Source: a virus
Taxonomy: Duplodnaviria > Caudoviricetes
DNA: 64,000 bases
Virus record (IMG/VR): IMGVR_UViG_3300037512_001142
Coordinates: 22,733 to 86,732 of that record
Strand: one strand, 5' to 3'
Numbering within the stretch: the stretch's first letter is position 1; every line of letters begins with the position of its first letter. The notes under the pieces were generated by a model. The model was not told the DNA's origin. It was given only the letters and a program-made list of their open reading frames with translations, and did no database searches. Position numbers and translations under genes: made by a program. Below are positions 1 through 64,000 of this stretch, piece by piece.

Positions 1-1632
1 CTCGCATATATCCATGTAACGAATACCAATTTACACTTCCAGTATTTCCTTCTCGATAAGCTCGGACGAACCCAGGAAATTCCACGTTATAAGTATACTT
101 GGAATCTCTTCGACCCTTATGCTGTTAGAAAAGTTAAGAATGATATGGGTGTTAGCCACATCTGGGAAATCGATGAAACAATTTTCGCTGATGCATTATT
201 CTTCCCGTTCAATACAGTAGACGCTCAGTATAAGCATGACTGGTCTCGTTATAATGCATACGGTGAAGATTTTGGACCTGGTGGTGCCGCAGCTCCGACT
301 AATGAATATGCAGTACGTTTCCTCAATGGTCGTGCCTATGACGATTTACCGACTGAAGATGGTACAAAACCGTATTTCAATATAAACAATAGCCATGTTG
401 ACGATAACATTGATACTCTCTTGTCTAATGGTTATGCAGACGCTTCCAAGAATTCCTACAATAATCTTTTCAACATCGAAGAAAAGTTAAAGCGTTCTTT
501 CTGTAAGAAAATCAAAATTCAATTCTGCTATCTTACTATCGTCAATGACCATAGCGATGAAGAAAATGAGTTAAGACTGTTTGCAAATAAAGTCCAGTTA
601 ACAGATGCTCCAGAGTTGATTAATACTATCAACCCGGTAGATCTTACATTTACTATTGAAAACAAAGCTCATACCTTAGATACATATAAATTTGTCGATT
701 ACTTCCTTGGAAAATATGACGCTACAACGGTAAGTGCCTTCGGCTTCGAGGGTGATCCTGCCGATTGCTGGAAAACTTATGAATTCGAACTTGGCACTAT
801 CGCTGACATCGTTTCCGATACTAATGGTTTCTGGCTTAAACTAAAGAGCAATGCTCAATCTATCTTGTCAGAACTTGGTATTGAACCGACGTTCAATGAA
901 GATACTCATTACAATGCAGATGTCAACTATCGCCCAATTTGCTTGCTCGCAAAGATTGAAGATTTCCGTATCGCGCTCGGTACCGATTACTTGACTTATG
1001 AAGAACCTGAAGAAGTTGAAAATCCGCCTGTACCAGATGAACCATTAGAAGATATTGAATCTACTTATACTGACCGTAAGTATTTAGTTATAAAAGGCGA
1101 TAAGACTTATGTTCCGCCAGTATTCGAACTTGCATGGTTTGCCGCTAGTAATGATACGAACTATTACCTTTTGAAAAAAGGTGGTAATAGACAGAATAAG
1201 ACTGATTGGATTGAAATTTTCAGAAAGTCTAATTTCACGTTTACCGCACATGATAGCGAAAATGAATATCCAAATACTATAGCAACATATATTTCCCGTA
1301 AAGGTGATACAGTTTATGATAATCATGCTAGAGAAGACTGGAATCTGTTGATATTGGATGATGACCACTGGCCGATTGTTGAAAACTTGGGTGATATTGA
1401 ATTAGATGAACAAGGACGACCAATAGTCATTGTTGAAATAAGATATGGTGAAACAATTTGGTATTCTGATGAAGATTTAGGTGAAAACGATTCTGGACAG
1501 CACTTTATGGTTGTAGAAAAATCCAGAAAAGATGGTATAACTACAATCATATTTAGAATATCAGATAACACAAATCCAGACTTTAGCTTACAAGAAGCCG
1601 ATGGTGAATTCGCAATATCTTATCAAGAATAA
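1..1632 (+). CDS. hypothetical (probably virion-associated) protein, 5'-truncated by the window edge
   Basis: Frame 1 is open from base 1 through the listed ATG at 145 to the stop at 1632, so the true start is probably upstream of the window. Acidic; no recognisable motif. Confidence 0.6.
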   Translation, partial: LAYIHVTNTNLHFQYFLLDKLGRTQEIPRYKYTWNLFDPYAVRKVKNDMGVSHIWEIDETIFADALFFPFNTVDAQYKHDWSRYNAYGEDFGPGGAAAPTNEYAVRFLNGRAYDDLPTEDGTKPYFNINNSHVDDNIDTLLSNGYADASKNSYNNLFNIEEKLKRSFCKKIKIQFCYLTIVNDHSDEENELRLFANKVQLTDAPELINTINPVDLTFTIENKAHTLDTYKFVDYFLGKYDATTVSAFGFEGDPADCWKTYEFELGTIADIVSDTNGFWLKLKSNAQSILSELGIEPTFNEDTHYNADVNYRPICLLAKIEDFRIALGTDYLTYEEPEEVENPPVPDEPLEDIESTYTDRKYLVIKGDKTYVPPVFELAWFAASNDTNYYLLKKGGNRQNKTDWIEIFRKSNFTFTAHDSENEYPNTIATYISRKGDTVYDNHAREDWNLLILDDDHWPIVENLGDIELDEQGRPIVIVEIRYGETIWYSDEDLGENDSGQHFMVVEKSRKDGITTIIFRISDNTNPDFSLQEADGEFAISYQE

Positions 1633-1634
1633 TA

Positions 1635-1660
1635 AAAAGGAGCTTTAAAGCTCCTTTTTA
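1635..1660. terminator. bidirectional rho-independent terminator
   Basis: AAAAAGGAGC-TTTAAA-GCTCCTTTTT inverted repeat between convergent genes. Confidence 0.8.
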
Positions 1661-3013
1661 TTATTTACTCGGAATAAACGGCTTTGGTTCTGATTTATCG
1701 TATTTACCGCTGTAAGTAATACCTTGTGTTTTTGTATCGAAATTGAAATTCATACTACTTACAGTTCCTTCTTCCGTATATGACGTATAATATGCAGAAT
1801 ATGTATTGAAATATTTGTCATACATGGTCTTGATACCGAATTTAATTGTATCGTCATCGTTATCACCAAAACCAGATAATGACATATATTCCTTATCGAT
1901 TTTCCATGTGTCAATATACGGGACATCTACAATCTGATATGCACCTGCTGACGGTACATATTGTTCTTCTGGGTATGTTATATGGGCAGAAGCTGGACAC
2001 CATCTCTTAGTTTCCTTGACAAGAAGTTTGGAGTCTTCTTCATACGTCGTTAATTGCTCCGTACGCGTGTAGAAATACTCCGTTGTCTGAGTCAGGGTTT
2101 CATCATCCCAGGTAACAACGGGCTGTCCAGAAAGCACGTATGCGCTCGTAACGAGCGTTCCATAAACCTTAGAGAAGTCATGTGGCGAATCAATCGTTCC
2201 ATTCGGATTTCCAAATACTTGTGCATGCCACAAACTACCGGCAGTATGTTCGGCCTGTAAGAACGTATTGATTTTCGTGATAATCTGAGCAGTCTTAATC
2301 GGCAAGTAATAAACAGCTTCGATAGTAAACGAAATTGTTCCAGTAATCTCACGACGGTCTTCTTCACCCATGGCATCATTATCAATCTGAATACCAGGAT
2401 CATTCATCTTGAGCTTAATAGAACGACGCTTATTGAAGAACCAGAATTCCTTTACCGACAAGAATGCGGCTGGACGGAATCTTGGAATTATCTGTTCATT
2501 AAGCTGGTTCAAGTCATCAATCTTTTCGCAATGGAAAATCATTGATACGTCAATATTTACCGGAGCCGGCTGAACGTCAGACCAGAACTGTTCTTCCATA
2601 TCGTATTCGATACCAGCTTTAGTCAATACATCATTATAGAAAGCACGAGTCTCATAAACGCCGGAATCACGGTCAGCTGCATAACTAACCTTGTCAAGCT
2701 TATAGGTAATATTCGGCAAAGATAAATAAGCCTTATCTCCAGATTCCTGTTCGGTTCTGAAGTCATGAGACTTCTGTCTTGGACCATATTTAATTGGAAC
2801 GTTAATCCACTTTTCTACTTCCTGGTTTTCATTTCTTCGACCGACATACATATCGTTAAAGAAATTACCGAATGCGGTCATAATGGCACGGGTCGTATCT
2901 GCAAAATAGTAATTGGTTGGATAACCAAAATTCTTTTTTGTAGGGTCACCGGCCTTATGATAACCGACCAAATGCGGTTTAAATCCAGGCTGTTTATAAT
3001 TTATCATTGCCAT
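1661..3013 (-). CDS. gp15: T4 gp15-like tail sheath stabiliser / tail completion protein with C-terminal extension
   Basis: Motifs VPIKYGPRQK, LPNITYKLDKVSYAADR and PAPVNIDVSMIFHCEKIDDLNQLNEQIIPRF match the gp15 pattern (VP..Y.P..K; LP...F....I.YD..R; P.P.N....L........DD..QI.EQILP.F). Confidence 0.85.
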   Translation of the reverse strand: MAMINYKQPGFKPHLVGYHKAGDPTKKNFGYPTNYYFADTTRAIMTAFGNFFNDMYVGRRNENQEVEKWINVPIKYGPRQKSHDFRTEQESGDKAYLSLPNITYKLDKVSYAADRDSGVYETRAFYNDVLTKAGIEYDMEEQFWSDVQPAPVNIDVSMIFHCEKIDDLNQLNEQIIPRFRPAAFLSVKEFWFFNKRRSIKLKMNDPGIQIDNDAMGEEDRREITGTISFTIEAVYYLPIKTAQIITKINTFLQAEHTAGSLWHAQVFGNPNGTIDSPHDFSKVYGTLVTSAYVLSGQPVVTWDDETLTQTTEYFYTRTEQLTTYEEDSKLLVKETKRWCPASAHITYPEEQYVPSAGAYQIVDVPYIDTWKIDKEYMSLSGFGDNDDDTIKFGIKTMYDKYFNTYSAYYTSYTEEGTVSSMNFNFDTKTQGITYSGKYDKSEPKPFIPSK

Positions 3014-3023
3014 GAATTACCTA

Positions 3024-3446
3024 TTACGAGAATTTAGAAATTAAACCGTATTCAGCTTCGAGAGTTTCAAGTGTACCAGTAATTAAACTGTTAATTGCCG
3101 GCTGAGCTTCGAACTTCTTTCCAATAACAGCCAAGTCATCATTGTACTTACGGAGCTTGCGAAGTGCATTTTCCGGATTATAAATCTTTCCGTCAACATC
3201 CGAAGGAATCGGGTTGATAGAGAACGCTTCCTTTGCAAGGCAGATTTCAACAAGAGCATCCGCAAAGTCACGAAGCTTCTCATAAACCGTCTGGAAATGA
3301 GTATGATGGAATCCGCTATCACATGACCAGTGATAAATATGAACCTGGTTGGCAAAGTTAAGAGTTTCGACAGCAAAAGTAAACAACGACTTGATGTCGG
3401 AAGAATTCTTATCTTTCAAATATGTTAAAAAATTTTCCTTATCCAT
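3024..3446 (-). CDS. small ferritin/Dps-like four-helix protein (DUF5856-like, common in T4-like phages)
   Basis: QVHIYHW...HHTHFQTVYEKLRDFADALVE resembles the H..HW...H..L...YE......D.LAE ferritin-like pattern. Confidence 0.6.
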   Translation of the reverse strand: MDKENFLTYLKDKNSSDIKSLFTFAVETLNFANQVHIYHWSCDSGFHHTHFQTVYEKLRDFADALVEICLAKEAFSINPIPSDVDGKIYNPENALRKLRKYNDDLAVIGKKFEAQPAINSLITGTLETLEAEYGLISKFS

Positions 3447-3465
3447 TTTTAAAACCTCTTATTAT

Positions 3466-5652
3466 TTATTTGATTCTACCTTCTGCATAAGCTATACGAG
3501 CTTCTTCATTAAGCTTCTCGATTAGCAATCCTTCATTCTTAATTTTTCCCTTCTTAAGCTCTTCATGATAACGCTTCGCGGCATATTCTGCAATTTTTCT
3601 TTCGCGTTCCGTATCAAAGCCTTGGGCTTCATAAGTAACAGTTTTCGTAGTTACACCATTCTCTGTTTTTACAGCAACAGAAGTCTTCGTATTCGAAGAA
3701 GAATTGGATCCAGAAGCAAGATTTTCCTTCGGTTTAACTGGCTGAGATTCCTGCTTCTTCATGCCTTCAGCTGTCGCCAATACCGGTTTAGAATCGTTTT
3801 CTTTCTGTTGTGCCATGGCGAGTGCTGCCTGATATGCTTCTGACGAACCATTGCTTCCGCCGTTAGACGACGCAATTACAGGCTGGCGATAACCGCCAGT
3901 TTTCGACTGCGCCAAGGCTTCAGTCTTCTTTGCGTCTTCTGCAGCAACACGATTATCGTGACGTTCCTTCAGACCATTCCAGTCTTTCTGGTTAACAATA
4001 GCCTGTGCTGCCTTATGTTCTTCCGTTGTATATCCGGCTTCCTTAGTATTTTCAATACGAGGCTTACCGTTATCATAAGTTCCACGCATCATCTGATATG
4101 CGAGTTCGTCTACACGGTCATTATCATTAGAAGTTACAGCATTGGACTTCGTAGATTCCTTAGAAACCGTCGAAGTCTTTTCTGTTGCTTCACTCAAATC
4201 CTTAGCATTGGCAAGATTTGCAGCATTACGAAGTCTTTGTTCTTCAGCGGCTCTTGCAGTCTTCAAATCGCCTTCCTTAGATTCAATATCAGCAAGCTGC
4301 TTGTTGAGAGAATCCAAATTGCTTCTCATTTCTTTCAACTTTTCATTGGATTCACTTCTGTTCTTAATTGCGGTATCAAGAGCCTTGCTCTTTTCTTCAC
4401 GCGCTTCTGCCCTTTCTTTATAGCCCTTATGCTTTACATTTCCGCTATATTCTTCATCATATGCCTTCAATGCCGTGCCATGTGCATTTATCAATTTCTG
4501 ATGAGTTTCTTCTTGCTGTTTAATAGCTTCTTCCTGGGCCTCGATTGTCTTTTCAAGAACTTCCTTCTGGGACGACAATTCAACTTCCTTAGACTTAATG
4601 TCCTTCAATTCCTTAGAAGTTGTTGCAGCAGACTTAGTAGAACTGGTCTTGATTTCATTTGCCTTGGCTTCCGGAGTAGTCGTTTCTCCACCAGCAACAC
4701 GAGCATCATGACGGGCTTTGAGTCCTTCCCAATCCTTCTGATTAACAATAGCCTGTGCAGCCTTGATTTCTTCGTCAGTATAACCTGCAGCCTTTGCAGC
4801 TTCTTTACGTGCCTTACCATTTCCAAGCTCACCACGCATCATCTGATATGCAAGCTCGTCAATCTTATCATCCTGCTTATTAACAGGAGTATCGACCGCC
4901 TTCGTATTATTTTCCGCGGTTTCAATATCTTCGTTTGCAGGTTCTTCAGGCTGGCGTTCAAGTGCAGAAGCCTTGCTTTCTGTCGGTTTTTCAGGAGGTG
5001 TCGGAAGAACATCGACATGTGCGCCAAACAATTTATCAGACGTATCGATAATTTCCTGTTCGTAATCCTGAATAAAGGACTGATACGAAAATGTAAGAGA
5101 CCACTTACAAATATCTGTACTACTGTAATCAAGAGTATACTTGTTGTAAGAAGACAGTTTCAAATTCTTAAACTTATAGTAATAAAGTTGCTTTGTAAAA
5201 TCATTGGAATGAACGGTTATAGTAAGTTCCGGAATATAATCATTCAGCTTATATGAAAACGAGGCTGCATCAAACAACTTTGAAAGAAAAATGTTTACGA
5301 GCAATTCGACAACGCCGACATAATTTGTTCCCGTATCTGTATATCGCTCAACGACATGCTCGATAAGGTCTATCTTCAAATCTTCAGGTTTTTCATAATC
5401 CGGATATACAAAAACACGCGAATTGTTACCGTATTTGTATGTTTCAGATTTCAATGCAACTTCTGGTAGGGTTACGTTAATGCATTCTGGCAACTTTACA
5501 GTCATCAAGTCAGCATTTGCCCATTTATAATTTCCAATAACGCCTATAAATTTGGCAAGATCCACATCGGTGAGCTTAACATCGACCGTATATGAATCCG
5601 AAAGCTTCACCGTTCTATTTTTATAAAAATCATAAACGTTACATAAACCCAT
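3466..5652 (-). CDS. tail-tube-fold (gp54/gp48-like) protein with coiled coil and two CW_7-like peptidoglycan-binding repeats
   Basis: The N-terminal ~195 aa show the tube-fold pattern (VTLPEVALKSETYKYG...YKFKNLKLSSYNKYTLDYS...WSLTFSY). Two repeats DELAYQMMRG..[G/D]NGK.R....K.AGYT.EE.KAAQAIVNQKDW.GLK.RHD.RVA flank a coiled-coil segment. Confidence 0.7.
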   Translation of the reverse strand: MGLCNVYDFYKNRTVKLSDSYTVDVKLTDVDLAKFIGVIGNYKWANADLMTVKLPECINVTLPEVALKSETYKYGNNSRVFVYPDYEKPEDLKIDLIEHVVERYTDTGTNYVGVVELLVNIFLSKLFDAASFSYKLNDYIPELTITVHSNDFTKQLYYYKFKNLKLSSYNKYTLDYSSTDICKWSLTFSYQSFIQDYEQEIIDTSDKLFGAHVDVLPTPPEKPTESKASALERQPEEPANEDIETAENNTKAVDTPVNKQDDKIDELAYQMMRGELGNGKARKEAAKAAGYTDEEIKAAQAIVNQKDWEGLKARHDARVAGGETTTPEAKANEIKTSSTKSAATTSKELKDIKSKEVELSSQKEVLEKTIEAQEEAIKQQEETHQKLINAHGTALKAYDEEYSGNVKHKGYKERAEAREEKSKALDTAIKNRSESNEKLKEMRSNLDSLNKQLADIESKEGDLKTARAAEEQRLRNAANLANAKDLSEATEKTSTVSKESTKSNAVTSNDNDRVDELAYQMMRGTYDNGKPRIENTKEAGYTTEEHKAAQAIVNQKDWNGLKERHDNRVAAEDAKKTEALAQSKTGGYRQPVIASSNGGSNGSSEAYQAALAMAQQKENDSKPVLATAEGMKKQESQPVKPKENLASGSNSSSNTKTSVAVKTENGVTTKTVTYEAQGFDTERERKIAEYAAKRYHEELKKGKIKNEGLLIEKLNEEARIAYAEGRIK

Positions 5653-5656
5653 GTTA

Positions 5657-5668
5657 TATTTATAAATA
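5657..5668. promoter_or_regulatory. back-to-back T4-type late promoters (palindromic TATTTATAAATA)
   Basis: TATAAATA on both strands, each 4 nt from the ATG of the divergent genes (5652 and 5673). Confidence 0.85.
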
Positions 5669-5672
5669 ATGT

Positions 5673-6533
5673 ATGGATTTCAACAGTTTAAATAAGCTCC
5701 TTTCAGAATTCTGGACTCCTCAAAAATGCGGAAAACACAAAGATATTGCTAACCAGCATGGTATGCTTTTATTGAAACATTTGAAGACTTCTCCAGAAGC
5801 CTTTTTCGAATTTTTGAATAAGAATACATTTAAATTCCAGAATATCAGCGGGATTTCCTGGTCTGATTTTTTGACCAGATCCGGCTTGAACGGTTATCTG
5901 AATGATGGCTATATTGAAGATGCATTAAAAGTTACAACATCTCGTCCAGCTATCGGTAAAGGTGAATTCCTGTTTGTTTCATCTTTCAGCAATGTCTGTT
6001 TTACCGGAAAAGAAGGTGACTTAATCGATATAAGTCAAGGAGCAAGAATTGAAGTCAAGGGTGTTCGTGCCGAAATTTGCGGCGACGGTATCAAGTATAA
6101 GCAGATGAATAATGATGTTCTTTCTACTGCTTTCGGAGTTTATGATACGGGAACCAATTACCGTTATTTCAACCGTGATTGTGCCCGTGAACTTGAAGAA
6201 CTTATCAGACATACGAACAGTGACCAGAGCAAGCTTTCTCAGCTTCTTTGTAGACTTCAAAATATCTCTTCTGAATCCTTGGCTATCGCACAAAAATTCG
6301 CCAAGCTCTATCAGTACACTTTGTCCGATAATAACCTTTTCAATATTGTCGGCGCAATGCAACTCCATATATATTTAAAGAACGTCAAGTATCTTTTGAT
6401 GGTCAATAATACCGGTTTCAAATGTTTTGAAAATGACGGACGACCGGAAACACTTTTGAAATTTATCTCTGACGAAAAGATTAAGCTTTCTTCTTGGGAA
6501 ACCGGCGCAAAAGGAATGGAAATAGGAATCTAA
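5673..6533 (+). CDS. putative PD-(D/E)xK-fold nuclease-like protein
   Basis: GKGEF...GDLIDISQGARIEVKG matches a G.GE...GD...EVK nuclease-like signature. Catalytic status is unverified. Confidence 0.45.
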   Translation: MDFNSLNKLLSEFWTPQKCGKHKDIANQHGMLLLKHLKTSPEAFFEFLNKNTFKFQNISGISWSDFLTRSGLNGYLNDGYIEDALKVTTSRPAIGKGEFLFVSSFSNVCFTGKEGDLIDISQGARIEVKGVRAEICGDGIKYKQMNNDVLSTAFGVYDTGTNYRYFNRDCARELEELIRHTNSDQSKLSQLLCRLQNISSESLAIAQKFAKLYQYTLSDNNLFNIVGAMQLHIYLKNVKYLLMVNNTGFKCFENDGRPETLLKFISDEKIKLSSWETGAKGMEIGI

Positions 6534-6534
6534 T

Positions 6535-7941
6535 ATGGTTACTGGTAAAAAGATAATTTACAGTATTACTGACGCCGACGAAAACAACCGTCTAACCAGA
6601 ACTAATGCCCTCTGTGACATAGTTGTGTTATACGATTTCAACGAAAAAGAAAAGTCGGGTGTTCTTATTCCAACCGAAAAACTCGAATCTTTCACATTGA
6701 ATGAAAATATATTCGGTGCTCTTCCAAAATTACGTTTAAAGTTCTTTGATACTGGTGAATATTTCAAGAAGATAAATTTTGTAATTGGTAAAAAATTATA
6801 TCTAAAAATTACTCCGCGTCCAGCAGAAAATATGAAACTCGATTTCGTTCCCGCACCGTATATCGAGACTGTTTTTACTGTTCAAGAAGTTCAGACAACC
6901 TTTCAACCAAATATTCGTTATAACTATACTCTTGACTGTACCTATGGTTCTTTATCGTTCTTGAGCAAAATCTGTTTCTGGCCAAAAAGAATGCCGCCTT
7001 TAGATATTACTCCAGAATATCTCTCCAGCAAAGATGTTCTCTTGAAGGTTGCAGGCGAAGCAGGTTTCAATAAGCCTACATCTCAGCTTACCAGCGAACC
7101 GCAAGATAAAATGAACTGGTTAAGTACAAACTATACCTATGACCAGTTTATCAAGAAAATCGTAAGTCATGCATGGATTGACGAGGATGACGCACCATTC
7201 TATTATGTTGACAAGAATGGTACATTCTATCTTTCTTCTCTTAGAACCTGCGGTGAAAAAGCCGTTGTCGGAAGATACATGGAAATTACGAAATTACACC
7301 AGCTACAGCTTAAGAATAAAAACATTGAATCCAATTATAGAGGATATGCTGAAGGTTCCGTTCAAAATATGGGCTTTATGGCAAACGATGGTGGTAATGT
7401 AGCTGGAACTTATGTATTTAATCCGATGCATACTCCGATTATGGATCCACGTTACTTGAAACCGACAAGTACGCATACGATTATTCCATCATTTGACATG
7501 ACTGTGCATTATAGAAAATATACTTCTAGCTCTACTACTCCTGCATTTGTCAATGGTCTCGATAACCGTTCGGATGCAAGTGTTGCCAATATGAAATATT
7601 TGAATAATGCTTTCCACTTTATGGAAAACCACCAGTTCTATGATGTTGCACCAGGACATAATAAAGCACTTATTAGACGTTTCTTCCAGGTATTTGCTGA
7701 TATTGTCTACAACTGTAATAACCAGACAAAACGTGACTTTGAAGAAAACCAGCGTGTCAAATTATCTGATAAGATAAATATCGAATTCTCTTCTGGACTT
7801 ACTCAAAATGATACTTCGATTCATACTGGTGATTATATTGTTGCTGATTTAACCCATACCTGGACGGTTGGTGGTGCATACACCATAAATATTATCGGTG
7901 TTCGTGATACTATCACGAAGGAAGGAAGTTTAATTAAGTAA
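6535..7941 (+). CDS. probable baseplate hub protein (gp27/VgrG-N-like)
   Basis: Size, position directly before a gp5-like gene, and the segment QFIKKIVSHAW...PFYYVDKNGTFYLSSL, typical of hub/late-control-D proteins. Confidence 0.55.
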   Translation: MVTGKKIIYSITDADENNRLTRTNALCDIVVLYDFNEKEKSGVLIPTEKLESFTLNENIFGALPKLRLKFFDTGEYFKKINFVIGKKLYLKITPRPAENMKLDFVPAPYIETVFTVQEVQTTFQPNIRYNYTLDCTYGSLSFLSKICFWPKRMPPLDITPEYLSSKDVLLKVAGEAGFNKPTSQLTSEPQDKMNWLSTNYTYDQFIKKIVSHAWIDEDDAPFYYVDKNGTFYLSSLRTCGEKAVVGRYMEITKLHQLQLKNKNIESNYRGYAEGSVQNMGFMANDGGNVAGTYVFNPMHTPIMDPRYLKPTSTHTIIPSFDMTVHYRKYTSSSTTPAFVNGLDNRSDASVANMKYLNNAFHFMENHQFYDVAPGHNKALIRRFFQVFADIVYNCNNQTKRDFEENQRVKLSDKINIEFSSGLTQNDTSIHTGDYIVADLTHTWTVGGAYTINIIGVRDTITKEGSLIK

Positions 7942-7950
7942 GGTGAATAT

Positions 7951-8724
7951 ATGACAAATGACAGTGAACTCTATAAACGTTTTCGCGAAAACTTTGGTAA
8001 AAGTTTTGATGACTTTTTAAATGGCGCATATAACGAAGAATTACAAGAAGATAATAACCGTTGGACCGGTTATGTTATCGATAATTATGACCCTACTTTT
8101 AGAGGTCGTGTAAAAGTTCTCGTTATCGGTAAATATGATGATATTCCGGAAGCTTCTCTTCCATGGGCAGTTCCCGATATTTCATATCTCGGTTCAAAGG
8201 CCGGTAATTTTATCGTTCCTGAAACAGGTACTGTCGTTCGCGGATATTTTGATCACGGTGATATTCAAAAACCCATTTTCGATTCCGTAGCATATAGCGA
8301 AGATAATATTCTGAATTCGCAAGCAGCAGTTAGAAACCCGGCAGAATATCCGGATAAGATGATTCTTATGCAGACTGATATGGGTGAATGTCTTACCGTC
8401 AATAGACGAACTGGTGAAACCAAATTTGTTCATCGCTCTGGTACGACGATTTCGATTAGTCCTGTCGGTGATATTAAAGTTACAGCTGGTGGTGCTTCAC
8501 AGATGGCACAGGTATCGATTGAATCTGAACTTGCCGTAAATGTCAATGCCAAGTCTATGGGTCAAATCAATATCCATGCCGAAAACGGAAATATCATGGT
8601 TGACTCCGATAAGGGTCAAGTCCAGCTCGGTAAAAACCTTGCAAAACAGTTTGTCAATAACTTACCAAACTGTATCGTAACTGGCGCGCCTCATGCGGTC
8701 GGAAATACGAATGTTACATGTTAA
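7951..8724 (+). CDS. gp5: baseplate central spike, gp5-like OB-fold plus beta-helix, without a lysozyme domain
   Basis: WTGYVIDNYDPTFRGRVKVLVIG...LPWAVP...VPETGTVVRGYFDHGDIQKP is the gp5/gpV OB-fold motif. The C-terminal CIVTGAPH is a putative metal-binding tip. Confidence 0.8.
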   Translation: MTNDSELYKRFRENFGKSFDDFLNGAYNEELQEDNNRWTGYVIDNYDPTFRGRVKVLVIGKYDDIPEASLPWAVPDISYLGSKAGNFIVPETGTVVRGYFDHGDIQKPIFDSVAYSEDNILNSQAAVRNPAEYPDKMILMQTDMGECLTVNRRTGETKFVHRSGTTISISPVGDIKVTAGGASQMAQVSIESELAVNVNAKSMGQINIHAENGNIMVDSDKGQVQLGKNLAKQFVNNLPNCIVTGAPHAVGNTNVTC

Positions 8725-8756
8725 AAAGAAATCACCCATGAGGGTGATTTTTTTTA
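8725..8756. terminator. bidirectional terminator
   Basis: AAATCACCC-ATGA-GGGTGATTTTTTT. Confidence 0.75.
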
Positions 8757-9542
8757 TTTAATTATATTCCTATATTGTTCGCTGAAAGTTTCTAGTACAT
8801 TTAAATGGGATTTAATTATTCTAGCAATATCGTAAACATTGAATAGTTGAATCGGTATTCCGTCAGCGTCCTTGAAAGGTATAAAAAATTCTGATGTACA
8901 ATACAAATTGTTATATTTAATCGAATAGCTCTTTACCTTAAAATCAACGTCCGTATTTGAATTCTGAAGCAAAAAAGCACTAAGATACTTATGGACTTCC
9001 TTAATATATGACTTGGCGTCAGTGTGGAGTTCCTGCAATCCCTGGGTCAGTCTAACCTTGATTTTAACGACTGCTCCTTGTGGAGAAACAGATAAATCTA
9101 ATAGAGCAGCGTTGCTGACCGGATGTAATGCAATAATCAGGTTATTGCGGACATGTGTTACTTGACGAGAAGTCAATTTAATAGGTTTAAGTTCTTGTGC
9201 CTTGTCGATTTCATTCTTACAAATTTCGGCACATGCGTATTCATCTTCGTTTGTATCGTACAAATCAGAAATAGTATCAGTTATCTTCTTGTTATCAAGT
9301 TCGGATTCTTCATATCCCAGTTTTTCAAGAATCGTGTGTACACGTTTCTTATATTTTAAAAAGTCTGTATCAGCTGTAGCTTCGTTCATAGATTTATATA
9401 GTTTTTCAATGACTTTGGAGGCGGGAGTATCGTTAATATAGCATTCAAAAAGTTGTTCCATGTTATGATCCACAATACCCACATCGCGATGAGTTCTAGC
9501 TAAAATCTTCTTAATATTATTACAGTAATCTCCAAAAATCAT
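8754..9542 (-). CDS. hypothetical protein
   Basis: 262-aa ORF with a TATAAATA (9562-9569, minus strand) and AAGGA upstream; no family motif recognised. Confidence 0.6.
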   Translation of the reverse strand: MIFGDYCNNIKKILARTHRDVGIVDHNMEQLFECYINDTPASKVIEKLYKSMNEATADTDFLKYKKRVHTILEKLGYEESELDNKKITDTISDLYDTNEDEYACAEICKNEIDKAQELKPIKLTSRQVTHVRNNLIIALHPVSNAALLDLSVSPQGAVVKIKVRLTQGLQELHTDAKSYIKEVHKYLSAFLLQNSNTDVDFKVKSYSIKYNNLYCTSEFFIPFKDADGIPIQLFNVYDIARIIKSHLNVLETFSEQYRNIIK

Positions 9543-9572
9543 CTAGCAAATTTCCTTACTATATTTATAGTT

Positions 9573-9683
9573 TTATTTAAGGAAACCGTCTTGCCATAAT
9601 TCGTAGATTTTACCAATTTTGTCAGTTAAAACAATGCCTGTGGCCTCGTCCTGGACAGTAATTTCTTCATTCGGATCCAAACA
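9573..9683 (-). other. atypical split intein N-fragment (IntN, 36 aa)
   Basis: CLDPNEEITVQDEATGIVLTDKIGKIYELWQDGFLK-stop begins with Cys at the position where T4-like terminases continue QE[FY].C-EFLG, and has the intein block-A pattern plus KIGKIYEL. Confidence 0.8.
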
Positions 9684-10532
9684 TGCGTATTCCTGGTTGA
9701 AGAACTTAATACCATGGTCACGAATAACCTTCTTTCTGAATGTTTCATCACGACCGTCGATTTCATTCCAGGCAATCTTAGCCGGAACGAACGTATTGAT
9801 ACCAGCGAGAGCGCTTTGCCAAATCTTATAGAACTGGTTCATTCCCTTAGGTGTCGAGATAAGAATCAACATACTGGTCTTACGAGAAGCCTGGGTCGGA
9901 ATAACCGACATCATAAAATCGTCAGCATCCTGTTCCGGCAAGTGCGCAAATTCGTCCACTAGCATAAGGTCAACGGATTTACCACGAATAGCGGAAGAAG
10001 AACTAGCAGCACAGAAAATCTTACAACCGTTATCGAAACCGATTGATTTCTGTGACCAGCCACCACGGTCCGGATTGATACCTTGTTGCAGCCACATAGG
10101 AAGTCTCAGAACTGCAGCACGAATACGGAGCATAATTTCAATAGCCTGCGATTCCTTGTTAGCCAGAACTGCAATAGTCTTGTCCTTGTGGAACAGTGCA
10201 TACCAAAGAATATAAAGTGTAGCGATCGTAGTCTTGCCAGCCTGACGACCAACCGTAATAATTCTGTTATTTCTTAGAACCTTTTCGCCCTTGGAATCGG
10301 TCATAACCGTTCCGTCATCGTTTCTCATGAAATAGGTTCCGCAAATTACCTTGATGAGACGTTCCTGATATTCTCTCAATTTAATAGGCAATTCGCCATC
10401 TTCTGTCAAAATGTAAAAGTAATTGGCAAAGTGGAAAATATCCTTTGAGCACTTCTCGTATTCCGCCCATTGTTCTGGAGTCATTTCCACATTTTCGTTG
10501 TGGCCTCTTAGTGTATCGGTTCCTTGGAACAT
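9573..10532 (-). CDS. terL: large terminase, N-terminal ATPase half only, fused to a split-intein N-fragment
   Basis: Walker A VGRQAGKT, Walker B LMLVDEFAH, motif III ISTPKG and LREYQ are present. The reading frame stops 36 aa after QEYA; the nuclease domain is absent. Confidence 0.92.
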   Translation of the reverse strand: MFQGTDTLRGHNENVEMTPEQWAEYEKCSKDIFHFANYFYILTEDGELPIKLREYQERLIKVICGTYFMRNDDGTVMTDSKGEKVLRNNRIITVGRQAGKTTIATLYILWYALFHKDKTIAVLANKESQAIEIMLRIRAAVLRLPMWLQQGINPDRGGWSQKSIGFDNGCKIFCAASSSSAIRGKSVDLMLVDEFAHLPEQDADDFMMSVIPTQASRKTSMLILISTPKGMNQFYKIWQSALAGINTFVPAKIAWNEIDGRDETFRKKVIRDHGIKFFNQEYACLDPNEEITVQDEATGIVLTDKIGKIYELWQDGFLK

Positions 10533-10582
10533 AGTTTACCCCTTCATAGCTTATATCTTATTTATGTCTGAATAATTGCAAA

Positions 10583-10609
10583 AATAAGGGCCTCTGGGAC
10601 CCTTATTTG
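10583..10609 (-). terminator. rho-independent terminator after the protease gene
   Basis: AATAAGGG-CCTCTGGGA-CCCTTATT inverted repeat with flanking A/T runs. Confidence 0.65.
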
Positions 10610-10627
10610 TTTGCCTAATATCTTTTA

Positions 10628-11311
10628 TTAGAATGTCTGAATGAACTCTTTAAATGCGTCCAGAATGGCCTTAGAACCCTTCTTATCGACTTCCTTATTG
10701 AAAGCCTTCTGGCCAGCGATAATACGTTCACGCTGTTCAATGAAAAGTCCGGTATTTTCGTTAAGAACCCACTTGGAAACATACTGTACGGATTCATACA
10801 TAGCGTCAGTATAAGCGACCTGGGCAGATGGCATGTAAACCGAGTCGATTGTGACAAGGTTATAGTCGTCAGCGACCATGTTGCCTTCGGTCAAATTACC
10901 GGTACCACGAGACGAAACACCCATACGAACACCGTCGAGCAAGAGAGATTCGAGGAGCTTGCCGTTAGGAGTATGCAAAACCTTTGCCTTACCCATAGCG
11001 AGATTACCGTCCATGTGAAGATCAGTAATCATGATTGCTGCTTCACGAGGGTTGATTTCGATTGTTTCAGGGTGATTGAGTTCGCCAAGAGCTTCACGTG
11101 ATTCGATGAGCTTCTGGAATTTATTAACTTCACGTTCAATAATTGCCTTAGAATAAGTACGACCATTACGGTTTACTTCTTCAGCCATCATGAACGGACC
11201 ACTGATATACATGGTCTTCATGTTGTTGCCAGCATCTTCAAGCATAGATTTTGCTTCAGCGCAGGCTTCTTCGCACAATAGCTTTTTTGCTTCCATAATT
11301 AAAATCTCCAA
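10628..11311 (-). CDS. gp21: prohead core protease
   Basis: YISGPFMMAEEVNRNGRTY, ALGELNHP, GVSSRGTG and DSVYMPSAQVAY are canonical T4 gp21 (peptidase S77) motifs. Confidence 0.95.
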   Translation of the reverse strand: MEILIMEAKKLLCEEACAEAKSMLEDAGNNMKTMYISGPFMMAEEVNRNGRTYSKAIIEREVNKFQKLIESREALGELNHPETIEINPREAAIMITDLHMDGNLAMGKAKVLHTPNGKLLESLLLDGVRMGVSSRGTGNLTEGNMVADDYNLVTIDSVYMPSAQVAYTDAMYESVQYVSKWVLNENTGLFIEQRERIIAGQKAFNKEVDKKGSKAILDAFKEFIQTF

Positions 11312-11411
11312 TGTTGTTTACTATATTTATAGAATTTTTACAATTTTTCTGGAGATTTAATTTCAGCTTTGCCTTATAAATAATATATAAAATCATAAAA
11401 AGGGATTTAAA

Positions 11412-12677
11412 ATGGAACATTTATTCAAAACTGACGATTCTAATATCGCATTTAGTCAGGATGAAGCTTTCGATAACATCATGGAAGCGATGTCACATGA
11501 ACCCAACTGGGTCAAGGTGATGAAGTGGGCTGTAAGTATTCATTTCAACAGCCCGCATACCAATGATGGCCAGCTGATTCCTTCTCACATTGGTAACTAT
11601 TTCTCGACAATTCGTTTCAAGAGCTGGAATAGCAATAATAATCCTGCTCAAGGTCAACGTCCGACACAGCTCGCGCTTTATTATGAAGGTCGCTTGAAAT
11701 CTGAAATTGTTCATGGTTCTACCACGATTACTGATATTCGCCCATTCACTATCATGTATGCTATTGATGGTAAGGACGAAATCAATGCGGTAATCAAGGA
11801 TAATAAGGCATTCCTTAAGGCTTTGGAAACCGGTACTCCGAATTTCTCCAAGATGGCTCCTGAACTTCATAGCCTTGCTCAAAACTGTGTTCGCTACGCT
11901 ATGGTTTACTGGAAGAATGACGCTCATGACGCTCTTATCGTTAAGGGTTCTCAACTTGAACGTTTCGGTGAAATCTTGAAGGACAGTACACTTGCTCCGA
12001 CTTCTGTTCTTCGTGACGGTTCTAAGAAGGGCGGTGTTGGTACTGGTAAGTATATCACCCCGCAAGGTTATGTATTCACTGTTCCTGCTGACAAGGTAAA
12101 GGTTGCTAATGAATTCATCAGCCAGTGTAACTGGTACGGCGGTGTCGAAACTGAAGTTACCGATGAAAACGGTCATACTTCCAAGAAGAAGATTGGTTGG
12201 GGCACGAGTACAGAATTTCCGACAAAGACTCTCGAAGATGGTTCCATGCTTTGCGGTGTAAGTAGCCATAACGAATTCGCTAATGTCATAATTAACAAGC
12301 TCCTGGATATGGGTGTAATTGAAAATGACAAGGTTGATAAGGTAAGTCTCTTGACCGACGGTGGTCGTCAGAAGGCTGGCGGTATGAATGCCATTATCAA
12401 CAAGATTGCAAACGGTGATTCTCCAGATGCTGCCTCTTCTAGATCCAGCAAGAAACCGCCTGTTACGCTCGCTTTCGATACTGAATCCTTCGGTATCGGT
12501 GCCAAGCTCACCAATGCAATGGTACGTAAAGCTACTCTCTCCAATTCTCGTTCTACTGCTGATATTTCTATTGACGATGACGCAGAATCGGTTACGATTA
12601 CCGGTATGGCTGAAAAGGATGTCGCTAAGATTATCGCGTTCCTTGACGCTAAGGGAATCAAGTACAGCAAGATGTAA
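11412..12677 (+). CDS. hypothetical protein
   Basis: 421-aa ORF with an upstream TATAAATA, an AAGGGA SD-like sequence and a downstream terminator. Confidence 0.7.
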   Translation: MEHLFKTDDSNIAFSQDEAFDNIMEAMSHEPNWVKVMKWAVSIHFNSPHTNDGQLIPSHIGNYFSTIRFKSWNSNNNPAQGQRPTQLALYYEGRLKSEIVHGSTTITDIRPFTIMYAIDGKDEINAVIKDNKAFLKALETGTPNFSKMAPELHSLAQNCVRYAMVYWKNDAHDALIVKGSQLERFGEILKDSTLAPTSVLRDGSKKGGVGTGKYITPQGYVFTVPADKVKVANEFISQCNWYGGVETEVTDENGHTSKKKIGWGTSTEFPTKTLEDGSMLCGVSSHNEFANVIINKLLDMGVIENDKVDKVSLLTDGGRQKAGGMNAIINKIANGDSPDAASSRSSKKPPVTLAFDTESFGIGAKLTNAMVRKATLSNSRSTADISIDDDAESVTITGMAEKDVAKIIAFLDAKGIKYSKM

Positions 12678-12693
12678 TCTTGTTCAATAATTT

Positions 12694-12724
12694 AAAAAAC
12701 CAGGTGAATAACCTGGTTTTTTAT
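12694..12724. terminator. bidirectional terminator
   Basis: AAAAAACCAGGT-GAATA-ACCTGGTTTTTT between convergent genes. Confidence 0.8.
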
Positions 12725-12725
12725 T

Positions 12726-14414
12726 TTATGCAATCTTGTAGTATTTGGGGAAGAAATTCATCTCGCCAAAGTTTTCTTTCTTTCCAGCATATATCGTATA
12801 AAGAATATACTCGTCTATTGCCTTATTGACATCAGTATAATTTTTCATTAGGCAATATCTACGCATATTATCTAACCATTCCATATACAGCTTACCGATA
12901 GCATGTCGTTTAATTAATTCCTTATCTTGTTTATTTTTTACCGGAGCTTCTGCTGCGTCTCTAAATGCACTAATATCTTTGGTTTTCATCAAATCTTCAA
13001 AACCCTTCGGCCATCTAAATTCGCTTTCATCATAATTAAAAATACCCGTACCATTTAAATAATAGTTTAACGTATCGTATGCTTTTCCAAGCATAGTCTG
13101 CGTATTTTCTTTTTTATTAAAAGATTCTACTGCAATATCAGCATTTACAAATTTATTTTCTTTACCAAATGAAACTTGTTTTCCACCATAATAATCCGCT
13201 TCAATACTTGCGCCGGAATCATTATTGAATGTAGTGAATTTAAGTCTGATAATATTATTTTTCCCGTTCTCGATAACATTTACATAAATGTAAATATTAC
13301 CCATGGTAACTTCCCACTTCTTATTCCTTATGACAATATTATTTGTTTTATTTTCATTTGAAACATGTGTATAAGATTTAACAGTGTCCCATTTAGAAGA
13401 ATTGAGCTTTAATGAAATAAGTCTTAATTTATTCTGTTCTGTCTTTTTATCCAACCATTCTCTATAATCAGAAAGAGAATTAAATTCAGTTCTCGAAAGT
13501 TCATTCTTTAGATTGTTGTCATAAACTACAATATCAGCCGGACACCAAGAATTTATATTCTTAAATTTTCTATCTTCTTTTTTATTTGTCGCATTAAATT
13601 TAGCTCTAATTACAGGGCCAATACCGTTTTCAGAAATACGTTGTCCTTCTTCCACGGACATATCCGACATGTGCATACTCAATGCGTCCAACTTATTAAA
13701 TACTTTTGCACCGCCAGATACACATTTAGAAACTGCACCATAAAGATTATCACAATACCATTCAAGCAAATCATAGATTCGTTGCTTATTATTGTATAAT
13801 GAAAAATGAAAACGATTATCAAGATTATTCAGGAATCGCAAATCGATTTCATCAAAATCATTAGGCATCATATAAGCCGTAAAAAGTCCAACTGCCTGAC
13901 CTGCTTCCTGTGTTGCGGTACCTACTGAACGCATTGAGGCGGCGATTCCATGTCCACGCAAATACCATGGAGCGGTAGAATACAAAGTTTTACCGTTAAC
14001 TTTCAACATGTATAACTGTGTATCATGCAATCCTTTTTCTTTTACTGGATTTACAATCTTTAAAGCATTGGCATGCAAGAATTCCAACACACTTTCTTCG
14101 CACAGTTCAATATGACATCCTTGTGGGCCAATATACTGCTTTACCGTTTTCATATTATAACGATGGTTCGTAAATCCTGTTCCAACAGTATTATGTGTTG
14201 CTGTAAATTCAACTACTGTAAACTTTCCCAAGTTTACTGTTTTCTTAAGACGTTCAAAACCGTCCGCTCTACTTGCTTTACGTTCACCTGGGTAATAAAC
14301 TTTAATTTCAGCATATTCCAATCCAGAAAATGCGTCTTTAATTTCTTCTTTTGATGATACTTTTATACTAGGATCTGTATTCTCGTAAATGTTTCTAAAA
14401 TCGCCTAATGCCAT
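12726..14414 (-). CDS. hypothetical protein with a possible PD-(D/E)xK nuclease core
   Basis: NSWCPADIVVYD...RLISLKLN resembles the W.PADI...ISLK nuclease-like motif of T4-like phage proteins. AT-rich relative to the structural genes. Confidence 0.45.
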   Translation of the reverse strand: MALGDFRNIYENTDPSIKVSSKEEIKDAFSGLEYAEIKVYYPGERKASRADGFERLKKTVNLGKFTVVEFTATHNTVGTGFTNHRYNMKTVKQYIGPQGCHIELCEESVLEFLHANALKIVNPVKEKGLHDTQLYMLKVNGKTLYSTAPWYLRGHGIAASMRSVGTATQEAGQAVGLFTAYMMPNDFDEIDLRFLNNLDNRFHFSLYNNKQRIYDLLEWYCDNLYGAVSKCVSGGAKVFNKLDALSMHMSDMSVEEGQRISENGIGPVIRAKFNATNKKEDRKFKNINSWCPADIVVYDNNLKNELSRTEFNSLSDYREWLDKKTEQNKLRLISLKLNSSKWDTVKSYTHVSNENKTNNIVIRNKKWEVTMGNIYIYVNVIENGKNNIIRLKFTTFNNDSGASIEADYYGGKQVSFGKENKFVNADIAVESFNKKENTQTMLGKAYDTLNYYLNGTGIFNYDESEFRWPKGFEDLMKTKDISAFRDAAEAPVKNKQDKELIKRHAIGKLYMEWLDNMRRYCLMKNYTDVNKAIDEYILYTIYAGKKENFGEMNFFPKYYKIA

Positions 14415-14418
14415 AAAA

Positions 14419-14430
14419 TATTTATAAATA
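14419..14430. promoter_or_regulatory. back-to-back late promoters TATTTATAAATA
   Basis: Palindromic double TATAAATA between divergent genes 14414(-) and 14465(+). Confidence 0.85.
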
Positions 14431-14464
14431 ATATAAATACAATAAAAGGTTTAAGGAGATTTTT

Positions 14465-14935
14465 ATGAACTTATTTGAAGCTAAACAAATTGCGGAAAGC
14501 CACGGTTTTACAGTTAGCAAGTCAAAGAAGGGCGGCGATGACAAGGTTCCGCCTTGGGCTAAACTCGATGAAGGCAAGAAGGGTGGTGACAATGTTCCGC
14601 CTTGGGCTAAGCTCGAAGAAGCTAAGGCTATTGCTGAAGAAGCCGGTTATAAAGTAATCAAGGAAGGTTTCGGAACTGCTGAAGGTACACTCTTCACAAG
14701 CATTTGCGAAAAGTATATCAACAACGCATATTTCGTTACTCTTGCTGCTCAGGTTGGTCTCAAGGCTGCTATCGCTGAATTCCTTGAAGAAGTTCGCGAA
14801 TGCATCGGTAAGGGCGTCAGTGCTGAATACTACAACAAGTTTGCTCTTCGTATGAAGGCTTGCAAGTCTGAATCTAAGGCATTGTTCACTATCACTAATG
14901 CAATGTTCGCTGGTCAGGGAATGGCTCTCCACTAA
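14465..14935 (+). CDS. small late protein with internal tandem repeat, putative head-internal protein
   Basis: AAGGAG SD; repeat KKGGD[D/-][K/N]VPPWAKL[D/E]E x2; several [L/I]-x-E sites. Confidence 0.7.
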   Translation: MNLFEAKQIAESHGFTVSKSKKGGDDKVPPWAKLDEGKKGGDNVPPWAKLEEAKAIAEEAGYKVIKEGFGTAEGTLFTSICEKYINNAYFVTLAAQVGLKAAIAEFLEEVRECIGKGVSAEYYNKFALRMKACKSESKALFTITNAMFAGQGMALH

Positions 14936-14998
14936 TCGAATAGCACAATAAAAAATTTAAACCAGGCCCCTAGGTCTGGTTTTTTTCATAAATACTAA

Positions 14999-15283
14999 AT
15001 GGACGAAGTAATAAAAATGCTCAAAGCCCGCAGGATTTACTTCAATCCTATGTCTGACCATATGTGTTATTTCGGAATGGATGAAAACTTTATTGTCGGA
15101 ACATTCTCTTTCTATGGCTCAGAACCATTATGTAGGTTCTCATATCAAGATGGTGACATTAAATACTTCAAAAACTTCAAATACAATGAAGCGGAATTCG
15201 ATGAAGAACTAGAAAAAGCCGGAAAAGCATATATTCATTTTAAAAATGCTGAAGTCGAAAATATACTTTCTGTATTAGATTAA
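14999..15283 (+). CDS. hypothetical protein
   Basis: 94-aa ORF; CATAAATA 4 nt before the ATG; followed by a terminator. Confidence 0.6.
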   Translation: MDEVIKMLKARRIYFNPMSDHMCYFGMDENFIVGTFSFYGSEPLCRFSYQDGDIKYFKNFKYNEAEFDEELEKAGKAYIHFKNAEVENILSVLD

Positions 15284-15310
15284 AAAGAGGTCCCAAAGGA
15301 ACCTCTTTTT
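15283..15310. terminator. bidirectional terminator
   Basis: AAAAAGAGGT-CCCAAAGGA-ACCTCTTTTT. Confidence 0.75.
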
Positions 15311-15336
15311 AAATTTTGTTTATCAATCAGTTACGA

Positions 15337-15681
15337 TTACTTCTTGAAAGGACCGTCAACTGTATCGTCAGCGATAGCGGTTGCATAATCCGGGCTGAAT
15401 ACTGCGGAAGCATCCGGAGCGGCAGAGAATGCAGAAGCCTCAAGAGTTTCGTTCGGAGTCCAAGCAGACTGCGGAAGAACGTTCAAGATACGCTTGTTGA
15501 GAGCATCCTTACCACCGGAAAGTTCGTAAGCCGGCTTCTGAGTGTAATGGTAGAGACCATCAGAGTAAGCCTTGCCGTAGAATTCCTTATCCTTAACCTT
15601 GTCATCAGTATCGAGGAAGTAAGCAGAAACTTCCTGGTTGTAATCGTTACCGAGATTGTACAAATCATTTCTACGTTTCAT
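15337..15681 (-). CDS. small late protein downstream of the capsid gene, possibly capsid-associated
   Basis: Own TATAAATA and AAGGAG SD; codon usage like the highly expressed structural genes. Function is inferred from position only. Confidence 0.55.
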   Translation of the reverse strand: MKRRNDLYNLGNDYNQEVSAYFLDTDDKVKDKEFYGKAYSDGLYHYTQKPAYELSGGKDALNKRILNVLPQSAWTPNETLEASAFSAAPDASAVFSPDYATAIADDTVDGPFKK

Positions 15682-15784
15682 AATATATCTCCTTAATTTT
15701 TCCTATGTGAAGATTAATTCCTTCACACCTATTTTATTTATAGAATTTTTCCGGAAGAACTTGTTAAGAAATATAAGAAATAAT

Positions 15785-15815
15785 AAAAAATGCAGGTTTT
15801 TACGCCTGCATTTTT
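15785..15815. terminator. terminator after the major capsid gene
   Basis: AAAAAATGCAGG-TTTTTACG-CCTGCATTTTT. Confidence 0.75.
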
Positions 15816-15843
15816 AAATGTTATTTCATTTTGACCGAATCTA

Positions 15844-17166
15844 TTACCAAACGAGGTCAGCTTCAGAGGATTCAGCGAAGAGTCCGTTGAACTTGAGCAA
15901 GCGGTAGTAGTTTTCAGCACCGAGCATGTTGTGAGCAAAGCCATAACGGCTCATGATACCAACACGAGGGCTGAAGTCATTCGGGTCAATAGCCTGGTTG
16001 ACAACACCGGTTACGTACGGACAGAAGATAACACCAGCATCATAGAGGCTAGAGCCCTTGAATGCGAGGAGAACTTCACCGTTGTCGTGTTCACCGAATT
16101 CATCAACAGCGTACTGGTCACAGAAGACCTTTACAACACCGTTAAGGGTACCCATTTCCGGAGTAACAGCAGAACCGTTAACTTCGTGAGCAACCTTGGT
16201 GAACCATGGGTTAGCGCACTGAAGAACAGTAGCAACGTCCGGGGAAACAACTGCAATGTTAGCAGCGCCACGACGAGTAGCGGTACGGATGTCGTTTACA
16301 CCCTTCATGATGTGGGTGATGATCATACCGAAACGTTCCTGAGAGTTGCGGCCAATGAAGGCGTCGTTATTGGCGAGAGTTGTATTAGCCTTGTTGAACA
16401 CGCGAGGTGTGCAAAGAGCCTTACAACGACCGATAGTTTCACGGTCCATTTCAGCGGTCATTTCAGCCTGAAGGACGTTAATCATTTCAGTCATCATTTC
16501 GATACCCTGCATAGCCTTAATATCGGCAGCAGATTCGAGAGAGAAGGAAGCAGCGAGCTTACGGCTCTTAGCAACGATGGACTGGCGGCTGAGCATAAGG
16601 CCGATTTCCGGCATCTTACGGCTTACAGACGGGTCATCAGAACCAAAAGTCGGGCCAGTAATCTTCCAACCTTCAGCGGACTGAGTGTCAACGCCGGTAC
16701 CAGCGTCCCATTCACCAGACTGGTTAGCGGTAGAACCGGTATAACCAGAGAAGCGAGGAACAGCCTTCCATGCGGCTTCAACGAGTTCGTTCGGGTTATT
16801 TGTCTTATAGATGTAACGGAGTGCGAAGGCAAGGCCAACAGGACCAGTCAACGGCTGAACACCAACGAGAACGTTAGCGAAGAGCTGCGGGAACACACGA
16901 CGAACGAGCGCGAGAGAAATCGGAGCGAAAACGCCCTTAGCGTCGCCACCGTGCGGAATGCCCTGGTCGAGACCAAGCGGAGCACCTACACCCTGGGTGA
17001 AATCTTCAGTGAGAAGTTCTGCACCGAGATTCTTAGTCTTCTGGTTTTCAAGAAGACGTGCGGTATTATAACGTACAAGGGAGTCCTTGATACCAGCAAC
17101 GGAAAGTCCGCCCGGTGCCTTGGCCCAAGTATCTACCATAGTAGCTTGTGATTGTGTAACTTTCAT
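15844..17166 (-). CDS. gp23: major capsid protein
   Basis: ISLALVRRVFPQLFA...VGVQPLTGPVGLAFALRY, SRKLAASFSLESAADIKAMQG and FCPYV...DPNDFSPRVGIMSRYG are gp23 motifs; strong AGGAG SD. Confidence 0.97.
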   Translation of the reverse strand: MKVTQSQATMVDTWAKAPGGLSVAGIKDSLVRYNTARLLENQKTKNLGAELLTEDFTQGVGAPLGLDQGIPHGGDAKGVFAPISLALVRRVFPQLFANVLVGVQPLTGPVGLAFALRYIYKTNNPNELVEAAWKAVPRFSGYTGSTANQSGEWDAGTGVDTQSAEGWKITGPTFGSDDPSVSRKMPEIGLMLSRQSIVAKSRKLAASFSLESAADIKAMQGIEMMTEMINVLQAEMTAEMDRETIGRCKALCTPRVFNKANTTLANNDAFIGRNSQERFGMIITHIMKGVNDIRTATRRGAANIAVVSPDVATVLQCANPWFTKVAHEVNGSAVTPEMGTLNGVVKVFCDQYAVDEFGEHDNGEVLLAFKGSSLYDAGVIFCPYVTGVVNQAIDPNDFSPRVGIMSRYGFAHNMLGAENYYRLLKFNGLFAESSEADLVW

Positions 17167-17231
17167 TTATTGTTTCTCCTATAAAAATCGTTTATACTTT
17201 ATTTATATGAATTTTTTTGGAATTCTCGTAA

Positions 17232-18203
17232 TTAGCAAAACTGGGACGCCCTGTATGCTGTAGAATCAACATCAGGTTCCTGTTTTCTAAAACGTTCAGT
17301 TAAAGTTTCAGCAGTAGTGTCTTCGACAAAGCGAGACTTGCGGACCGGGCGTTCACGCTGCTCAAAGAGCTTTGCACGTTCACGACGAACCGTTTCATAA
17401 TTTTCTGTTTGTTCTTGAACCATCTCGATATAAGGATCAATGTCGCGCTTGGTTTCATTGAGGCTCTTGTCCTTGAAGAACTTCTTAACCTTTGCACGTT
17501 CTGCGACGCTCAAGCTAGCTGTCTTTTCAGCGATAAGAGACTTCTTACCGGAAATTTCAACAAGTTCAGCAAGACGCATATTTTCGGAAACCTGCTTCTT
17601 CAAAGATTCTTCGAGTTCGGCGTTAGTAGCCTTCATGTCACGAATCTTCTTGGAACCAGAGAGATCCATCGGAACATATTCTTCTTCAAAGAGGCGCTTG
17701 ATGCCATCGATGATAGGAGCATAGGTTTCGGTCATGGCCTGCTTCTTGATGAGGCTTGGGTCAATCTTTTCATTGATATTATATTCGAGGTACTTGTCAA
17801 GGCCAGTAATAACCTTTTCTTCGAGTGCTTCAAGCTCTTCGCCGTACTTTTCCTTGAATTTCTTTTCAAAATATTCAAAGATATACTGTTCGGAGGCGTC
17901 TTCGAGCTTCTTCTTATAGGCTTCAACCTTTTCATTGGCTTCCTTTTCGAGAAGAGCTTTCTGTTCCGCACACCAAGTATTAGCCATTTCTTCTACCTTA
18001 GCGGCATTCTGTTCTTTGGCTTCTTTGATTTTTGTCTGAGAAAATTCGTCGGCTTTCTTAGCGAGATCCTGGGCAATCTTTTCTGTCTGCGCTTTCACCT
18101 TTTCATCAACCGCGGCCTCAAAAATCTGTTTGATTTCATTAAGGTCTTCGGCTGAACATACGCCTGAAAGCTTAGTTAGAAATTTTTCCATTGAATCCTC
18201 CAA
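17232..18203 (-). CDS. gp22: prohead core scaffold protein
   Basis: IKQIFEAAVDEKV, a long E/K-rich helical sequence and LDKYLEY; lies immediately upstream of gp23. Confidence 0.85.
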   Translation of the reverse strand: MEDSMEKFLTKLSGVCSAEDLNEIKQIFEAAVDEKVKAQTEKIAQDLAKKADEFSQTKIKEAKEQNAAKVEEMANTWCAEQKALLEKEANEKVEAYKKKLEDASEQYIFEYFEKKFKEKYGEELEALEEKVITGLDKYLEYNINEKIDPSLIKKQAMTETYAPIIDGIKRLFEEEYVPMDLSGSKKIRDMKATNAELEESLKKQVSENMRLAELVEISGKKSLIAEKTASLSVAERAKVKKFFKDKSLNETKRDIDPYIEMVQEQTENYETVRRERAKLFEQRERPVRKSRFVEDTTAETLTERFRKQEPDVDSTAYRASQFC

Positions 18204-18336
18204 TATATTTAGTTTTTTAAAAACTTCTATCGTTTTTATATTTTATTTATACTTGAAAAATTGGAAAATTCGCCAAAAGACAAAAGGACCACATGATTAA
18301 TGGTCCTTATTAATCTTAACTTTTTGAATATTTTGG

Positions 18337-19392
18337 TTATTCTTCGTCGAATGTCATTCCGGCAAGCTCTGTCTGGGCATATTTTACCAGATCTTCAAGC
18401 GGAACTTCGAAATAATCAGCCTCTTCACTATTAGTATTCTCATCATAATTGATAATCATATTGTAAAGAACTTGGTCATTTCCTGATTTTGCCGTGAATA
18501 TATTATATAAGTCATAAGGCGAAATAATGAAATTCTCGACATTTCTGTCCATAAAGTCCAAAGCTTCGTCAATCGACTTACCTTCCAGGGCAACATTCTT
18601 GGTCAAAAGGGCAAAATCCTGTACGAACTCGGTATTTACCTGCTGTTCGAATGGAATTCTCTCAGAATCTTCCTCATCCCCAGTCACCAAGCTGGATGGA
18701 ACGCCATTTTCCAGATAATCCTTAAGGGTTTCGACGTCATTTTCAGAAATCGCATAGGAAATCGGGTAGTCTGGTGTAGCCCATTGGCCATCGGCAGAGT
18801 TCGGATTCTTCAAAATATCGCCTGAACGGTGCAAATCACGCAACTTAACGAAATTTGGATTCTTCATCTGACTATTATATGTCTTCATGACATCTTCCGT
18901 ATATTTGTCATTCTCACGTCGCATGGCTGCAGCTTCAGGATCGGTGTCCATTTCTTCCGCTTCTGAATTTTCAAAGAACTTAATCAGTTCATCGGCCGCA
19001 TCGATAGGGTCTGTCTTTCCACCATTATAGAACGGAGCAATCTCGTCACGGTTCTTATTATAATAGTCATAGACTTCCTTGCTTCCCTGCAAATCCAAAG
19101 CGTCAAGGACGTTATCGATAAAAGTATCGATGTCAGAACCTACAGATTCACGGATTCCATGAAGTCCAACCTTTTCACGCCCAAAGTTTCGAGTAAGCTC
19201 GAATTTGATACACTGTGCGGCGTAATCGGTATCGACTTCATCATAATAGTCAGTAATAATATCAAGAATCTTACCGATATACTTCTCAGTATCAACGCCA
19301 AGTCGCTTTAACTGCTTAAGGACAGCGGTAGCGTACTTTTCAAACTTAGTCTTGAATAGTGCCGGTGTTTGGAATAATTTATGCTCGTTCAT
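18337..19392 (-). CDS. acidic hypothetical late protein
   Basis: 351-aa ORF; TATAAATA 4 nt before the ATG; terminator downstream at about 18282-18308. Confidence 0.65.
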   Translation of the reverse strand: MNEHKLFQTPALFKTKFEKYATAVLKQLKRLGVDTEKYIGKILDIITDYYDEVDTDYAAQCIKFELTRNFGREKVGLHGIRESVGSDIDTFIDNVLDALDLQGSKEVYDYYNKNRDEIAPFYNGGKTDPIDAADELIKFFENSEAEEMDTDPEAAAMRRENDKYTEDVMKTYNSQMKNPNFVKLRDLHRSGDILKNPNSADGQWATPDYPISYAISENDVETLKDYLENGVPSSLVTGDEEDSERIPFEQQVNTEFVQDFALLTKNVALEGKSIDEALDFMDRNVENFIISPYDLYNIFTAKSGNDQVLYNMIINYDENTNSEEADYFEVPLEDLVKYAQTELAGMTFDEE

Positions 19393-19455
19393 ATACTATT
19401 TATATAAAAAGACCGGATTTTACTCCGGTCTACTATATTATATAAATGTCCAGAA

Positions 19456-20043
19456 TTAGGTCGTAACCATTTCGAAGTTGGAATAACTGAAGGTACAGCT
19501 ACGAGTAACCTTACCGTCCTGTTCGGCGCCGAGGTCAGAAGTAGCGATAGTCTTCGGGAATACACGGTAGAGAACCCACTTGATAGGGAGGAGCTTCTTC
19601 AACGTGGAATCGTAAAGAAGAATTTCAACCGTAGCGGTGTAATCCTTAGCGTAGTTAGACGAAGCACCACCAGTTACACGACCAGCAACATCAATATCGT
19701 TTTCAAAACCCTGGCTGAAAAGCAAGTTAGCCCAGCGGTGCAAGGCAATAGAAACGGACAAATCCTGGAATTCATCGAACTGAACCGTGAATTCACCGGC
19801 GACCGTAGCCTTACCCGGATAGACGAGCTTAGAACCCATGTAATGAGTTTCGATAGTATTGAATTCCTTCTGAGGAATCGTCATAGTCTTTGCACAGAGC
19901 ATGAGCTCTTCAGTGTCAAGAATATCTGAAAGCGCAGAACCTTTTTCATACAAAAAGTTAACCTGGAATAGATATTGCTTAACTAAGTCTGGCTTATTTA
20001 CAATGCTTGTCGTAAAAACCGACATATTATTTTGTCCTGCCAT
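19456..20043 (-). CDS. gp19: tail tube protein
   Basis: YLFQVNF, CAKTMTIPQKEFNTIETHYMGSKLVYPGKAT..GEFTVQFDEFQD and LYRVFPKTI...DL...FSYSNFE; AAGGAG SD. Confidence 0.92.
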   Translation of the reverse strand: MAGQNNMSVFTTSIVNKPDLVKQYLFQVNFLYEKGSALSDILDTEELMLCAKTMTIPQKEFNTIETHYMGSKLVYPGKATVAGEFTVQFDEFQDLSVSIALHRWANLLFSQGFENDIDVAGRVTGGASSNYAKDYTATVEILLYDSTLKKLLPIKWVLYRVFPKTIATSDLGAEQDGKVTRSCTFSYSNFEMVTT

Positions 20044-20236
20044 AAAAATCTCCTTAATTATATAAGCTTTGTATTATTTATAGAATTAAAAAATCTCTTT
20101 ATGGCACGAAAATTTAGAAAAATGCCAAAATTAGCCAAAACTTCCGAAGTTCCTGATATAAATAATATATAGTTTACATAAGTGAGTGAGTGAAATTTCT
20201 ATATTTTTTACATTTTATTAATTTTAGGAGATACCT

Positions 20237-23200
20237 ATGGCAAAATATTCAGTGCCAGGAATTCGTTTTACGGAAATTGACAATACAATCCGTACTGAAT
20301 CCGAACCGGGCCTTGGAATTGGCGCTATCGTCATGAAATCCAACAAGGGTCCTGTCAACCAGCGTATTGTTACCCGTAATTATAATGAATTCGTAGAAGT
20401 CTTCGGTGAACCCGAATCCTTGACCGACTACGGTCACTTCGCAGCCGAAAACTATTTCGCAAATTCCACCCAGCTTTTTGCCGTTCGTGCAACTATGGGT
20501 GATGAACAGTATGCACAGCTTCAGTTTGCATATCCGGACGCCGTAGACGTTAACAAGTCTAGCGACACCGGTGTTTTCAAGTATGTCGACTCTCAGTCCG
20601 ACTACCAGCTCAAGCTCATTCCGAAGCTTAGCACAGTTGATAAGAACATTGAGTCTCTTACTGGCAAGGGCGAATGGCAAGTTCCGACTGGTCTTACCGG
20701 TGATGACCCAAGCGACTCGTTCTATCTTTACAAGGACGCACGCTATGACATATTCAAGGACATTTTCTCTAAGAGTAACGACGTCGTAGTTTATAAGACT
20801 CTCGGTCAAGAACCGAAAAACAACAGCGACATCCCTAAGGGTGAACACGTTAATTACCCGAAGCGTTGGGATAATGATATTGCTGTCGTTGATGAACTTA
20901 TTTTCACAGAAGAAGCATGGAATACGCTTTCTGCTGATAAGGACATGATTACCTATACAACCTCCACCCCAGGTGAAGGCGGTAAGCGTGAAATTATTAT
21001 TACTATTCCTGCTGATAATACCTTGAACAAGAGTGCTACAACCATTCAGTTCTACGGTATGAACTCTGCCGTTAGTGGCTGGGGTACTTCCGGTGTTGCA
21101 TATAATGAAATCTTCACTAAGGAGAATTTCTATGACCCGAATGACCAGCTCGATGATGCTTGGTCTAATCCTACCGCTACTTATCGTGCAACGCAGGCAT
21201 ATAAGATGTCTATCTGTGACTGGGAAGACCCAGATACTCCGAAGACATACTATGTTGACGCCGATTCTATCGATGATGATTATGACCAGAGCTCTGTTTC
21301 CGGCATTGCTTACACTGAATATGGCTACGTTGATGAAACTTATGACATTATCAGTGATTACGTTGTTAAGGAAGTTAGCGATATTCCGGCTGGTCTTCTC
21401 AAGATTGAACCGATTGCTGATATGTACAAAGATACTACCAGCGGTTACGATCCGGTAACTCAGAAGGATAACGTATCTCCTCGTGATATTGTTAACCGTG
21501 TAATGGACGATAACGGTATTACCGATATTTCCGAAATCACCAACTATACATACCTCCGTTATGTAAGTGTTCTTGATAACTTGTCTGTTATCGAACGTAT
21601 CGTTAAGGAAAAGCCGGAAGAATTGACAAAGAAGATTAACACCGACCTCTTCTACCTCATTGCCGATTCTGACAATAATGTGTTCAAGAAGATTCCAGTC
21701 TTCGAATCCGATCAGATTGCTCCGGCAATTAATCCGATTGTTCCTGGCTGGCAGTATGGTCCTGATAATAGCAAGACTGTTGATAGCATTGTTGCTACTC
21801 CGACCTCGTATCTCGTCAACTCTGTTGACAAGACTTACGCCGACGGTTATACAGTTTTGACCCAATCCGAAGATGAACCTGGTAACGGCGATATTGAAAA
21901 GTATGTCAGCCTCCCGGATCAGCTCGTCATTGCTTCTATTGGTCCTGGTAAGTATGGTAACGATGTTGGTATTTCCATCATCACTACCGAATGTGCCAAT
22001 ATTAAGGCTCTCCAGCATCAGAATGCTTTCAACTGGAAGTATGCGTATGATGACGAAGACCTCGTTAACAAGGACACTACCGGTATCGACCAGAACCCGC
22101 AGGATTTGACTTGGAAGAAGGTCTTCCGTATTAACGTTTATGTAAAGAACAAGACCCAGACCGCCGCTGGCGCATGGGGAACCGGTATGGATGCTCTCTT
22201 GAAGGATCCTGCTGAATCTTGGTTCGTTTCGACTGACCCGCTTGCTAAGGACGCTGACGGTAATCCGCTCTTCGCTCCGACTGTAATTAACGGTCACTCC
22301 GATTACATCTACATTTCTCGTAATTCTACAAATGCAGCTCTTGACTGTAAGGGTAACTACTTGCAGCCTAAGCAGACCTACTCTGTTTACGCTCTTGAAG
22401 GTGGTCGCAACTCTCAGAAGAACAACATCTCTGAAAAGACCGCGGCTCTCAACTTCTACCGTGACCGTCAGAAGGCTAATTTCGACATCTTGTTCAACGT
22501 AGACGCTATTGATACATTCAATGGTCGTCAGCGCTACAACGCTCACCAGCGCAAGATTGCTGAAATTGCTGCAAACCGTACTATGGATATTGGTGTTGTT
22601 CAGGTTACTTCCAAGGCTGCAAAGACTTGTAAGGCCATGATTTCCGAAGCTAAGATGTTTACATTCGCTAATGGTTCGTATATCGCTGAATACGGTGGTT
22701 ACGATAAGTATTACAATGCTACTCTTGCTGCATGGATTTACTTGCCGAAGTCTGTCGCTGGTGCATGCGCAATGGCTCACTGCGATACTTTCGATTATCC
22801 TTGGATGGCCCCTGCTGGTGTTGCACGTGGTACAATCCCGTACACAACCGGTCAGTTGCTCCGCTTGAGCGATAACGAAATCGGTCAGCTCTACGATAAT
22901 AACGTCAATACAACCCGTGACTGTGGTGGTTATGGTGTCGTTCTCTGGGGTCAGAAAACTGCTCTCAAGAAGAACAGTCTCCTCAACCGTATCAATGTCC
23001 GTCGTTGCTTGAACTACATCGAAAAGCAGCTCGAGAACATGATGACGCCTTACCTCTTCATGCAGAACTCTGTTAATACTCGTTCGTCCGCACGTAATGA
23101 CATTGACTCGTTCTTGCAGCGTGTTAAGGCAGCGGAAGGTATCGAATCTTACGCCTTGAGCGTCACTCAGGATCCTGAGGACCCGACAATCATGAACGTA

Positions 23201-23293
23201 AATATTCGTCTCGTACCTATCAGTGCAATCGAATTCATTGATGTTAAGATTATCATTAACCGTAGCAGTGGTGTCACAGTCGCTGAAGGTTAA
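20237..23293 (+). CDS. gp18: tail sheath protein with a large inserted domain
   Basis: YSVPGIRFTEIDNT, KGPVNQRIV, YFANSTQLFAVR, PWMAPAGVARG and LWGQKTALKKNSLLNRINVRRCLNYIEK are sheath motifs. At 1018 aa it is longer than T4 gp18. Confidence 0.97.
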   Translation: MAKYSVPGIRFTEIDNTIRTESEPGLGIGAIVMKSNKGPVNQRIVTRNYNEFVEVFGEPESLTDYGHFAAENYFANSTQLFAVRATMGDEQYAQLQFAYPDAVDVNKSSDTGVFKYVDSQSDYQLKLIPKLSTVDKNIESLTGKGEWQVPTGLTGDDPSDSFYLYKDARYDIFKDIFSKSNDVVVYKTLGQEPKNNSDIPKGEHVNYPKRWDNDIAVVDELIFTEEAWNTLSADKDMITYTTSTPGEGGKREIIITIPADNTLNKSATTIQFYGMNSAVSGWGTSGVAYNEIFTKENFYDPNDQLDDAWSNPTATYRATQAYKMSICDWEDPDTPKTYYVDADSIDDDYDQSSVSGIAYTEYGYVDETYDIISDYVVKEVSDIPAGLLKIEPIADMYKDTTSGYDPVTQKDNVSPRDIVNRVMDDNGITDISEITNYTYLRYVSVLDNLSVIERIVKEKPEELTKKINTDLFYLIADSDNNVFKKIPVFESDQIAPAINPIVPGWQYGPDNSKTVDSIVATPTSYLVNSVDKTYADGYTVLTQSEDEPGNGDIEKYVSLPDQLVIASIGPGKYGNDVGISIITTECANIKALQHQNAFNWKYAYDDEDLVNKDTTGIDQNPQDLTWKKVFRINVYVKNKTQTAAGAWGTGMDALLKDPAESWFVSTDPLAKDADGNPLFAPTVINGHSDYIYISRNSTNAALDCKGNYLQPKQTYSVYALEGGRNSQKNNISEKTAALNFYRDRQKANFDILFNVDAIDTFNGRQRYNAHQRKIAEIAANRTMDIGVVQVTSKAAKTCKAMISEAKMFTFANGSYIAEYGGYDKYYNATLAAWIYLPKSVAGACAMAHCDTFDYPWMAPAGVARGTIPYTTGQLLRLSDNEIGQLYDNNVNTTRDCGGYGVVLWGQKTALKKNSLLNRINVRRCLNYIEKQLENMMTPYLFMQNSVNTRSSARNDIDSFLQRVKAAEGIESYALSVTQDPEDPTIMNVNIRLVPISAIEFIDVKIIINRSSGVTVAEG

Positions 23294-23315
23294 TTCTTAA
23301 GCAAAACCTTATAAT

Positions 23316-23345
23316 AAATCACCTATCGCAAGATAGGTGATTTTC
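23316..23345 (+). terminator. terminator after the sheath gene
   Basis: AAATCACCTATC-GCAA-GATAGGTGATTTTT (GNRA loop). Confidence 0.85.
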
Positions 23346-23364
23346 TTTATGATATAAATATAAC

Positions 23365-26304
23365 ATGGATTATAAATTATCGGAAAATATTGAAATGAGT
23401 GCCTATGAGGCAACGCTCACCTTCGACGAAAACGTTAACCAGTATGCGAATTCTGAAAACTTTGAAGTCAGATTATATGACCTCTATACGAATACAACCC
23501 GTACAATAAACTATAATGAATTTCCTGGTTATGGTATTACAAATACCGATAGCGACTTGGCAAACCGTGCGAAGAAGAGCTTTTATGACCATAATGGCCT
23601 TTTGATGTATTTCGATGGACCAAACAAGTTTTATTTCAAACAGTTATTGCTTTCCAAGAGTCCAGAAAATGCCGTGGTCGGTTTCCATAGTTCTGAAATA
23701 ACAATTTATTTTTCCGATGATAAGGTTGTTACATTTAATTCCATTCTTCTCCCAAAGATTGTAAGAAACGAAAAGATTGTTCAGGTTGATTCAAGCTTGC
23801 CGGATCCTGTTTTGTCTGCTTCTAACTTAAGACAGGAATTCGATTATAATAAACCCGTTGACCCAGATTATCTAAATCGTGTTGTCGCCGATTATGACCC
23901 GGGTGATACTAACGGTATTTACGTCAATACTTTCAATAACGATACCAATGTTCCTTGTTATTACAGTCAATTATCTGCATTTACAGATACTGTTTTTACA
24001 GAATATGACCCGATAGAACTTTCCGAGCCTGAATCGTATATTTACGATGAGACCACGAACGAAAAATATGACATATATTATACTTCTGGTCAAGATTCGC
24101 CGAAGACATCAGTATTTGAATTTGCTGATGGCTATAATACTGAACTTGTTTATTATGAATTCAATCAATATCTTTCTGCAGATGACGGAAAGCTCCATAA
24201 GAATAAGCTCGTATTTAATTTGAATGTCAATGGTGTTCCTGCTCCTGAAATTTTGGAACCGTTACAAATTGAAATTATATCTAATCCAGATAGTGGTATT
24301 CTTAGTAAATCCAATAATACTGGTACAATGCATGTTATAGTATATAATCCAAATATTAACTATCGCGACACCGCACCAAATATAGTTATTACTGGTAATC
24401 CAACAACAGTATCTGAATATGAATATGATAAAGATACTGGTTATCTTGAATTTGATATGACAGTATCTTTTGGCGACGTTAAGTCCGATGAAATAGATAG
24501 TAATTATTTCTTAAATAGAACCATTACTATCATGGTTACTGCATCACTAGATGATGATATTGTCGAACCAGTAAGTGCTCAAAAAATCTGGAGATATAAG
24601 AAAACGCCGTTAAATAAGTTAGATATTAAAATAACCGACTTTCAACCACCTACTGGTATTCTAACAAATCAACAAACTGGTAGTATTAAATTTAAAATCA
24701 CAAATTCAAATAGCGATTTTATTATTACTGAAGATAATACGAAAATTGAACTTCATGATACTCTTGGTATTCATGATGACGAAGAAATTACCGTAAATAT
24801 CGACGATTCAACAGAAAATACAATAATTGTTGAATATGGAAATATATCTATTTTAGTTGGTGATGATTTAACCTTACATCTTGAAGCTGGCATTTATGAT
24901 ACAAATGATGACTGGGACGCAACCGAGGTTAAAGAACAAACTTGGGCAGAATCCGATTCACGTAAATATACAAAACGAACTATAAATTTACAGCCATTAA
25001 AAATTACTTATTCTGACTATGAATCTAATGAACCGCCAGCATACGAAGATGGCGTTCACTGGTTAACAAATGACCGTGACGATTCTGATTATCCACAAAT
25101 TGGATATGTATTAGTAACTATCTATAATCCAAACGAAGATTATAGAGATTCAGATAAAATTCTATGTAGTTTAACTAATGTACCTAGAAATGCAGCCTAT
25201 CAATTTAGTGATAGTAGTTATTCTTCTAATGGTAAATGTTATTTCACAATAAATGGTGTTGAATTAACACGTACTTTTAGTGCAACTTCTGCTACTACTA
25301 ATGCCTATTTAACTTATGATTTTTCGGAATATGGTTATGATGAATCACAAGTTAGACTTGATACTGAAATAACGAAAGATTCTGAACTATGGAAATATAA
25401 AGTAATTAAGCCGGATATTTATCCATATGATGACTTTGCACGATTCAGCTTATATTGTCTTTCCGATCTTACATTAAATGGTGGTAAAATTGGAAGTAAG
25501 GATATTGCATGTAAAAACTTGACCGTTGAAAACCAAGCAAATGTTTATTCAGATGTATATGTTGCCAGCGGATGTTCTGTTACTTGTAATGCAACAAATA
25601 CATTCCATGGTACATTACATACACAGAATCTTTACGTTAATAACCCTAACCATTTTGAAGATGCGGTTTATATCAGTGAAAATTTAATTGCTGGTGGTGG
25701 TCCAACTACGATTCCATCTGCATATATTGCCGACGGATGTCATGTTGAATTAAATAACGGTTCTATAATTGAAAATCGTTATGAATGGTCTAATCCAACA
25801 TTCCCAACATTATCTGGAATACCTACGGAACCTGTAATTGTCGGTACAGAAGATGTTTATGGTGCTAGACAATTTGGTATTAACGGTGCATACACTGCAG
25901 AAAGCTACAGAAATTTAAATGTTGGTAATAATGTGGTACTTACATTCTATCCTGGTAAATATTACTTTGATAGTATTAACCTTGGTGTTGATTGTACTTT
26001 CGATATTCATAATGATGAATCTACAGAAACCGAAGATAAATCCGTTATGATTTATACGAATAACTTCCAAGCCGGTGACAGATTTAAAATGAATCAAGAT
26101 AGCAATGGTCCATTCGACTTCCGACTTTATTATGGCGGTATTGCGACTGCATCCATTGGTACTCAAGGTTATTCAATGGCTGGAACCATTATCGCACCGA
26201 GTGGAACAGTCAGATTCAATAACTTCTTTACATGGGTTGGTCATGTATGGGCCAAGGAAGTTTATCTGGCAAACGGTGCCTCAATCGATAACAACAATAC
26301 ATAA
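23365..26304 (+). CDS. large virion-associated protein with repeated Ig-like-looking modules and a C-terminal beta-solenoid (adhesin-like)
   Basis: Internal repeats (IVYNPNINYRD / TIYNPNEDYRD; KIWRYK / ELWKYK). The C-terminal PGKYYFDSINL...GTIIAPSGTVRF...WVGHVWAKEVYL resembles choice-of-anchor-A / ice-binding-like solenoids. Confidence 0.55.
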   Translation: MDYKLSENIEMSAYEATLTFDENVNQYANSENFEVRLYDLYTNTTRTINYNEFPGYGITNTDSDLANRAKKSFYDHNGLLMYFDGPNKFYFKQLLLSKSPENAVVGFHSSEITIYFSDDKVVTFNSILLPKIVRNEKIVQVDSSLPDPVLSASNLRQEFDYNKPVDPDYLNRVVADYDPGDTNGIYVNTFNNDTNVPCYYSQLSAFTDTVFTEYDPIELSEPESYIYDETTNEKYDIYYTSGQDSPKTSVFEFADGYNTELVYYEFNQYLSADDGKLHKNKLVFNLNVNGVPAPEILEPLQIEIISNPDSGILSKSNNTGTMHVIVYNPNINYRDTAPNIVITGNPTTVSEYEYDKDTGYLEFDMTVSFGDVKSDEIDSNYFLNRTITIMVTASLDDDIVEPVSAQKIWRYKKTPLNKLDIKITDFQPPTGILTNQQTGSIKFKITNSNSDFIITEDNTKIELHDTLGIHDDEEITVNIDDSTENTIIVEYGNISILVGDDLTLHLEAGIYDTNDDWDATEVKEQTWAESDSRKYTKRTINLQPLKITYSDYESNEPPAYEDGVHWLTNDRDDSDYPQIGYVLVTIYNPNEDYRDSDKILCSLTNVPRNAAYQFSDSSYSSNGKCYFTINGVELTRTFSATSATTNAYLTYDFSEYGYDESQVRLDTEITKDSELWKYKVIKPDIYPYDDFARFSLYCLSDLTLNGGKIGSKDIACKNLTVENQANVYSDVYVASGCSVTCNATNTFHGTLHTQNLYVNNPNHFEDAVYISENLIAGGGPTTIPSAYIADGCHVELNNGSIIENRYEWSNPTFPTLSGIPTEPVIVGTEDVYGARQFGINGAYTAESYRNLNVGNNVVLTFYPGKYYFDSINLGVDCTFDIHNDESTETEDKSVMIYTNNFQAGDRFKMNQDSNGPFDFRLYYGGIATASIGTQGYSMAGTIIAPSGTVRFNNFFTWVGHVWAKEVYLANGASIDNNNT

Positions 26305-26305
26305 A

Positions 26306-26335
26306 AATAAAACCTGGTCAAAAGACCAGGTTTTT
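26306..26335. terminator. bidirectional terminator
   Basis: AAAACCTGGTC-AAAA-GACCAGGTTTTT. Confidence 0.85.
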
Positions 26336-26353
26336 ATTAAGGTTAAACTTTAA

Positions 26354-26740
26354 TTAACCTTGTCCCATTGGAGGAATACAGTTTCCAGGCATGCAACCAG
26401 GGCCCAAACAGCTTCCGACCTGAGTATCAGGACAAACCTTCCAAGGAGTCTCGAGAACGTGTGTATGTCCATCGCCACAAGGCTGAACCACGCCGTTAAG
26501 AATCAAGTGGGTATGTCCGCCAACCTTCGTAATCGGAGTCGGAGCATTAAGGTTAGCCGGTTCGCATATTGCATCAGATGTCCAGCCATAGCCGAATTCG
26601 TTCCAAATCAAGAATTCGTGATGGTGCGGACCCATAACATCTGTACCTGAGAAAGTATCGGTACGTCCAACCTGGGACGTATTCTCGTTAAGGGCAAGCT
26701 TAACTTCGTCATTAACGTATTCTGAAAAATTTTTCTTCAT
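26354..26740 (-). CDS. small His/Cys-rich late protein
   Basis: GPHHHEF, GGHTHLI and DGHTHVL motifs; AGAGG SD and an upstream TATAAATA. Confidence 0.65.
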   Translation of the reverse strand: MKKNFSEYVNDEVKLALNENTSQVGRTDTFSGTDVMGPHHHEFLIWNEFGYGWTSDAICEPANLNAPTPITKVGGHTHLILNGVVQPCGDGHTHVLETPWKVCPDTQVGSCLGPGCMPGNCIPPMGQG

Positions 26741-26768
26741 TTAAAACCTCTATATCTATTTATAATTT

Positions 26769-28388
26769 TTAGAATCCAAGGTCATCTCCGCCACCGGCTT
26801 CATCACCCTTATCACCGCCTTCAGCAGCGACAGCTTCAGCCTGTTCCTGCATCTGGCGAACTTCATTATCCAACATCTTGCTGTTGAGAAGAATTTCCTG
26901 AGTAGACATACCAAGAATCTTTTCCATGAAGAACTGCTTGGAGAAGAGAGGACCAAGTTCGTCAGTACCCTTAATATTTGTCGGAGTCGGCAAGAACTGA
27001 GAAAGGGTGTTAACGACACCGCCACGCTTTTCAGCCATGGCCAAATCACGCATACGCTCGAAGTCAGTTGCCGGATTCAAATCAATATTGTAAAGGGCCT
27101 TATCCAAGAACTTAGAAGGATAATTACGAACTTTCAAATGAACAAGGAAGACCTGAAGAATAATATCCGAGAATCTCTTACGGAGTCTGCGGTTCATACG
27201 CTGGAATGCAACTTCTTCAAGGTTAGAACCTTCAACACCCTGGTTATATGCAGCCTGACCAACTTCTTCAGCCTTCCAACGAGCCTGAGGAATTACGAGA
27301 GCGTCCATAACCATCTTCTGGAACATGTAGACGTCTTCGAGCTGGCCAGCGAATGTAGCACCGGAAGCAAACGGTTCAACAGTCGTACTATTACCAGAGT
27401 CATCCTTTGCGAAGAAGAAGTCTTCAGTCATAGCCTGAGTATTCTTCGTGGAGTTAATCATACCGGTATGGTTATCGATTGTCAAATTCTTACGGTACTT
27501 TGCGCGGATTTCCTGCACATAAGCTGCAGCCTTGTCAGGAGGCATACGGCCTGCATAAATGTTAAAGATACGCTTTTCAGTTGCACGTGTAATACGATAA
27601 ACAGTCAAGGCGTCTTCAATATTCCTCAACTGGTTCAACGGGCGAATTGCAGGTTCCAAGTGTCCGCGAATATCGTTACGGTTCGACCATGGCTCACCGT
27701 AGTTTACGTATGCAATCTGGTTCGGGAGGAACTTCTTGATTTCATCGTTCTTTTCTTGCTGACGGTTCAAGAAGTTGATATTCTGAATGAATCCGTTAAT
27801 ATTGTCGGAATCACGGTCATAAATGGTGAGCATTGCCTGTGGGGCAAGCTGAACAATACCTGCAACCTTGTTGCCAGCATCGTTAAGGCAGATTTCCCAG
27901 AAAAGCTCAGCATCGATAAGCCACTTCTTGTAGTAGTTCCAGATGTTTTCCTTACCGATAACACATTCGACAATATAATCAAATTCCATCTTCAAGGCAC
28001 TGAACTCAGTGTCAGTGAATGCGGACTTGAACGGCTCTGCAAGGTCGAATTTCGTAACGTTACCGTAGGAATCCGGACAAACGGCTTCATCGCTCATAAT
28101 ATTAAGACCCTTCTTAATCAAAGGGTACAATGCCATGGAACGATACCAGCTAATCTTCTGCCACTTGTTGGTGAAAAGGGTTTCAAATACAATATTGTTG
28201 GAGTCGTAAGGAGTTGCCGGGTCATAATATCCGTTATTATATCCATTAACTAAACGGTCCCATTCTATGGTATCTTCACCACGACCATAAGAGTTTCGGG
28301 CCGCTTCAACTGAACGAATTTCATCATTCGACGGCTTCAGTTTTAAGAATTCATCGCTAAAAGGGTTAATAAATTGTAGATTGAACAT
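26769..28388 (-). CDS. gp20: portal protein
   Basis: AIRPLNQLRNIEDALTVYRITRATEKRIFNIYAGRMP, MTEDFFFAK and IDLNPATDFERMRD are gp20 motifs. Confidence 0.97.
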   Translation of the reverse strand: MFNLQFINPFSDEFLKLKPSNDEIRSVEAARNSYGRGEDTIEWDRLVNGYNNGYYDPATPYDSNNIVFETLFTNKWQKISWYRSMALYPLIKKGLNIMSDEAVCPDSYGNVTKFDLAEPFKSAFTDTEFSALKMEFDYIVECVIGKENIWNYYKKWLIDAELFWEICLNDAGNKVAGIVQLAPQAMLTIYDRDSDNINGFIQNINFLNRQQEKNDEIKKFLPNQIAYVNYGEPWSNRNDIRGHLEPAIRPLNQLRNIEDALTVYRITRATEKRIFNIYAGRMPPDKAAAYVQEIRAKYRKNLTIDNHTGMINSTKNTQAMTEDFFFAKDDSGNSTTVEPFASGATFAGQLEDVYMFQKMVMDALVIPQARWKAEEVGQAAYNQGVEGSNLEEVAFQRMNRRLRKRFSDIILQVFLVHLKVRNYPSKFLDKALYNIDLNPATDFERMRDLAMAEKRGGVVNTLSQFLPTPTNIKGTDELGPLFSKQFFMEKILGMSTQEILLNSKMLDNEVRQMQEQAEAVAAEGGDKGDEAGGGDDLGF

Positions 28389-28439
28389 AGTTTTCCTTAT
28401 CTTATAATCTCTATTATTTATAAAAAGACAAAGGCCTTA

Positions 28440-31400
28440 TTGAAAACTATAAATATGTATAGATTAAATAGGATAAATATGGATAATACAAGCATAACTT
28501 TCGAAGATCTATACTCAAACTACCTTTCAATGATTTCATCCGATAAACGTTTCAAGAATATCGGCTCTGCTACTCTGATAGGTATGTATCTTGAAATGTT
28601 AGCTGCAACTTCTGACATGGCCAGCTTCAATATTCAGAGAATGATTGAAGAAGGTTTCTTCAGAACTGCACGTCTTGATTCCAGCTTTATCAAGTTATGT
28701 AAAAACTGGGGCTATGCTCCTCGCCGTGCGGTTCCAGCACAGGGCGAACTTATCGTAGAATTACGAGGACCATTCCCGAAAGAATTAAAGAATCTCCCTG
28801 CTGGAGAAACATTTACTATTGGCCTTGCAAATGACCAGTGTAAACTTTCGTTTTTGGATATGCCTTTCCGTCTTACAGACTCGCTGAAATATACTTTTTC
28901 TGAAAGCGATATTAAGAATTGTACGAATAGCACATGGTCCAAGCGATTCAAGAGTGTCAAAATTGACAGCTTGACCAATGAATTCGAACCGCTTGAATTA
29001 ACAAGAGATCCTGTAAATAGTGCTACAAGATTTCCGATTAAATGCTACCAAGGCGAAATAAAAACTGTTGTCTTTAACGGTGAAGAATATATCACTGAGT
29101 TGAACAATACATATGAAAAAGGTTATCAGGAAAAACAAACAGACATTAACCTTGGCCAGCGTTTTGATATTAATGACCTGACTTTCAGTAACTGGTATGG
29201 TATTCGTGACCCGTTTGCTGTTAAATACAGAAGAAAGAATCTCGATAATTCATATTCTCCGAATAATGGTCTTACTCGTGTCTATACACGATTCAAGAAC
29301 AGCTCAGATATGAAAATTTTTGACATTGAAGACCGTTCTATTTTGTTGAACAAGAAGATTCTCGAAAACTTTGATGCTATTCCGACCGGAGATTCACGTC
29401 CGTGTATTTGTTGTATTGAGACAAATCCGGATAAGACTGTAAGCGTCAATTTCGGACCGTATTCTTATCTTTCCCAGTTGGCTATCGAAGGTCGATACAA
29501 CGATAAACTCGATATTACGGAATATCCTGATTTGTATATCGATTATCTTTCTACCAATGGTGCATTCGCAAATAAAAACGGTATTAAGGAAAGTAAGCTT
29601 ACAAATAGCACAAAGCTCTACTTGCACACTTCCATCGGTGTCTTCGATATTACGAACAATATCAATTTCTTGTTCGCTGGAGACCTTATCGGTGGTGAAA
29701 ACTTTGAAAGCAAGGAAGACATGTATGACAATGCAGAAGCCTATTGGACTTCTCAGTTAAAGCTTGTTTCCAAGCGCGACTTTATCAACTACTTCAATTC
29801 ATTGACTTCTCCGATTGATGTTCTCTGTGCGCTTGTTTATGGTTTAAGAGAACTCGATACATCGTTTGAAGTCAACCAGTTTAAGAAACGAAAAGACCAG
29901 GTGTATGTCAATACAAAGGACATAAACCTTAACTATCTTTTCTATACTCTTGCAAGCCACATGTATATAAACGTTGGTAAAAACGTTTATATGCCGCGAA
30001 ATATTTTTGTAAAAGACAGCCAAGCCGAATGGATAAATGACGGTTTCGTTCCTGAAATTGACAACATGGAAAATCCGGCAACTATGTATTGTGATGAATA
30101 CAATGCACATATTGCGGACTATATCAAGTCTCTCATTTCTCCAGAAGCATTCTACAATTACTATGCACTTTTGACGACTCCTGGCACTGCTGAAGATAGT
30201 CAATTCCTCAAGAATATCCGTGAAGTTACAGAAAACATTAACCGTCTTACCCCGACCAATACTGTTGTCATGTCGCTTCCACCATTCCTGCATTACTATG
30301 ACCTCGTTGGTACTATCGAAGTTGATGCGGGTACTACCGATCTTGAAGATTACAAGGAAAAGTTACAAACAAAGATTTATAAGTATCTCGATACTCTCAC
30401 TCTCGAGACTCGTGAAATTTATAAGTCGAACCTCATCAAGCTCTGCATGGATGAAGACCACGTTGTTAATGCAAATCTTGACTTGAAGGTTTCCGATATT
30501 ATTTCTCCTACATTCAGTCATAACTCCTGGAATGAAACCGACCAGCTCGCTGGTGTTCGTATCATTCTCAATATGGAAAAGTTGACTGACGCATACAAGG
30601 AATATAAGAATATCACCAACTATCCTAACGATTTGATTTTCAATGAAATCATTATTCCTAAGACAGACTCCAACCAGAAGTGGTTTGATACGAACAATCT
30701 CACTGAAGAAAGCACGCTCTATATTGACTTTCAGTATTACGCCTACATCAGTGGTTATAACAAAAACAATATCAAGAATACTGTAAGTCATGCCAGTAAG
30801 TTTACTTTCGAAAATGATCCGGATTCTAAATATATCAAGATTTTCCTTCATACGCCATACATCGGAAAACAGAATATTCTTCCTCCGATTATGACTACGC
30901 ACAAGATTTTCAATTCTACTACAAGTTATCTTGATAACTATGCTGCTGCTGAAGAAGAAATCGAAGCACAGTTAAGGGCTGAACTCATTAAGTATAATGA
31001 AAATCCAGATACTTGTAAGATGTATAACATTCTTGCAGCTGATGGTGAAGGCGGTTTCAAGACTGTTGCTTCTTATGGCAACAACTACTGGTCTGATTCC
31101 AAGTATGAAGTTACTGAATCTCGTGCAACTGAATATGGATTATCACTTGACAAATTGAAAGAAGTCAATGATACTATCGTTGAATGGATGAACGGATTAC
31201 AGGTTCGTAATACTGCTGACCGTTCCATTGATTTACCTTATACTATCAAGTCCTTTGACATTGTAACGCGTTCTGAAACTATCATGCGTCGCGGCGACTT
31301 GATTACCAACCTCAACGATACTCTTTCCGAAAAGGGTTTCTGGAATTATCTCATAACCACAATCCTTAACAAATACTATAATAACAGCATTACTGAAACA

Positions 31401-31586
31401 ACTGAGATTTACAGTGATCCTTGGAAGAAGGCTGAACTCTTGATTATTGACCTTTACAAGTTATTTAAACCAGGTATCACAGATTCTATCCTTGACGACA
31501 ATAACAATGTTGTCAATTACTCCATGGACCAAGATATTGCAATAATCAGATGTAGATTTGATGTCAAATACCAGAGCAGAACATAA
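28440..31586 (+). CDS. gp6: baseplate wedge protein, gp6-like paralog A
   Basis: ARLDSSFIKLCKNWGYAPRRAVPA, GGENFESKEDMYDNA and LVSKRDFINYF. The true start is probably the ATG at 28455 or 28479 rather than the TTG at 28440. Confidence 0.8.
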   Translation: MKTINMYRLNRINMDNTSITFEDLYSNYLSMISSDKRFKNIGSATLIGMYLEMLAATSDMASFNIQRMIEEGFFRTARLDSSFIKLCKNWGYAPRRAVPAQGELIVELRGPFPKELKNLPAGETFTIGLANDQCKLSFLDMPFRLTDSLKYTFSESDIKNCTNSTWSKRFKSVKIDSLTNEFEPLELTRDPVNSATRFPIKCYQGEIKTVVFNGEEYITELNNTYEKGYQEKQTDINLGQRFDINDLTFSNWYGIRDPFAVKYRRKNLDNSYSPNNGLTRVYTRFKNSSDMKIFDIEDRSILLNKKILENFDAIPTGDSRPCICCIETNPDKTVSVNFGPYSYLSQLAIEGRYNDKLDITEYPDLYIDYLSTNGAFANKNGIKESKLTNSTKLYLHTSIGVFDITNNINFLFAGDLIGGENFESKEDMYDNAEAYWTSQLKLVSKRDFINYFNSLTSPIDVLCALVYGLRELDTSFEVNQFKKRKDQVYVNTKDINLNYLFYTLASHMYINVGKNVYMPRNIFVKDSQAEWINDGFVPEIDNMENPATMYCDEYNAHIADYIKSLISPEAFYNYYALLTTPGTAEDSQFLKNIREVTENINRLTPTNTVVMSLPPFLHYYDLVGTIEVDAGTTDLEDYKEKLQTKIYKYLDTLTLETREIYKSNLIKLCMDEDHVVNANLDLKVSDIISPTFSHNSWNETDQLAGVRIILNMEKLTDAYKEYKNITNYPNDLIFNEIIIPKTDSNQKWFDTNNLTEESTLYIDFQYYAYISGYNKNNIKNTVSHASKFTFENDPDSKYIKIFLHTPYIGKQNILPPIMTTHKIFNSTTSYLDNYAAAEEEIEAQLRAELIKYNENPDTCKMYNILAADGEGGFKTVASYGNNYWSDSKYEVTESRATEYGLSLDKLKEVNDTIVEWMNGLQVRNTADRSIDLPYTIKSFDIVTRSETIMRRGDLITNLNDTLSEKGFWNYLITTILNKYYNNSITETTEIYSDPWKKAELLIIDLYKLFKPGITDSILDDNNNVVNYSMDQDIAIIRCRFDVKYQSRT

Positions 31587-31599
31587 GTATAAATAATGT

Positions 31600-34476
31600 A
31601 TGGATTATACAGAATTAACAACTGAACAACTTATAGACCGTTTTCGTGCATTCATGAAAAACAAGGACTTCTTCGAAAAGATTAAGTCCAGTTGTTTTTA
31701 TCCGAATTTTATCAAGATAATGAGTGATACTTGTGATCAGCTCAATTTCTATACCCAAAGAGCCGCTGAAGAACGTCTTATAGATACGTCCAAGATTAAA
31801 TCCAATGTCATTAAGCATTGTGAAAATCTCGGATATGGTCCACGTCGTCCGATTCCGGCACAGGCAGAACTTATTATTCAGTTAAAAGGTCCTTTCCCGG
31901 CAGAAATCAATAAACCGGGAACTGAAATTTTCTTTAATCAGAATACCATAGATTTGTCATTCTCGGATATGTCATTTATTCTTGACAGTAGCTATTCCTA
32001 TGTTCTTACGAATGAAGATATTACATACTGTCATGAACCTGATTGGCAGAAAAATCTTATCAATGCTGTTCCGCATACAAACAGTGTTTATATGCCATTG
32101 CAGGGAATGAACTTTGTTAATTCTGAAAATGTAACTGCTATTAAATGTTTCCAGGGCGAGCGTGTAACCTATAAGGTTGAAGGTCAATCAGTTCTCAATA
32201 AAATTGGAAAACCGCGTCAGTTCTTCAATATTCCAGATAAGACATTCTCTAACTGGTATGGCGAACGTGACCCGTATGCTTATAACGGTGACCGCAATTA
32301 TGTTCAGAAGAACAGCTGGTGCCAGGTTGGTATCGGCGAAACCGAAGAAGATGCGCTCAGTGACGAAAATATTTTTGACATTGAAACACATTCCATAAAG
32401 TTGAATAAGAAATACAGAAAGATTAGTCCTGAAACTTCTGATATTATCAAACAGAAACTTTATGAAATCGTATCTCATCAGAAAAATCTCGACGTGAATT
32501 ATTTCGAGCAGCAGATGAAAGAAATCGTTGCTCTTCAGTTGAGAATCTGTAAGATTACAACAAATCCAGATGAAACCGTTAAGGTCTCGTTTGGTCATGA
32601 CCATAACGTTGTTAACGGTCTTATGAAGGCAGACGACAATTTCTATATTCGCTATATTTCCACTAATGGAAAGGCTGCAAACAGAAAGCACGTTGTAAAT
32701 GCCAATATGACCGTAAAAACTCCGATTTATGCAAGTGTCAACGGTAACGTTATTGATATTAGTGCGAACGTATCGTTTATCTTGAATTCCGATATTTATG
32801 GCGGTGACGATTTCGAATCCATTGCAAGTATGAAGGTCAATGGTCCTGCATATTATACAAGACGTAATAAGTTGATTATGCTTCCTGACTTTGAAAACTA
32901 CTTCGGTACGCTTACTGCCCCGATGTATGTTCATCATGCCTATGCTTCAGGTCAGCAGGAATTTGAAAAATCGCAGATAACTGCAAAAGAATATCCGTTA
33001 TTACAGAATGTAATATCTTATTCTTTGATTGGTCGTCTTTATATCAAGAATGATGGTGATTACTATCCTCGTGATATTTTGAATGATGACGATATTTCAG
33101 AACCATATACTTTGTATGGTGCCGAATATCTTAACCACATTACAGACTACGTGAAATTCCTAATTTCTCCGGTCGGTTATTATCATCATCAGTATGCAAA
33201 GAATCCTACCGAACAGTGGATTAGAAACGTTCAGCTTATCCGTGAAAACTGTAAGGATAATTTGCCAGTCAACTCTACTATTCTGAGTTTGCCGCCGTTC
33301 TTGCATTACTATGACCTTGTTGGTACTGTCCGAGTAAATTCGACCGCAAACCTTCAAGAATACAATACGAGAATGAAAAACAAGGTTTACAAATTCCTTG
33401 ACGATTCTCTACGTGCTACAAAGAAGGTTTATAAGGCTGATATTATCAAGCTCTATACAGATGATCCTGATACGTTAAGTATTGACGCAGATATTAAGGT
33501 ATCTGATGTTATCAAGTCTCCTGAGTTGGAATACGAATGGAGCAATCAAATGAATAATACCACATACGTTGCTTATCTCGATAAAACTCTACAGACCTAC
33601 ACAGACGCAATCGCGGAATACAATGCTACTCATCCAAGTTCTAAGTTGGTTAATGGTGCCGATATTACATGGATGACAAATCCGTTCAATGTCATTCAGT
33701 TGCCTAAAACTGACCTTTATGGTAAACAGTTGTTTGACAAAACCGTTAACGGTATCAATGTCAAGATGACTTATTCGTTCTACGGTAAAAATACAAAAAA
33801 CACCTATCATAATACGGTTATGACTCATTGTAATGCTACGGAATTTACAGATGAAAATAATAACACGTTCATAAGACTTGAATTGCCGATGGTTTATCAG
33901 TCGACTTCGAGATTTATCACAACAAATCCGGCCGGTTATGAATTAGTCTATACCAAGCTTGTTATTCCGAGCTACAATGATTTGGCTTCGACTTCGCAGT
34001 TGGATTCTCTGAAGATTAACACGTATAAGCTCAAAAACAATACAGACCTTAAGAACATCAAGTCATTAGTAAAACAGTGGCTTGAACATGGTCGTTTGAG
34101 CCGTAGTGCTGAACGTGCAATACGCCTGCCATACCGAGTGACAATATTCAATGATGATACTGACGCACGTGAAGAAGAAATCATGCGTAAAGGTAATATA
34201 ATCGGTGAACACGATTATACAATTTCAGAAGCTTCATTCTGGAACTATATCGCCTGTGAAAAAATCATTAAGCAATATTATCCAGATATTGACGAATACA
34301 CACATCCCACAAACGAATACTGGGTTGGTGCATCTCAGCTTCTCTATGACCTCTATGTTTTGGTCAAGGCAAGTATTGATGACTCCGTTCTCGACGATAA
34401 CAACAACATCACCAATTTCTCGTTGGAACAAGAAGGTGCTGTCGTTATCAATAAACTCAATGTAATTCAATACTAA
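31600..34476 (+). CDS. gp6: baseplate wedge protein, gp6-like paralog B
   Basis: SKIKSNVIKHCENLGYGPRRPIPA, GGDDFESIASMKVNGP and LIMLPDFENYF; colinear with paralog A along its whole length. Confidence 0.8.
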   Translation: MDYTELTTEQLIDRFRAFMKNKDFFEKIKSSCFYPNFIKIMSDTCDQLNFYTQRAAEERLIDTSKIKSNVIKHCENLGYGPRRPIPAQAELIIQLKGPFPAEINKPGTEIFFNQNTIDLSFSDMSFILDSSYSYVLTNEDITYCHEPDWQKNLINAVPHTNSVYMPLQGMNFVNSENVTAIKCFQGERVTYKVEGQSVLNKIGKPRQFFNIPDKTFSNWYGERDPYAYNGDRNYVQKNSWCQVGIGETEEDALSDENIFDIETHSIKLNKKYRKISPETSDIIKQKLYEIVSHQKNLDVNYFEQQMKEIVALQLRICKITTNPDETVKVSFGHDHNVVNGLMKADDNFYIRYISTNGKAANRKHVVNANMTVKTPIYASVNGNVIDISANVSFILNSDIYGGDDFESIASMKVNGPAYYTRRNKLIMLPDFENYFGTLTAPMYVHHAYASGQQEFEKSQITAKEYPLLQNVISYSLIGRLYIKNDGDYYPRDILNDDDISEPYTLYGAEYLNHITDYVKFLISPVGYYHHQYAKNPTEQWIRNVQLIRENCKDNLPVNSTILSLPPFLHYYDLVGTVRVNSTANLQEYNTRMKNKVYKFLDDSLRATKKVYKADIIKLYTDDPDTLSIDADIKVSDVIKSPELEYEWSNQMNNTTYVAYLDKTLQTYTDAIAEYNATHPSSKLVNGADITWMTNPFNVIQLPKTDLYGKQLFDKTVNGINVKMTYSFYGKNTKNTYHNTVMTHCNATEFTDENNNTFIRLELPMVYQSTSRFITTNPAGYELVYTKLVIPSYNDLASTSQLDSLKINTYKLKNNTDLKNIKSLVKQWLEHGRLSRSAERAIRLPYRVTIFNDDTDAREEEIMRKGNIIGEHDYTISEASFWNYIACEKIIKQYYPDIDEYTHPTNEYWVGASQLLYDLYVLVKASIDDSVLDDNNNITNFSLEQEGAVVINKLNVIQY

Positions 34477-34496
34477 TCGTTTCGATTTTTATTAAT

Positions 34497-34530
34497 TAAA
34501 AAACCTACTCTTTTGAGTAGGTTTTTATTT
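34497..34530. terminator. bidirectional terminator
   Basis: AAAAACCTACTC-TTTT-GAGTAGGTTTTT. Confidence 0.85.
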
Positions 34531-34546
34531 TTGAGATACATAAGGA

Positions 34547-37500
34547 TTAGATTATGTAATATCCATCCGGATCCATCTGGCTGAGCGACGGAATTTCGTT
34601 TGCACGATACAACGTAATTTCGCCAGGTCTTGTTGTGTTACCACCAGAAACATAGTTGCCACTCGGAGCAGAAGTTTCGCCAGCAGTACCAGAACCCGGA
34701 GCAGTGCCTTCATAAACAGGAATACTCGGAACCCAATCACTGAAGAATACGTTATCGTTGAACTCTTCGAGCGGAATAGAACCACGGTATCTGATACTCA
34801 AGGCTTCTTCACGTTCGTGAGCTTCATAAGCAGAATAGGTATATGTAATCTTCTTACAAACGTAGTTAGTGTCCATAGAAGCAGGTGTCCAAACAGTCAT
34901 CTGGTGAGAAGCACCGGCAGAAGCATAAGGACCAACGTAATAATACTTAAGCTTACAGTTCTGAGCCGGAATATAACGAGGAGCCTGACCAGCATAACGA
35001 TACCAAGGCATAACCTTGTTAACGAATGCCCATCTATGTCTAATGGTATTACCAACTTCAGTGTCATACTTCAAGTTTCTAATCAAGATATTGATTTCAG
35101 AAGGAATTTGCTTACCGAAGAGAAGTTCATTACTTGCACTCAAAGCATTCTGGGTAAGAGAACCACTTACAGCAGTTGCAGCACTGAATTCCAATCCCTT
35201 ATTACCGGTATAGTTATATAAGTCAACACATTCGAAGAGATGGTTAGCAAATGTAATCTTATCCAAGTTATTGAAGTTGTTCGGCATACCAACGGTATTA
35301 GCAACATAGAATCGACCGTTACTGTCAAGATCAACGGCAATAGTCCACTTACCACCGTCAGCATTAACAGCATTCGGAATAAGTTCACCAGTAACGTCAC
35401 CGTTACGGTCACGGAAGATAATACCAGTCGGGTCGATAGTAACAGACTTACCGAAATCATTAGAAACAATGTTAGAACCGGCGTCATGACCATCGTCACA
35501 GTTACGGAATATCATCTTACCCTGGTGGGCATAGAATTCAAGAGCATTGTAACAGGTTTCACCAGACTTGTTAGCACCATCGCCACGAACACGGTCAATA
35601 GTCTGGTGCATAGTTTCGATTGTTTCAAGTTCTGGTTCTGTATATTCCCTATCACCCTGAATGAATGTAGTACCATTGAAGTGACCGCAACCGTAGATAA
35701 TATCTGCCGGAACGTCCTTATTGTACTTACCCATCAAAACCTGGTGTTCGTAAGTAGAAGCCTTACAATATTCACCACCAAGAATAACCGTATTCTTACC
35801 ACCGATAAACTTATTGTGGTGACCACCAACAATATTAGAATTAGTCGGCTTAATAGAAGTCTTGAACAAGGTGAAGTTCTGGCTTTCAAACGGTGCATTC
35901 TGCACGTATGCGGTAGAACGCTTTGTCTTCAACGATGTGGTGTATTCACCCATGTTAAGTTCAGAACCAAAGCTGTTCATGAACATGAGTTTCAAACGAA
36001 CCATATCAACCGGACGAGAAGTAGATTTTAACGTTTCTGCGCCGTTCTTATAGGATGCACCCTTAAGGCCCTTAATACTGAAGTCAGAACCATAGAATTC
36101 ACCATAGTAAATAGAATCAAGTTCGCTCGTACTTCCCATAGCATTAGAAGTACCGACAAGACCAACAGCGTTATCAGCATAATTGGAAGTACCGACAATA
36201 CGAGTATATTCGGAATGCCAAAGATAAACGTCACGAGCATTGAAAATCTTAGACTTGCTGGAGTTAATAACTGTAGAACCCTTAACACGGACCGGACCAC
36301 GGCTCGTTGCATTATCATCAGATTGCAACTTATAAGAGTCAACGATGAAGTTATTAGAACAAGAGAACAAATCAAAATATTCACCGCGGAAAATGATATT
36401 ATTATTGGACTGTACGTCAGACTTAATCGGACGTTCTGCAGCGTCTATGCTACCAAGAGGCAAGCCCTTGACACCAAGGAATCGAGAACGCATGATAGAG
36501 TTCTGGTCAGATTCAGAAATATTACAAGTATAGTTATCATATACGCCGTTGAAATACGACTTATAAAGTGTACCCCAACGAGAACCAAGAATCATATCAT
36601 CGTAAGAACCACGCAATGTGACATTCTTAGCATTGAACATCATAGCTTCCTTGGTATCTTCAAGAAGTACGTTAGAAGTACAACCAAGGAGCAAGGAGTT
36701 GAAAGCCTGTCCAGAGAACGAGTTATCCTTAGACTTAATCAAAACGTTCTCATAGGAGTTTCCGCTAAATCCATTACAATGCGATGCAATAACTACGAAA
36801 TTGTTAGAATTTTCAGTAGCACTGTTAGCATTAGAATTGATGAATGTATTATTGTGGCTATTTACAATGTTAACATCAGAGAACAATAACTTATTATTAT
36901 TGGCATTACTGATTTTGTTGCTCTGTGCGCCATACAATCTGTTAGCATTACCACCACTCAGGATGTTATCATTAGAATCGAACAGAATGCTATTCGAAGT
37001 ACCCTGAGAAAGGTCGTTTCTATTAGAATTATAGAATGCGTTATCATTATTCGAAGCACCCTGTCTAATAGTGTTATCATCAGAATTAAACAATACGTTC
37101 GGCGCATTGTAGTTCGGGTCTGTAATTCTGTTAAATTCAGAGAAGATCAAATGGTCTTTTGCATAACCGTTAATCTTGTTATCAAGACCGAACATATCAA
37201 CTGCAATCTTGTCATTTTCAGGAACATGACCAAACTTGAAAATAGGCGCATCCGCAGAAGTAATGGATTCTGTGAACAACTTATACGGGTCACGACCTTC
37301 GCACTTAACAGTCATACCGACTGAGTATGCCGTAACGTCTTCATTAAGAGCAGAAGTTGTATGAACTGAAGTCATCAAAATCTGCGGAACATATTCCTTA
37401 CCTTCATCCGGGAATTTATTGATAGGATGAATAAGAGCTGCAGCATTGAACTGATTTTCTGCGTCATCTGCGTCAATACAGTCTGCGACAGTCAAAGTCT

Positions 37501-38431
37501 TAGTCATGCAGATTGCACCAGAAGGGCCAAGCTGAAGTTCATCGAGAACTTCCTTATTCTGACCGATTGTAAGACCACCAGAAAGGGTCTTAAGACCGTT
37601 ATTGACAAGAGCAAGCTTACTGGCAATATCAGAAACCGGTTCATAGGCACGCTGCGGACGACCTTCATTATCATCAATCAGAATTTCTGTAATATCTTCA
37701 TTCGGGCAATCGGTTACAGTGAATCGTAACTGACACTGGAATGTAACAAATTCATTCTGTTTAGCAAGCAATTCAATACCAGGACCGATATTATCGCCTT
37801 CATTTGCGGTTTCCTGAATAATTTCAGCAATACCGACAATACTTGCATCCTGACGCTGGTTAACGTTAAATGTTGCTTCCTTATTTTCAGCATACTGCTT
37901 ACCGATAAGAAGAACGTGACGAATACTAATATCATTAGTGATGTCACAGTTAAGATAAGTACGGTCAAAGTTGAATGCATAAGTTCCATAACGATGACCA
38001 TGAGGATCAGTCATAAGTTCCGTAGAAGGAACATAGAAAGCGCCATACAAGTGTTCCTTGTAATTAGCTGCTGCTTCCTTATATGCTGTCATCGAAGCTG
38101 GCTTAATCTGATAATCACCTGCGGCACCTTCAGGATCTGCGGAAAGTTCATAGTTAACACCACGCATGAACAATGTGACGTTTTCGCTTTCCAAAAGATA
38201 TTCCATTGGAGACATATCTTTTGCTTTTGCCATACTTTCGATGTCTTCCCAGTCAGCCTGTAAACCGTTTGGACAAATAGCATTCTGTGCTTGTTTATTT
38301 GCTACAAGACTAGCCAAACCACCAACAAGTACGTAGCCTAAAATGGCAAACTTGATACCTCCAGTCTGGCTTACAAGTAGCGTTCTACCTTCTTTTGTAA
38401 AAATAAATTTACTTTTAATTGAATCGGCCAT
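34547..38431 (-). CDS. putative tail fibre / receptor-binding protein with an Asn-rich beta-helix
   Basis: The N-terminal FTKEGRTLLV resembles tail-collar-fibre anchors. The central region has ~8-aa N-rich periodicity (SNSILFDSNDNILSGGNANRLYG), and VLMGKYN...IYGCG...NALE resembles trimeric adhesin heads. Confidence 0.6.
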   Translation of the reverse strand: MADSIKSKFIFTKEGRTLLVSQTGGIKFAILGYVLVGGLASLVANKQAQNAICPNGLQADWEDIESMAKAKDMSPMEYLLESENVTLFMRGVNYELSADPEGAAGDYQIKPASMTAYKEAAANYKEHLYGAFYVPSTELMTDPHGHRYGTYAFNFDRTYLNCDITNDISIRHVLLIGKQYAENKEATFNVNQRQDASIVGIAEIIQETANEGDNIGPGIELLAKQNEFVTFQCQLRFTVTDCPNEDITEILIDDNEGRPQRAYEPVSDIASKLALVNNGLKTLSGGLTIGQNKEVLDELQLGPSGAICMTKTLTVADCIDADDAENQFNAAALIHPINKFPDEGKEYVPQILMTSVHTTSALNEDVTAYSVGMTVKCEGRDPYKLFTESITSADAPIFKFGHVPENDKIAVDMFGLDNKINGYAKDHLIFSEFNRITDPNYNAPNVLFNSDDNTIRQGASNNDNAFYNSNRNDLSQGTSNSILFDSNDNILSGGNANRLYGAQSNKISNANNNKLLFSDVNIVNSHNNTFINSNANSATENSNNFVVIASHCNGFSGNSYENVLIKSKDNSFSGQAFNSLLLGCTSNVLLEDTKEAMMFNAKNVTLRGSYDDMILGSRWGTLYKSYFNGVYDNYTCNISESDQNSIMRSRFLGVKGLPLGSIDAAERPIKSDVQSNNNIIFRGEYFDLFSCSNNFIVDSYKLQSDDNATSRGPVRVKGSTVINSSKSKIFNARDVYLWHSEYTRIVGTSNYADNAVGLVGTSNAMGSTSELDSIYYGEFYGSDFSIKGLKGASYKNGAETLKSTSRPVDMVRLKLMFMNSFGSELNMGEYTTSLKTKRSTAYVQNAPFESQNFTLFKTSIKPTNSNIVGGHHNKFIGGKNTVILGGEYCKASTYEHQVLMGKYNKDVPADIIYGCGHFNGTTFIQGDREYTEPELETIETMHQTIDRVRGDGANKSGETCYNALEFYAHQGKMIFRNCDDGHDAGSNIVSNDFGKSVTIDPTGIIFRDRNGDVTGELIPNAVNADGGKWTIAVDLDSNGRFYVANTVGMPNNFNNLDKITFANHLFECVDLYNYTGNKGLEFSAATAVSGSLTQNALSASNELLFGKQIPSEINILIRNLKYDTEVGNTIRHRWAFVNKVMPWYRYAGQAPRYIPAQNCKLKYYYVGPYASAGASHQMTVWTPASMDTNYVCKKITYTYSAYEAHEREEALSIRYRGSIPLEEFNDNVFFSDWVPSIPVYEGTAPGSGTAGETSAPSGNYVSGGNTTRPGEITLYRANEIPSLSQMDPDGYYII

Positions 38432-38459
38432 GTATAAACCCTTATAATATCTCTTAATC

Positions 38460-38471
38460 TATTTATAAATA
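38460..38471. promoter_or_regulatory. back-to-back late promoters TATTTATAAATA
   Basis: Palindrome between divergent genes 38431(-) and 38476(+). Confidence 0.85.
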
Positions 38472-38475
38472 ATTC

Positions 38476-39369
38476 ATGCTGAGATATGTTTGTAAAATTT
38501 GTGGAAAAAGCTTTGAACATCATACCAAATATGGCCTCCATATCAAGAGAGACCATGGTTTTAACAACGTAAGGGAATATTACGACAAGTTTTTCAAGAA
38601 GGAAAACGAGGGAAAATGTGCTATTTGTGGCAAACCGACCAAGTTTGACGGTGTAACCAAGGGCTATAAAGAGACATGTTCAGTCAGTTGTGCCCGAAAA
38701 TTGATAAATCAGAACCAAAAAGATGAAGAGTTTCATCTAACTTGTGCCATTTGTGGGGAACAAGTAACAGGTTCTGACGAAGCTGTAGCATCAAACAGGC
38801 TCAGAAGACACCTAAAAGAGCATCATGACTTAAATACTATCAAGGAATATTACGATAAATACCTCAAAAAGGAAAACGAAGGTATCTGTCCAATATGCGG
38901 AAAGCCAACAGAATTCAAAAGTATCAATGTTGGATATTTTACATATTGTAGTAGCGAATGTGCGGCTGAAGGAAATAAGCGAAACGAAGACAGCGAATAT
39001 TCAAAACGTCAGGAAAAGAAAAAAGAAGCTGGCATATTCCAGAGAATCATTGACGGTATTAAGGAAAAATATCAAAAGTTCATATCTGGCGGCGACAAAA
39101 TGGCTAACTTCAGTGACGTTCGCCAGGATAAAATGGATGTCAAGAATATCAAGAAAGAACAAACCTTTGATAATCCCGACAATCCTGAAAAACCTATAAC
39201 GGTAAAGACTGAAATTTCTTGTGTTTCTAACCCTGAATGGGTAGGAACTCAGACAGAATTCGCACCAAAAATCGAAAGTTGTACAGTAAGACCTCAAACT
39301 CGCCGAAAATATAACAGTTATTACGATATTGATGACGATCAGGGCTTCTCCTGTAATGAATGGTGCTAA
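38476..39369 (+). CDS. tandem zinc-finger protein
   Basis: Two modules, each a C2H2-like finger (CKICG...HIKRDH; CAICG...HLKEHH) followed by a C4-like unit (CAICGKPTKF...CSVSC; CPICGKPTEF...CSSEC). Confidence 0.8.
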   Translation: MLRYVCKICGKSFEHHTKYGLHIKRDHGFNNVREYYDKFFKKENEGKCAICGKPTKFDGVTKGYKETCSVSCARKLINQNQKDEEFHLTCAICGEQVTGSDEAVASNRLRRHLKEHHDLNTIKEYYDKYLKKENEGICPICGKPTEFKSINVGYFTYCSSECAAEGNKRNEDSEYSKRQEKKKEAGIFQRIIDGIKEKYQKFISGGDKMANFSDVRQDKMDVKNIKKEQTFDNPDNPEKPITVKTEISCVSNPEWVGTQTEFAPKIESCTVRPQTRRKYNSYYDIDDDQGFSCNEWC

Positions 39370-39393
39370 TATTCAAGTTATAAATATAGTAGT

Positions 39394-39936
39394 ATGGAAA
39401 AAATAATCTGGCAAAGATTCTTCGAATCATTGGAAGACCCTTCTGGACAGAAGGGCTTGCGTCGTCTCGTCAATAATGCTAATATGCTGGCGAGCGGTTT
39501 CGAAGCTAACGGAATACTCAATGAAGCCGCAATGTCTCTTAGAAACTTGAAAAACAGCGGCAAAAAAATCAACCTGTCAATGCATGACAGGAATATCGAC
39601 AATATCCTAGTTTTCGTTTTTCTAAAATCGATTACTACGATTCCAAGAAAGACAAAGGCATACAAGCTCGGTCTTATCGACCGCAACGGTGCACTTATCC
39701 GCGAGCCCGTTACCAAGGAAGAAAATGACAGTATTTCGAATCTTGACCTTCTCATGTTCAAGCTTCGCGAATGGCTTAAACCGAAACTTCCATATCTTTC
39801 TTCCATTACCTGGCTCCAGAGCGTTTATAACAACCAGCGTATTCAGAACCAGCTTGCAAACACAAGCATGTTGGCTCGTCAATACGTAGTCCGTCAAATA
39901 AATTCACAGCTAGACGATTTGTTAAGGAAGCATTAA
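39394..39936 (+). CDS. conserved-looking T4-like phage hypothetical protein
   Basis: KAYKLGLIDRNG motif; TATAAATA at 39379-39386. Confidence 0.6.
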   Translation: MEKIIWQRFFESLEDPSGQKGLRRLVNNANMLASGFEANGILNEAAMSLRNLKNSGKKINLSMHDRNIDNILVFVFLKSITTIPRKTKAYKLGLIDRNGALIREPVTKEENDSISNLDLLMFKLREWLKPKLPYLSSITWLQSVYNNQRIQNQLANTSMLARQYVVRQINSQLDDLLRKH

Positions 39937-39937
39937 A

Positions 39938-40180
39938 ATGACACCATGTCCTAATTGCCCACAGAAACAACAGAATGATTACTTCAAGTATGGTTTTACG
40001 TTAATGAATGGTGCGATTTATTGGACCAAGATACCAGAAGTGAAACAGTGCTGTGCTATCAAAGTGAAATTAATCGATCATACCGCCTCTAATGTTACCG
40101 TGGAATACGAAGGGAAGACTTATGTCAGGACCCGTAAGGATTTCATGGAATCGAGTTGGCGAGACATCGATTCCTATTAG
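39938..40180 (+). CDS. hypothetical protein
   Basis: 80-aa ORF tightly packed after the preceding stop; CPNCP motif. Confidence 0.5.
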   Translation: MTPCPNCPQKQQNDYFKYGFTLMNGAIYWTKIPEVKQCCAIKVKLIDHTASNVTVEYEGKTYVRTRKDFMESSWRDIDSY

Positions 40181-40646
40181 TCTTATGCAATATACAAACA
40201 AGAAACGCCTCAAAATCCAGGAAATTGAAATAAATGACGAGATAGCATCAAGTCTATTTCTGGAGTGCAACCGCTTATTTTTTGATAATAAAATCCCAGA
40301 AATACCCATAGAAATCATAGAAAGTGATACTATGAATGGTGATTTGAAATATGATGTTGACCTAAACAACAAAACCATTTCAAATTATAGAATACAGATT
40401 TCAAAAAGTAGAAAAAGAACTAAAAAAGCGTTCATTTCTACTATGATTCATGAAATGTTGCACTATGAAGTAGTTTCTGAAATTCCTTATGAACGTATTG
40501 ATGAAGCTGCTTGGTATTATCAAGAAGGCGACATGGATAAGTTCGATAAACTGTTATATAACAACAAATATGCCCATACCGGTCTTTGGGCTGAAAAAGC
40601 CGACAATATAAATAAGTTATACGGCATTAAAATCAATAAGGCATAA
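40092..40646 (+). CDS. SprT-like zinc metallopeptidase-family protein
   Basis: LECNRLFFDNKIP...STMIHEMLHY...H...W (HExxH zincin, SprT pattern). The real start is probably the ATG near 40185 (MQYT). Confidence 0.7.
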   Translation: MLPWNTKGRLMSGPVRISWNRVGETSIPISLMQYTNKKRLKIQEIEINDEIASSLFLECNRLFFDNKIPEIPIEIIESDTMNGDLKYDVDLNNKTISNYRIQISKSRKRTKKAFISTMIHEMLHYEVVSEIPYERIDEAAWYYQEGDMDKFDKLLYNNKYAHTGLWAEKADNINKLYGIKINKA

Positions 40647-40648
40647 TT

Positions 40649-41074
40649 ATGACAGTTGAAGAAGCAATAAAAATTTTAGAAGAGAATGGAATGCAGCTCG
40701 ACGAAGACTTCGGTATCGGCGTTGGTGCTCCTTGCGGTTTAGACCAAGGAATTCCACATGGCGGTGACGGTAAAGGTTGTTGTCCGCAACGCATGGGACT
40801 CATGTTCCATCGTTCGCCATTTTCTGTAAATCCGTTCTTTGCTGGTGTTCCGAATGCACATCATCCGCAATACTGGCTCAATCAGATTTCAAAGAAAAAG
40901 AAGAAAAAGAAAAAGAGAAAACTCAAGGAAAGTTTCTCCGTTATTGGTACATATAACGATGATAACGAAAAAGTTTATGAATTTGACGACGGTACTTACA
41001 TCCGTGAAAACATGGACGGTACCATTACTGTTGTTGATGAAGATGGAGAATCTCGTTCCTATCTATTAGACTAA
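40649..41074 (+). CDS. small protein carrying a copy of the capsid N-arm peptide and a poly-Lys tract
   Basis: EDFGIGVGAPCGLDQGIPHGGDGKG is 21/25 identical to MCP residues 54-78; followed by KKKKKKKKRK. Confidence 0.8.
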   Translation: MTVEEAIKILEENGMQLDEDFGIGVGAPCGLDQGIPHGGDGKGCCPQRMGLMFHRSPFSVNPFFAGVPNAHHPQYWLNQISKKKKKKKKRKLKESFSVIGTYNDDNEKVYEFDDGTYIRENMDGTITVVDEDGESRSYLLD

Positions 41075-41075
41075 T

Positions 41076-41459
41076 ATGGAAGTTAAAGCAGAACAGTTAA
41101 ATATTCTTTTGAATGCGATTAAAGACATCGTAAGGTCGAATCATTGCCCTGAATGGGTTGCTTCGAGACTCACTGCTGCCGTTAAAGCTGCAAAAGAATA
41201 TAGAAGTAGTGAACCATCGCCGGCTAGTTCGACTAGCCAGTATGTAGTGGACGAAACTATACGTCCATTTATCGTGAACGAAGAAGTAATAAGCAATGTT
41301 CAGAATGATATTTGTCTTTACAAGATTGTAAATATTCTGGATCCAGTTGGCGGAATTACACTCTACAACCTCCAGATTTTAAAAGGCAACAAGGATAATC
41401 CTCCTGGCATGATTGTCCATAACATTCCAGAAACATTACTTCAGCATATAAAGAGATAA
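41076..41459 (+). CDS. hypothetical protein
   Basis: 127-aa ORF packed within the operon. Confidence 0.6.
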   Translation: MEVKAEQLNILLNAIKDIVRSNHCPEWVASRLTAAVKAAKEYRSSEPSPASSTSQYVVDETIRPFIVNEEVISNVQNDICLYKIVNILDPVGGITLYNLQILKGNKDNPPGMIVHNIPETLLQHIKR

Positions 41460-41461
41460 AA

Positions 41462-41980
41462 ATGTCAAGACCATTACCAAAAAATTTAGTCGCTTCTCGT
41501 GAATTAAGAGCTCGTAGGAATCGTATTCGTACGGATTATATCAGAAATTTACGTGAAGAATCCGAAAATGAAGTAAATGAATCTGCAGAACCGTTAAAAA
41601 TTCCAAAATTTACTATTCCTGAAATTCCAAAAATCGAAAAACTACAAGCCACTTATACCAGTCCTGTAGTTGAAGAACAAAATAATACTTTGGATGATTT
41701 TGAACGTGAATATCAGGCTTTTATCGAAAAACTTAAAAAGGAAAAAGAAAAGAAAGAATTGAAAGAAGAACTCAAGGCTTTCTGTAAAGAATACATCAAT
41801 GAAGTTCTTGGTATTAATCAACCTCAGGAAGAACCTGAACCTGTAGTCGAAGAACCAGAAGATATAGTTGTAGATGAACCTCTGTTTGCAGATGTTGATG
41901 AAGAACCAAAATCTATGGAAGAAGAATATCAGGATTTCATAAATAGTTTAAAACAAAGAAAAAAAGGGATAAAACAATGA
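41462..41980 (+). CDS. charged low-complexity protein with two EYQ[A/D]FI motifs
   Basis: FEREYQAFIEKLK and EEEYQDFINSLK. Confidence 0.65.
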   Translation: MSRPLPKNLVASRELRARRNRIRTDYIRNLREESENEVNESAEPLKIPKFTIPEIPKIEKLQATYTSPVVEEQNNTLDDFEREYQAFIEKLKKEKEKKELKEELKAFCKEYINEVLGINQPQEEPEPVVEEPEDIVVDEPLFADVDEEPKSMEEEYQDFINSLKQRKKGIKQ

Positions 41981-42336
41981 ATAGATTTGCAAAACGTTAC
42001 GAAGAAGATACATCCACCTACTCCGATTATGACAAGGCTCGTGCAGCAATGGCCAATACGGTCCGTTCTTACCCAGCTCGTTCATATTCCTTCCGCACTG
42101 TCGGTAATACCGATTCCTTCGAAAAGGAATATCAGGCATTCATCAACAAGCTCAAGGCACAGAAGGAAGAAAAGGCTGTCGAAGAAACTTCTGTTGTCGA
42201 AGAAACCAAGGTTGAAGAAGTAGCTCCGATTGTAGAAGAAACTCCAGTTGTTGAAGAAACTCCGTCTCCGAAAAAGCGCAAGAGCAAGGTTACTGTTGAA
42301 GAAACAGTTGCCACTGATGATACTCTCTTCGGTTAA
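41977..42336 (+). CDS. acidic low-complexity protein with an EYQAFI motif and VEET repeats
   Basis: FEKEYQAFINKLK; repeated VVEET; start overlaps the previous stop (ATGA). Confidence 0.65.
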   Translation: MNRFAKRYEEDTSTYSDYDKARAAMANTVRSYPARSYSFRTVGNTDSFEKEYQAFINKLKAQKEEKAVEETSVVEETKVEEVAPIVEETPVVEETPSPKKRKSKVTVEETVATDDTLFG

Positions 42337-42349
42337 TTATAAATAATAT

Positions 42350-42856
42350 ATGAACGATTTACAGAAATTGGCATCTCAGTTGCTCACTGGATATGGTGTT
42401 GAAGGCGACAACGGTATGGATAAGCTTGGTACGGTAGAAGCCTATACGGTAACTACCGATAACCTCATATGTCCGTGTTGTCGTGCTAAATTGCGTCTTG
42501 TTGACAGTTCTAAACAGGAATTCGAAGATGATGACCTTGTTAATGTTACCGAAAGCAAACAGCAAAGTATCAATGAAAATAAGATTGCTGACTATTTGCT
42601 TGAAATCATCGAAGACGCGGCTCAGAATATCTACAAGGACGAACTTGAGGTCGAAGAGCCAACAACAGATTCTATGGGTAATATAACTGACGATTACAAT
42701 GAACGCTTCCTCTATATGAGTGACAGTTTGAAGAAAATCGTCAAAACCAAGGCTAACGCAATAGCCAACATGGTTAAACAAAATGGAATTGAAGTGTCAC
42801 CATTCTATATCGAAAATGAGATTTTCTCGGTATTGAAGTCATACGCTTATAAATAA
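42350..42856 (+). CDS. acidic late protein with a CPCC motif
   Basis: LICPCCRAKLRLVD; TATAAATA 4 nt before the ATG. Confidence 0.65.
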   Translation: MNDLQKLASQLLTGYGVEGDNGMDKLGTVEAYTVTTDNLICPCCRAKLRLVDSSKQEFEDDDLVNVTESKQQSINENKIADYLLEIIEDAAQNIYKDELEVEEPTTDSMGNITDDYNERFLYMSDSLKKIVKTKANAIANMVKQNGIEVSPFYIENEIFSVLKSYAYK

Positions 42857-42875
42857 TAAAAAAGAGGAATTTAAA

Positions 42876-43664
42876 ATGAACAACCAGTTTAATAATGCAT
42901 TATATCGCGCTTCTGCTCTTCTCTGCGAAGGCTTTGGTGCTCCTGAAGAAGAAGATCCGACATTCACCATCTCTACTGAAGAAACTCCGGCTGGCGTTCC
43001 TACTGTAGAATCTGACCCGACTGCTACTCCTGCTGAAGAAACCGCTACTGAGGAAGAAGAAGGTGAAGAAAAGACTTATGATGTCGACGTTGCCAACCCG
43101 GTTTGCCCGTGCTGCGGCGCTCGCTTGAATATCATTGATACTACCGAAGAAACTCCGGCTGAATCTGATATTACCGATAGCGACATCCAGTCCATGGATC
43201 CTACTCTCGAACCTAATAATTCTACCTACGATGTCAATGACACTTTTGTAAGTATCGACAACATCTCTACCGACGATGACGATGACGAAGAAGAAAAGGA
43301 TATGGATGAATCCTTCATGGACACTCTCAAATTGAAGAAAGATAAATTCTTCGGTCAGGACAAGTACAATGAAAAATTGGCTGAAGAACTTCAGAATGTA
43401 GCTATCAATGACTATCCGACAATCGTCAAAGTATTTGCTGAATGGGGCTTTGAGGACCAGTTAAAAAACTTTGGTCGTTGGGACGATTTCGACACTGACT
43501 ATCCGGGTGAATTCTGGGCATGCTTGCAGCAGGCATTAGGCTGGAAGGTTACTGCCAACGGTGACGAACACGGCGACGGAAGCTGGGTTATCATTAACGG
43601 CAAGAAGTGCAAAAACGCTTTCCAGGCATATATTGCAATGCAAAACGGCTCCTTCGAAGGCTAA
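42876..43664 (+). CDS. acidic late protein with a CPCC motif
   Basis: PVCPCCGARLNIID; GAGG SD; TATAAATA at 42848-42855. Confidence 0.7.
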   Translation: MNNQFNNALYRASALLCEGFGAPEEEDPTFTISTEETPAGVPTVESDPTATPAEETATEEEEGEEKTYDVDVANPVCPCCGARLNIIDTTEETPAESDITDSDIQSMDPTLEPNNSTYDVNDTFVSIDNISTDDDDDEEEKDMDESFMDTLKLKKDKFFGQDKYNEKLAEELQNVAINDYPTIVKVFAEWGFEDQLKNFGRWDDFDTDYPGEFWACLQQALGWKVTANGDEHGDGSWVIINGKKCKNAFQAYIAMQNGSFEG

Positions 43665-43753
43665 TCTAATATTAAATCTGAATTTCTAACCATAGCTCAA
43701 CCATGGGCTATGGTCTTTTTTATAAATATATTAAAATAAGCTTATAGGATTTT

Positions 43754-46700
43754 ATGAGATTTTTAGATTTATACGAAGGTAAAAAGGATAATAATAATAG
43801 CGTAGATGTTGAATACACCTATGAAAATGCCTTAAAAGATATAGATTCAGATAATCTGTATAACTTGGTATGTAATATCCACCGCACAAAGCATAACAGT
43901 GGTGTATCTACCAAAGGTTTCTATATTGGTGGCGATTTTATTGAATATAAAAGTTCTCAATTCGCTGAGCTTTCTAAGAAACTTCGCGCCAAATATGGTG
44001 ATAAGCTTGAATCTAAATTGTTAGAACTTGCAAAGAAGCGTTATCAAGAAAAAGTTCCAAATGAAAAGACTGCCGAATCTGATAAGATGTTAATCGATAC
44101 TAGTCTTGCAAAGTATTTACAGAATCCTAAGCTTGCAACAACCAATGGTAATTCTAAAAATCCACATAATCTTGTCGATCCTGATAGATATGAAAAAATT
44201 GGTCAAGCTCTTGTTTATAGAACATCGGAATTTGTAAGTAAATTAGCTGATACTACTACAAAGATTGATGAAAACAAGTTCAAACAGTTAATGATTGATG
44301 CGTTCAACAAGAATGAAGAAGAAAACTTCCTCTATGGTATTGTTGACATCGAAGCAAAAATGCGTATTGACGCTGCTAAGCAGACAGTTAGCCAAACAGC
44401 AGGTAACAATGACGCAAATAATAAGTTTGGAACTGAACCGAAGGAAAAGAAAGAAGATAATAACGAAAACGATGAAGAAGACAATGAAATGCAGACAGAT
44501 TCCTATTATTCTAATCTGTCTAAAGAATTGAAAATGACAAATCTTCTTTTTGAATCTGAAAAGGTTCCCCGTCGAGTAGAACAGTTTAGCAGTAATGCAC
44601 GTGTTGCCTTAAAACAGGCTGATGCCGTTGAAGCTACTTGGCCACGTCAATTTAAAACATGGTATGACAAATATAAAGCAGCATTTGATAAGGGTGTCAA
44701 GGAAGCACAAGACAAAGTTCGTAAAGGTGGTGCTGGCGATGAAAAATATATTCCTGACCCGCTTACTAACCAAAAGATAAATATCCGTAAAGGTTGGGGT
44801 ACTGGTGGTCCGCAAGCTTTCCTTGATGACCTCTATGCTAAGCACCCGTCTGTAAAGTCTGCTGCTGACGCTATCAACAGTGGTAATCTTACCATTTTCA
44901 ATATGGGCCCTCGTCTTATTCTTGGTCTCTGTAAAGGATTGTCCAAAGGCGGTAAACTTCTTCAAGAAATCAAAGACGGTTTTGCTGAAGGTTTCAAAGA
45001 AATTAAAAGTGCATTCAAGTCTGGTGGTTCTACAAAGGATTATGAAACCCATGTAGAAGAAGCAATGAATGAAGGCAATTACGGTGAAGCTGCTGCTACT
45101 CAGTCTGTTATTATCGCTGTTGACTGTTCTCAGCTTCTCTCCTTGATGGAAAATGGTCCTATCGGTACAGTCGATTTTGACAATAGTACATTCTCTACCG
45201 CTAACAGTAATGATCAGTCTTCGCTTGAAGTCGCTGTCCAGAATCTTATCGGTCAGTTGAGCAAGTATTCTGAAGTTTATGAAAAGTATGAACAGAATAA
45301 GGATGTCAAGGTAAATAAAGAAGCTTCAGATACTGTTGTTGATTCTGGTAATGATGAAGAAAAGAAAAACAGTGAGAATAACGAGGAAGAAGACACCGAA
45401 GAAGATTCCAATATTTCAGATAATACAAAACCTGTTTATCGTCCATTCACACAGTTCTTAACTGAAGCTGATGATGATGAATCTCAGGCTGATAGTGAAT
45501 CTGAGTCTGATGATGAATCCAAATCTGATAGTGAATCTGATGACGATGAATCTCAGACACAGGAAGGTCAGTTTAATGCTACGCTTTCTCAGATGTCTGC
45601 CGTAAAGGAAATCTTTGATGATTATCTTGATATTCCACGTCTTAAAGAAGTTCATGACGTTCTTAAATCTTTCATTGATAGCGATGAGCTCAAGAACGAA
45701 AATAATGGTCTTGATACGTTGAAGACTATTATTAACCTTTATGACATCATGATTAAGGAAGACCTGAATTTCGACCTCAAGAGTGATAGCATAAAGAACT
45801 TTGTTGACGGATTAAGAGCAATAAACGAAGTTAAGGAAATTCCAAAGATTGAAAACCAGCCGATTAAGATTTCTGAAGACATCAAGAAATTCCCAGCTAT
45901 GGAACACAAGGGAACTGCAAAGAAAAAAGTTTCTTCTGAAGAAAATGCAGCTAAACTTGCAGAAGCTATTAAGACAGATTTTGTAAAGCATGTGATGAGC
46001 CAGATTTCTGATCTTAATAATTTCGCAAAGAGCTGTAAAAGTGATAAGTGGGTAATCGAATATCAGAAAAGACAAAAAGAACTTTCCAGATTAAGCAGCG
46101 TTCTTACAGAACTCCTTGAAAATGTCTATGGTAAAGGCGAAATCGGTGACTGGTATTATGCAGCATTAAATGAATCTGAAAACCTTAATTACATGAGTAA
46201 ACTTTATAAGCTCATGGTAGTAGCTTCTATCATTGTTGCACAGCTTGAAGACCAAGCTCAAGGTGACCGTGAAGACGAATCTGTAAAGGTAATGATTCCT
46301 CCGAAAAAACAAATTATTGGTACTGTTTATCGTAGTCTTTATGAAAAGGAAGCAACTCCAGAACAACAGTTTGAAAAGGTAAAACACAATATTACAACTT
46401 TCGAACAGAAGCTCAACGAAGTTGACCTGAATAAAATTCTTCCAGCAGATCCAAATGATGAAATATACAAAGTAACTGACCCTAAAGCATTCAATGAAAA
46501 AATTAACAGCTTTGCCACACGTGCAAATGAAGGTCTTACTATTCATCTTGGTACTGAAGGCAATGGTATTATTTCCATGGCTCGAAACATTGTTGGAAAT
46601 AGCCTTGAAATTGGTAAAAAGATACGTAAAAAACTCTATGAGTCAGATTGTAAGAAGATTTGCACAATGTTCAATGAAGGTACTGATAAGAACCGCGAAC

Positions 46701-46954
46701 ATTCTGACCTCTTCGCTTACTATGCTGCCGCATGGGCAATTTTGGAACCTGCAAAGGAAGCACTTACAGAAGGAGAGCAGACCGAAGATACCAAATTGCG
46801 TCAAGGTCATTACGAAGGCAATGAAAATGATGACTCTTCGGAAAATCAGGAAAATAACGAAGGTCAGGAAAAGAAAGAATCCTACCAGTTTCCAGGTGTT
46901 TCACCAGACTCATTGATTAATGAAATCTATAAATATATCAGAGGTTCTAAATGA
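43754..46954 (+). CDS. large helical/acidic late protein, candidate head-internal (ejection/core) protein
   Basis: 1066 aa, domains separated by D/E-rich linkers, with putative protease sites (LYE/G, LFE/S, LTE/A). Confidence 0.6.
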   Translation: MRFLDLYEGKKDNNNSVDVEYTYENALKDIDSDNLYNLVCNIHRTKHNSGVSTKGFYIGGDFIEYKSSQFAELSKKLRAKYGDKLESKLLELAKKRYQEKVPNEKTAESDKMLIDTSLAKYLQNPKLATTNGNSKNPHNLVDPDRYEKIGQALVYRTSEFVSKLADTTTKIDENKFKQLMIDAFNKNEEENFLYGIVDIEAKMRIDAAKQTVSQTAGNNDANNKFGTEPKEKKEDNNENDEEDNEMQTDSYYSNLSKELKMTNLLFESEKVPRRVEQFSSNARVALKQADAVEATWPRQFKTWYDKYKAAFDKGVKEAQDKVRKGGAGDEKYIPDPLTNQKINIRKGWGTGGPQAFLDDLYAKHPSVKSAADAINSGNLTIFNMGPRLILGLCKGLSKGGKLLQEIKDGFAEGFKEIKSAFKSGGSTKDYETHVEEAMNEGNYGEAAATQSVIIAVDCSQLLSLMENGPIGTVDFDNSTFSTANSNDQSSLEVAVQNLIGQLSKYSEVYEKYEQNKDVKVNKEASDTVVDSGNDEEKKNSENNEEEDTEEDSNISDNTKPVYRPFTQFLTEADDDESQADSESESDDESKSDSESDDDESQTQEGQFNATLSQMSAVKEIFDDYLDIPRLKEVHDVLKSFIDSDELKNENNGLDTLKTIINLYDIMIKEDLNFDLKSDSIKNFVDGLRAINEVKEIPKIENQPIKISEDIKKFPAMEHKGTAKKKVSSEENAAKLAEAIKTDFVKHVMSQISDLNNFAKSCKSDKWVIEYQKRQKELSRLSSVLTELLENVYGKGEIGDWYYAALNESENLNYMSKLYKLMVVASIIVAQLEDQAQGDREDESVKVMIPPKKQIIGTVYRSLYEKEATPEQQFEKVKHNITTFEQKLNEVDLNKILPADPNDEIYKVTDPKAFNEKINSFATRANEGLTIHLGTEGNGIISMARNIVGNSLEIGKKIRKKLYESDCKKICTMFNEGTDKNREHSDLFAYYAAAWAILEPAKEALTEGEQTEDTKLRQGHYEGNENDDSSENQENNEGQEKKESYQFPGVSPDSLINEIYKYIRGSK

Positions 46955-47421
46955 TAACAGAAGATTTTGAAAAACTTATCGACCATCTTTATAATGCCAC
47001 TCAGGATTATAAGATTATTGTCGAAGATAACGACCTGGACGTTGAACAGGCCGCAGAAAAGGGTAAGGATATTCGTACTATTATCCGTGACGCTATTAAG
47101 CCTCAGGTTGATATTGCGACATCAGTTATCGATTCTATCGGTACAAGTTTCGACGATACCATTAGTCAGACCAAGCGTATGAAAGATGCTATCGACCAGA
47201 TTCAATCCTGGGAAAAGCAGATTCATGGTGCTTGCGAACAGATTATCAATACTGTCGAATCCAAGGACGGAAGCATTGACCGTGAAGAATCCATTGTCAA
47301 CGATTCTTCCAAGTGCAGTCCGATGGCTTTCAACAAGTATATTAAGAATTATACGTCCCGCGATTACAGTACGCTCGAGCTTGCTTCGGCTATCGTAACG
47401 TTCTATAACTCGCTCGCTTAA
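46951..47421 (+). CDS. hypothetical protein
   Basis: 156-aa ORF translationally coupled (ATGA overlap). Confidence 0.65.
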   Translation: MITEDFEKLIDHLYNATQDYKIIVEDNDLDVEQAAEKGKDIRTIIRDAIKPQVDIATSVIDSIGTSFDDTISQTKRMKDAIDQIQSWEKQIHGACEQIINTVESKDGSIDREESIVNDSSKCSPMAFNKYIKNYTSRDYSTLELASAIVTFYNSLA

Positions 47422-47438
47422 TAATTTTTACATAATTA

Positions 47439-47468
47439 AAAAAGAGGATTGAAAAATCCTCTTTTTTA
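47439..47468. terminator. bidirectional terminator
   Basis: AAAAAGAGGATT-GAAA-AATCCTCTTTTT. Confidence 0.85.
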
Positions 47469-47486
47469 TTTTCGCTTTCAGAACTT

Positions 47487-48287
47487 TTACTTGACGTCCA
47501 TCGCAGTGAGAACTTCGCGGGCATTCTGAAGTTGACCCTTCTTAACAGCAATGTCTTGCTTAATCTGGTCACGCTTCTGGATGAGAGGTTCCTTAATCTT
47601 ACGATAGAGGTAGAGTCTGTGCTTGGTATCAAGTTTGGCTCCGACTTTCTTAATCAAGAATATAGCATTCTTCAGGTTGGTGAATTCAAGATCTTCATCG
47701 TTGAGCTTCTTACCGTTGAATACCAATTCGATAGCAGTCTTAACCTTTTCGATTTCAACAAGCTGGTCATCCTTAAGAGTCTGAATAACGGACATTACAG
47801 TCTGCATGACCTTTTCAGTATCATACATCATCTTGCCCGCTGGATTCTTGGACAACGTTACATCGTCGGAATCAGACTGGCCCTGAGTGAAGTCTGGGTC
47901 ATCTTCATGAGAACCATCATCAATAGGAGACTTCTTATCGTCACCAGTTTCACCTTCGGCTCCAGCGTCTCCGCCTTCGCCACCAGCGTCTCCACCAGCA
48001 CCGCCACCGGCACCACCAGCTCCGCCAGCACCGCCTGCGGCATCACTGCCAAACGGATCACCACCAGCGTCACCGCCCAAATCATCTCCGCCACCGGCGT
48101 CATCTGCAGCAAACGGGTCACCAGCGTCATCACCGCCGCCAGCGTCATCACCGCCGAAATCATCAGCTTCAGTCAAAAACTTCTTATATTCTGTACTGAA
48201 TGAAAGATTAATCGGGCTAACCGTTTCTTCTAAAATTTCTTTTAAATCTCTCATATTTTCCTTCCTAGAACTTATAAATTGCTTCAA
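47487..48287 (-). CDS. hypothetical protein with a Gly/Asp/Ala-rich linker
   Basis: FLTEADDFGGDDAGGGDD... low-complexity tract followed by a helical C-terminus. The start is probably the second Met (about 48254). Confidence 0.65.
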   Translation of the reverse strand: MKQFISSRKENMRDLKEILEETVSPINLSFSTEYKKFLTEADDFGGDDAGGGDDAGDPFAADDAGGGDDLGGDAGGDPFGSDAAGGAGGAGGAGGGAGGDAGGEGGDAGAEGETGDDKKSPIDDGSHEDDPDFTQGQSDSDDVTLSKNPAGKMMYDTEKVMQTVMSVIQTLKDDQLVEIEKVKTAIELVFNGKKLNDEDLEFTNLKNAIFLIKKVGAKLDTKHRLYLYRKIKEPLIQKRDQIKQDIAVKKGQLQNAREVLTAMDVK

Positions 48288-48567
48288 TACGTTCCTTGAT
48301 TATCTCTTTATTTATAGATCGGATATTGGAGCATGTCAAATAGTTGAAGAAAATCCTAGCTGTTTTGGTATTTTTCTTCGTTAAAAGGTCATATAAACCG
48401 GCCTTATTTTCGGTTAAAATAAGATTAACCATCAATTCCATGAGGTCTGTAAGTCTGTCCTTGGAGATTTCAACATCTTCATCGACACAGTTCTTAAACA
48501 TCTTACAGAAATACTTCTCTAAAAATTCGTTTCTATGTGAAATTTTATAATGCACTGAAAAAACCAT
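48265..48567 (-). CDS. hypothetical protein
   Basis: 100-aa ORF packed after the putative small terminase. Confidence 0.5.
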   Translation of the reverse strand: MVFSVHYKISHRNEFLEKYFCKMFKNCVDEDVEISKDRLTDLMELMVNLILTENKAGLYDLLTKKNTKTARIFFNYLTCSNIRSINKEIIKERIEAIYKF

Positions 48568-48569
48568 CC

Positions 48570-49142
48570 TTATCCCTCTGCTCCTTCATCTTCAAACTTA
48601 AAATCTGGCATCTCGGATTCAACGAGTTCGGGCTTTTGTTTATTGTTTAAAATCATGTCTAATGCGTCACGCGAATTAGAACAGAATATATTATTAGTCT
48701 GCGTCATATTCGGCAACTTTCCGGCCTTAGAGGACATGCGATTATTCGCAATTCGTTCCTTCTGTTCCATGGAAGCCAACTTGATATTCTCATTAGACTC
48801 TGTGATTTGGTAATCCGTAACCTGTTTCTCAAGCTTGATAAGTTCGGAAAGGTTTTCGGTAATAGTCTTAGAAATATTGGCAAAGCTAGCAATAAGTCCA
48901 AGGTCGCATCCGAACTTAATCTGTCCGGCAAGCGTCTCAAGAACCATTCTATTCGTTGAAATAAGATCCTGAAGTTCGTTTTTAAGATATTCCTTATCTT
49001 CAAGATTATACTTCTGCTGAGCAATACCAGTCTTTACTTCGACAATAGCCTTTTTGGTTTTTTCCTCAGTTTTTTGAATTTCTTCTTTTATATCAAATTT
49101 TTCATCTAATCTATCGAATACATCGACGTTCATTTCACTCAT
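48570..49142 (-). CDS. gp16: probable small terminase subunit
   Basis: DKEYLKNELQDLISTNRMVLETL...FANISKTITENLSELIKLEKQ...TQTNNIFCSNSRDALDMI follows the T4 gp16 pattern (helical oligomerisation core plus the NNT.F.GS..EL...I tail). Confidence 0.6.
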   Translation of the reverse strand: MSEMNVDVFDRLDEKFDIKEEIQKTEEKTKKAIVEVKTGIAQQKYNLEDKEYLKNELQDLISTNRMVLETLAGQIKFGCDLGLIASFANISKTITENLSELIKLEKQVTDYQITESNENIKLASMEQKERIANNRMSSKAGKLPNMTQTNNIFCSNSRDALDMILNNKQKPELVESEMPDFKFEDEGAEG

Positions 49143-49672
49143 TTATTAACATTCCTTTGGCTAGCCCAGGAACCCACGTCTTCTTCGGATAATACTTCGA
49201 AAATATATCCGTTTTCTTGACACCATTTTCGTGCAGCCTGCCACTTGCAGTTATTAACTCTTATAACATTGCAACGTTCTTGCCATTGCATCAACGATTT
49301 TTGAGTTTTCTTTTTTGGCGGGTCCGGATAGATGACATTTCCGTGCTCGTCGAGTCGTGCTATCTGGCAATTAGGTTTTACCTCGATAGCATATTTTTTA
49401 ATTCCGTTGTGTATTGTATTTATTTCATAGTAAAAATCGATAAAATACCTATGAATCTTACCGTCCACCTCGGAATAATATTCAATCTTATGAATTTCAC
49501 TACCCCACTTCAAAACACGCTCACGAAGGTCACACCATTCCATGAGCTTGTATTCCCAGCTTGAACGATATTCAGGAGGTCTAGCAGAAATCTCCCCGTT
49601 AACGTTCAAACATTTACTAGGATTTTTAGGGTAGAAAATACCCTGCCGGTAGTTTTTACAAAAGATTGACAT
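49139..49672 (-). CDS. gp4: head completion nuclease
   Basis: QGIFYPKNPSKC, YRSSWEYKLMEWCD, WGSEIHKIEY...HRYFIDFY and KWQAARKWC match T4 gp4 (TnsA-like). Confidence 0.92.
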   Translation of the reverse strand: MSIFCKNYRQGIFYPKNPSKCLNVNGEISARPPEYRSSWEYKLMEWCDLRERVLKWGSEIHKIEYYSEVDGKIHRYFIDFYYEINTIHNGIKKYAIEVKPNCQIARLDEHGNVIYPDPPKKKTQKSLMQWQERCNVIRVNNCKWQAARKWCQENGYIFEVLSEEDVGSWASQRNVNK

Positions 49673-49699
49673 ATTCTATGTTTATATATAAGGCTAATT

Positions 49700-50509
49700 T
49701 TACCACCCCTGGAACGGGTCGTAATATTTTTTATTGTTGTCCATCGGTCTTTCGTCGTCATATTCGACTTGCGGATTAGGATATTCATAATGCATATCCG
49801 TATTATACGGGTCTTTTCCAGACCATGCCGAAGCTAAATTGTTGTCGTTAATCATCAATGGATCTTCGTAGTTAAACTGTGCATTAAGCGCCGAAGGCGC
49901 GACCCGGTAAATGGGGTCATTTCTATCAGACAATGTTGGCGAATCGGCCGAAATTGTCCATTTATTATCCTTATAAACCTTCAAAGTAAACGTATATGTA
50001 TGAGGTTTCAAACCGAAAGCCTCTTCATAGTATTTTACGTCTCGAATTTCATAAAAATAATCGTTTGCGGGGATATAAATTATATCACCGATAGAAGGCG
50101 GTTGCGGTTCATATACTTCAGGCGTGTTCTTATCTACTCCGCCGTATGTAGAGAAATAATTGAATGCGTCGATACTTGCAAACATCTTTACAGTATCATC
50201 ACCCCAAATACCTTCAAGCTGGTAAATTCTGACATTAGACGGAAGCGACTGTATATAACCATTAAAGTACCAACTACGTAGTATATAACGCAGCTGGTCT
50301 TCACCATAGAGCTTGTCACGCTTCAAATCTTCAGTGACTCGGTAGTAGACACACTTTAAACCATAAAGGTCATAGGCGTCGTTTATTGCGGAATCAACCG
50401 TGTCCTTTTCGTTATCACAGACGATATTACCGCCTTCACTCAAAGGGGCGGTAATACTCTTCATCGTATTACAAAGCCAAGAATATGCGGAAATATCAGT
50501 ATTTGCCAT
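49700..50509 (-). CDS. gp14: neck / head-closure protein, gp14-like paralog A
   Basis: DAYDLYGLKCVYY...DKLYGED, PSIGDIIYIP...YEIRDV and YTFTLKVY. Confidence 0.8.
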   Translation of the reverse strand: MANTDISAYSWLCNTMKSITAPLSEGGNIVCDNEKDTVDSAINDAYDLYGLKCVYYRVTEDLKRDKLYGEDQLRYILRSWYFNGYIQSLPSNVRIYQLEGIWGDDTVKMFASIDAFNYFSTYGGVDKNTPEVYEPQPPSIGDIIYIPANDYFYEIRDVKYYEEAFGLKPHTYTFTLKVYKDNKWTISADSPTLSDRNDPIYRVAPSALNAQFNYEDPLMINDNNLASAWSGKDPYNTDMHYEYPNPQVEYDDERPMDNNKKYYDPFQGW

Positions 50510-50516
50510 ACCTTAT

Positions 50517-51128
50517 TTATACGGTCAAAGAAAGGCCTGAAAATGTAATAGTCCCGTTGAACATTCCTTCAGGAACAGGAACACCAACATAATCAATAGT
50601 TACCGCACCAATAAATGTCCACACCTGTTCGAAAAATATATCAAGCGTAGCATACCATTCTTCAAGTGTTGCACGTCTCGTATTATCCATGTAATCCTGA
50701 AATGCCTTACCGAATTCATCAAATCGCGCAATAGGTTTCAAAAGACCAGAAACGATTGTCTTTGGAAAAGTAGAACCAATAGGCTTTATATCAATACTGA
50801 TAACGGATTTAAAAAACATTTTTTCAATGGCTTTTGTTAATCCAATGTAAAAGAAGTTTTTCTGCAATAAGATATTTAATTCACGACGATTTATCGGCTT
50901 AAATGCGAAAGAATTTACAGTTCCCAAAGGACCAACAACTGGAACTGTCGTACCTGCTGCATAAGTCGTAATAGCACCGGAAACCATGAAACACGGTTCT
51001 GTCATGTGCGATTGAAATACTTCACTAAAATAGGTATTACATGCCATCAAAATGGCAGTTTGTGATTGTTCTGCACTTGTGCTTCCAACCAAATACTGTT
51101 TTAGTATAGTTCCAAATCCTCTATGCAT
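50517..51128 (-). CDS. hypothetical virion-associated protein
   Basis: 203-aa ORF coupled to the upstream fibre-related genes. Confidence 0.55.
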   Translation of the reverse strand: MHRGFGTILKQYLVGSTSAEQSQTAILMACNTYFSEVFQSHMTEPCFMVSGAITTYAAGTTVPVVGPLGTVNSFAFKPINRRELNILLQKNFFYIGLTKAIEKMFFKSVISIDIKPIGSTFPKTIVSGLLKPIARFDEFGKAFQDYMDNTRRATLEEWYATLDIFFEQVWTFIGAVTIDYVGVPVPEGMFNGTITFSGLSLTV

Positions 51129-51931
51129 TATTTAACCGTTATAATTCCATTTCTTGACCATTCAATACGAATAGTTCCAACATTTCCAAAAGATGTATGA
51201 AGTTCCGTATATGTTACGGGAACAATATCATCAGCCTGGTCCATGTGATATGCAATAATAATTGCTGCTGTCTTAGACGTAAGATTCTTCACAGTATAAT
51301 CATTCGGAGCCGATGTCATTTCAGTCATGCTTCCAATCATTTTTGTTTCTTGCATTGTATGCAACAAATATTCTTCACGGTCATAATGTTCGTTAAAAGT
51401 ATAATTTGCGTCCCAATAAGCTGGGTCAAAATCCGGATGTTCCTTTTTAATTACATCGAGCGGATTACCACGTTCTGTCTTTAAACGAATTGGCGAATAA
51501 TTTGCTGTGACAAAGTTATAGTCGTCTTTTACATAAGAATTAAACTTATCCTGCATTTTATTAGAAAACAAACAAGCTGAAAGAGGAATATCGTAGATGC
51601 TTTCAAAACTCGTTGTTTCTTCTTCCATAGTGTCCATATCAAAAGTAAGGAAAGTAACAGTCTTCAAACATCCAATATCAGAAGTTACGTATTCCTTCAT
51701 TTTACTCCAGGTCCATTTTCTGGAATTAGTAATACCAGGAATTACACCGCATGTATAGATATGATACTTACCCGGTTCAAATTTATAAATCGATGGAATC
51801 TTAGTACTCGTAGTTGTCAACCTATCGAGATAATCTCTAAATACAATAGCCTTGGCAGGACTCATTTTAATATCCTTGCCATAGCTATCGATTACTCGGC
51901 TCGCATCAAATGCTACTAATTCTGTACTCAT
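51128..51931 (-). CDS. putative tail/baseplate-attached protein related to the anchor domain of the upstream 1683-aa protein
   Basis: N-terminal IVFRDYLDRL and C-terminal AAIIIAY...GTIRIEWSRNGIITV resemble a small phage minor-tail domain. Confidence 0.45.
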   Translation of the reverse strand: MSTELVAFDASRVIDSYGKDIKMSPAKAIVFRDYLDRLTTTSTKIPSIYKFEPGKYHIYTCGVIPGITNSRKWTWSKMKEYVTSDIGCLKTVTFLTFDMDTMEEETTSFESIYDIPLSACLFSNKMQDKFNSYVKDDYNFVTANYSPIRLKTERGNPLDVIKKEHPDFDPAYWDANYTFNEHYDREEYLLHTMQETKMIGSMTEMTSAPNDYTVKNLTSKTAAIIIAYHMDQADDIVPVTYTELHTSFGNVGTIRIEWSRNGIITVK

Positions 51932-54900
51932 TATTCAATCTCCAAAATTAAACCGCCACTTGCTCCAGAAACATTACACGGCATTGACCAGGACTGTGTA
52001 CCGTCACATTCACCCATGCCAATATTTATATACATGACATTATGTCCACGAGTATCAGTTACATACAAACCGTCCAAATCATCACAAATAATACCACTTG
52101 CAGCCGTGATGTAAGAATCAACTCTGAGGTTTTCAAGAAGACACTTTTCAGAGAACATTGCACCAAGGTGTAACGTACTACCGTCATAACGAACTTCGTC
52201 ATTCATGCCATTATAATACTTACTTTCCGTTCCACGGTAGTTCGGAGTATTCAACGGATCCATAAACCAGAAACCATATTTGTCATTTCTTTCATCAATT
52301 TCAACTCTATGCTTGAACCATGTAAATGTACCATCTACAACTTTCTTAGAGAAATTGTATTTGAACTTGTCTGTTCCACCATAAGTATCAGCCTTATCAG
52401 CCTTAATACTATTACCCTTGACACCAATGTAAATTATATTAGTCGGGTCATTCTTTACATGATCGCTCATACGTGTAACCATAGTATCAGTTTTGAGATA
52501 CTTAAATGGTTCGGTTGAAAGTACCGGAGAATTCGAAATTGCTGGGTCACTCCACACAGGCGTATAGTGAGAATGGAACTCGCCAACACTATTCGGATTA
52601 TAACGATAACGGTCAATAATACAAAGTTCAGATTCCGGCAAGAATCCACTATACTGTGAATACCAAAGAACGTTATTACTTCCGAAATACATCATAGGTG
52701 CAAGCACCTTATTCTGAGTATAATGACCACCACGAACAAGCTGGTCATTCGAAGACTGCTTTGCAAATCCTAATCTTGATGTATTGCTAACTTCAGCATA
52801 CTTAGTCTGAGAACCGAAACGACCATAACCATTTCCGTCATAGACCATGTGACCATAAGTTTCATCATCTTCATAATGGCCATAAGTAGCATTGTTAATC
52901 TTGACTTGACCCATATCGAACAAGTGGTCAAGCAAATAACCAGTAGTCTTACCACGAGTTTCAGTTTCGCTATTATCAAGAGCGAATCCGTTAACAGAAA
53001 GACACTGTGCAGAAGTTTCATCACGGTTGATTACACCAGCAATACCCGGAAGGTCAACACAAAGGTTAACAGACCAGAAGTTCGGGTCATTTGTAGGTGC
53101 TGCAAAATTCTGGTCCATAGTGAACATACCGACACGCTTGTAAACTGCTGAAGCTTCAGTATCGCCATAGTTAGGAATATTAGAAAGAGGCGATTCAAGA
53201 ATCGACGGAATAGCAATATAAGTCGGTTTGATTTCAGCAATGAACGGCAATGCGATACCAAACGCATAAGAAGGTTCAATCTTACCCGTATCTTCTGTAA
53301 ACTGTATATCCTTATTGGACAGATACATTGGTCCATAATAACGGAATGGGAATATATCGTTATTATCATTATCAGATTCATGATAAATACAGTTAATATT
53401 CGTAAAATGAATATACGGATATTTAGCACCTTCAACAAAATTCGTGGTATTATACTTATCGCTGATATTACAGGAGTTATATTCACAAACTGCTGCAAAT
53501 GGCGCGAATCTATTATCGAAAGAAAAGTCATGCAAATCCGGTAAAGCAAACGGCTGGTATGCATACATCAAGCTACGATTATACAAACCGACACGCATAC
53601 CTGCGGAAATCGGGAAACCTGCGGCGTCAACATTGTAGCCATAAGTATTACCGCTATAATCCATGGATTTTACATGAACAATACCTGTACCTGAAACATC
53701 GAAAAAGCCATTTTTATTACCGATAGCACTGAGGTTAGCTGGATTAAAGAAACATCCAGTATTTCCCGAGTATTGAATATCAAATGCGGTAATATTAACT
53801 ACCTGACCAAGGTCTTCGATTCGACCCGCATCATAAGCACGTTGGTTGACATAGTAATCAAATTTGGTCTTATGAGTATTGTACAAATATGCGGAAATAT
53901 TACTCATTGTCTGTTCAGTACCAAGTACAAGAGAACCGAACATTGCACCAATATTCTTGATAGATTTCAACTCAATATTATAGTTCTTACAACCGTTGAA
54001 CGTATAGTGTTCAAGCATGTAAGAAACAACTGGCTTCAAACCATCTGGTTTTTCATAGTTTGCAATAAAGCATTCATTAGCTGCCTTATTACTGAAATAA
54101 TTACCACCAATCTTTTCCGAATTCAAAATATGCGGAATCTTCATGGTATACACTTCATATTTCGGTTGGAGACCACCAACTTCACGCATAAACGTCAATT
54201 CAATGTCCATGGCACCAATGATATTGAATGTATTATAACTGTAATTATTATTTCCATAAATTCCCATCATGTTCAAATAATTACGTTCTTTATTGGAAGG
54301 AATATTTATTTCATTCTTGTATTCAAGTATGAAACCACCAATACTACAAGAAACAAGTTTAGTATCAGAAATAAGATAACCAGAAGTATCTACATACTTA
54401 TATGCGTTAACATCGCCGCTCAAAGATACACATGAACCAATATTCATGCCGCCACCGTTATAGGTACGTTGTGGATTCATGTTATATACGGCAAACTGAC
54501 TACCACCGGCATAATTGATACCGGAAACGAAACCGATATTATTAAGTTCGCAAATCTTGAGTGTCTTACCGACGTCACCATTCGGATAGTCTCTACTAGC
54601 TTCAAGTACATATTTAAAATCGTTTTCCAGCGATTCTTCATGGCCATAATTACCGTACAAATAAACAATACCTGTACAGTTCGGATCTACCAAACCGATA
54701 GGCTGATTTATCGTTTCAAAGTTAATCAATGCAAGTTCATCAGCATAACTAAATTTAAGTCCGGAATATGACGAAGTAGTATTAACAGCTGTGACTTCAC
54801 CCGAGAAGCTAGACGAATTCAATAATTCGTTAAGCATCAATTCACCAGGCATAAACTTGGTGTTTTCGTTAATATCAGGAATGTAGTATGCAGAATACGA

Positions 54901-56982
54901 AGAATACGATTTGTCAGTAAGCGGATTATTTGCCGGAGCACCAATCATTCCATAACGATACATCACGTGTTTATATGCGGATTGCGACATAGTAAACACG
55001 TGTGTCATCGAACCGTCAACGATTTCCTTACAACCATTCAAATTAAGTCTTATAACAGAAGTATCACCCCAGTCCCAAGTACCATCGCCCAACGTACCGC
55101 CAAATTTATTATAATACTTATAATACTTTTGAGGCGCCATTGCGGTTGTATTAAAGAAATCCAGGTTAAGTACACTGTAACCGCCGCCGTGGTTTTCCCA
55201 GAAACAGTTTCCAGCAATATTATCAGATACGAGAGTAAATGTACCTGTATCATTGCCGAAGGAAGTAATCATATCACCATCGTCAGAAATATATCTCTGA
55301 CGTTTCTCACTAATATCTGCTGCAGTAAGGTTAACACAAACGTTATTAATTGTTTTATAATCTGCGGCCTGCTTACCTGCAATACCGCCCAAGAAACCTA
55401 CATAAGTTCCAGAAGTATAAGCAGAAGCATTCATTGCAATATTGGCAACGTTACCTTCATTACAACCAATCAGCAAACCGGTATTATAAGATACACGGTT
55501 GAACTGGTGCATTTTCACTGCTCTATCCAAATACTGTGTAGCAGAAATTTCATAATTGAAAATTCTCGTACCCGCAGCAGGATCACCACTCGGTGTAGAC
55601 GATACCTTAAACATAGAAAGTTCAGAGCACCAGTCACCTTGTTTATCGGCAAGGAGTGCATTGGTATCAAACATCGCATTGATGTTATAAAATAATGTAT
55701 GACCAGTTACTTCATACAAGTCCTTATTATTTGCAGCGGATGGATAAGCCCATTCAGCACAAGAGCTATTATCGTACGGATAGAAATAATTTACAGTCGC
55801 AGCGTCGCCTACTACTGAAATATCGCCGGCATACATACCGTTTGATTTCCAATAGCCTCTATTAATTCCGCTCATTGCTAAAGAACCGAAAACGCCTTCA
55901 CCGAAATAACCGATATATGGCACAATATTTGACATAGAGTTTATGCACAAATAATCCGGATAATATCTATTAGCGTCAGGATTATCAAATGCATTACCGT
56001 CGTCATCTGTCTTATTACGAACTGGATATGCACCAGGAATAAAGTCAGTAATTGTAACGCTACCCTGGAAAAGAACGTCACTGATTAAACCGTTATTCTT
56101 ACCACAAAGAAAACCGGCATTTACGTCACATGCATCATCGGTCATGTGGTCAATGCTTATCTTCTTATTGCACTTCAAGAGGTTATGACCTTTAATTCTT
56201 ATAGTGCTGATAATACCAGAAGTACCAAGATAACCAATAATACCGCTGCTATTGGCATTACATTCGAGAGCAATATTTTCAATAATATAGCCGTTACCGT
56301 AGAAAATACCTTCATACGGTCTATCTACGTACATACCGATACTGAAATCGATATGCTTATAACTATTTTCTTCAGCTTTTCCATAACCAAGGTTGTCACC
56401 GAGAACGATATTGATAAAGTTATTATAAACTGGGGATTTTGAACCGCCGATAATACCATTAACCTTATCTGCACACCATTTCAATTCTTCTGCAGTTTCT
56501 ACATAATAGAAACCTCTAGCCTTCATAATTGGAAGGGTAGTTTCCGGATCCACTTCACCGGTATCGTATAATCTTCTGAAAGAACTATTTTCGTCAAAGA
56601 AAATAGCATAAAGATGTGGCTGGTTTGGATATTTTTCATTGAATTCGTCCCAGTTATCCATGTCAACATAAGTCGGACGTTCGGCTTGGACCGTAGACGT
56701 ACTGACCTTATAAGTATACTTGACAGCCTGAGCATGAGAAGTATACTTATTAAGTGCCATACCTTTTCTTGCGATAGTTGGATCATTCACAAATACATAT
56801 CTTTCCACATCTGCAAGTGTACCAAGCTTCGGAAGAATATCTTTCAAATCTTCGCCAAAACTTTTATTAACAAGATGAAATGTCCAAACATCTTTGTCAT
56901 CCAATCCACCTTTTAAAAGATAATTCTTGTATGTATTAAAAATAAATGAATCCATATTACCACTTCTTTGCAGCGTCGACAT
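51931..56982 (-). CDS. giant tail-associated adhesin/fibre with GLUG-like repeats
   Basis: VETAEELKWCADKVNG...YEGIFYGNGYIIENI...GIIGYLG...NAGFLCGKNNGLISDV and later GLLIGCNEGNV, GGIAGKQ, GAMFGSL are GLUG-type motifs. The N-terminus FIFNTYKNYLLKGGLD resembles a minor-tail anchor. Confidence 0.65.
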   Translation of the reverse strand: MSTLQRSGNMDSFIFNTYKNYLLKGGLDDKDVWTFHLVNKSFGEDLKDILPKLGTLADVERYVFVNDPTIARKGMALNKYTSHAQAVKYTYKVSTSTVQAERPTYVDMDNWDEFNEKYPNQPHLYAIFFDENSSFRRLYDTGEVDPETTLPIMKARGFYYVETAEELKWCADKVNGIIGGSKSPVYNNFINIVLGDNLGYGKAEENSYKHIDFSIGMYVDRPYEGIFYGNGYIIENIALECNANSSGIIGYLGTSGIISTIRIKGHNLLKCNKKISIDHMTDDACDVNAGFLCGKNNGLISDVLFQGSVTITDFIPGAYPVRNKTDDDGNAFDNPDANRYYPDYLCINSMSNIVPYIGYFGEGVFGSLAMSGINRGYWKSNGMYAGDISVVGDAATVNYFYPYDNSSCAEWAYPSAANNKDLYEVTGHTLFYNINAMFDTNALLADKQGDWCSELSMFKVSSTPSGDPAAGTRIFNYEISATQYLDRAVKMHQFNRVSYNTGLLIGCNEGNVANIAMNASAYTSGTYVGFLGGIAGKQAADYKTINNVCVNLTAADISEKRQRYISDDGDMITSFGNDTGTFTLVSDNIAGNCFWENHGGGYSVLNLDFFNTTAMAPQKYYKYYNKFGGTLGDGTWDWGDTSVIRLNLNGCKEIVDGSMTHVFTMSQSAYKHVMYRYGMIGAPANNPLTDKSYSSYSAYYIPDINENTKFMPGELMLNELLNSSSFSGEVTAVNTTSSYSGLKFSYADELALINFETINQPIGLVDPNCTGIVYLYGNYGHEESLENDFKYVLEASRDYPNGDVGKTLKICELNNIGFVSGINYAGGSQFAVYNMNPQRTYNGGGMNIGSCVSLSGDVNAYKYVDTSGYLISDTKLVSCSIGGFILEYKNEINIPSNKERNYLNMMGIYGNNNYSYNTFNIIGAMDIELTFMREVGGLQPKYEVYTMKIPHILNSEKIGGNYFSNKAANECFIANYEKPDGLKPVVSYMLEHYTFNGCKNYNIELKSIKNIGAMFGSLVLGTEQTMSNISAYLYNTHKTKFDYYVNQRAYDAGRIEDLGQVVNITAFDIQYSGNTGCFFNPANLSAIGNKNGFFDVSGTGIVHVKSMDYSGNTYGYNVDAAGFPISAGMRVGLYNRSLMYAYQPFALPDLHDFSFDNRFAPFAAVCEYNSCNISDKYNTTNFVEGAKYPYIHFTNINCIYHESDNDNNDIFPFRYYGPMYLSNKDIQFTEDTGKIEPSYAFGIALPFIAEIKPTYIAIPSILESPLSNIPNYGDTEASAVYKRVGMFTMDQNFAAPTNDPNFWSVNLCVDLPGIAGVINRDETSAQCLSVNGFALDNSETETRGKTTGYLLDHLFDMGQVKINNATYGHYEDDETYGHMVYDGNGYGRFGSQTKYAEVSNTSRLGFAKQSSNDQLVRGGHYTQNKVLAPMMYFGSNNVLWYSQYSGFLPESELCIIDRYRYNPNSVGEFHSHYTPVWSDPAISNSPVLSTEPFKYLKTDTMVTRMSDHVKNDPTNIIYIGVKGNSIKADKADTYGGTDKFKYNFSKKVVDGTFTWFKHRVEIDERNDKYGFWFMDPLNTPNYRGTESKYYNGMNDEVRYDGSTLHLGAMFSEKCLLENLRVDSYITAASGIICDDLDGLYVTDTRGHNVMYINIGMGECDGTQSWSMPCNVSGASGGLILEIE

Positions 56983-59470
56983 TTTCTCCAGAAACAGAAG
57001 TAATCACGACTGGACGATTTGTCTCTACACTCATTTTGAATCTTTCAGTATTATTATTATTTATTTGTTCAAATGCATAGCCAAATTCCAATGCAGCATT
57101 CGAAACCAATCCGCTTTCATTACTATCCTGGTCTTTTTCCAATTTATATTCTTTCAACCAATGCTGGTCAATAGTCTTATCCAAGCCTTTACCGAAATAG
57201 CCTTGGCATACTTCGTTAATAAACTTATCGGCATACTGAACGCTATTATAAACGTTATCACCCGGACCACCAATCAAACGATTCTTACCGCCCCAATGCA
57301 ACTGGGAAGCAAGTAGAATATCGCCGGTCGGTAATCTGTAAACCGCAGGGTTTCCAATACTTAAACCTTCTCTGAGGTTAGAAGTTGCTGCATCGCTAAT
57401 AGTAGGCATTGTAGCAATGAATACCTTATAACCGCCCCAGAAAGTAGAATCGTAATTTTCAATATGCTTAGTACGGTCAAAACCATAATTAAGAGCGGTC
57501 AAGATACCATTCGCAACGGTGTTGCAATAATTCTGGTCCTGATAAGAACCATACATAACGATTCCGCCAGCAGGAAGAGTATAAGTACCGTTACTTTCCA
57601 TGAATGTATAAGTATTTACGTTCCACGGTGGCATTTCAATAGTATTAGCGTTCTTATGTTTTTGATAAACGTTAAATGCATACATTGCCAACATAGCGCC
57701 AGGACCACCAAGCATTGAGAAACCGACAACACCAAGTGCGGTAGCCGCAACGTTATTCGCAAATGAACCTGTTGCAACAATACCGTTCATAAGACCAGGC
57801 AAGAACATACTCAAAACATAGTCAATATCTCTAGGTTCGCTAAGCGCTGCCATATTAGCGGCAATCAAAGGTAAAATACGCAATTCGCCTACTTTCAATT
57901 CTCCAGTAGTCGTATCATTGTTTACGCTGAAAAGAACTGTCGGATATGTAGTGTAATGAATTCCGTCAACTGTTGCAGAAACGAAATCTTCCTGTACACT
58001 GTAATCGTAATTAAAATATGCGTCAGGGTCAGTAGCATTTGCTGGATGCAACATACTCATAACAGTAAGAAGCATTCTATAATTCTTTATCTTCCAAACA
58101 TCATAAGAGAATCTTTCAGTGCTGCCGCCATGTGGCATTGTCCAATAATCACGCATGCCCTTATAGAACATCATCTGAATATCGACATAGCTCATATATA
58201 CCGGCGCGGAAGTCTTACCGTTAATTGTAACAATATCAGGATGACCTTCTGGCAAATCCTGGTTAGACCAGTTATTCTCCAAGAGAGTAGCTTGACCAGT
58301 AATCGGATCTTTTTTGTAGAAATAAACAGCAAATACCTTTTCCATTGCAAAGGCATTCAAAAGAATATGGTTATAAACTTCGCCACGATAATCAAGCGGA
58401 GTCATGATATTTTCATTGCCATACTTATTGATAAAATCCTGAGTTATGGCCTTATTTGTAAGTCCGTCTTTATAAGTATTCTTCCAATGTGCTACACGGT
58501 CCAAGTCATTATATGACTGACACTGGCTTTCCTTTTTCCAAACTAGATGTCCATTTTCATCAGAAGTAAAGTTATGGAAAGTACAAGAGTATGAAGTTCC
58601 CTTATCGCAAGCATTGAATTTATGGCCTTGACACCATGGATGACCATGTTCAAGAATAAGTTTATAAGAATCAGTAGCTGCAAAATCGCTTCTGAACCTA
58701 ATATCGACAAGAAATGCTTCACCGTCAGCATTTATCGTCATTTTTCTATTGGCGTCTTCATATTCAGAAAAAGATTCAATATGACGAGGCGTAGACCAAC
58801 GAATAGTCTGGAAATTATTATCCGAGTTTACGGAAAATTTTTCAGTCTTCTTTAACACGAAGCCATGATTTACAGTCAACGGGCCATTACTGAAAGCCCA
58901 TTTACTTGGAGTATCTTTCATAGCTCCGCGATGCATTACAATAGCTTCACCGCGTTGTAATTTATTGAAAATAATCGTATTTTGTACAGGTGCGAATTTC
59001 TCGTTCCAGTCAGCATAAAAACTGTAAATTGCCGGAACCCATTTATTCAAACCATTCCATACATGAAGATAAAAGGAATTCAAATACGGGAAATTAACAC
59101 AGTCCGATTTATAAACGCACCAGTTATGCAAATCTTCACACCACCAGTAAAGATTCTTATAAAAAACATCAGTATCTTCGGCAAGCTCAGATTTCTGAAC
59201 CATACCATTTGTCACGTTTCTGTCATTATTGAACACACGTGTATCTTCTTTATAATAGTCATACGGTGCAATCCATCCTTTTTCAGAAGTTGCATCATTA
59301 GGGTCCGTAAGTCTATCATCCCTTGGTGTCTGAGGGTCTGCGGTCTTAGCTTTTGTTCTTAAAACCGAATCCTTATAAAAACCTGGAAATGTATCAGTTT
59401 TTCCAGGAAGCAGACGTTTAAATTGATGTTCATAGTATTCTATACTATTCATTACCTTTTCTTCAGCCAT
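56957..59470 (-). CDS. large hypothetical late protein with a hydrophobic Gly/Ala segment
   Basis: 837 aa; VAATALGVVGFSMLGGPGAMLAMYAF segment; TATAAATA 4 nt before the ATG. Confidence 0.6.
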   Translation of the reverse strand: MAEEKVMNSIEYYEHQFKRLLPGKTDTFPGFYKDSVLRTKAKTADPQTPRDDRLTDPNDATSEKGWIAPYDYYKEDTRVFNNDRNVTNGMVQKSELAEDTDVFYKNLYWWCEDLHNWCVYKSDCVNFPYLNSFYLHVWNGLNKWVPAIYSFYADWNEKFAPVQNTIIFNKLQRGEAIVMHRGAMKDTPSKWAFSNGPLTVNHGFVLKKTEKFSVNSDNNFQTIRWSTPRHIESFSEYEDANRKMTINADGEAFLVDIRFRSDFAATDSYKLILEHGHPWCQGHKFNACDKGTSYSCTFHNFTSDENGHLVWKKESQCQSYNDLDRVAHWKNTYKDGLTNKAITQDFINKYGNENIMTPLDYRGEVYNHILLNAFAMEKVFAVYFYKKDPITGQATLLENNWSNQDLPEGHPDIVTINGKTSAPVYMSYVDIQMMFYKGMRDYWTMPHGGSTERFSYDVWKIKNYRMLLTVMSMLHPANATDPDAYFNYDYSVQEDFVSATVDGIHYTTYPTVLFSVNNDTTTGELKVGELRILPLIAANMAALSEPRDIDYVLSMFLPGLMNGIVATGSFANNVAATALGVVGFSMLGGPGAMLAMYAFNVYQKHKNANTIEMPPWNVNTYTFMESNGTYTLPAGGIVMYGSYQDQNYCNTVANGILTALNYGFDRTKHIENYDSTFWGGYKVFIATMPTISDAATSNLREGLSIGNPAVYRLPTGDILLASQLHWGGKNRLIGGPGDNVYNSVQYADKFINEVCQGYFGKGLDKTIDQHWLKEYKLEKDQDSNESGLVSNAALEFGYAFEQINNNNTERFKMSVETNRPVVITSVSGENVDAAKKW

Positions 59471-59474
59471 GCTA

Positions 59475-59503
59475 TATTTATAAAACCGATATTTCTATAA
59501 ATA
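59475..59503. promoter_or_regulatory. divergent pair of late promoters
   Basis: TATTTATA at 59475-59482 (minus strand) and TATAAATA at 59496-59503 (plus strand), each 4 nt from its ATG. Confidence 0.85.
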
Positions 59504-59507
59504 TAGT

Positions 59508-60497
59508 ATGAACGAAGAAATGAATACTGAAGGTTTTATTGGAGATCCGATTCAGGTTCCGCCGCCGAATTTCCCAGGTCCGGGTCCTTTTCCGCCGCAT
59601 CCTGGTCCATTCCCGCCACCTCCTCCAGGACCTTTCCCGCCTCCTTCTGGAAGGCTAACTCCACCTCCGAACGCTCATACTGGTTCGGTTCCTATGCCGC
59701 CATATCCTGGTCCGTGTCAGAACGACCCGGTTCTTGAAGCTACTACTATCCAGAATATTGCAATGCTTCGAAACTACATCAAGCTCATGCTCGGTAGTCC
59801 GGTTATCTGCGTCGAAATTTCTGATGAACAGTTGAACTACATTATTGGCGACTGTATTCGTTACATTCAGAGATATTATTTCAGACAGGGCAATTACCGT
59901 GATTACCTGGTTCTTGACCTTATTCCTGGTTGTACACACTATAAGATTTGTCAGGAATTGGAATCCGTCGTTGACTTCGCTACTGCTAACTGGCTCGGCG
60001 ACATTAACGAACTTTTCACGCTCCCGCATAACGCACTTTACGATTCAGTTATGAGTATGAACGCTTCCTCGATTTTCCGTGGTTCCTGCTACGGTAACAG
60101 TGCTGGTTTCGGTGATGTTCTCGGAAGCTGGAACGCTGCTCTCCAATGGCTTGAACAAGCTAAGATGGAATTCGGTGAATCCTATCAAGTTCGTTACAAC
60201 GAGAAAGAAAAGGAACTTTCTGTTTGGCCGACTCCGCGTCATCCGTGTAAGGGAATCATGGAAGTCTACAAGAAACAGAAATCTGTAAAAATCTTTAACG
60301 ACATTATGTTCCGTAAATTGGTCGTAGCCCGTGCAGGTATGGTCTGGGCAAACGCACTTAGAAAATATACCTTGACTATCGCCGGTGGCGGTCAGTTGAA
60401 CGGCGACTCGCTCTATGCCAGCTATAAAGAGGAATACGACTACTGTCTCGAAAACATCCGTCTCGAATCCCCGAACGGAGAATTCTGGATCTCGTAA
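59508..60497 (+). CDS. gp13: neck protein gp13-like with a Pro-rich N-terminal extension
   Basis: LRNYIKLMLGSPVICVEISDEQL...CIRYIQRYY and VWANALRKY...GGGQLNGDSLY match gp13. Confidence 0.88.
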   Translation: MNEEMNTEGFIGDPIQVPPPNFPGPGPFPPHPGPFPPPPPGPFPPPSGRLTPPPNAHTGSVPMPPYPGPCQNDPVLEATTIQNIAMLRNYIKLMLGSPVICVEISDEQLNYIIGDCIRYIQRYYFRQGNYRDYLVLDLIPGCTHYKICQELESVVDFATANWLGDINELFTLPHNALYDSVMSMNASSIFRGSCYGNSAGFGDVLGSWNAALQWLEQAKMEFGESYQVRYNEKEKELSVWPTPRHPCKGIMEVYKKQKSVKIFNDIMFRKLVVARAGMVWANALRKYTLTIAGGGQLNGDSLYASYKEEYDYCLENIRLESPNGEFWIS

Positions 60498-60520
60498 TTC
60501 TGAATATACATCCAAAATTA

Positions 60521-60552
60521 GAAAAAACCTGGAAAAACTTCCAGGTTTTATT
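60521..60552 (+). terminator. terminator after gp13
   Basis: AAAACCTGGAA-AAAC-TTCCAGGTTTT. Confidence 0.8.
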
Positions 60553-60639
60553 CTTTTTTAATAAAAATCCAAATATAAATGTTATTTTTATTTTGCGCAA
60601 TAAAAATTTTTACTTATATTTGAATAAAAATTTTTACAT

Positions 60640-60940
60640 AGAAGACCAAAGTAACAGTAACGAACGTCAATCCAATGAGTGTATCGGCAATGTCTTTGGC
60701 CGTTTAGGATTATAAGGTGTAAATCCTACACTATGATCGGGCAGAAGCCGTGACCAGTTAGAAGCTAATGGCCGTAACCGATAACGTTTCACCACTGAAG
60801 TATTTATAGCACTAAATACATATAGCCGCCATCGGTTGTATTGAATGTAGCTCGGAGTACAGGATGACCAGCCCGATAAGTCAATACGTAAATCCTCTTA
60901 CTGTAAAAAGTACAGAAACCTGGCTAAGGCTTACTGTACA
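60640..60940 (+). ncRNA. candidate structured non-coding RNA, unclassified; strand assumed from the upstream promoter-like sequence
   Basis: ORF-free, with several 6-8 bp complementary pairs including long-range ones (see findings). Confidence 0.4.
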
Positions 60941-60964
60941 AAAAATTTAAAAATTATATGAAAT

Positions 60965-61056
60965 AAAACATCCAGGCAACGCCTGATAGGGTGCTTCGCA
61001 CCCATAAAACGCTGGCTTGCCAGCTGTGGGCGCATGCGCCCGTTAACTGATGTTTT
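60965..61056. repeat. cloverleaf of four GC-rich hairpins inside an 8-bp closing stem
   Basis: AAAACATC...GATGTTTT enclosing CAGGC-AAC-GCCTG, GGGTGC-TTC-GCACCC, GCTGG-CTTG-CCAGC and GGGCG-CATG-CGCCC. Confidence 0.8.
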
Positions 61057-61068
61057 ATAAATATAGAT

Positions 61069-61824
61069 ATGGGTGTATACGATTTAACTACTAAAATGGG
61101 TAGACCTACTCGTGGAAATCTTAGATCTATCTGGGATAATGACTTTTATAATCAACCTCCTGCTCTTGAATGGACCTTCAAGGCTGTTTTTAACGATTTT
61201 ATAAATTTCAAATCCGAAAGTGTAGTATTAACTGAAAACGATATGGAATTACTCAACAAGGCAGTAGTTTCAATAAACATTCCAGACAGGAAGATAAATA
61301 CGGCAGACCTTTATTACGGCGGTCTAAATTTTAAAATTCCAACACGTGCAGAAAATGCTGGTACAATCACAGTTAAATTCAACGAAGATAGTTTGTATCA
61401 CGTAACTACAATCCTTGAAAAGATTTATCACATTCAGGGTTTGAACAAATTCTATTATTTTTCAGACAGTGTACCGAATAATGCGGCACCTTATTCATAC
61501 GGTGCAGATAACAACACCAAAGGTGAAACGTTAACGAAAGGTGCAGAATCCATTAATTCCAAGGCAGTAAATATCAATACTAAACCTGGAATTATTTCCG
61601 TAAAAATATTTAACCAGTTCAAAGATCCTGCAACTAATTCGATGGGTCTTAATGACGGTGACAAGGGTGATTATTTTAAGCAATACAAGTTTTACGAGTG
61701 CAAGCTAGTTTCTGTTCCGAGTATCACCTATAACTACGAAGGTGAAGGAACTATCACCCGCGATGCAATATTTACGTATAACTGGATGGAATTCAACACG
61801 AAGTATAATGAACACACATTCTAG
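61069..61824 (+). CDS. tail-tube-fold protein (gp19/gp54/gp3-like paralog)
   Basis: WTFKAVF...VSINIPDRKINTADLYYGGLNFKIPTR...TITVKFNED...FYECKLVSVPSITYNY...AIFTY. Confidence 0.75.
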   Translation: MGVYDLTTKMGRPTRGNLRSIWDNDFYNQPPALEWTFKAVFNDFINFKSESVVLTENDMELLNKAVVSINIPDRKINTADLYYGGLNFKIPTRAENAGTITVKFNEDSLYHVTTILEKIYHIQGLNKFYYFSDSVPNNAAPYSYGADNNTKGETLTKGAESINSKAVNINTKPGIISVKIFNQFKDPATNSMGLNDGDKGDYFKQYKFYECKLVSVPSITYNYEGEGTITRDAIFTYNWMEFNTKYNEHTF

Positions 61825-61833
61825 GAATAACTT

Positions 61834-62547
61834 ATGCCAAATAGTATTTTTATAAATGAAAACTTTTTCAACATGTCAGATCCGCAACCTGGCTGGTTAT
61901 TCCATGTATTCTTTTATAAGACAACAGGTACGTCTAAAATCGATGACGACCACCTTATTGCAGAAACAGCAACGTTGCCGAAGTTTGAAACCACTACTGT
62001 TACAAAAAAGTATTTCGGTTCCGAGAAAACTTTCCCTATTGTAAGAAATTACGGAACAGACATCAGTTTCAGGTTTACAGTACGTGCTGAACCAAGCGAT
62101 AATAATCAGTTATACAGTATCGCCCAGATTAATTCCCGTTGTCTTAAAGACTTAATGGCTTCTGACGGTGTTAACTATAACAAGTCTACGATTTATCCGG
62201 TTCACCCTGAACATGAAATCTATTCGTCAAGAGTAGGTACGAAAGAATATATAACCATTGATAAAATCATAGTCATGTTGAAGGACAGAACTGGCGAAGC
62301 AAACCAGTCCAGTAACTTTAATGGAGAATTCCATTTTGAAAACTGTGTTCTTAAGAATCTTGACTTCGAAAGCGATCTTGACTACAATAACGAAGATGTC
62401 GTAAAATGTAAGTTGACTTTCCACTCTGACATCTGGACTTACCATATCAATAAGCGTGAACCGAGCGGAAATCTCAAGATTGTTCCGCAGAAGAAGTCGT
62501 TCGATAACGGCGCTTTCGCTTTGGCAAGAACTCCAAATGATTTCTAA
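61834..62547 (+). CDS. tail-tube-fold protein (gp19/gp54/gp3-like paralog)
   Basis: WLFHVFF...ETATLPKFETTTVTKKYFGSEKTFP...FENCVLKNLDF..DLDYN...KLTFHSD. Confidence 0.75.
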   Translation: MPNSIFINENFFNMSDPQPGWLFHVFFYKTTGTSKIDDDHLIAETATLPKFETTTVTKKYFGSEKTFPIVRNYGTDISFRFTVRAEPSDNNQLYSIAQINSRCLKDLMASDGVNYNKSTIYPVHPEHEIYSSRVGTKEYITIDKIIVMLKDRTGEANQSSNFNGEFHFENCVLKNLDFESDLDYNNEDVVKCKLTFHSDIWTYHINKREPSGNLKIVPQKKSFDNGAFALARTPNDF

Positions 62548-63429
62548 TTACCAACCCTGGAACGGGTCGTAATATTTTTTATTATTGTCCATCGGACGTT
62601 CATCATCGTATTCTACTGACGGTTCAGGATATTTGTATTCGACATGGCTATTGACGTTATCCTTGGGCTTATCTTCGGCAGTCTTATCCTTAGGCAAATC
62701 CTTGTTAATTTCAAGAATATCGCTGTCAGGTCCGACTTTTGATGTCGGATGACCGGTAGAAGTTTTATCGTCAATATCGAATATCTCGTCTAGTTCGCTG
62801 AATGTTCTCATCTTATCCATATTGTCCTCGTTAAGGTTGTCAATATCGACATTCTGGTGTGTATTTCTCCAGATTCTCAACGTGAATGTATAGGTAATCG
62901 GACTGGAAAGGAATGACGTTCCTTCGGCGAAAGTTTTTACGTTGATGACCTCATAGAAAAGGTCAGAATACTCGAGATAAATTATATCTCCGATTTTTGG
63001 AACTTCCGAATTATACTTTATCTGGTTCGTTCCGTATTCATATCTCGAAGCTTCCATGAAATGTTGGATTGTACACATACAGGTGATGACTTCTTCATAA
63101 GTCATACCCTGAAGAGTATAGGTCTTCTGATATGCCGGCAACTGTTCCGCATACATTTTCAGTGTGAATCTTCTTCTTACATTCTCGAGAGGATCTTCAC
63201 CGTAAAGTCTGTCCTGTTTAGTAGAAATATCCTTGATATAATACTGGACTTCGAAACCGAAATTACCGAAAGCTTCGGAAGTTAAAGATGACATGAGTGC
63301 AGCTTCTGCAGCATAACAGTCGTTATTCTGACTATCAAAAAATTTAGGAGCTGTCCAGTCCTTATTTCTGATTGAACAACTGCCACTTTTAAACAATTTC
63401 ATGAATTCTGCAGCGTAGTCTCTTGCCAT
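62548..63429 (-). CDS. gp14: neck / head-closure protein, gp14-like paralog B
   Basis: EAFGNFGFEVQYY...DRLYGEDP, PKIGDIIYL...YEVINV and YTFTLRIW; C-terminus shared with paralog A. Confidence 0.8.
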   Translation of the reverse strand: MARDYAAEFMKLFKSGSCSIRNKDWTAPKFFDSQNNDCYAAEAALMSSLTSEAFGNFGFEVQYYIKDISTKQDRLYGEDPLENVRRRFTLKMYAEQLPAYQKTYTLQGMTYEEVITCMCTIQHFMEASRYEYGTNQIKYNSEVPKIGDIIYLEYSDLFYEVINVKTFAEGTSFLSSPITYTFTLRIWRNTHQNVDIDNLNEDNMDKMRTFSELDEIFDIDDKTSTGHPTSKVGPDSDILEINKDLPKDKTAEDKPKDNVNSHVEYKYPEPSVEYDDERPMDNNKKYYDPFQGW

Positions 63430-63433
63430 AACA

Positions 63434-63445
63434 TATTTATAAATA
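63434..63445. promoter_or_regulatory. back-to-back late promoters TATTTATAAATA
   Basis: Palindrome between 63429(-) and 63462(+). Confidence 0.85.
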
Positions 63446-63461
63446 TATGTAGAGGTTTAAA

Positions 63462-64000
63462 ATGACTAGAAAATACATTATTGAAGCAACCATGCCGTGG
63501 AAGGAAAGACTTCAGAAGTTTGCGCTCGCGAAGCCTGAATTCGGTAAGAAGATTGCATTGCAGATTGTCGGATTGCTTTCCGACCAACTAGCCGAAGATT
63601 TTTATGTTGACTACTGTCTTGTTAATGACTTGTCGCCTGAACTCGACGACGATGACAATACGAAGGACAGACTTATTCGTTTCATTACCAAGGATGTTTT
63701 CCTTACCGAGGATATTCTCCCGTCGCTTATCCAGTATGTAGACGATGACGTTATCGAAACCGTTGTCGACTATTATGGTTATCGCAAGATGATGGAATCC
63801 GTAATGATTGAAGGAAAAGTCGGACGTACTCTTGGAGCCGCAGCAATCGTAGCCAGTAGCTTGTTTGGAAAAGCCCAGGCTGCTGAACCTGTTTCCGTAG
63901 ACGTTCTTCCTAAGAATATCCAGGTTGAATATTCTATCGACCAGGACCAACTTGACGCTCAGGCCATTAACGACCTCAGCAAGAAGATTAAGACACAGAT
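63462..64000 (+). CDS. hypothetical late protein, 3'-truncated by the window edge (not in the ORF track)
   Basis: AGAGG SD, then an ATG at 63462 (MTRKYIIEATMPWKERLQKF...). Read without a stop through at least 63900 and apparently open to the window end. Confidence 0.7.
   Translation, partial: MTRKYIIEATMPWKERLQKFALAKPEFGKKIALQIVGLLSDQLAEDFYVDYCLVNDLSPELDDDDNTKDRLIRFITKDVFLTEDILPSLIQYVDDDVIETVVDYYGYRKMMESVMIEGKVGRTLGAAAIVASSLFGKAQAAEPVSVDVLPKNIQVEYSIDQDQLDAQAINDLSKKIKTQ

Follow-up and report, generated by a model that had tools for sequence, protein, structure and literature searches.

A fractured large terminase gene with putative atypically split intein halves at distant loci in huge bovine-gut phages

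Described split terminase genes and the place of the new locus

The closest described systems are the atypically split inteins of the large terminase gene (terL) of T4-type phages, in which a short N-terminal intein fragment (IntN) pairs with a longer C-terminal one (IntC): AceL-TerL (IntN/IntC of 25/104 aa), GOS-TerL (37/115 aa), and the consensus Cat-TerL (30/104 aa) (PMC11766414). The IntC of GOS-TerL is also given as 115-122 aa, and the structure of Cat-TerL is PDB 6dsl. All of them are broken after helix α1, at the “S2” site (PMC13014065), and the AceL, GOS, and Cat inteins are established tools for protein semisynthesis (PMC11766414). We sampled 80 of the 476 IMG/VR loci of this family for the spacing of the two halves. 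Wherever a sampled locus included enough upstream DNA, the ATPase half was always upstream and on the same strand, and the distance from its end to the HN/C junction (a slash marks intein-extein junctions throughout) was mostly ~1 kb (~0.4 kb if the halves are directly adjacent, and 3.3 kb in locus L104); some sampled loci have a contiguous terL gene. In L109, the one spacer that we inspected, a 301-aa N-half with a 29-aa IntN is followed by a 189-aa GIY-YIG gene and then by the C-half, whose 103-aa IntC is almost identical to CatC.

The locus described here resembles this family in its host gene (a T4-type large terminase) and its insertion site (checked on L109), in its break after the first helix, and in combining a short IntN with an IntC that contains blocks B, F, and G (PMC2677866, PMC13014065); with AceL and Cat it also shares the predicted Cys1/Cys+1 chemistry (PMC11766414). 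It differs in that its IntC is ~28 % identical to that of the canonical locus L109 (26 of 94 residues), and in its host, a ~410-kb bovine-gut phage, whereas the GOS, AceL, and Cat hosts are marine or lake cyanophage-like. Moreover, the halves are linked in every sampled canonical locus with enough upstream DNA, whereas the halves in this clade lie 45-60 kb apart, without an adjoining homing endonuclease gene.

The most similar IntN that we found (CLWGDSTILLNDPRTGIMF...) belongs to the terL of Vibrio phage K469 (OZ195916), which has the same junction, an IntC ending in ITFHN/CSFRGS, and the same Pro in block F; it differs from our locus in that the IntN is in frame with a GIY-YIG/NUMOD3 endonuclease, resulting in a 653-aa annotated “terminase”, and the IntC-TerL(C) gene is immediately next. 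GenBank carries no annotation of the K469 terL as fractured; its arrangement is of the linked, endonuclease-containing kind. Comparison with L109, K469, and the sampled loci therefore places the intein described here as a distant member of the known family. The first-pass annotation of this DNA had proposed a new atypically split intein; the type itself is known from GOS-, AceL-, and Cat-TerL, and the novelty is a divergent family member together with an unusual, unlinked arrangement in huge rumen phages. In a limited literature search, we saw no earlier account of terL intein halves that are unlinked; the joining of an essential enzyme from distant genes was described there for the cellular DnaE and PolB, but not for phage terminases.

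Cyanobacterial DnaE and Nanoarchaeum PolB are essential enzymes, each encoded by two distant genes that have no endonuclease between them and whose products are joined by protein trans-splicing; their inteins are canonically split (IntN of ~100 aa, IntC of ~35 aa), and the genes belong to cellular replication. Our locus is like them in having unlinked halves, and unlike them in that the split is atypical and the gene is a viral structural/packaging gene. Neq Pol is listed among the natural split inteins (PMC11766414). The Jug phages, like the phages studied here, are huge T4-like gut phages with terL in pieces, but there the pieces lie side by side, are co-transcribed, and are joined again as RNA via group I introns (PMC12880540), whereas the pieces in our clade are non-adjacent and bear intein halves.

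The N-half gene in the window

The window (the whole 64,000-nt stretch that was analyzed) covers positions 22733-86732 of an 86,732-bp IMG/VR record with a CheckV completeness of 21 %. The record carries T4-like structural genes, including those for a gp21-type prohead protease and gp5-like baseplate proteins, and is a fragment of a huge T4-like phage of the bovine gut, with a genome of ~410 kb. Searching IMG/VR for the 319-aa protein described below gave near-identical copies of its gene in G001 (411,059 bp, 98 % complete) and G002 (291,102 bp); the G001 protein is 99 % identical to that of the window, and the record is collinear with G001 at 73-90 % DNA identity. A further genome, G003 (424,163 bp, with direct terminal repeats, rated 100 % complete), encodes an N-half that is 70 % identical to the window's and a C-half that is 56 % identical to that of G001. 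The genomes of these phages also contain a conserved ATPase-only TerL paralog.

The terL-N gene (9573..10532, reverse strand, stop codon included, from the ORF list) encodes a 319-aa precursor, the ATPase half of TerL followed by an IntN. Its product matches Pfam Terminase_6N (E 2e-17) and phrog_5989, “terminase large subunit” (PHROG 5989; E 3e-46). Residues 1-283 (9684..10532, reverse strand) form the N-extein, a gp17-type ATPase domain with the C-terminal end ...FFNQEYA, in which we read a Walker A motif (GRQAGKTT, residues 95-102) and a Walker B motif with the catalytic Glu (DLMLVDE, residues 188-194, with LVDE at 191-194). The N-extein aligns with residues 6-266 of gp17 of Synechococcus phage S-PM2; this alignment reaches ...FTQEFE/C, beyond which there is no real similarity to the terL-N tail. 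Similarly, contiguous T4-like TerL proteins lose real similarity to terL-N at residue 284 (QEYA/C; BLASTP/tblastn, 2155 phage records), the residue at which nearly all alignments also end among the 2592 hits of a tblastn search of the terL-N protein against 50,697 phage records. The remaining 36 codons, Cys1 to Lys36 (9576..9683, reverse strand), encode the tail CLDPNEE...DGFLK; Cys1 of this IntN is Cys284 of the precursor (codon TGT at 9683-9681), and the stop codon TAA is at 9575-9573. The first-pass annotation had called a fractured TerL with an appended segment at nt 9683-9573, and this holds, the 36-aa tail occupying 9683-9576. Its statement that the window lacks the nuclease domain is likewise confirmed: a Pfam search and tblastn with the S-PM2 TerL found no Terminase_6C domain in the window or in the entire 86,732-bp record. 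A weak tblastn match of the G001 partner protein at record positions 21050-21331 (E 2e-4, 26 % identity over 96 aa) sits within a large structural protein without a Pfam family, and was set aside as chance.

The gp21-type prohead protease gene directly adjoins terL-N upstream. The next gene downstream (8754-9542, reverse strand) is a 262-aa ORF in the same frame as terL-N, separated from it by two stop codons (TAA and TAG) with ten codons between them. Pfam and PHROG showed no similarity of its product to terminases or inteins, and the ESM Atlas gave no usable match, in agreement with the earlier description of this gene as unrelated. A TATAAATA box, a T4-type late-promoter motif, lies between the terL-N stop and this gene (9562..9569, reverse strand) and is conserved in relatives; the next gene is therefore a separate late unit and not a continuation of terL. 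Read-through from terL-N into the 262-aa ORF (suggested by a tblastn HSP that extended through the two stops) was rejected, the ORF having this box and its own start codon; an alternative genetic code is unnecessary, because under table 11 the long structural ORFs show no internal stops.

The terL-N tail is not a chance read-through: 10 relatives, each from a separate assembly and 67-100 % identical, all have Cys1 and a homologous tail. The stop position is identical in nine of the ten, the exception being L009 (67 % identical), with a tail of ~60 aa. An IntN pattern, CLxxxExITV...G...TDxI...YEL..DGF, is common to nine relatives, while L009 keeps its first part only. Compared with L005 (86 % DNA identity), the extein has 73 synonymous and 2 non-synonymous codon differences, and the IntN has 4 and 1, respectively; compared with L007, the IntN has 12 synonymous and 6 non-synonymous changes. 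These differences point to purifying selection on both the extein and the IntN.

The same observations bear on the explanation that the fracture is an artefact (misassembly or a frameshift) or a sign of decay in a terL whose role has been taken over elsewhere. The record is a metagenome-assembled fragment, as its completeness of 21 % shows, and one relative (L093) has an internally deleted IntC-TerL(C). Nevertheless, we consider this explanation most improbable: ten assemblies from different metagenomes share the architecture, the window's end region is present in runs of bovine-gut or gut metagenomes from 14 studies, synonymous changes are far above non-synonymous ones, and G001, which is nearly complete, has one Terminase_6C match only, the split one.

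The partner gene and the distance between the halves

This match, and likewise the sole Terminase_6C match in G002, is a 350-aa ORF, which we call terL-C. In G001 it starts with a 101-aa IntC ending in ...TPNGLINHN, which is followed by CSFIGSSQTLI... and then by a gp17-type nuclease domain (Pfam residues 148-299; PDB sequence matches to the RB49 and T4 gp17 nucleases, E 1e-19 to 1e-15). All of 48 aligned IntC-TerL(C) sequences have the nuclease residues D151, E209, and D293-D294. Together, terL-N and terL-C thus supply what a gp17-type terminase has, an N-terminal ASCE ATPase with Walker A and B motifs and a C-terminal RNase H-like nuclease with a catalytic Asp/Glu/Asp set, on separate genes. 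The first-pass annotation had pointed to an IntC-TerL(C) gene elsewhere in the genome, and this gene was indeed found, with its IntC of 101 aa ending in HN before C-S-F.

The halves are far apart in each of the four genomes examined. They are divergent, with 58.5 kb between the start codons, in G001 (terL-N at 271682-272638, reverse strand; terL-C at 331182-332234, forward strand), and G002 has the same geometry and distance (terL-N at 154971-155927, forward strand; terL-C at 95378-96427, reverse strand). They are also on opposite strands (divergent) in the more distant relative G004, 45 kb apart (terL-N at 54658-55581, forward strand; terL-C at 8255-9310, reverse strand), and on the same strand in G003, 53 kb apart (terL-N at 185460-186380 and terL-C at 239806-240861, both forward strand). 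This single clade of gut phages, with genomes of ~410-424 kb, thus shows three geometries of the terL halves. Next to the C-half lie the genes for a RegA-like translational repressor and a baseplate-hub protein, and among the neighbours that we inspected there is no endonuclease gene beside either half. The arrangement described for fractured genes by Dassa et al. in 2009 (neighbouring halves on one strand, flanking a free-standing homing endonuclease) is found in none of the four genomes, but is seen in canonical loci.

The partner of the window's own phage lies outside the record. The last record base aligned to G001 is 86,516, corresponding to ~325,615 in G001, from where it is another 5.6 kb to terL-C; the anchor near the window's end (63354..63784, record 86086-86516) aligns with the part of G001 immediately upstream of the partner region. 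No IMG/VR contig overlaps the record end at near-identity. We compared Logan contigs of four runs with the G001 partner region, including X1, the run from the probable source sample. An X1 contig of 23,006 nt matches L075:4-434 with 60 differences, and the window's record has the same differences (60/60; all 28 that were listed individually are identical); in addition, a 30-nt overhang of the contig is exactly record positions 86056-86085. The same contig covers L075:471-3075 and 4262-7372, and the IntC-TerL(C) gene is at 6001-7050, inside the latter segment, a stretch of 3111 nt in which the contig has 408 substitutions and 6 gap letters. Since the X1 contig carries both the record end and the partner region, the window's phage has a partner region ~7.3 kb past 86,516, and this region is ~87 % identical to G001 at the DNA level. 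The phage's own partner is thus located ~7.1 kb beyond the record end and ~60.6 kb from the terL-N start. We assume that its IntC-TerL(C) frame is intact. The nearest IMG/VR copy of this partner, L079, shares 9/9 marker letters; compared with the G001 protein, the L079 protein is 88 % identical in the IntC and 96 % in the extein, and has NGLINHN/CSFIGSS intact. The earlier claim that no partner is nearby therefore stands in part: the partner is unlinked, at ~60 kb, and its apparent absence is partly due to the record being a 21 % fragment that ends ~7 kb before it.

The spacing and orientation of the halves also bear on a repair at the RNA or DNA level, by a trans-spliced intron or by a programmed inversion or recombination that rejoins the halves before translation. 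In the related huge gut Jug phages, RNA-seq supports group I introns that break up terL (PMC12880540), and halves on opposite strands, as in three of our four genomes, are what an invertible segment would produce. However, the G003 halves are on the same strand at a distance of 53 kb, and the halves are joined in no contig of the four runs. Furthermore, no Rfam family was matched at E <= 1 in window positions 7900-11500, around terL-N, and the partner locus gave only three sub-threshold, non-intron Rfam matches; thus the introns of the Jug phages have no counterpart here in the Rfam comparison. Each half also has a complete conserved intein fragment, its own start or stop codon, a ribosome-binding region, and a late-promoter box. 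We regard such a repair as very unlikely.

Intein identity, proposed splicing, and late expression

The IntC in nine clade members keeps F27-D28-N29, C34-S35-x-D37-H38 (block B, S/TxxH; CSIDH), T82-P83-V84-x-V86 (block F region), and N95-G-L-I-N-H-N101/C102. In the 48-sequence alignment, which includes distant IntC-TerL(C) sequences, His38 (block B), His100, and Asn101 are invariant, and Cys+1 is at least 90 % conserved. A phmmer search with the IntC against 1.84 billion representatives returned 136 clusters. Many of these are 350-400-aa proteins with an N-terminal IntC followed by HN/CxFxG; some are 600-1000-aa proteins in which QE[FY]x[CS] and HN/CxFxG are 132-149 residues apart, a spacing that marks contiguous mini-inteins inserted at the same position of terL. 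The IntN of the window (36 aa) and the IntC of G001 (101 aa) add up to 137 aa and can be aligned end to end with these 132-149-aa mini-inteins; the IntN ends after ...IGKIYELWQDGFLK, and the contiguous relatives have a loop of variable length at the break, following their first helix. The IntN by itself aligns with about the first 35 residues of the contiguous mini-inteins, and also with the IntN of K469 and of L109. The lengths of both fragments (36 aa with Cys1, and 101 aa with HN/C) fit those of the family (~25-37 aa for IntN, with a Cys or Ser nucleophile as its first residue, and ~100-122 aa for IntC). The assignment of the tail to an atypically split intein at the terL QE[FY]x junction, as first proposed from the letters alone, is thus borne out by alignment with both contiguous and split inteins, which supports the terL-N tail as a probable N-fragment at QE[FY]x/C[ES]F[LI]G. 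Searched against the PDB, the IntN alone gave chance matches only, and the best sequence match of the IntC was CatC (6dsl_B), a weak one (E 0.04).

The fold gives further evidence. We built an AF2 model of the partner on the 48-sequence alignment (pLDDT 81; an earlier model from nine sequences, with pLDDT 48, was left unused), with values of 76-87 for IntC residues 11-90 and an uncertain last strand. Residues 108-313 of the model match the T4 gp17 nuclease (residues 360-561) with Z 30.4, and residues 1-98 match inteins with Z 8-9.7, two independent structure searches being in agreement (VidaL 9.7, NpuDnaB 9.5, gp41-1 9.4, and Cat 6dsl_B 9.2; Foldseek against gp41-1, E 4e-5). These structural alignments begin at about residue 23-41 of the full inteins, and the missing part has the length of the IntN; the IntC model is accordingly that of a HINT fold which IntN would complete. 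When the two exteins are joined in silico, the resulting 532-aa sequence aligns with S-PM2 gp17 in one HSP, without a gap at ...QEYA-CSFIGSS....

Since each terL half carries an intein half, the complete enzyme is probably joined post-translationally. We consider it likely that the two late precursors made from the fractured terL of these phages are trans-spliced, via an atypically split class-1 intein, into a 532-aa terminase. In this scheme, terL-N would provide the ATPase domain for packaging (283 aa), to which the 36-aa IntN is fused; the partner, a separate late gene ~60 kb off, would provide the 101-aa IntC (with blocks B, F, and G, ending in His-Asn), Cys+1, and the 249-aa gp17-type nuclease. 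The acidic and probably disordered IntN would dock on a partly folded IntC, completing the HINT fold; the net charge is -5 for the IntN and +3 for the first 30 residues of the IntC. Cys1 would then perform the N-S acyl shift, the N-extein would be transferred to Cys+1, and Asn101 would cyclise, releasing a contiguous 532-aa TerL with the junction ...FFNQEYA-CSFIGSS... and the spanning peptide ...FFNQEYA-CSFIGSSQTLIDPNVLSDLMQK. While the gene structure, the partner gene, the homology to split and contiguous inteins, the fold, and the conserved nucleophiles can be read directly, we infer the association of the fragments, their splicing and its timing, and the role of the spliced protein as the active motor.

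The main rival to trans-splicing is a terminase of two non-covalently associated subunits, in which the intein fragments serve as docking modules and splicing has been lost. Block F has Thr-Pro in the window's clade, where the aligned contiguous relatives have Asp; the ATPase-only TerL paralog means that free ATPase modules exist in these phages; and there is a precedent in a fragmented phage enzyme that is assembled by interaction domains derived from mobile elements (PMC3045599). In contrast, the residues that are needed for the chemistry only (Cys1, the block B His, the terminal His-Asn, and Cys+1) are kept across lineages that are 55-100 % identical, which makes this alternative unlikely in our view.

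If trans-splicing is confirmed, the packaging motor of these phages would depend on protein trans-splicing of the products of distant genes. Once a gene has been fractured by an intein and the endonuclease has gone, its halves can move apart through genome rearrangement while the phage stays viable. Phage phylogeny commonly uses TerL as a marker, and pipelines that need a contiguous gene or at least ~400 aa (PMC12880540) would miss or misplace this clade. In addition, the intein of these phages is divergent and naturally split, comes from a habitat at ~39 °C, and has an IntN short enough to synthesise (36 aa); it may be orthogonal to AceL, GOS, and Cat.

Late-promoter motifs are found ahead of both halves. 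The window has 36 copies of the T4-type motif where 6.9 are expected, and most of them closely precede start codons. A box with one mismatch, CATAAATA (10559..10566, reverse strand), lies 26 nt upstream of the terL-N ATG and is also present in G001, while the relatives L007, L097, and L098 have the exact motif at this position; in G001, the motif precedes the terL-C ATG by 24 nt, behind a hairpin. With such boxes ahead of both halves, both precursors should be made late in infection; we infer that the boxes act as late promoters, which would fit a late co-expression of the two halves. A terminator-like hairpin read by eye upstream of terL-N (~10580-10604) was not called by the terminator scan. 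The unlinking itself might be functional and not a neutral side effect, with separate late promoters and the ATPase-only paralog, so that trans-splicing sets the amount or timing of the nuclease-bearing terminase; we see only a slim chance of this, but splicing would then be a post-translational checkpoint for DNA cutting during the packaging of a ~410-kb genome. The starts of terL-N and terL-C also have ...GGTAAACTATG in common.

Fractured terL genes in Vibrio phages and in relatives

The 653-aa protein annotated in GenBank as the "terminase large subunit" of Vibrio phage K469 (OZ195916.1, locus L002, 1-1962) is an in-frame fusion of the TerL ATPase half, a short IntN, and a GIY-YIG/NUMOD3 homing endonuclease; the gene that follows it (1949-3154), annotated as a "hypothetical protein," begins with an IntC, which ends in ITFHN and is followed by CSFRGS. 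The fractured terL is unannotated, and several Vibrio phage isolates that are nearly identical to one another, K469 among them, carry it.

In one relative, the IntC-TerL(C) partner gene (L093:6001-6859) has an internal deletion of about 190 nt, with the frame changed after ...KLKPGDLV; either this variant is defective or the sequence was misassembled. The terL-N of IMGVR_UViG_3300001598_001330 (L009:242-1288; 67% identity) has a longer tail after Cys1 (about 60 aa), with an IntN-like beginning followed by a helix-like extension rich in Lys/Glu.

A search of the 86-kb record (tblastn, E 2e-4) also matched GLINHNCSFIGSSQTLIDPNVLS, the IntC end plus extein start, to GRVKHRCIFIFDSKTPIDPGNLS, a stretch within a large structural protein 1.4 kb before the window (record positions 21050-21331; L185:4050-4331). 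No Pfam family was found for this protein, and the likeness is probably due to chance.

An ATPase-only TerL paralog

Besides terL-N, members of the huge-phage clade encode another TerL paralog (about 290-310 aa, 43-44% identical to terL-N), which lies in G001 (168310-169128, reverse strand), G002 (258481-259299, forward strand), and the more distant complete relative G003 (8818-9570, reverse strand; L099:1327-2253). Its intein site is uninterrupted (QEYDTQFLGSVDG..., without an intein), and the paralog lacks a nuclease domain.

Downstream gene and late-promoter motifs

Immediately 3′ of terL-N, in the same frame and separated from it by TAA, 10 codons, and TAG, lies a late gene of 262 aa (window 8754-9542, reverse strand); in G003 the two are not neighbors. 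No Pfam family was found for this gene, and its only PHROG match, to a small terminase subunit, is weak (E 0.006). A terminator-like bidirectional hairpin (8724-8755; 14-bp stem, T-runs on both sides) separates it from a convergent gp5-like baseplate gene.

The T4 late-promoter motif TATAAATA occurs at 36 sites in the window (for example, 5657-5668, 14419-14439, 38460-38471, and 63434-63445), against 6.9 expected, usually immediately 5′ of start codons and in some cases as overlapping divergent pairs.

Follow-up and report, generated by a model that had tools for sequence, protein, structure and literature searches.

The small gene at positions 40649..41074 (+) of the window, i.e., of the whole stretch of 64,000 nucleotides analyzed here, which comes from an IMG/VR virus record of 86.7 kb with an estimated completeness of 21%, appears from the architecture of its product to be the local counterpart of T4 gene 61.1. 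The reading that we favor, and to which we give about an even chance, is that this counterpart of 61.1 is a late pro-protein that would be built into the prohead, trimmed by the gp21-type protease, and turned into a basic peptide docking where the N-terminal clamps (N-fists) of the major capsid protein (MCP) dock. The identity and the processing of the protein are well supported by its sequence; the docking site is one that we infer.

The window contains a T4-type head module that comprises the MCP, a scaffold, a prohead protease of the gp21 family, and a gp20-type portal, and a T4-type late promoter box precedes the small gene:

15844..17166, minus strand: MCP (T4 gp23 family), 440 aa; match to phrog_138 with E 2e-65 and to T4 gp23 structures with E 2e-26
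17232..18203, minus strand: scaffold
10628..11311, minus strand: prohead protease (T4 gp21 family), the presumed processing enzyme; Pfam Peptidase_S77 with E 2.9e-33
26769..28388, minus strand: portal, gp20-type
40607..40614, plus strand: T4-type late promoter box TATAAATA, 35 nt 5′ of the start codon of the small gene

Counted over both strands, TATAAATA occurs 36 times in the window compared to 6.9 expected occurrences, a five-fold enrichment that was reached in 0 of 100 shuffles. The box is found 13–41 nt 5′ of the start codons of MCP (34 nt), scaffold, protease, and portal and precedes most of the structural genes, which implies a T4-like late transcription system in this phage. The small gene carries the box as the head genes do, and on this ground it is predicted to be expressed together with them; in 8 of the 11 nearer relatives its late box is kept at −37 to −42. 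The sequence-only reading from which this analysis started had described a stand-alone gene: This holds insofar as the ORF is a separate one, but not with regard to its surroundings, as it is located in a conserved late gene block. Directly 5′ of the small gene lies an ORF (40092..40646, +) with an HExxH motif and a weak SprT-like Pfam match (E 8e-4, below the cut-off), which is found in the nearer relatives only. Elsewhere in the window, an ORF of 319 aa (9573..10532, −) comprises only the N-terminal ATPase part of a large terminase (Terminase_6N).

Residues 17–43 of the small protein agree with residues 52–78 of the MCP at 22 of 27 positions (BLASTP E 6e-13). The match as originally noticed, i.e., residues 19–43 (nt 40703–40777) against MCP residues 54–78 (nt 16933–17007), is correct in its coordinates, and a recount returned the same 21 identities in 25 positions; likewise present are the synonymous codon differences, the L-x-E ahead of the copies in both the small protein and the MCP, and the lysine tract (residues 82–93) that had been reported along with it. 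Within a 32-codon frame that contains 22 identical residues, only 9 of the 22 use the same codon. As identical residues are thus mostly encoded differently, a recent DNA duplication or gene conversion is ruled out. Transcriptional or translational slippage on the lysine codons is unlikely, since AAA and AAG are mixed and there is no long run of A. A six-frame search of the whole 86.7-kb record returned only two copies of the motif, one in the small gene and one in the MCP. Along the small gene, the following parts are distinguished:

40649..41074, plus strand: small gene, 141 aa plus stop, predicted precursor of an N-fist/poly-lysine peptide and apparent local counterpart of T4 gene 61.1 (family, dN/dS, synteny, T4 link)
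40649..40705, plus strand: acidic leader, residues 1–19, net charge −5, predicted propeptide (AF2 helix 3–12; leader type also on other late proteins)
40706..40777, plus strand: copy of the MCP N-fist, residues 20–43, predicted new N-terminus after cleavage (BLASTP E 6e-13)
40778..40891, plus strand: conserved Cys/His/Pro-rich linker, residues 44–81 (~70–75% identity across relatives of 190–220 aa)
40892..40930, plus strand: Lys/Arg tract (residues 82–91) followed by L92-K93-E94, the second predicted protease site
40931..41071, plus strand: acidic C-terminal beta domain, residues 95–141, net charge about −10, predicted to be cut off (AF2 strands 98–139, pLDDT about 80)

The leader ends on L17-D18-E19, with an earlier I-L-E at residues 9–11, and is predicted to be a propeptide like a capsid-targeting sequence. 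The Cys/His/Pro linker is missing or shorter in other subfamilies, and the acidic C-terminal domain is variable or missing among the relatives. Between the two putative cuts lies a predicted core of 75 aa (residues 20–94) with a net charge of about +10. Neither Pfam nor PHROG nor NCBIfam returned a match to the small protein, and neither did a tblastn search among isolate phages. In particular, the gp23 family of Pfam (PF07068) does not match it, its similarity to the MCP is confined to 27–32 residues, and its AF2 model shows no HK97-type body. In the AF2 monomer models, which carry no information on docking, the N-fist has a pLDDT of 30–50 in the small protein as well as in the MCP and is predicted to be disordered on its own, which fits a stretch that becomes ordered only on a partner, as it does in T4 (PMC9546572).

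The N-fist of T4 comprises the first 25 residues of mature gp23* (PMC9958956). In the unexpanded head it is disordered, located inside, and probably near the scaffold core (PMC9546572); expansion moves it to the outer surface, where it clamps four subunits, two of its own and two of the neighboring capsomer (PMC9958956, PMC9546572). A phmmer search against solved structures aligns MCP residue 80 with residue 91 of T4 gp23, which is mature residue 26. A cut after E54 would therefore leave 25 residues before the N-arm, exactly the length in T4:

16930..17004, minus strand: N-fist equivalent of the MCP, residues 55–79, directly after L52-T53-E54

The copied stretch, which had been taken for the mature N-arm of the capsid, is according to this alignment the equivalent of the N-fist, and the N-arm proper comes after it. 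For the same reason the grooves of the inner shell, to which the copy had been assigned, are an unexpected site, since the T4 N-fist ends up outside after expansion (PMC9546572, PMC9958956). Cleavage at the L-x-E sites is plausible: The window encodes a protease of the gp21 family, the MCP site aligns with the gp23 site, and 97 of 100 members of the small-protein family have an aliphatic residue at the third position before the cut (L in 55, V in 21, I in 15, and M in 6). An MCP cut elsewhere, which had been named as a possible refutation, is not what the phmmer alignment to the T4 gp23 site predicts. All of the 120 best MCP homologs (≥55% identity) carry the motif, and the copy in the small protein keeps exactly those positions that are invariant in the MCP N-fist. 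Compared with the N-fist of T4 gp23*, the MCP stretch found here has the same position and length, and it is this stretch that the small protein copies; unlike in T4, the sequence of the clade is unalignable with the T4 N-fist, and the small protein has no HK97-fold body. One of the MCP homologs, P0178 (69% identity), is listed at NCBI as a 'hypothetical protein' of a Methanobrevibacter MAG; most likely it belongs to a phage contig that was binned into an archaeal genome, which hints at a gut or rumen origin.

No gp24-like vertex paralog was found; the complete or near-complete relatives G001, G002, and G003 have none by tblastn or PF07068, and a vertex protein lacking an N-fist was sought with the same outcome. 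This bears on the idea that sites at the pentamers are left free for the copy, as no gp24-like paralog that would leave them empty was found. G001, G002, and G003 each have a single full-length gene of the gp23 family, and their pentamers are presumably built from the MCP.

Homologs of the small protein form 56 clusters at 90% identity, and a library of 1.84 billion proteins yielded at least 83 metagenomic clusters at 50% identity; in IMG/VR, the motif is present at 71 loci. Three complete or near-complete relatives (411, 416, and 424 kb; two of them with terminal repeats) carry one small gene and one MCP copy each. Measured against close relatives, the dN/dS of the small gene is 0.07–0.11, with saturated dS and a dN of 0.03–0.2 for the core: The gene is real and under strong purifying selection. 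The check on relatives that had been suggested thus turned out in favor of the earlier observation, as both copies are kept together and the motif is present in 120 of 120 MCP homologs.

In the family alignments A1 and A2, columns without any variation are confined to the MCP-like stretch, with E-D-F invariant at the junction. The part ahead of the copy ranges from 4 to ~300 aa across the family, the junction always consists of an aliphatic residue-x-Glu followed by Asp/Glu-Phe, the spacer between copy and basic tract spans about 10 to 45 residues, and the Lys/Arg tract is present in most members, the smallest of which comprise 57–78 aa. Directly after the basic tract, the forms of 190–220 aa in the window's subfamily have a [KR]-[LV]-x-E, and so does the window protein with its 141 aa; short forms (91–104 aa) stop at the basic tract. 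The predicted core is constant in length, with 74–78 aa or, in another subfamily, 50–53 aa, and has a median net charge of +10, and the propeptide is acidic with a median charge of −5. This composition suggests a precursor whose acidic ends would mask the basic core until the protease removes them. In one lineage a mixed charged stretch and larger domains stand instead of the lysine tract. L122 (221 aa) and the clusters P0098, P0105–P0109, P0114, P0116–P0117, and P0121–P0122 have such a mixed charged stretch after the N-fist copy, and in the L122 lineage the leader-like helix/Gly-aromatic motif recurs internally after this stretch, with domains of up to 500 aa behind it. In some members of the family, large C-terminal domains of 400–600 aa follow the copy.

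We further compared small proteins and MCPs encoded on the same contig. In pairs from three lineages, the two proteins share lineage-specific residues, which are encoded by different codons. For two of the three lineages, the identity to the MCP of the own lineage amounts to 21–24 of 28 positions vs 14–18 of 28 across lineages. The covariation with the MCP that had been proposed as a check is therefore borne out by the two lineages that discriminate, but not by the window's own (lineage A), in which the identity to the own MCP is not above the cross identity; the latter also applies to three of five T4-like isolates (T4, Ac42, and PSTCR6). A fourth lineage, with an aromatic residue for His in G-I-P-x-G-G, has the matching variant in its MCPs and in small proteins of 76–78 aa, each seen on separate short contigs only. 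A divergence of the copy in step with each MCP, within a family that is unalignable across clades, is an uncommon pattern and suggests a specific binding site common to both. We rejected the notion that the motif is a general exosite for the protease, as each genome holds no more than two copies and the sequence after the site is a different one in other candidate substrates.

The statement that T4 has no equivalent was wrong: When the T4 genome is searched with gp23 residues 60–100, the second match is gene 61.1, which has the same build. It is annotated as a hypothetical protein, is located directly upstream of the primase gene, and encodes a product of 54 aa. Residues 1–10 of gp61.1 match the leader of ipII/ipIII at 7 of 10 positions, and residues 1–7 match that of ipI at 7 of 7. 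The leader ends on I-x-E and is followed by a match to gp23 residues 57–93 (17/37, E 6e-9) and then by QIPKKKK, and Q-I-P with lysines of this type is also found in the window family; the tail of gp61.1 is mixed Lys/Glu and not net basic. For IPIII, the capsid-targeting sequence has been demonstrated experimentally, with residues 4 and 7 mattering for targeting and residues 8 and 10 for processing (PMC9026906). Gene 61.1 is listed as a conserved T4-like ORF without function (PMC1524935), and in the literature searched we found no paper that assigns it a function or notes its composition. Taken as a whole, the sequence-only reading keeps its observation, the co-conservation, and the plausible cleavage and has to give up the N-arm, the inner grooves, and the missing T4 equivalent.

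By tblastn, gp61.1 has matches in 1432 isolate genomes, some of them on the MCP gene itself. The same build is found in Aeromonas 44RR, Acinetobacter Ac42, Vibrio V07, and Providencia PSTCR6. In the long forms of gp61.1 (Ac42, V07, PSTCR6, and Citrobacter IME-CF2), a domain of ~100 residues precedes the aliphatic-x-E, the N-fist copy, and the basic tract. In Synechococcus phage S-RIM2, a similar gene lies two genes ahead of that for the primase; its copy begins at or near the N-terminus, and no clear propeptide is present. Several 61.1-like ORFs, e.g., that of S-RIM2 (NC_020859.1, 153381..153923) and those of HY01, KP179, Miro, and ValerieMcCarty03, are annotated as 'major head/capsid protein' because of their N-fist copy, a misannotation that can mislead capsid gene counts.

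A probable second link to gene 61.1 comes from the neighborhood of the small gene:

39394..39936, plus strand: 'up3', a late protein of 180 aa

All small-gene loci that extend far enough have up3 on the upstream side, at a distance of two or three genes. Its homolog in the long gp61.1 forms is their N-terminal domain (BLASTP against Ac42 gp61.1, E 4e-8), and phrog_2086 matches both up3 (profile positions 5–86) and T4 gp61.1 (profile positions 108–154). Among isolate phages, up3 itself returned no tblastn match, and an atlas search gave unnamed viral clusters only; T4 gp61.2, considered as a relative of up3, is unrelated. A direct connection at the profile level was sought in two ways: The window protein and 27 family members returned no PHROG match at E up to 1, the gp61.1 families phrog_1823 and phrog_2086 included, and hhalign of the window family against gp61.1 and alignment A4 gave a probability of 4–6%, with nothing significant beyond QIPKKKK. 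Such non-significance is expected if each copy diverged with its own MCP, and the putative orthology therefore rests on the architecture, the relation to the own MCP, and the up3 link. As for the architecture, the window protein possesses a propeptide ending on aliphatic-x-E, an N-fist copy of its own MCP, and a basic tract, as do T4 gp61.1 and its counterparts in four isolates.

In detail, the window protein and T4 gp61.1 have in common the leader ending on aliphatic-x-E, the copy of the own MCP's N-fist, and the Q-I-P-led lysine tract, and their loci appear to be linked via up3. The window protein departs from gp61.1 in the type of its leader, in a Cys/His/Pro linker of 38 residues, and in a much longer lysine tract, to which it adds the second predicted cleavage site and the acidic beta domain. 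The loci differ as well: While the window gene lies in a late block, T4 61.1 adjoins the primase gene.

The leader type of the window protein, which consists of a helix (residues 3–12), a Gly-aromatic turn, and an aliphatic-x-E within about 20 residues, is not restricted to this family. It is found on five more genes of G001, at 162286 (+), 199893 (+), 221516 (−), 326658 (−), and 338888 (+); four of them carry an exact late promoter box in the 80 nt before the gene, and in the fifth the box has one mismatch. Additional occurrences are at position 670 of the record, outside the window, and at L083:754-1596 (−). One of the leader-bearing proteins is an SLT transglycosylase of G002, in which a hydrophobic stretch follows right after the leader, an unusual feature for a head-internal protein. 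The leader-bearing proteins are otherwise unrelated, and their residues after the site differ. The shared leader may be the capsid-targeting propeptide of the clade. One of its carriers, a G001 protein of 322 aa (220551..221516), contains an HExxH motif.

With the T4 internal proteins IPI, IPII, and IPIII, the window protein shares a short predicted N-terminal propeptide ending on [LI]-x-E, a basic mature part, and an expected residence with the DNA; it differs from them in that there is no homology (PHROG, Pfam, NCBIfam) and in that they carry no copy of the MCP N-terminus. With cuts predicted at both of its ends, it is closer to Alt than to the internal proteins. In adenovirus, pre-Mu (pX) and pre-VII are highly basic, DNA-condensing peptides that are freed in the capsid by the viral protease, with Mu being cut at both ends. 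These core proteins belong to an unrelated virus with an unrelated protease and do not mimic a capsid protein. In lambda (C/Nu3) and herpesviruses (UL26/UL26.5), protease and scaffold share a short tail through which both bind the same site of the capsid; this tail is encoded in genes that are nested in frame, and its target is the MCP. In the phage studied here, the shared element has a gene of its own, copies the terminus of the MCP itself, and is kept alike by selection.

From these features we propose the following course of events: The small pro-protein would be made late and incorporated into the prohead. A cut after L17-D18-E19 would free the protein of its acidic leader and expose an N-terminus that copies that of the mature MCP (the N-fist), and cleavage after L92-K93-E94 would take off the acidic domain at the C-terminus. 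What is left would be a peptide of 75 residues with a net charge of about +10, made up of N-fist copy, linker, and lysine tract. Its N-fist copy would dock on the surface that is bound by the MCP's own N-fist, either in the core-facing state of the prohead or in the pocket between capsomers after expansion, and its lysine tract would bind the packaged DNA. Since the T4 leader already looks sufficient for targeting, a role of the copy beyond entry is favored; and as no gp24-like paralog was found, free sites would have to be provided at the portal or by competition with the MCP's own N-fists. Several observations weigh against this proposal: Free lattice sites are hard to place if each MCP subunit supplies its own N-fist. 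The tail of gp61.1 is not net basic, one lineage is devoid of the lysine tract, and in lineage A and three of five isolates the identity to the own MCP is no higher than the cross identity. Finally, the leader-bearing SLT transglycosylase with its hydrophobic stretch would be an unusual protein inside a head.

A sharpened form of the idea in the sequence-only reading holds that the copy is a surrogate N-fist that, after expansion, enters pockets devoid of an MCP N-fist (at the portal or at pentamers), with its basic tail anchoring the genome. In the T4-superfamily phages examined, which comprise Straboviridae isolates, the uncultured ~410-kb clade, and probably a cyanophage, pockets unfilled at symmetry breaks would be occupied by a protein rivet that holds genome and shell together and evolves jointly with the MCP. 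It is in line with the behavior of the T4 N-fist, which binds four subunits over two capsomers and passes from the inside to the outside upon expansion (PMC9958956, PMC9546572), with the retention of the invariant N-fist positions and the tracking of the own MCP, and with the consideration that a T4 leader which already supplies targeting should leave the copy another job. Nevertheless, we regard this version, for the phage of the window as well as for the T4 superfamily, as unlikely: The free pockets would have to be postulated, no separate vertex protein was found in these phages, the monomer models are silent on binding, and the spacing between copy and tract varies from about 0 to 45 residues.

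The copy might instead serve entry only, binding the scaffold core or the protease and thereby getting cargo packaged, with no role in the mature shell. The N-terminal region of gp23* lies inside the unexpanded T4 head and probably touches the core (PMC9546572), co-variation with the MCP would also be expected from a shared core partner, and the members that carry the copy before C-terminal domains of 400–600 aa look like cargo with a tag. However, gp61.1 and the window protein already have targeting-like leaders, which would make a second means of entry redundant, and the copy is as nearly invariant as the MCP stretch, for which the mature lattice is the known constraint. We therefore hold a function in entry alone to be clearly unlikely.

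It is very improbable that the small protein acts as a competitor or regulator that draws the protease or N-fist contacts away from the MCP and in this way times cleavage or expansion. The cleavage junction and the next about 25 residues are indeed common to the small protein and the MCP, and late expression with the head genes is predicted, but a decoy would need neither a conserved basic tract nor a second cleavage site. Moreover, the T4 protease cuts many substrates without such a downstream stretch (PMC9026906), and the other leader-bearing proteins found here have unrelated residues after the site.

Least probable of all is that the protein is no virion component but a cytoplasmic nucleic-acid-binding or chaperone-related protein that resembles the MCP owing to a shared folding or modification factor: The gene does lie in the replication cluster of T4-like isolates, directly upstream of the primase gene in T4 and close relatives and two genes upstream in S-RIM2, yet the invariant aliphatic-x-E junction, the likeness of the T4 leader to a capsid-targeting sequence, and the late promoter box on the window gene speak against it.

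With the proposed pro-protein, gene 61.1 gains a concrete composition of targeting leader, copy of the capsid's N-terminal clamp, and basic tail, and the relation spans from T4 to uncultured phages of ~410 kb and probably to a cyanophage. Owing to the T4 counterpart, the idea is testable in the model phage T4. If the peptide is present in heads, it would be an unrecognized component of one of the best-studied virus capsids and could bear on the fixing of DNA to the shell, on expansion at special vertices, on cargo tagging, and on T4-based delivery vectors.

Downstream of the small gene, two adjacent late proteins (41462..41980 and 41977..42336, both +) have a short repeat in common, in which a Lys-rich helix comes after aromatic-Gln-Ala/Asp-Phe-Ile. 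The former protein has two copies of this repeat and the latter has one, and it recalls the core of the T4 capsid-targeting sequence.
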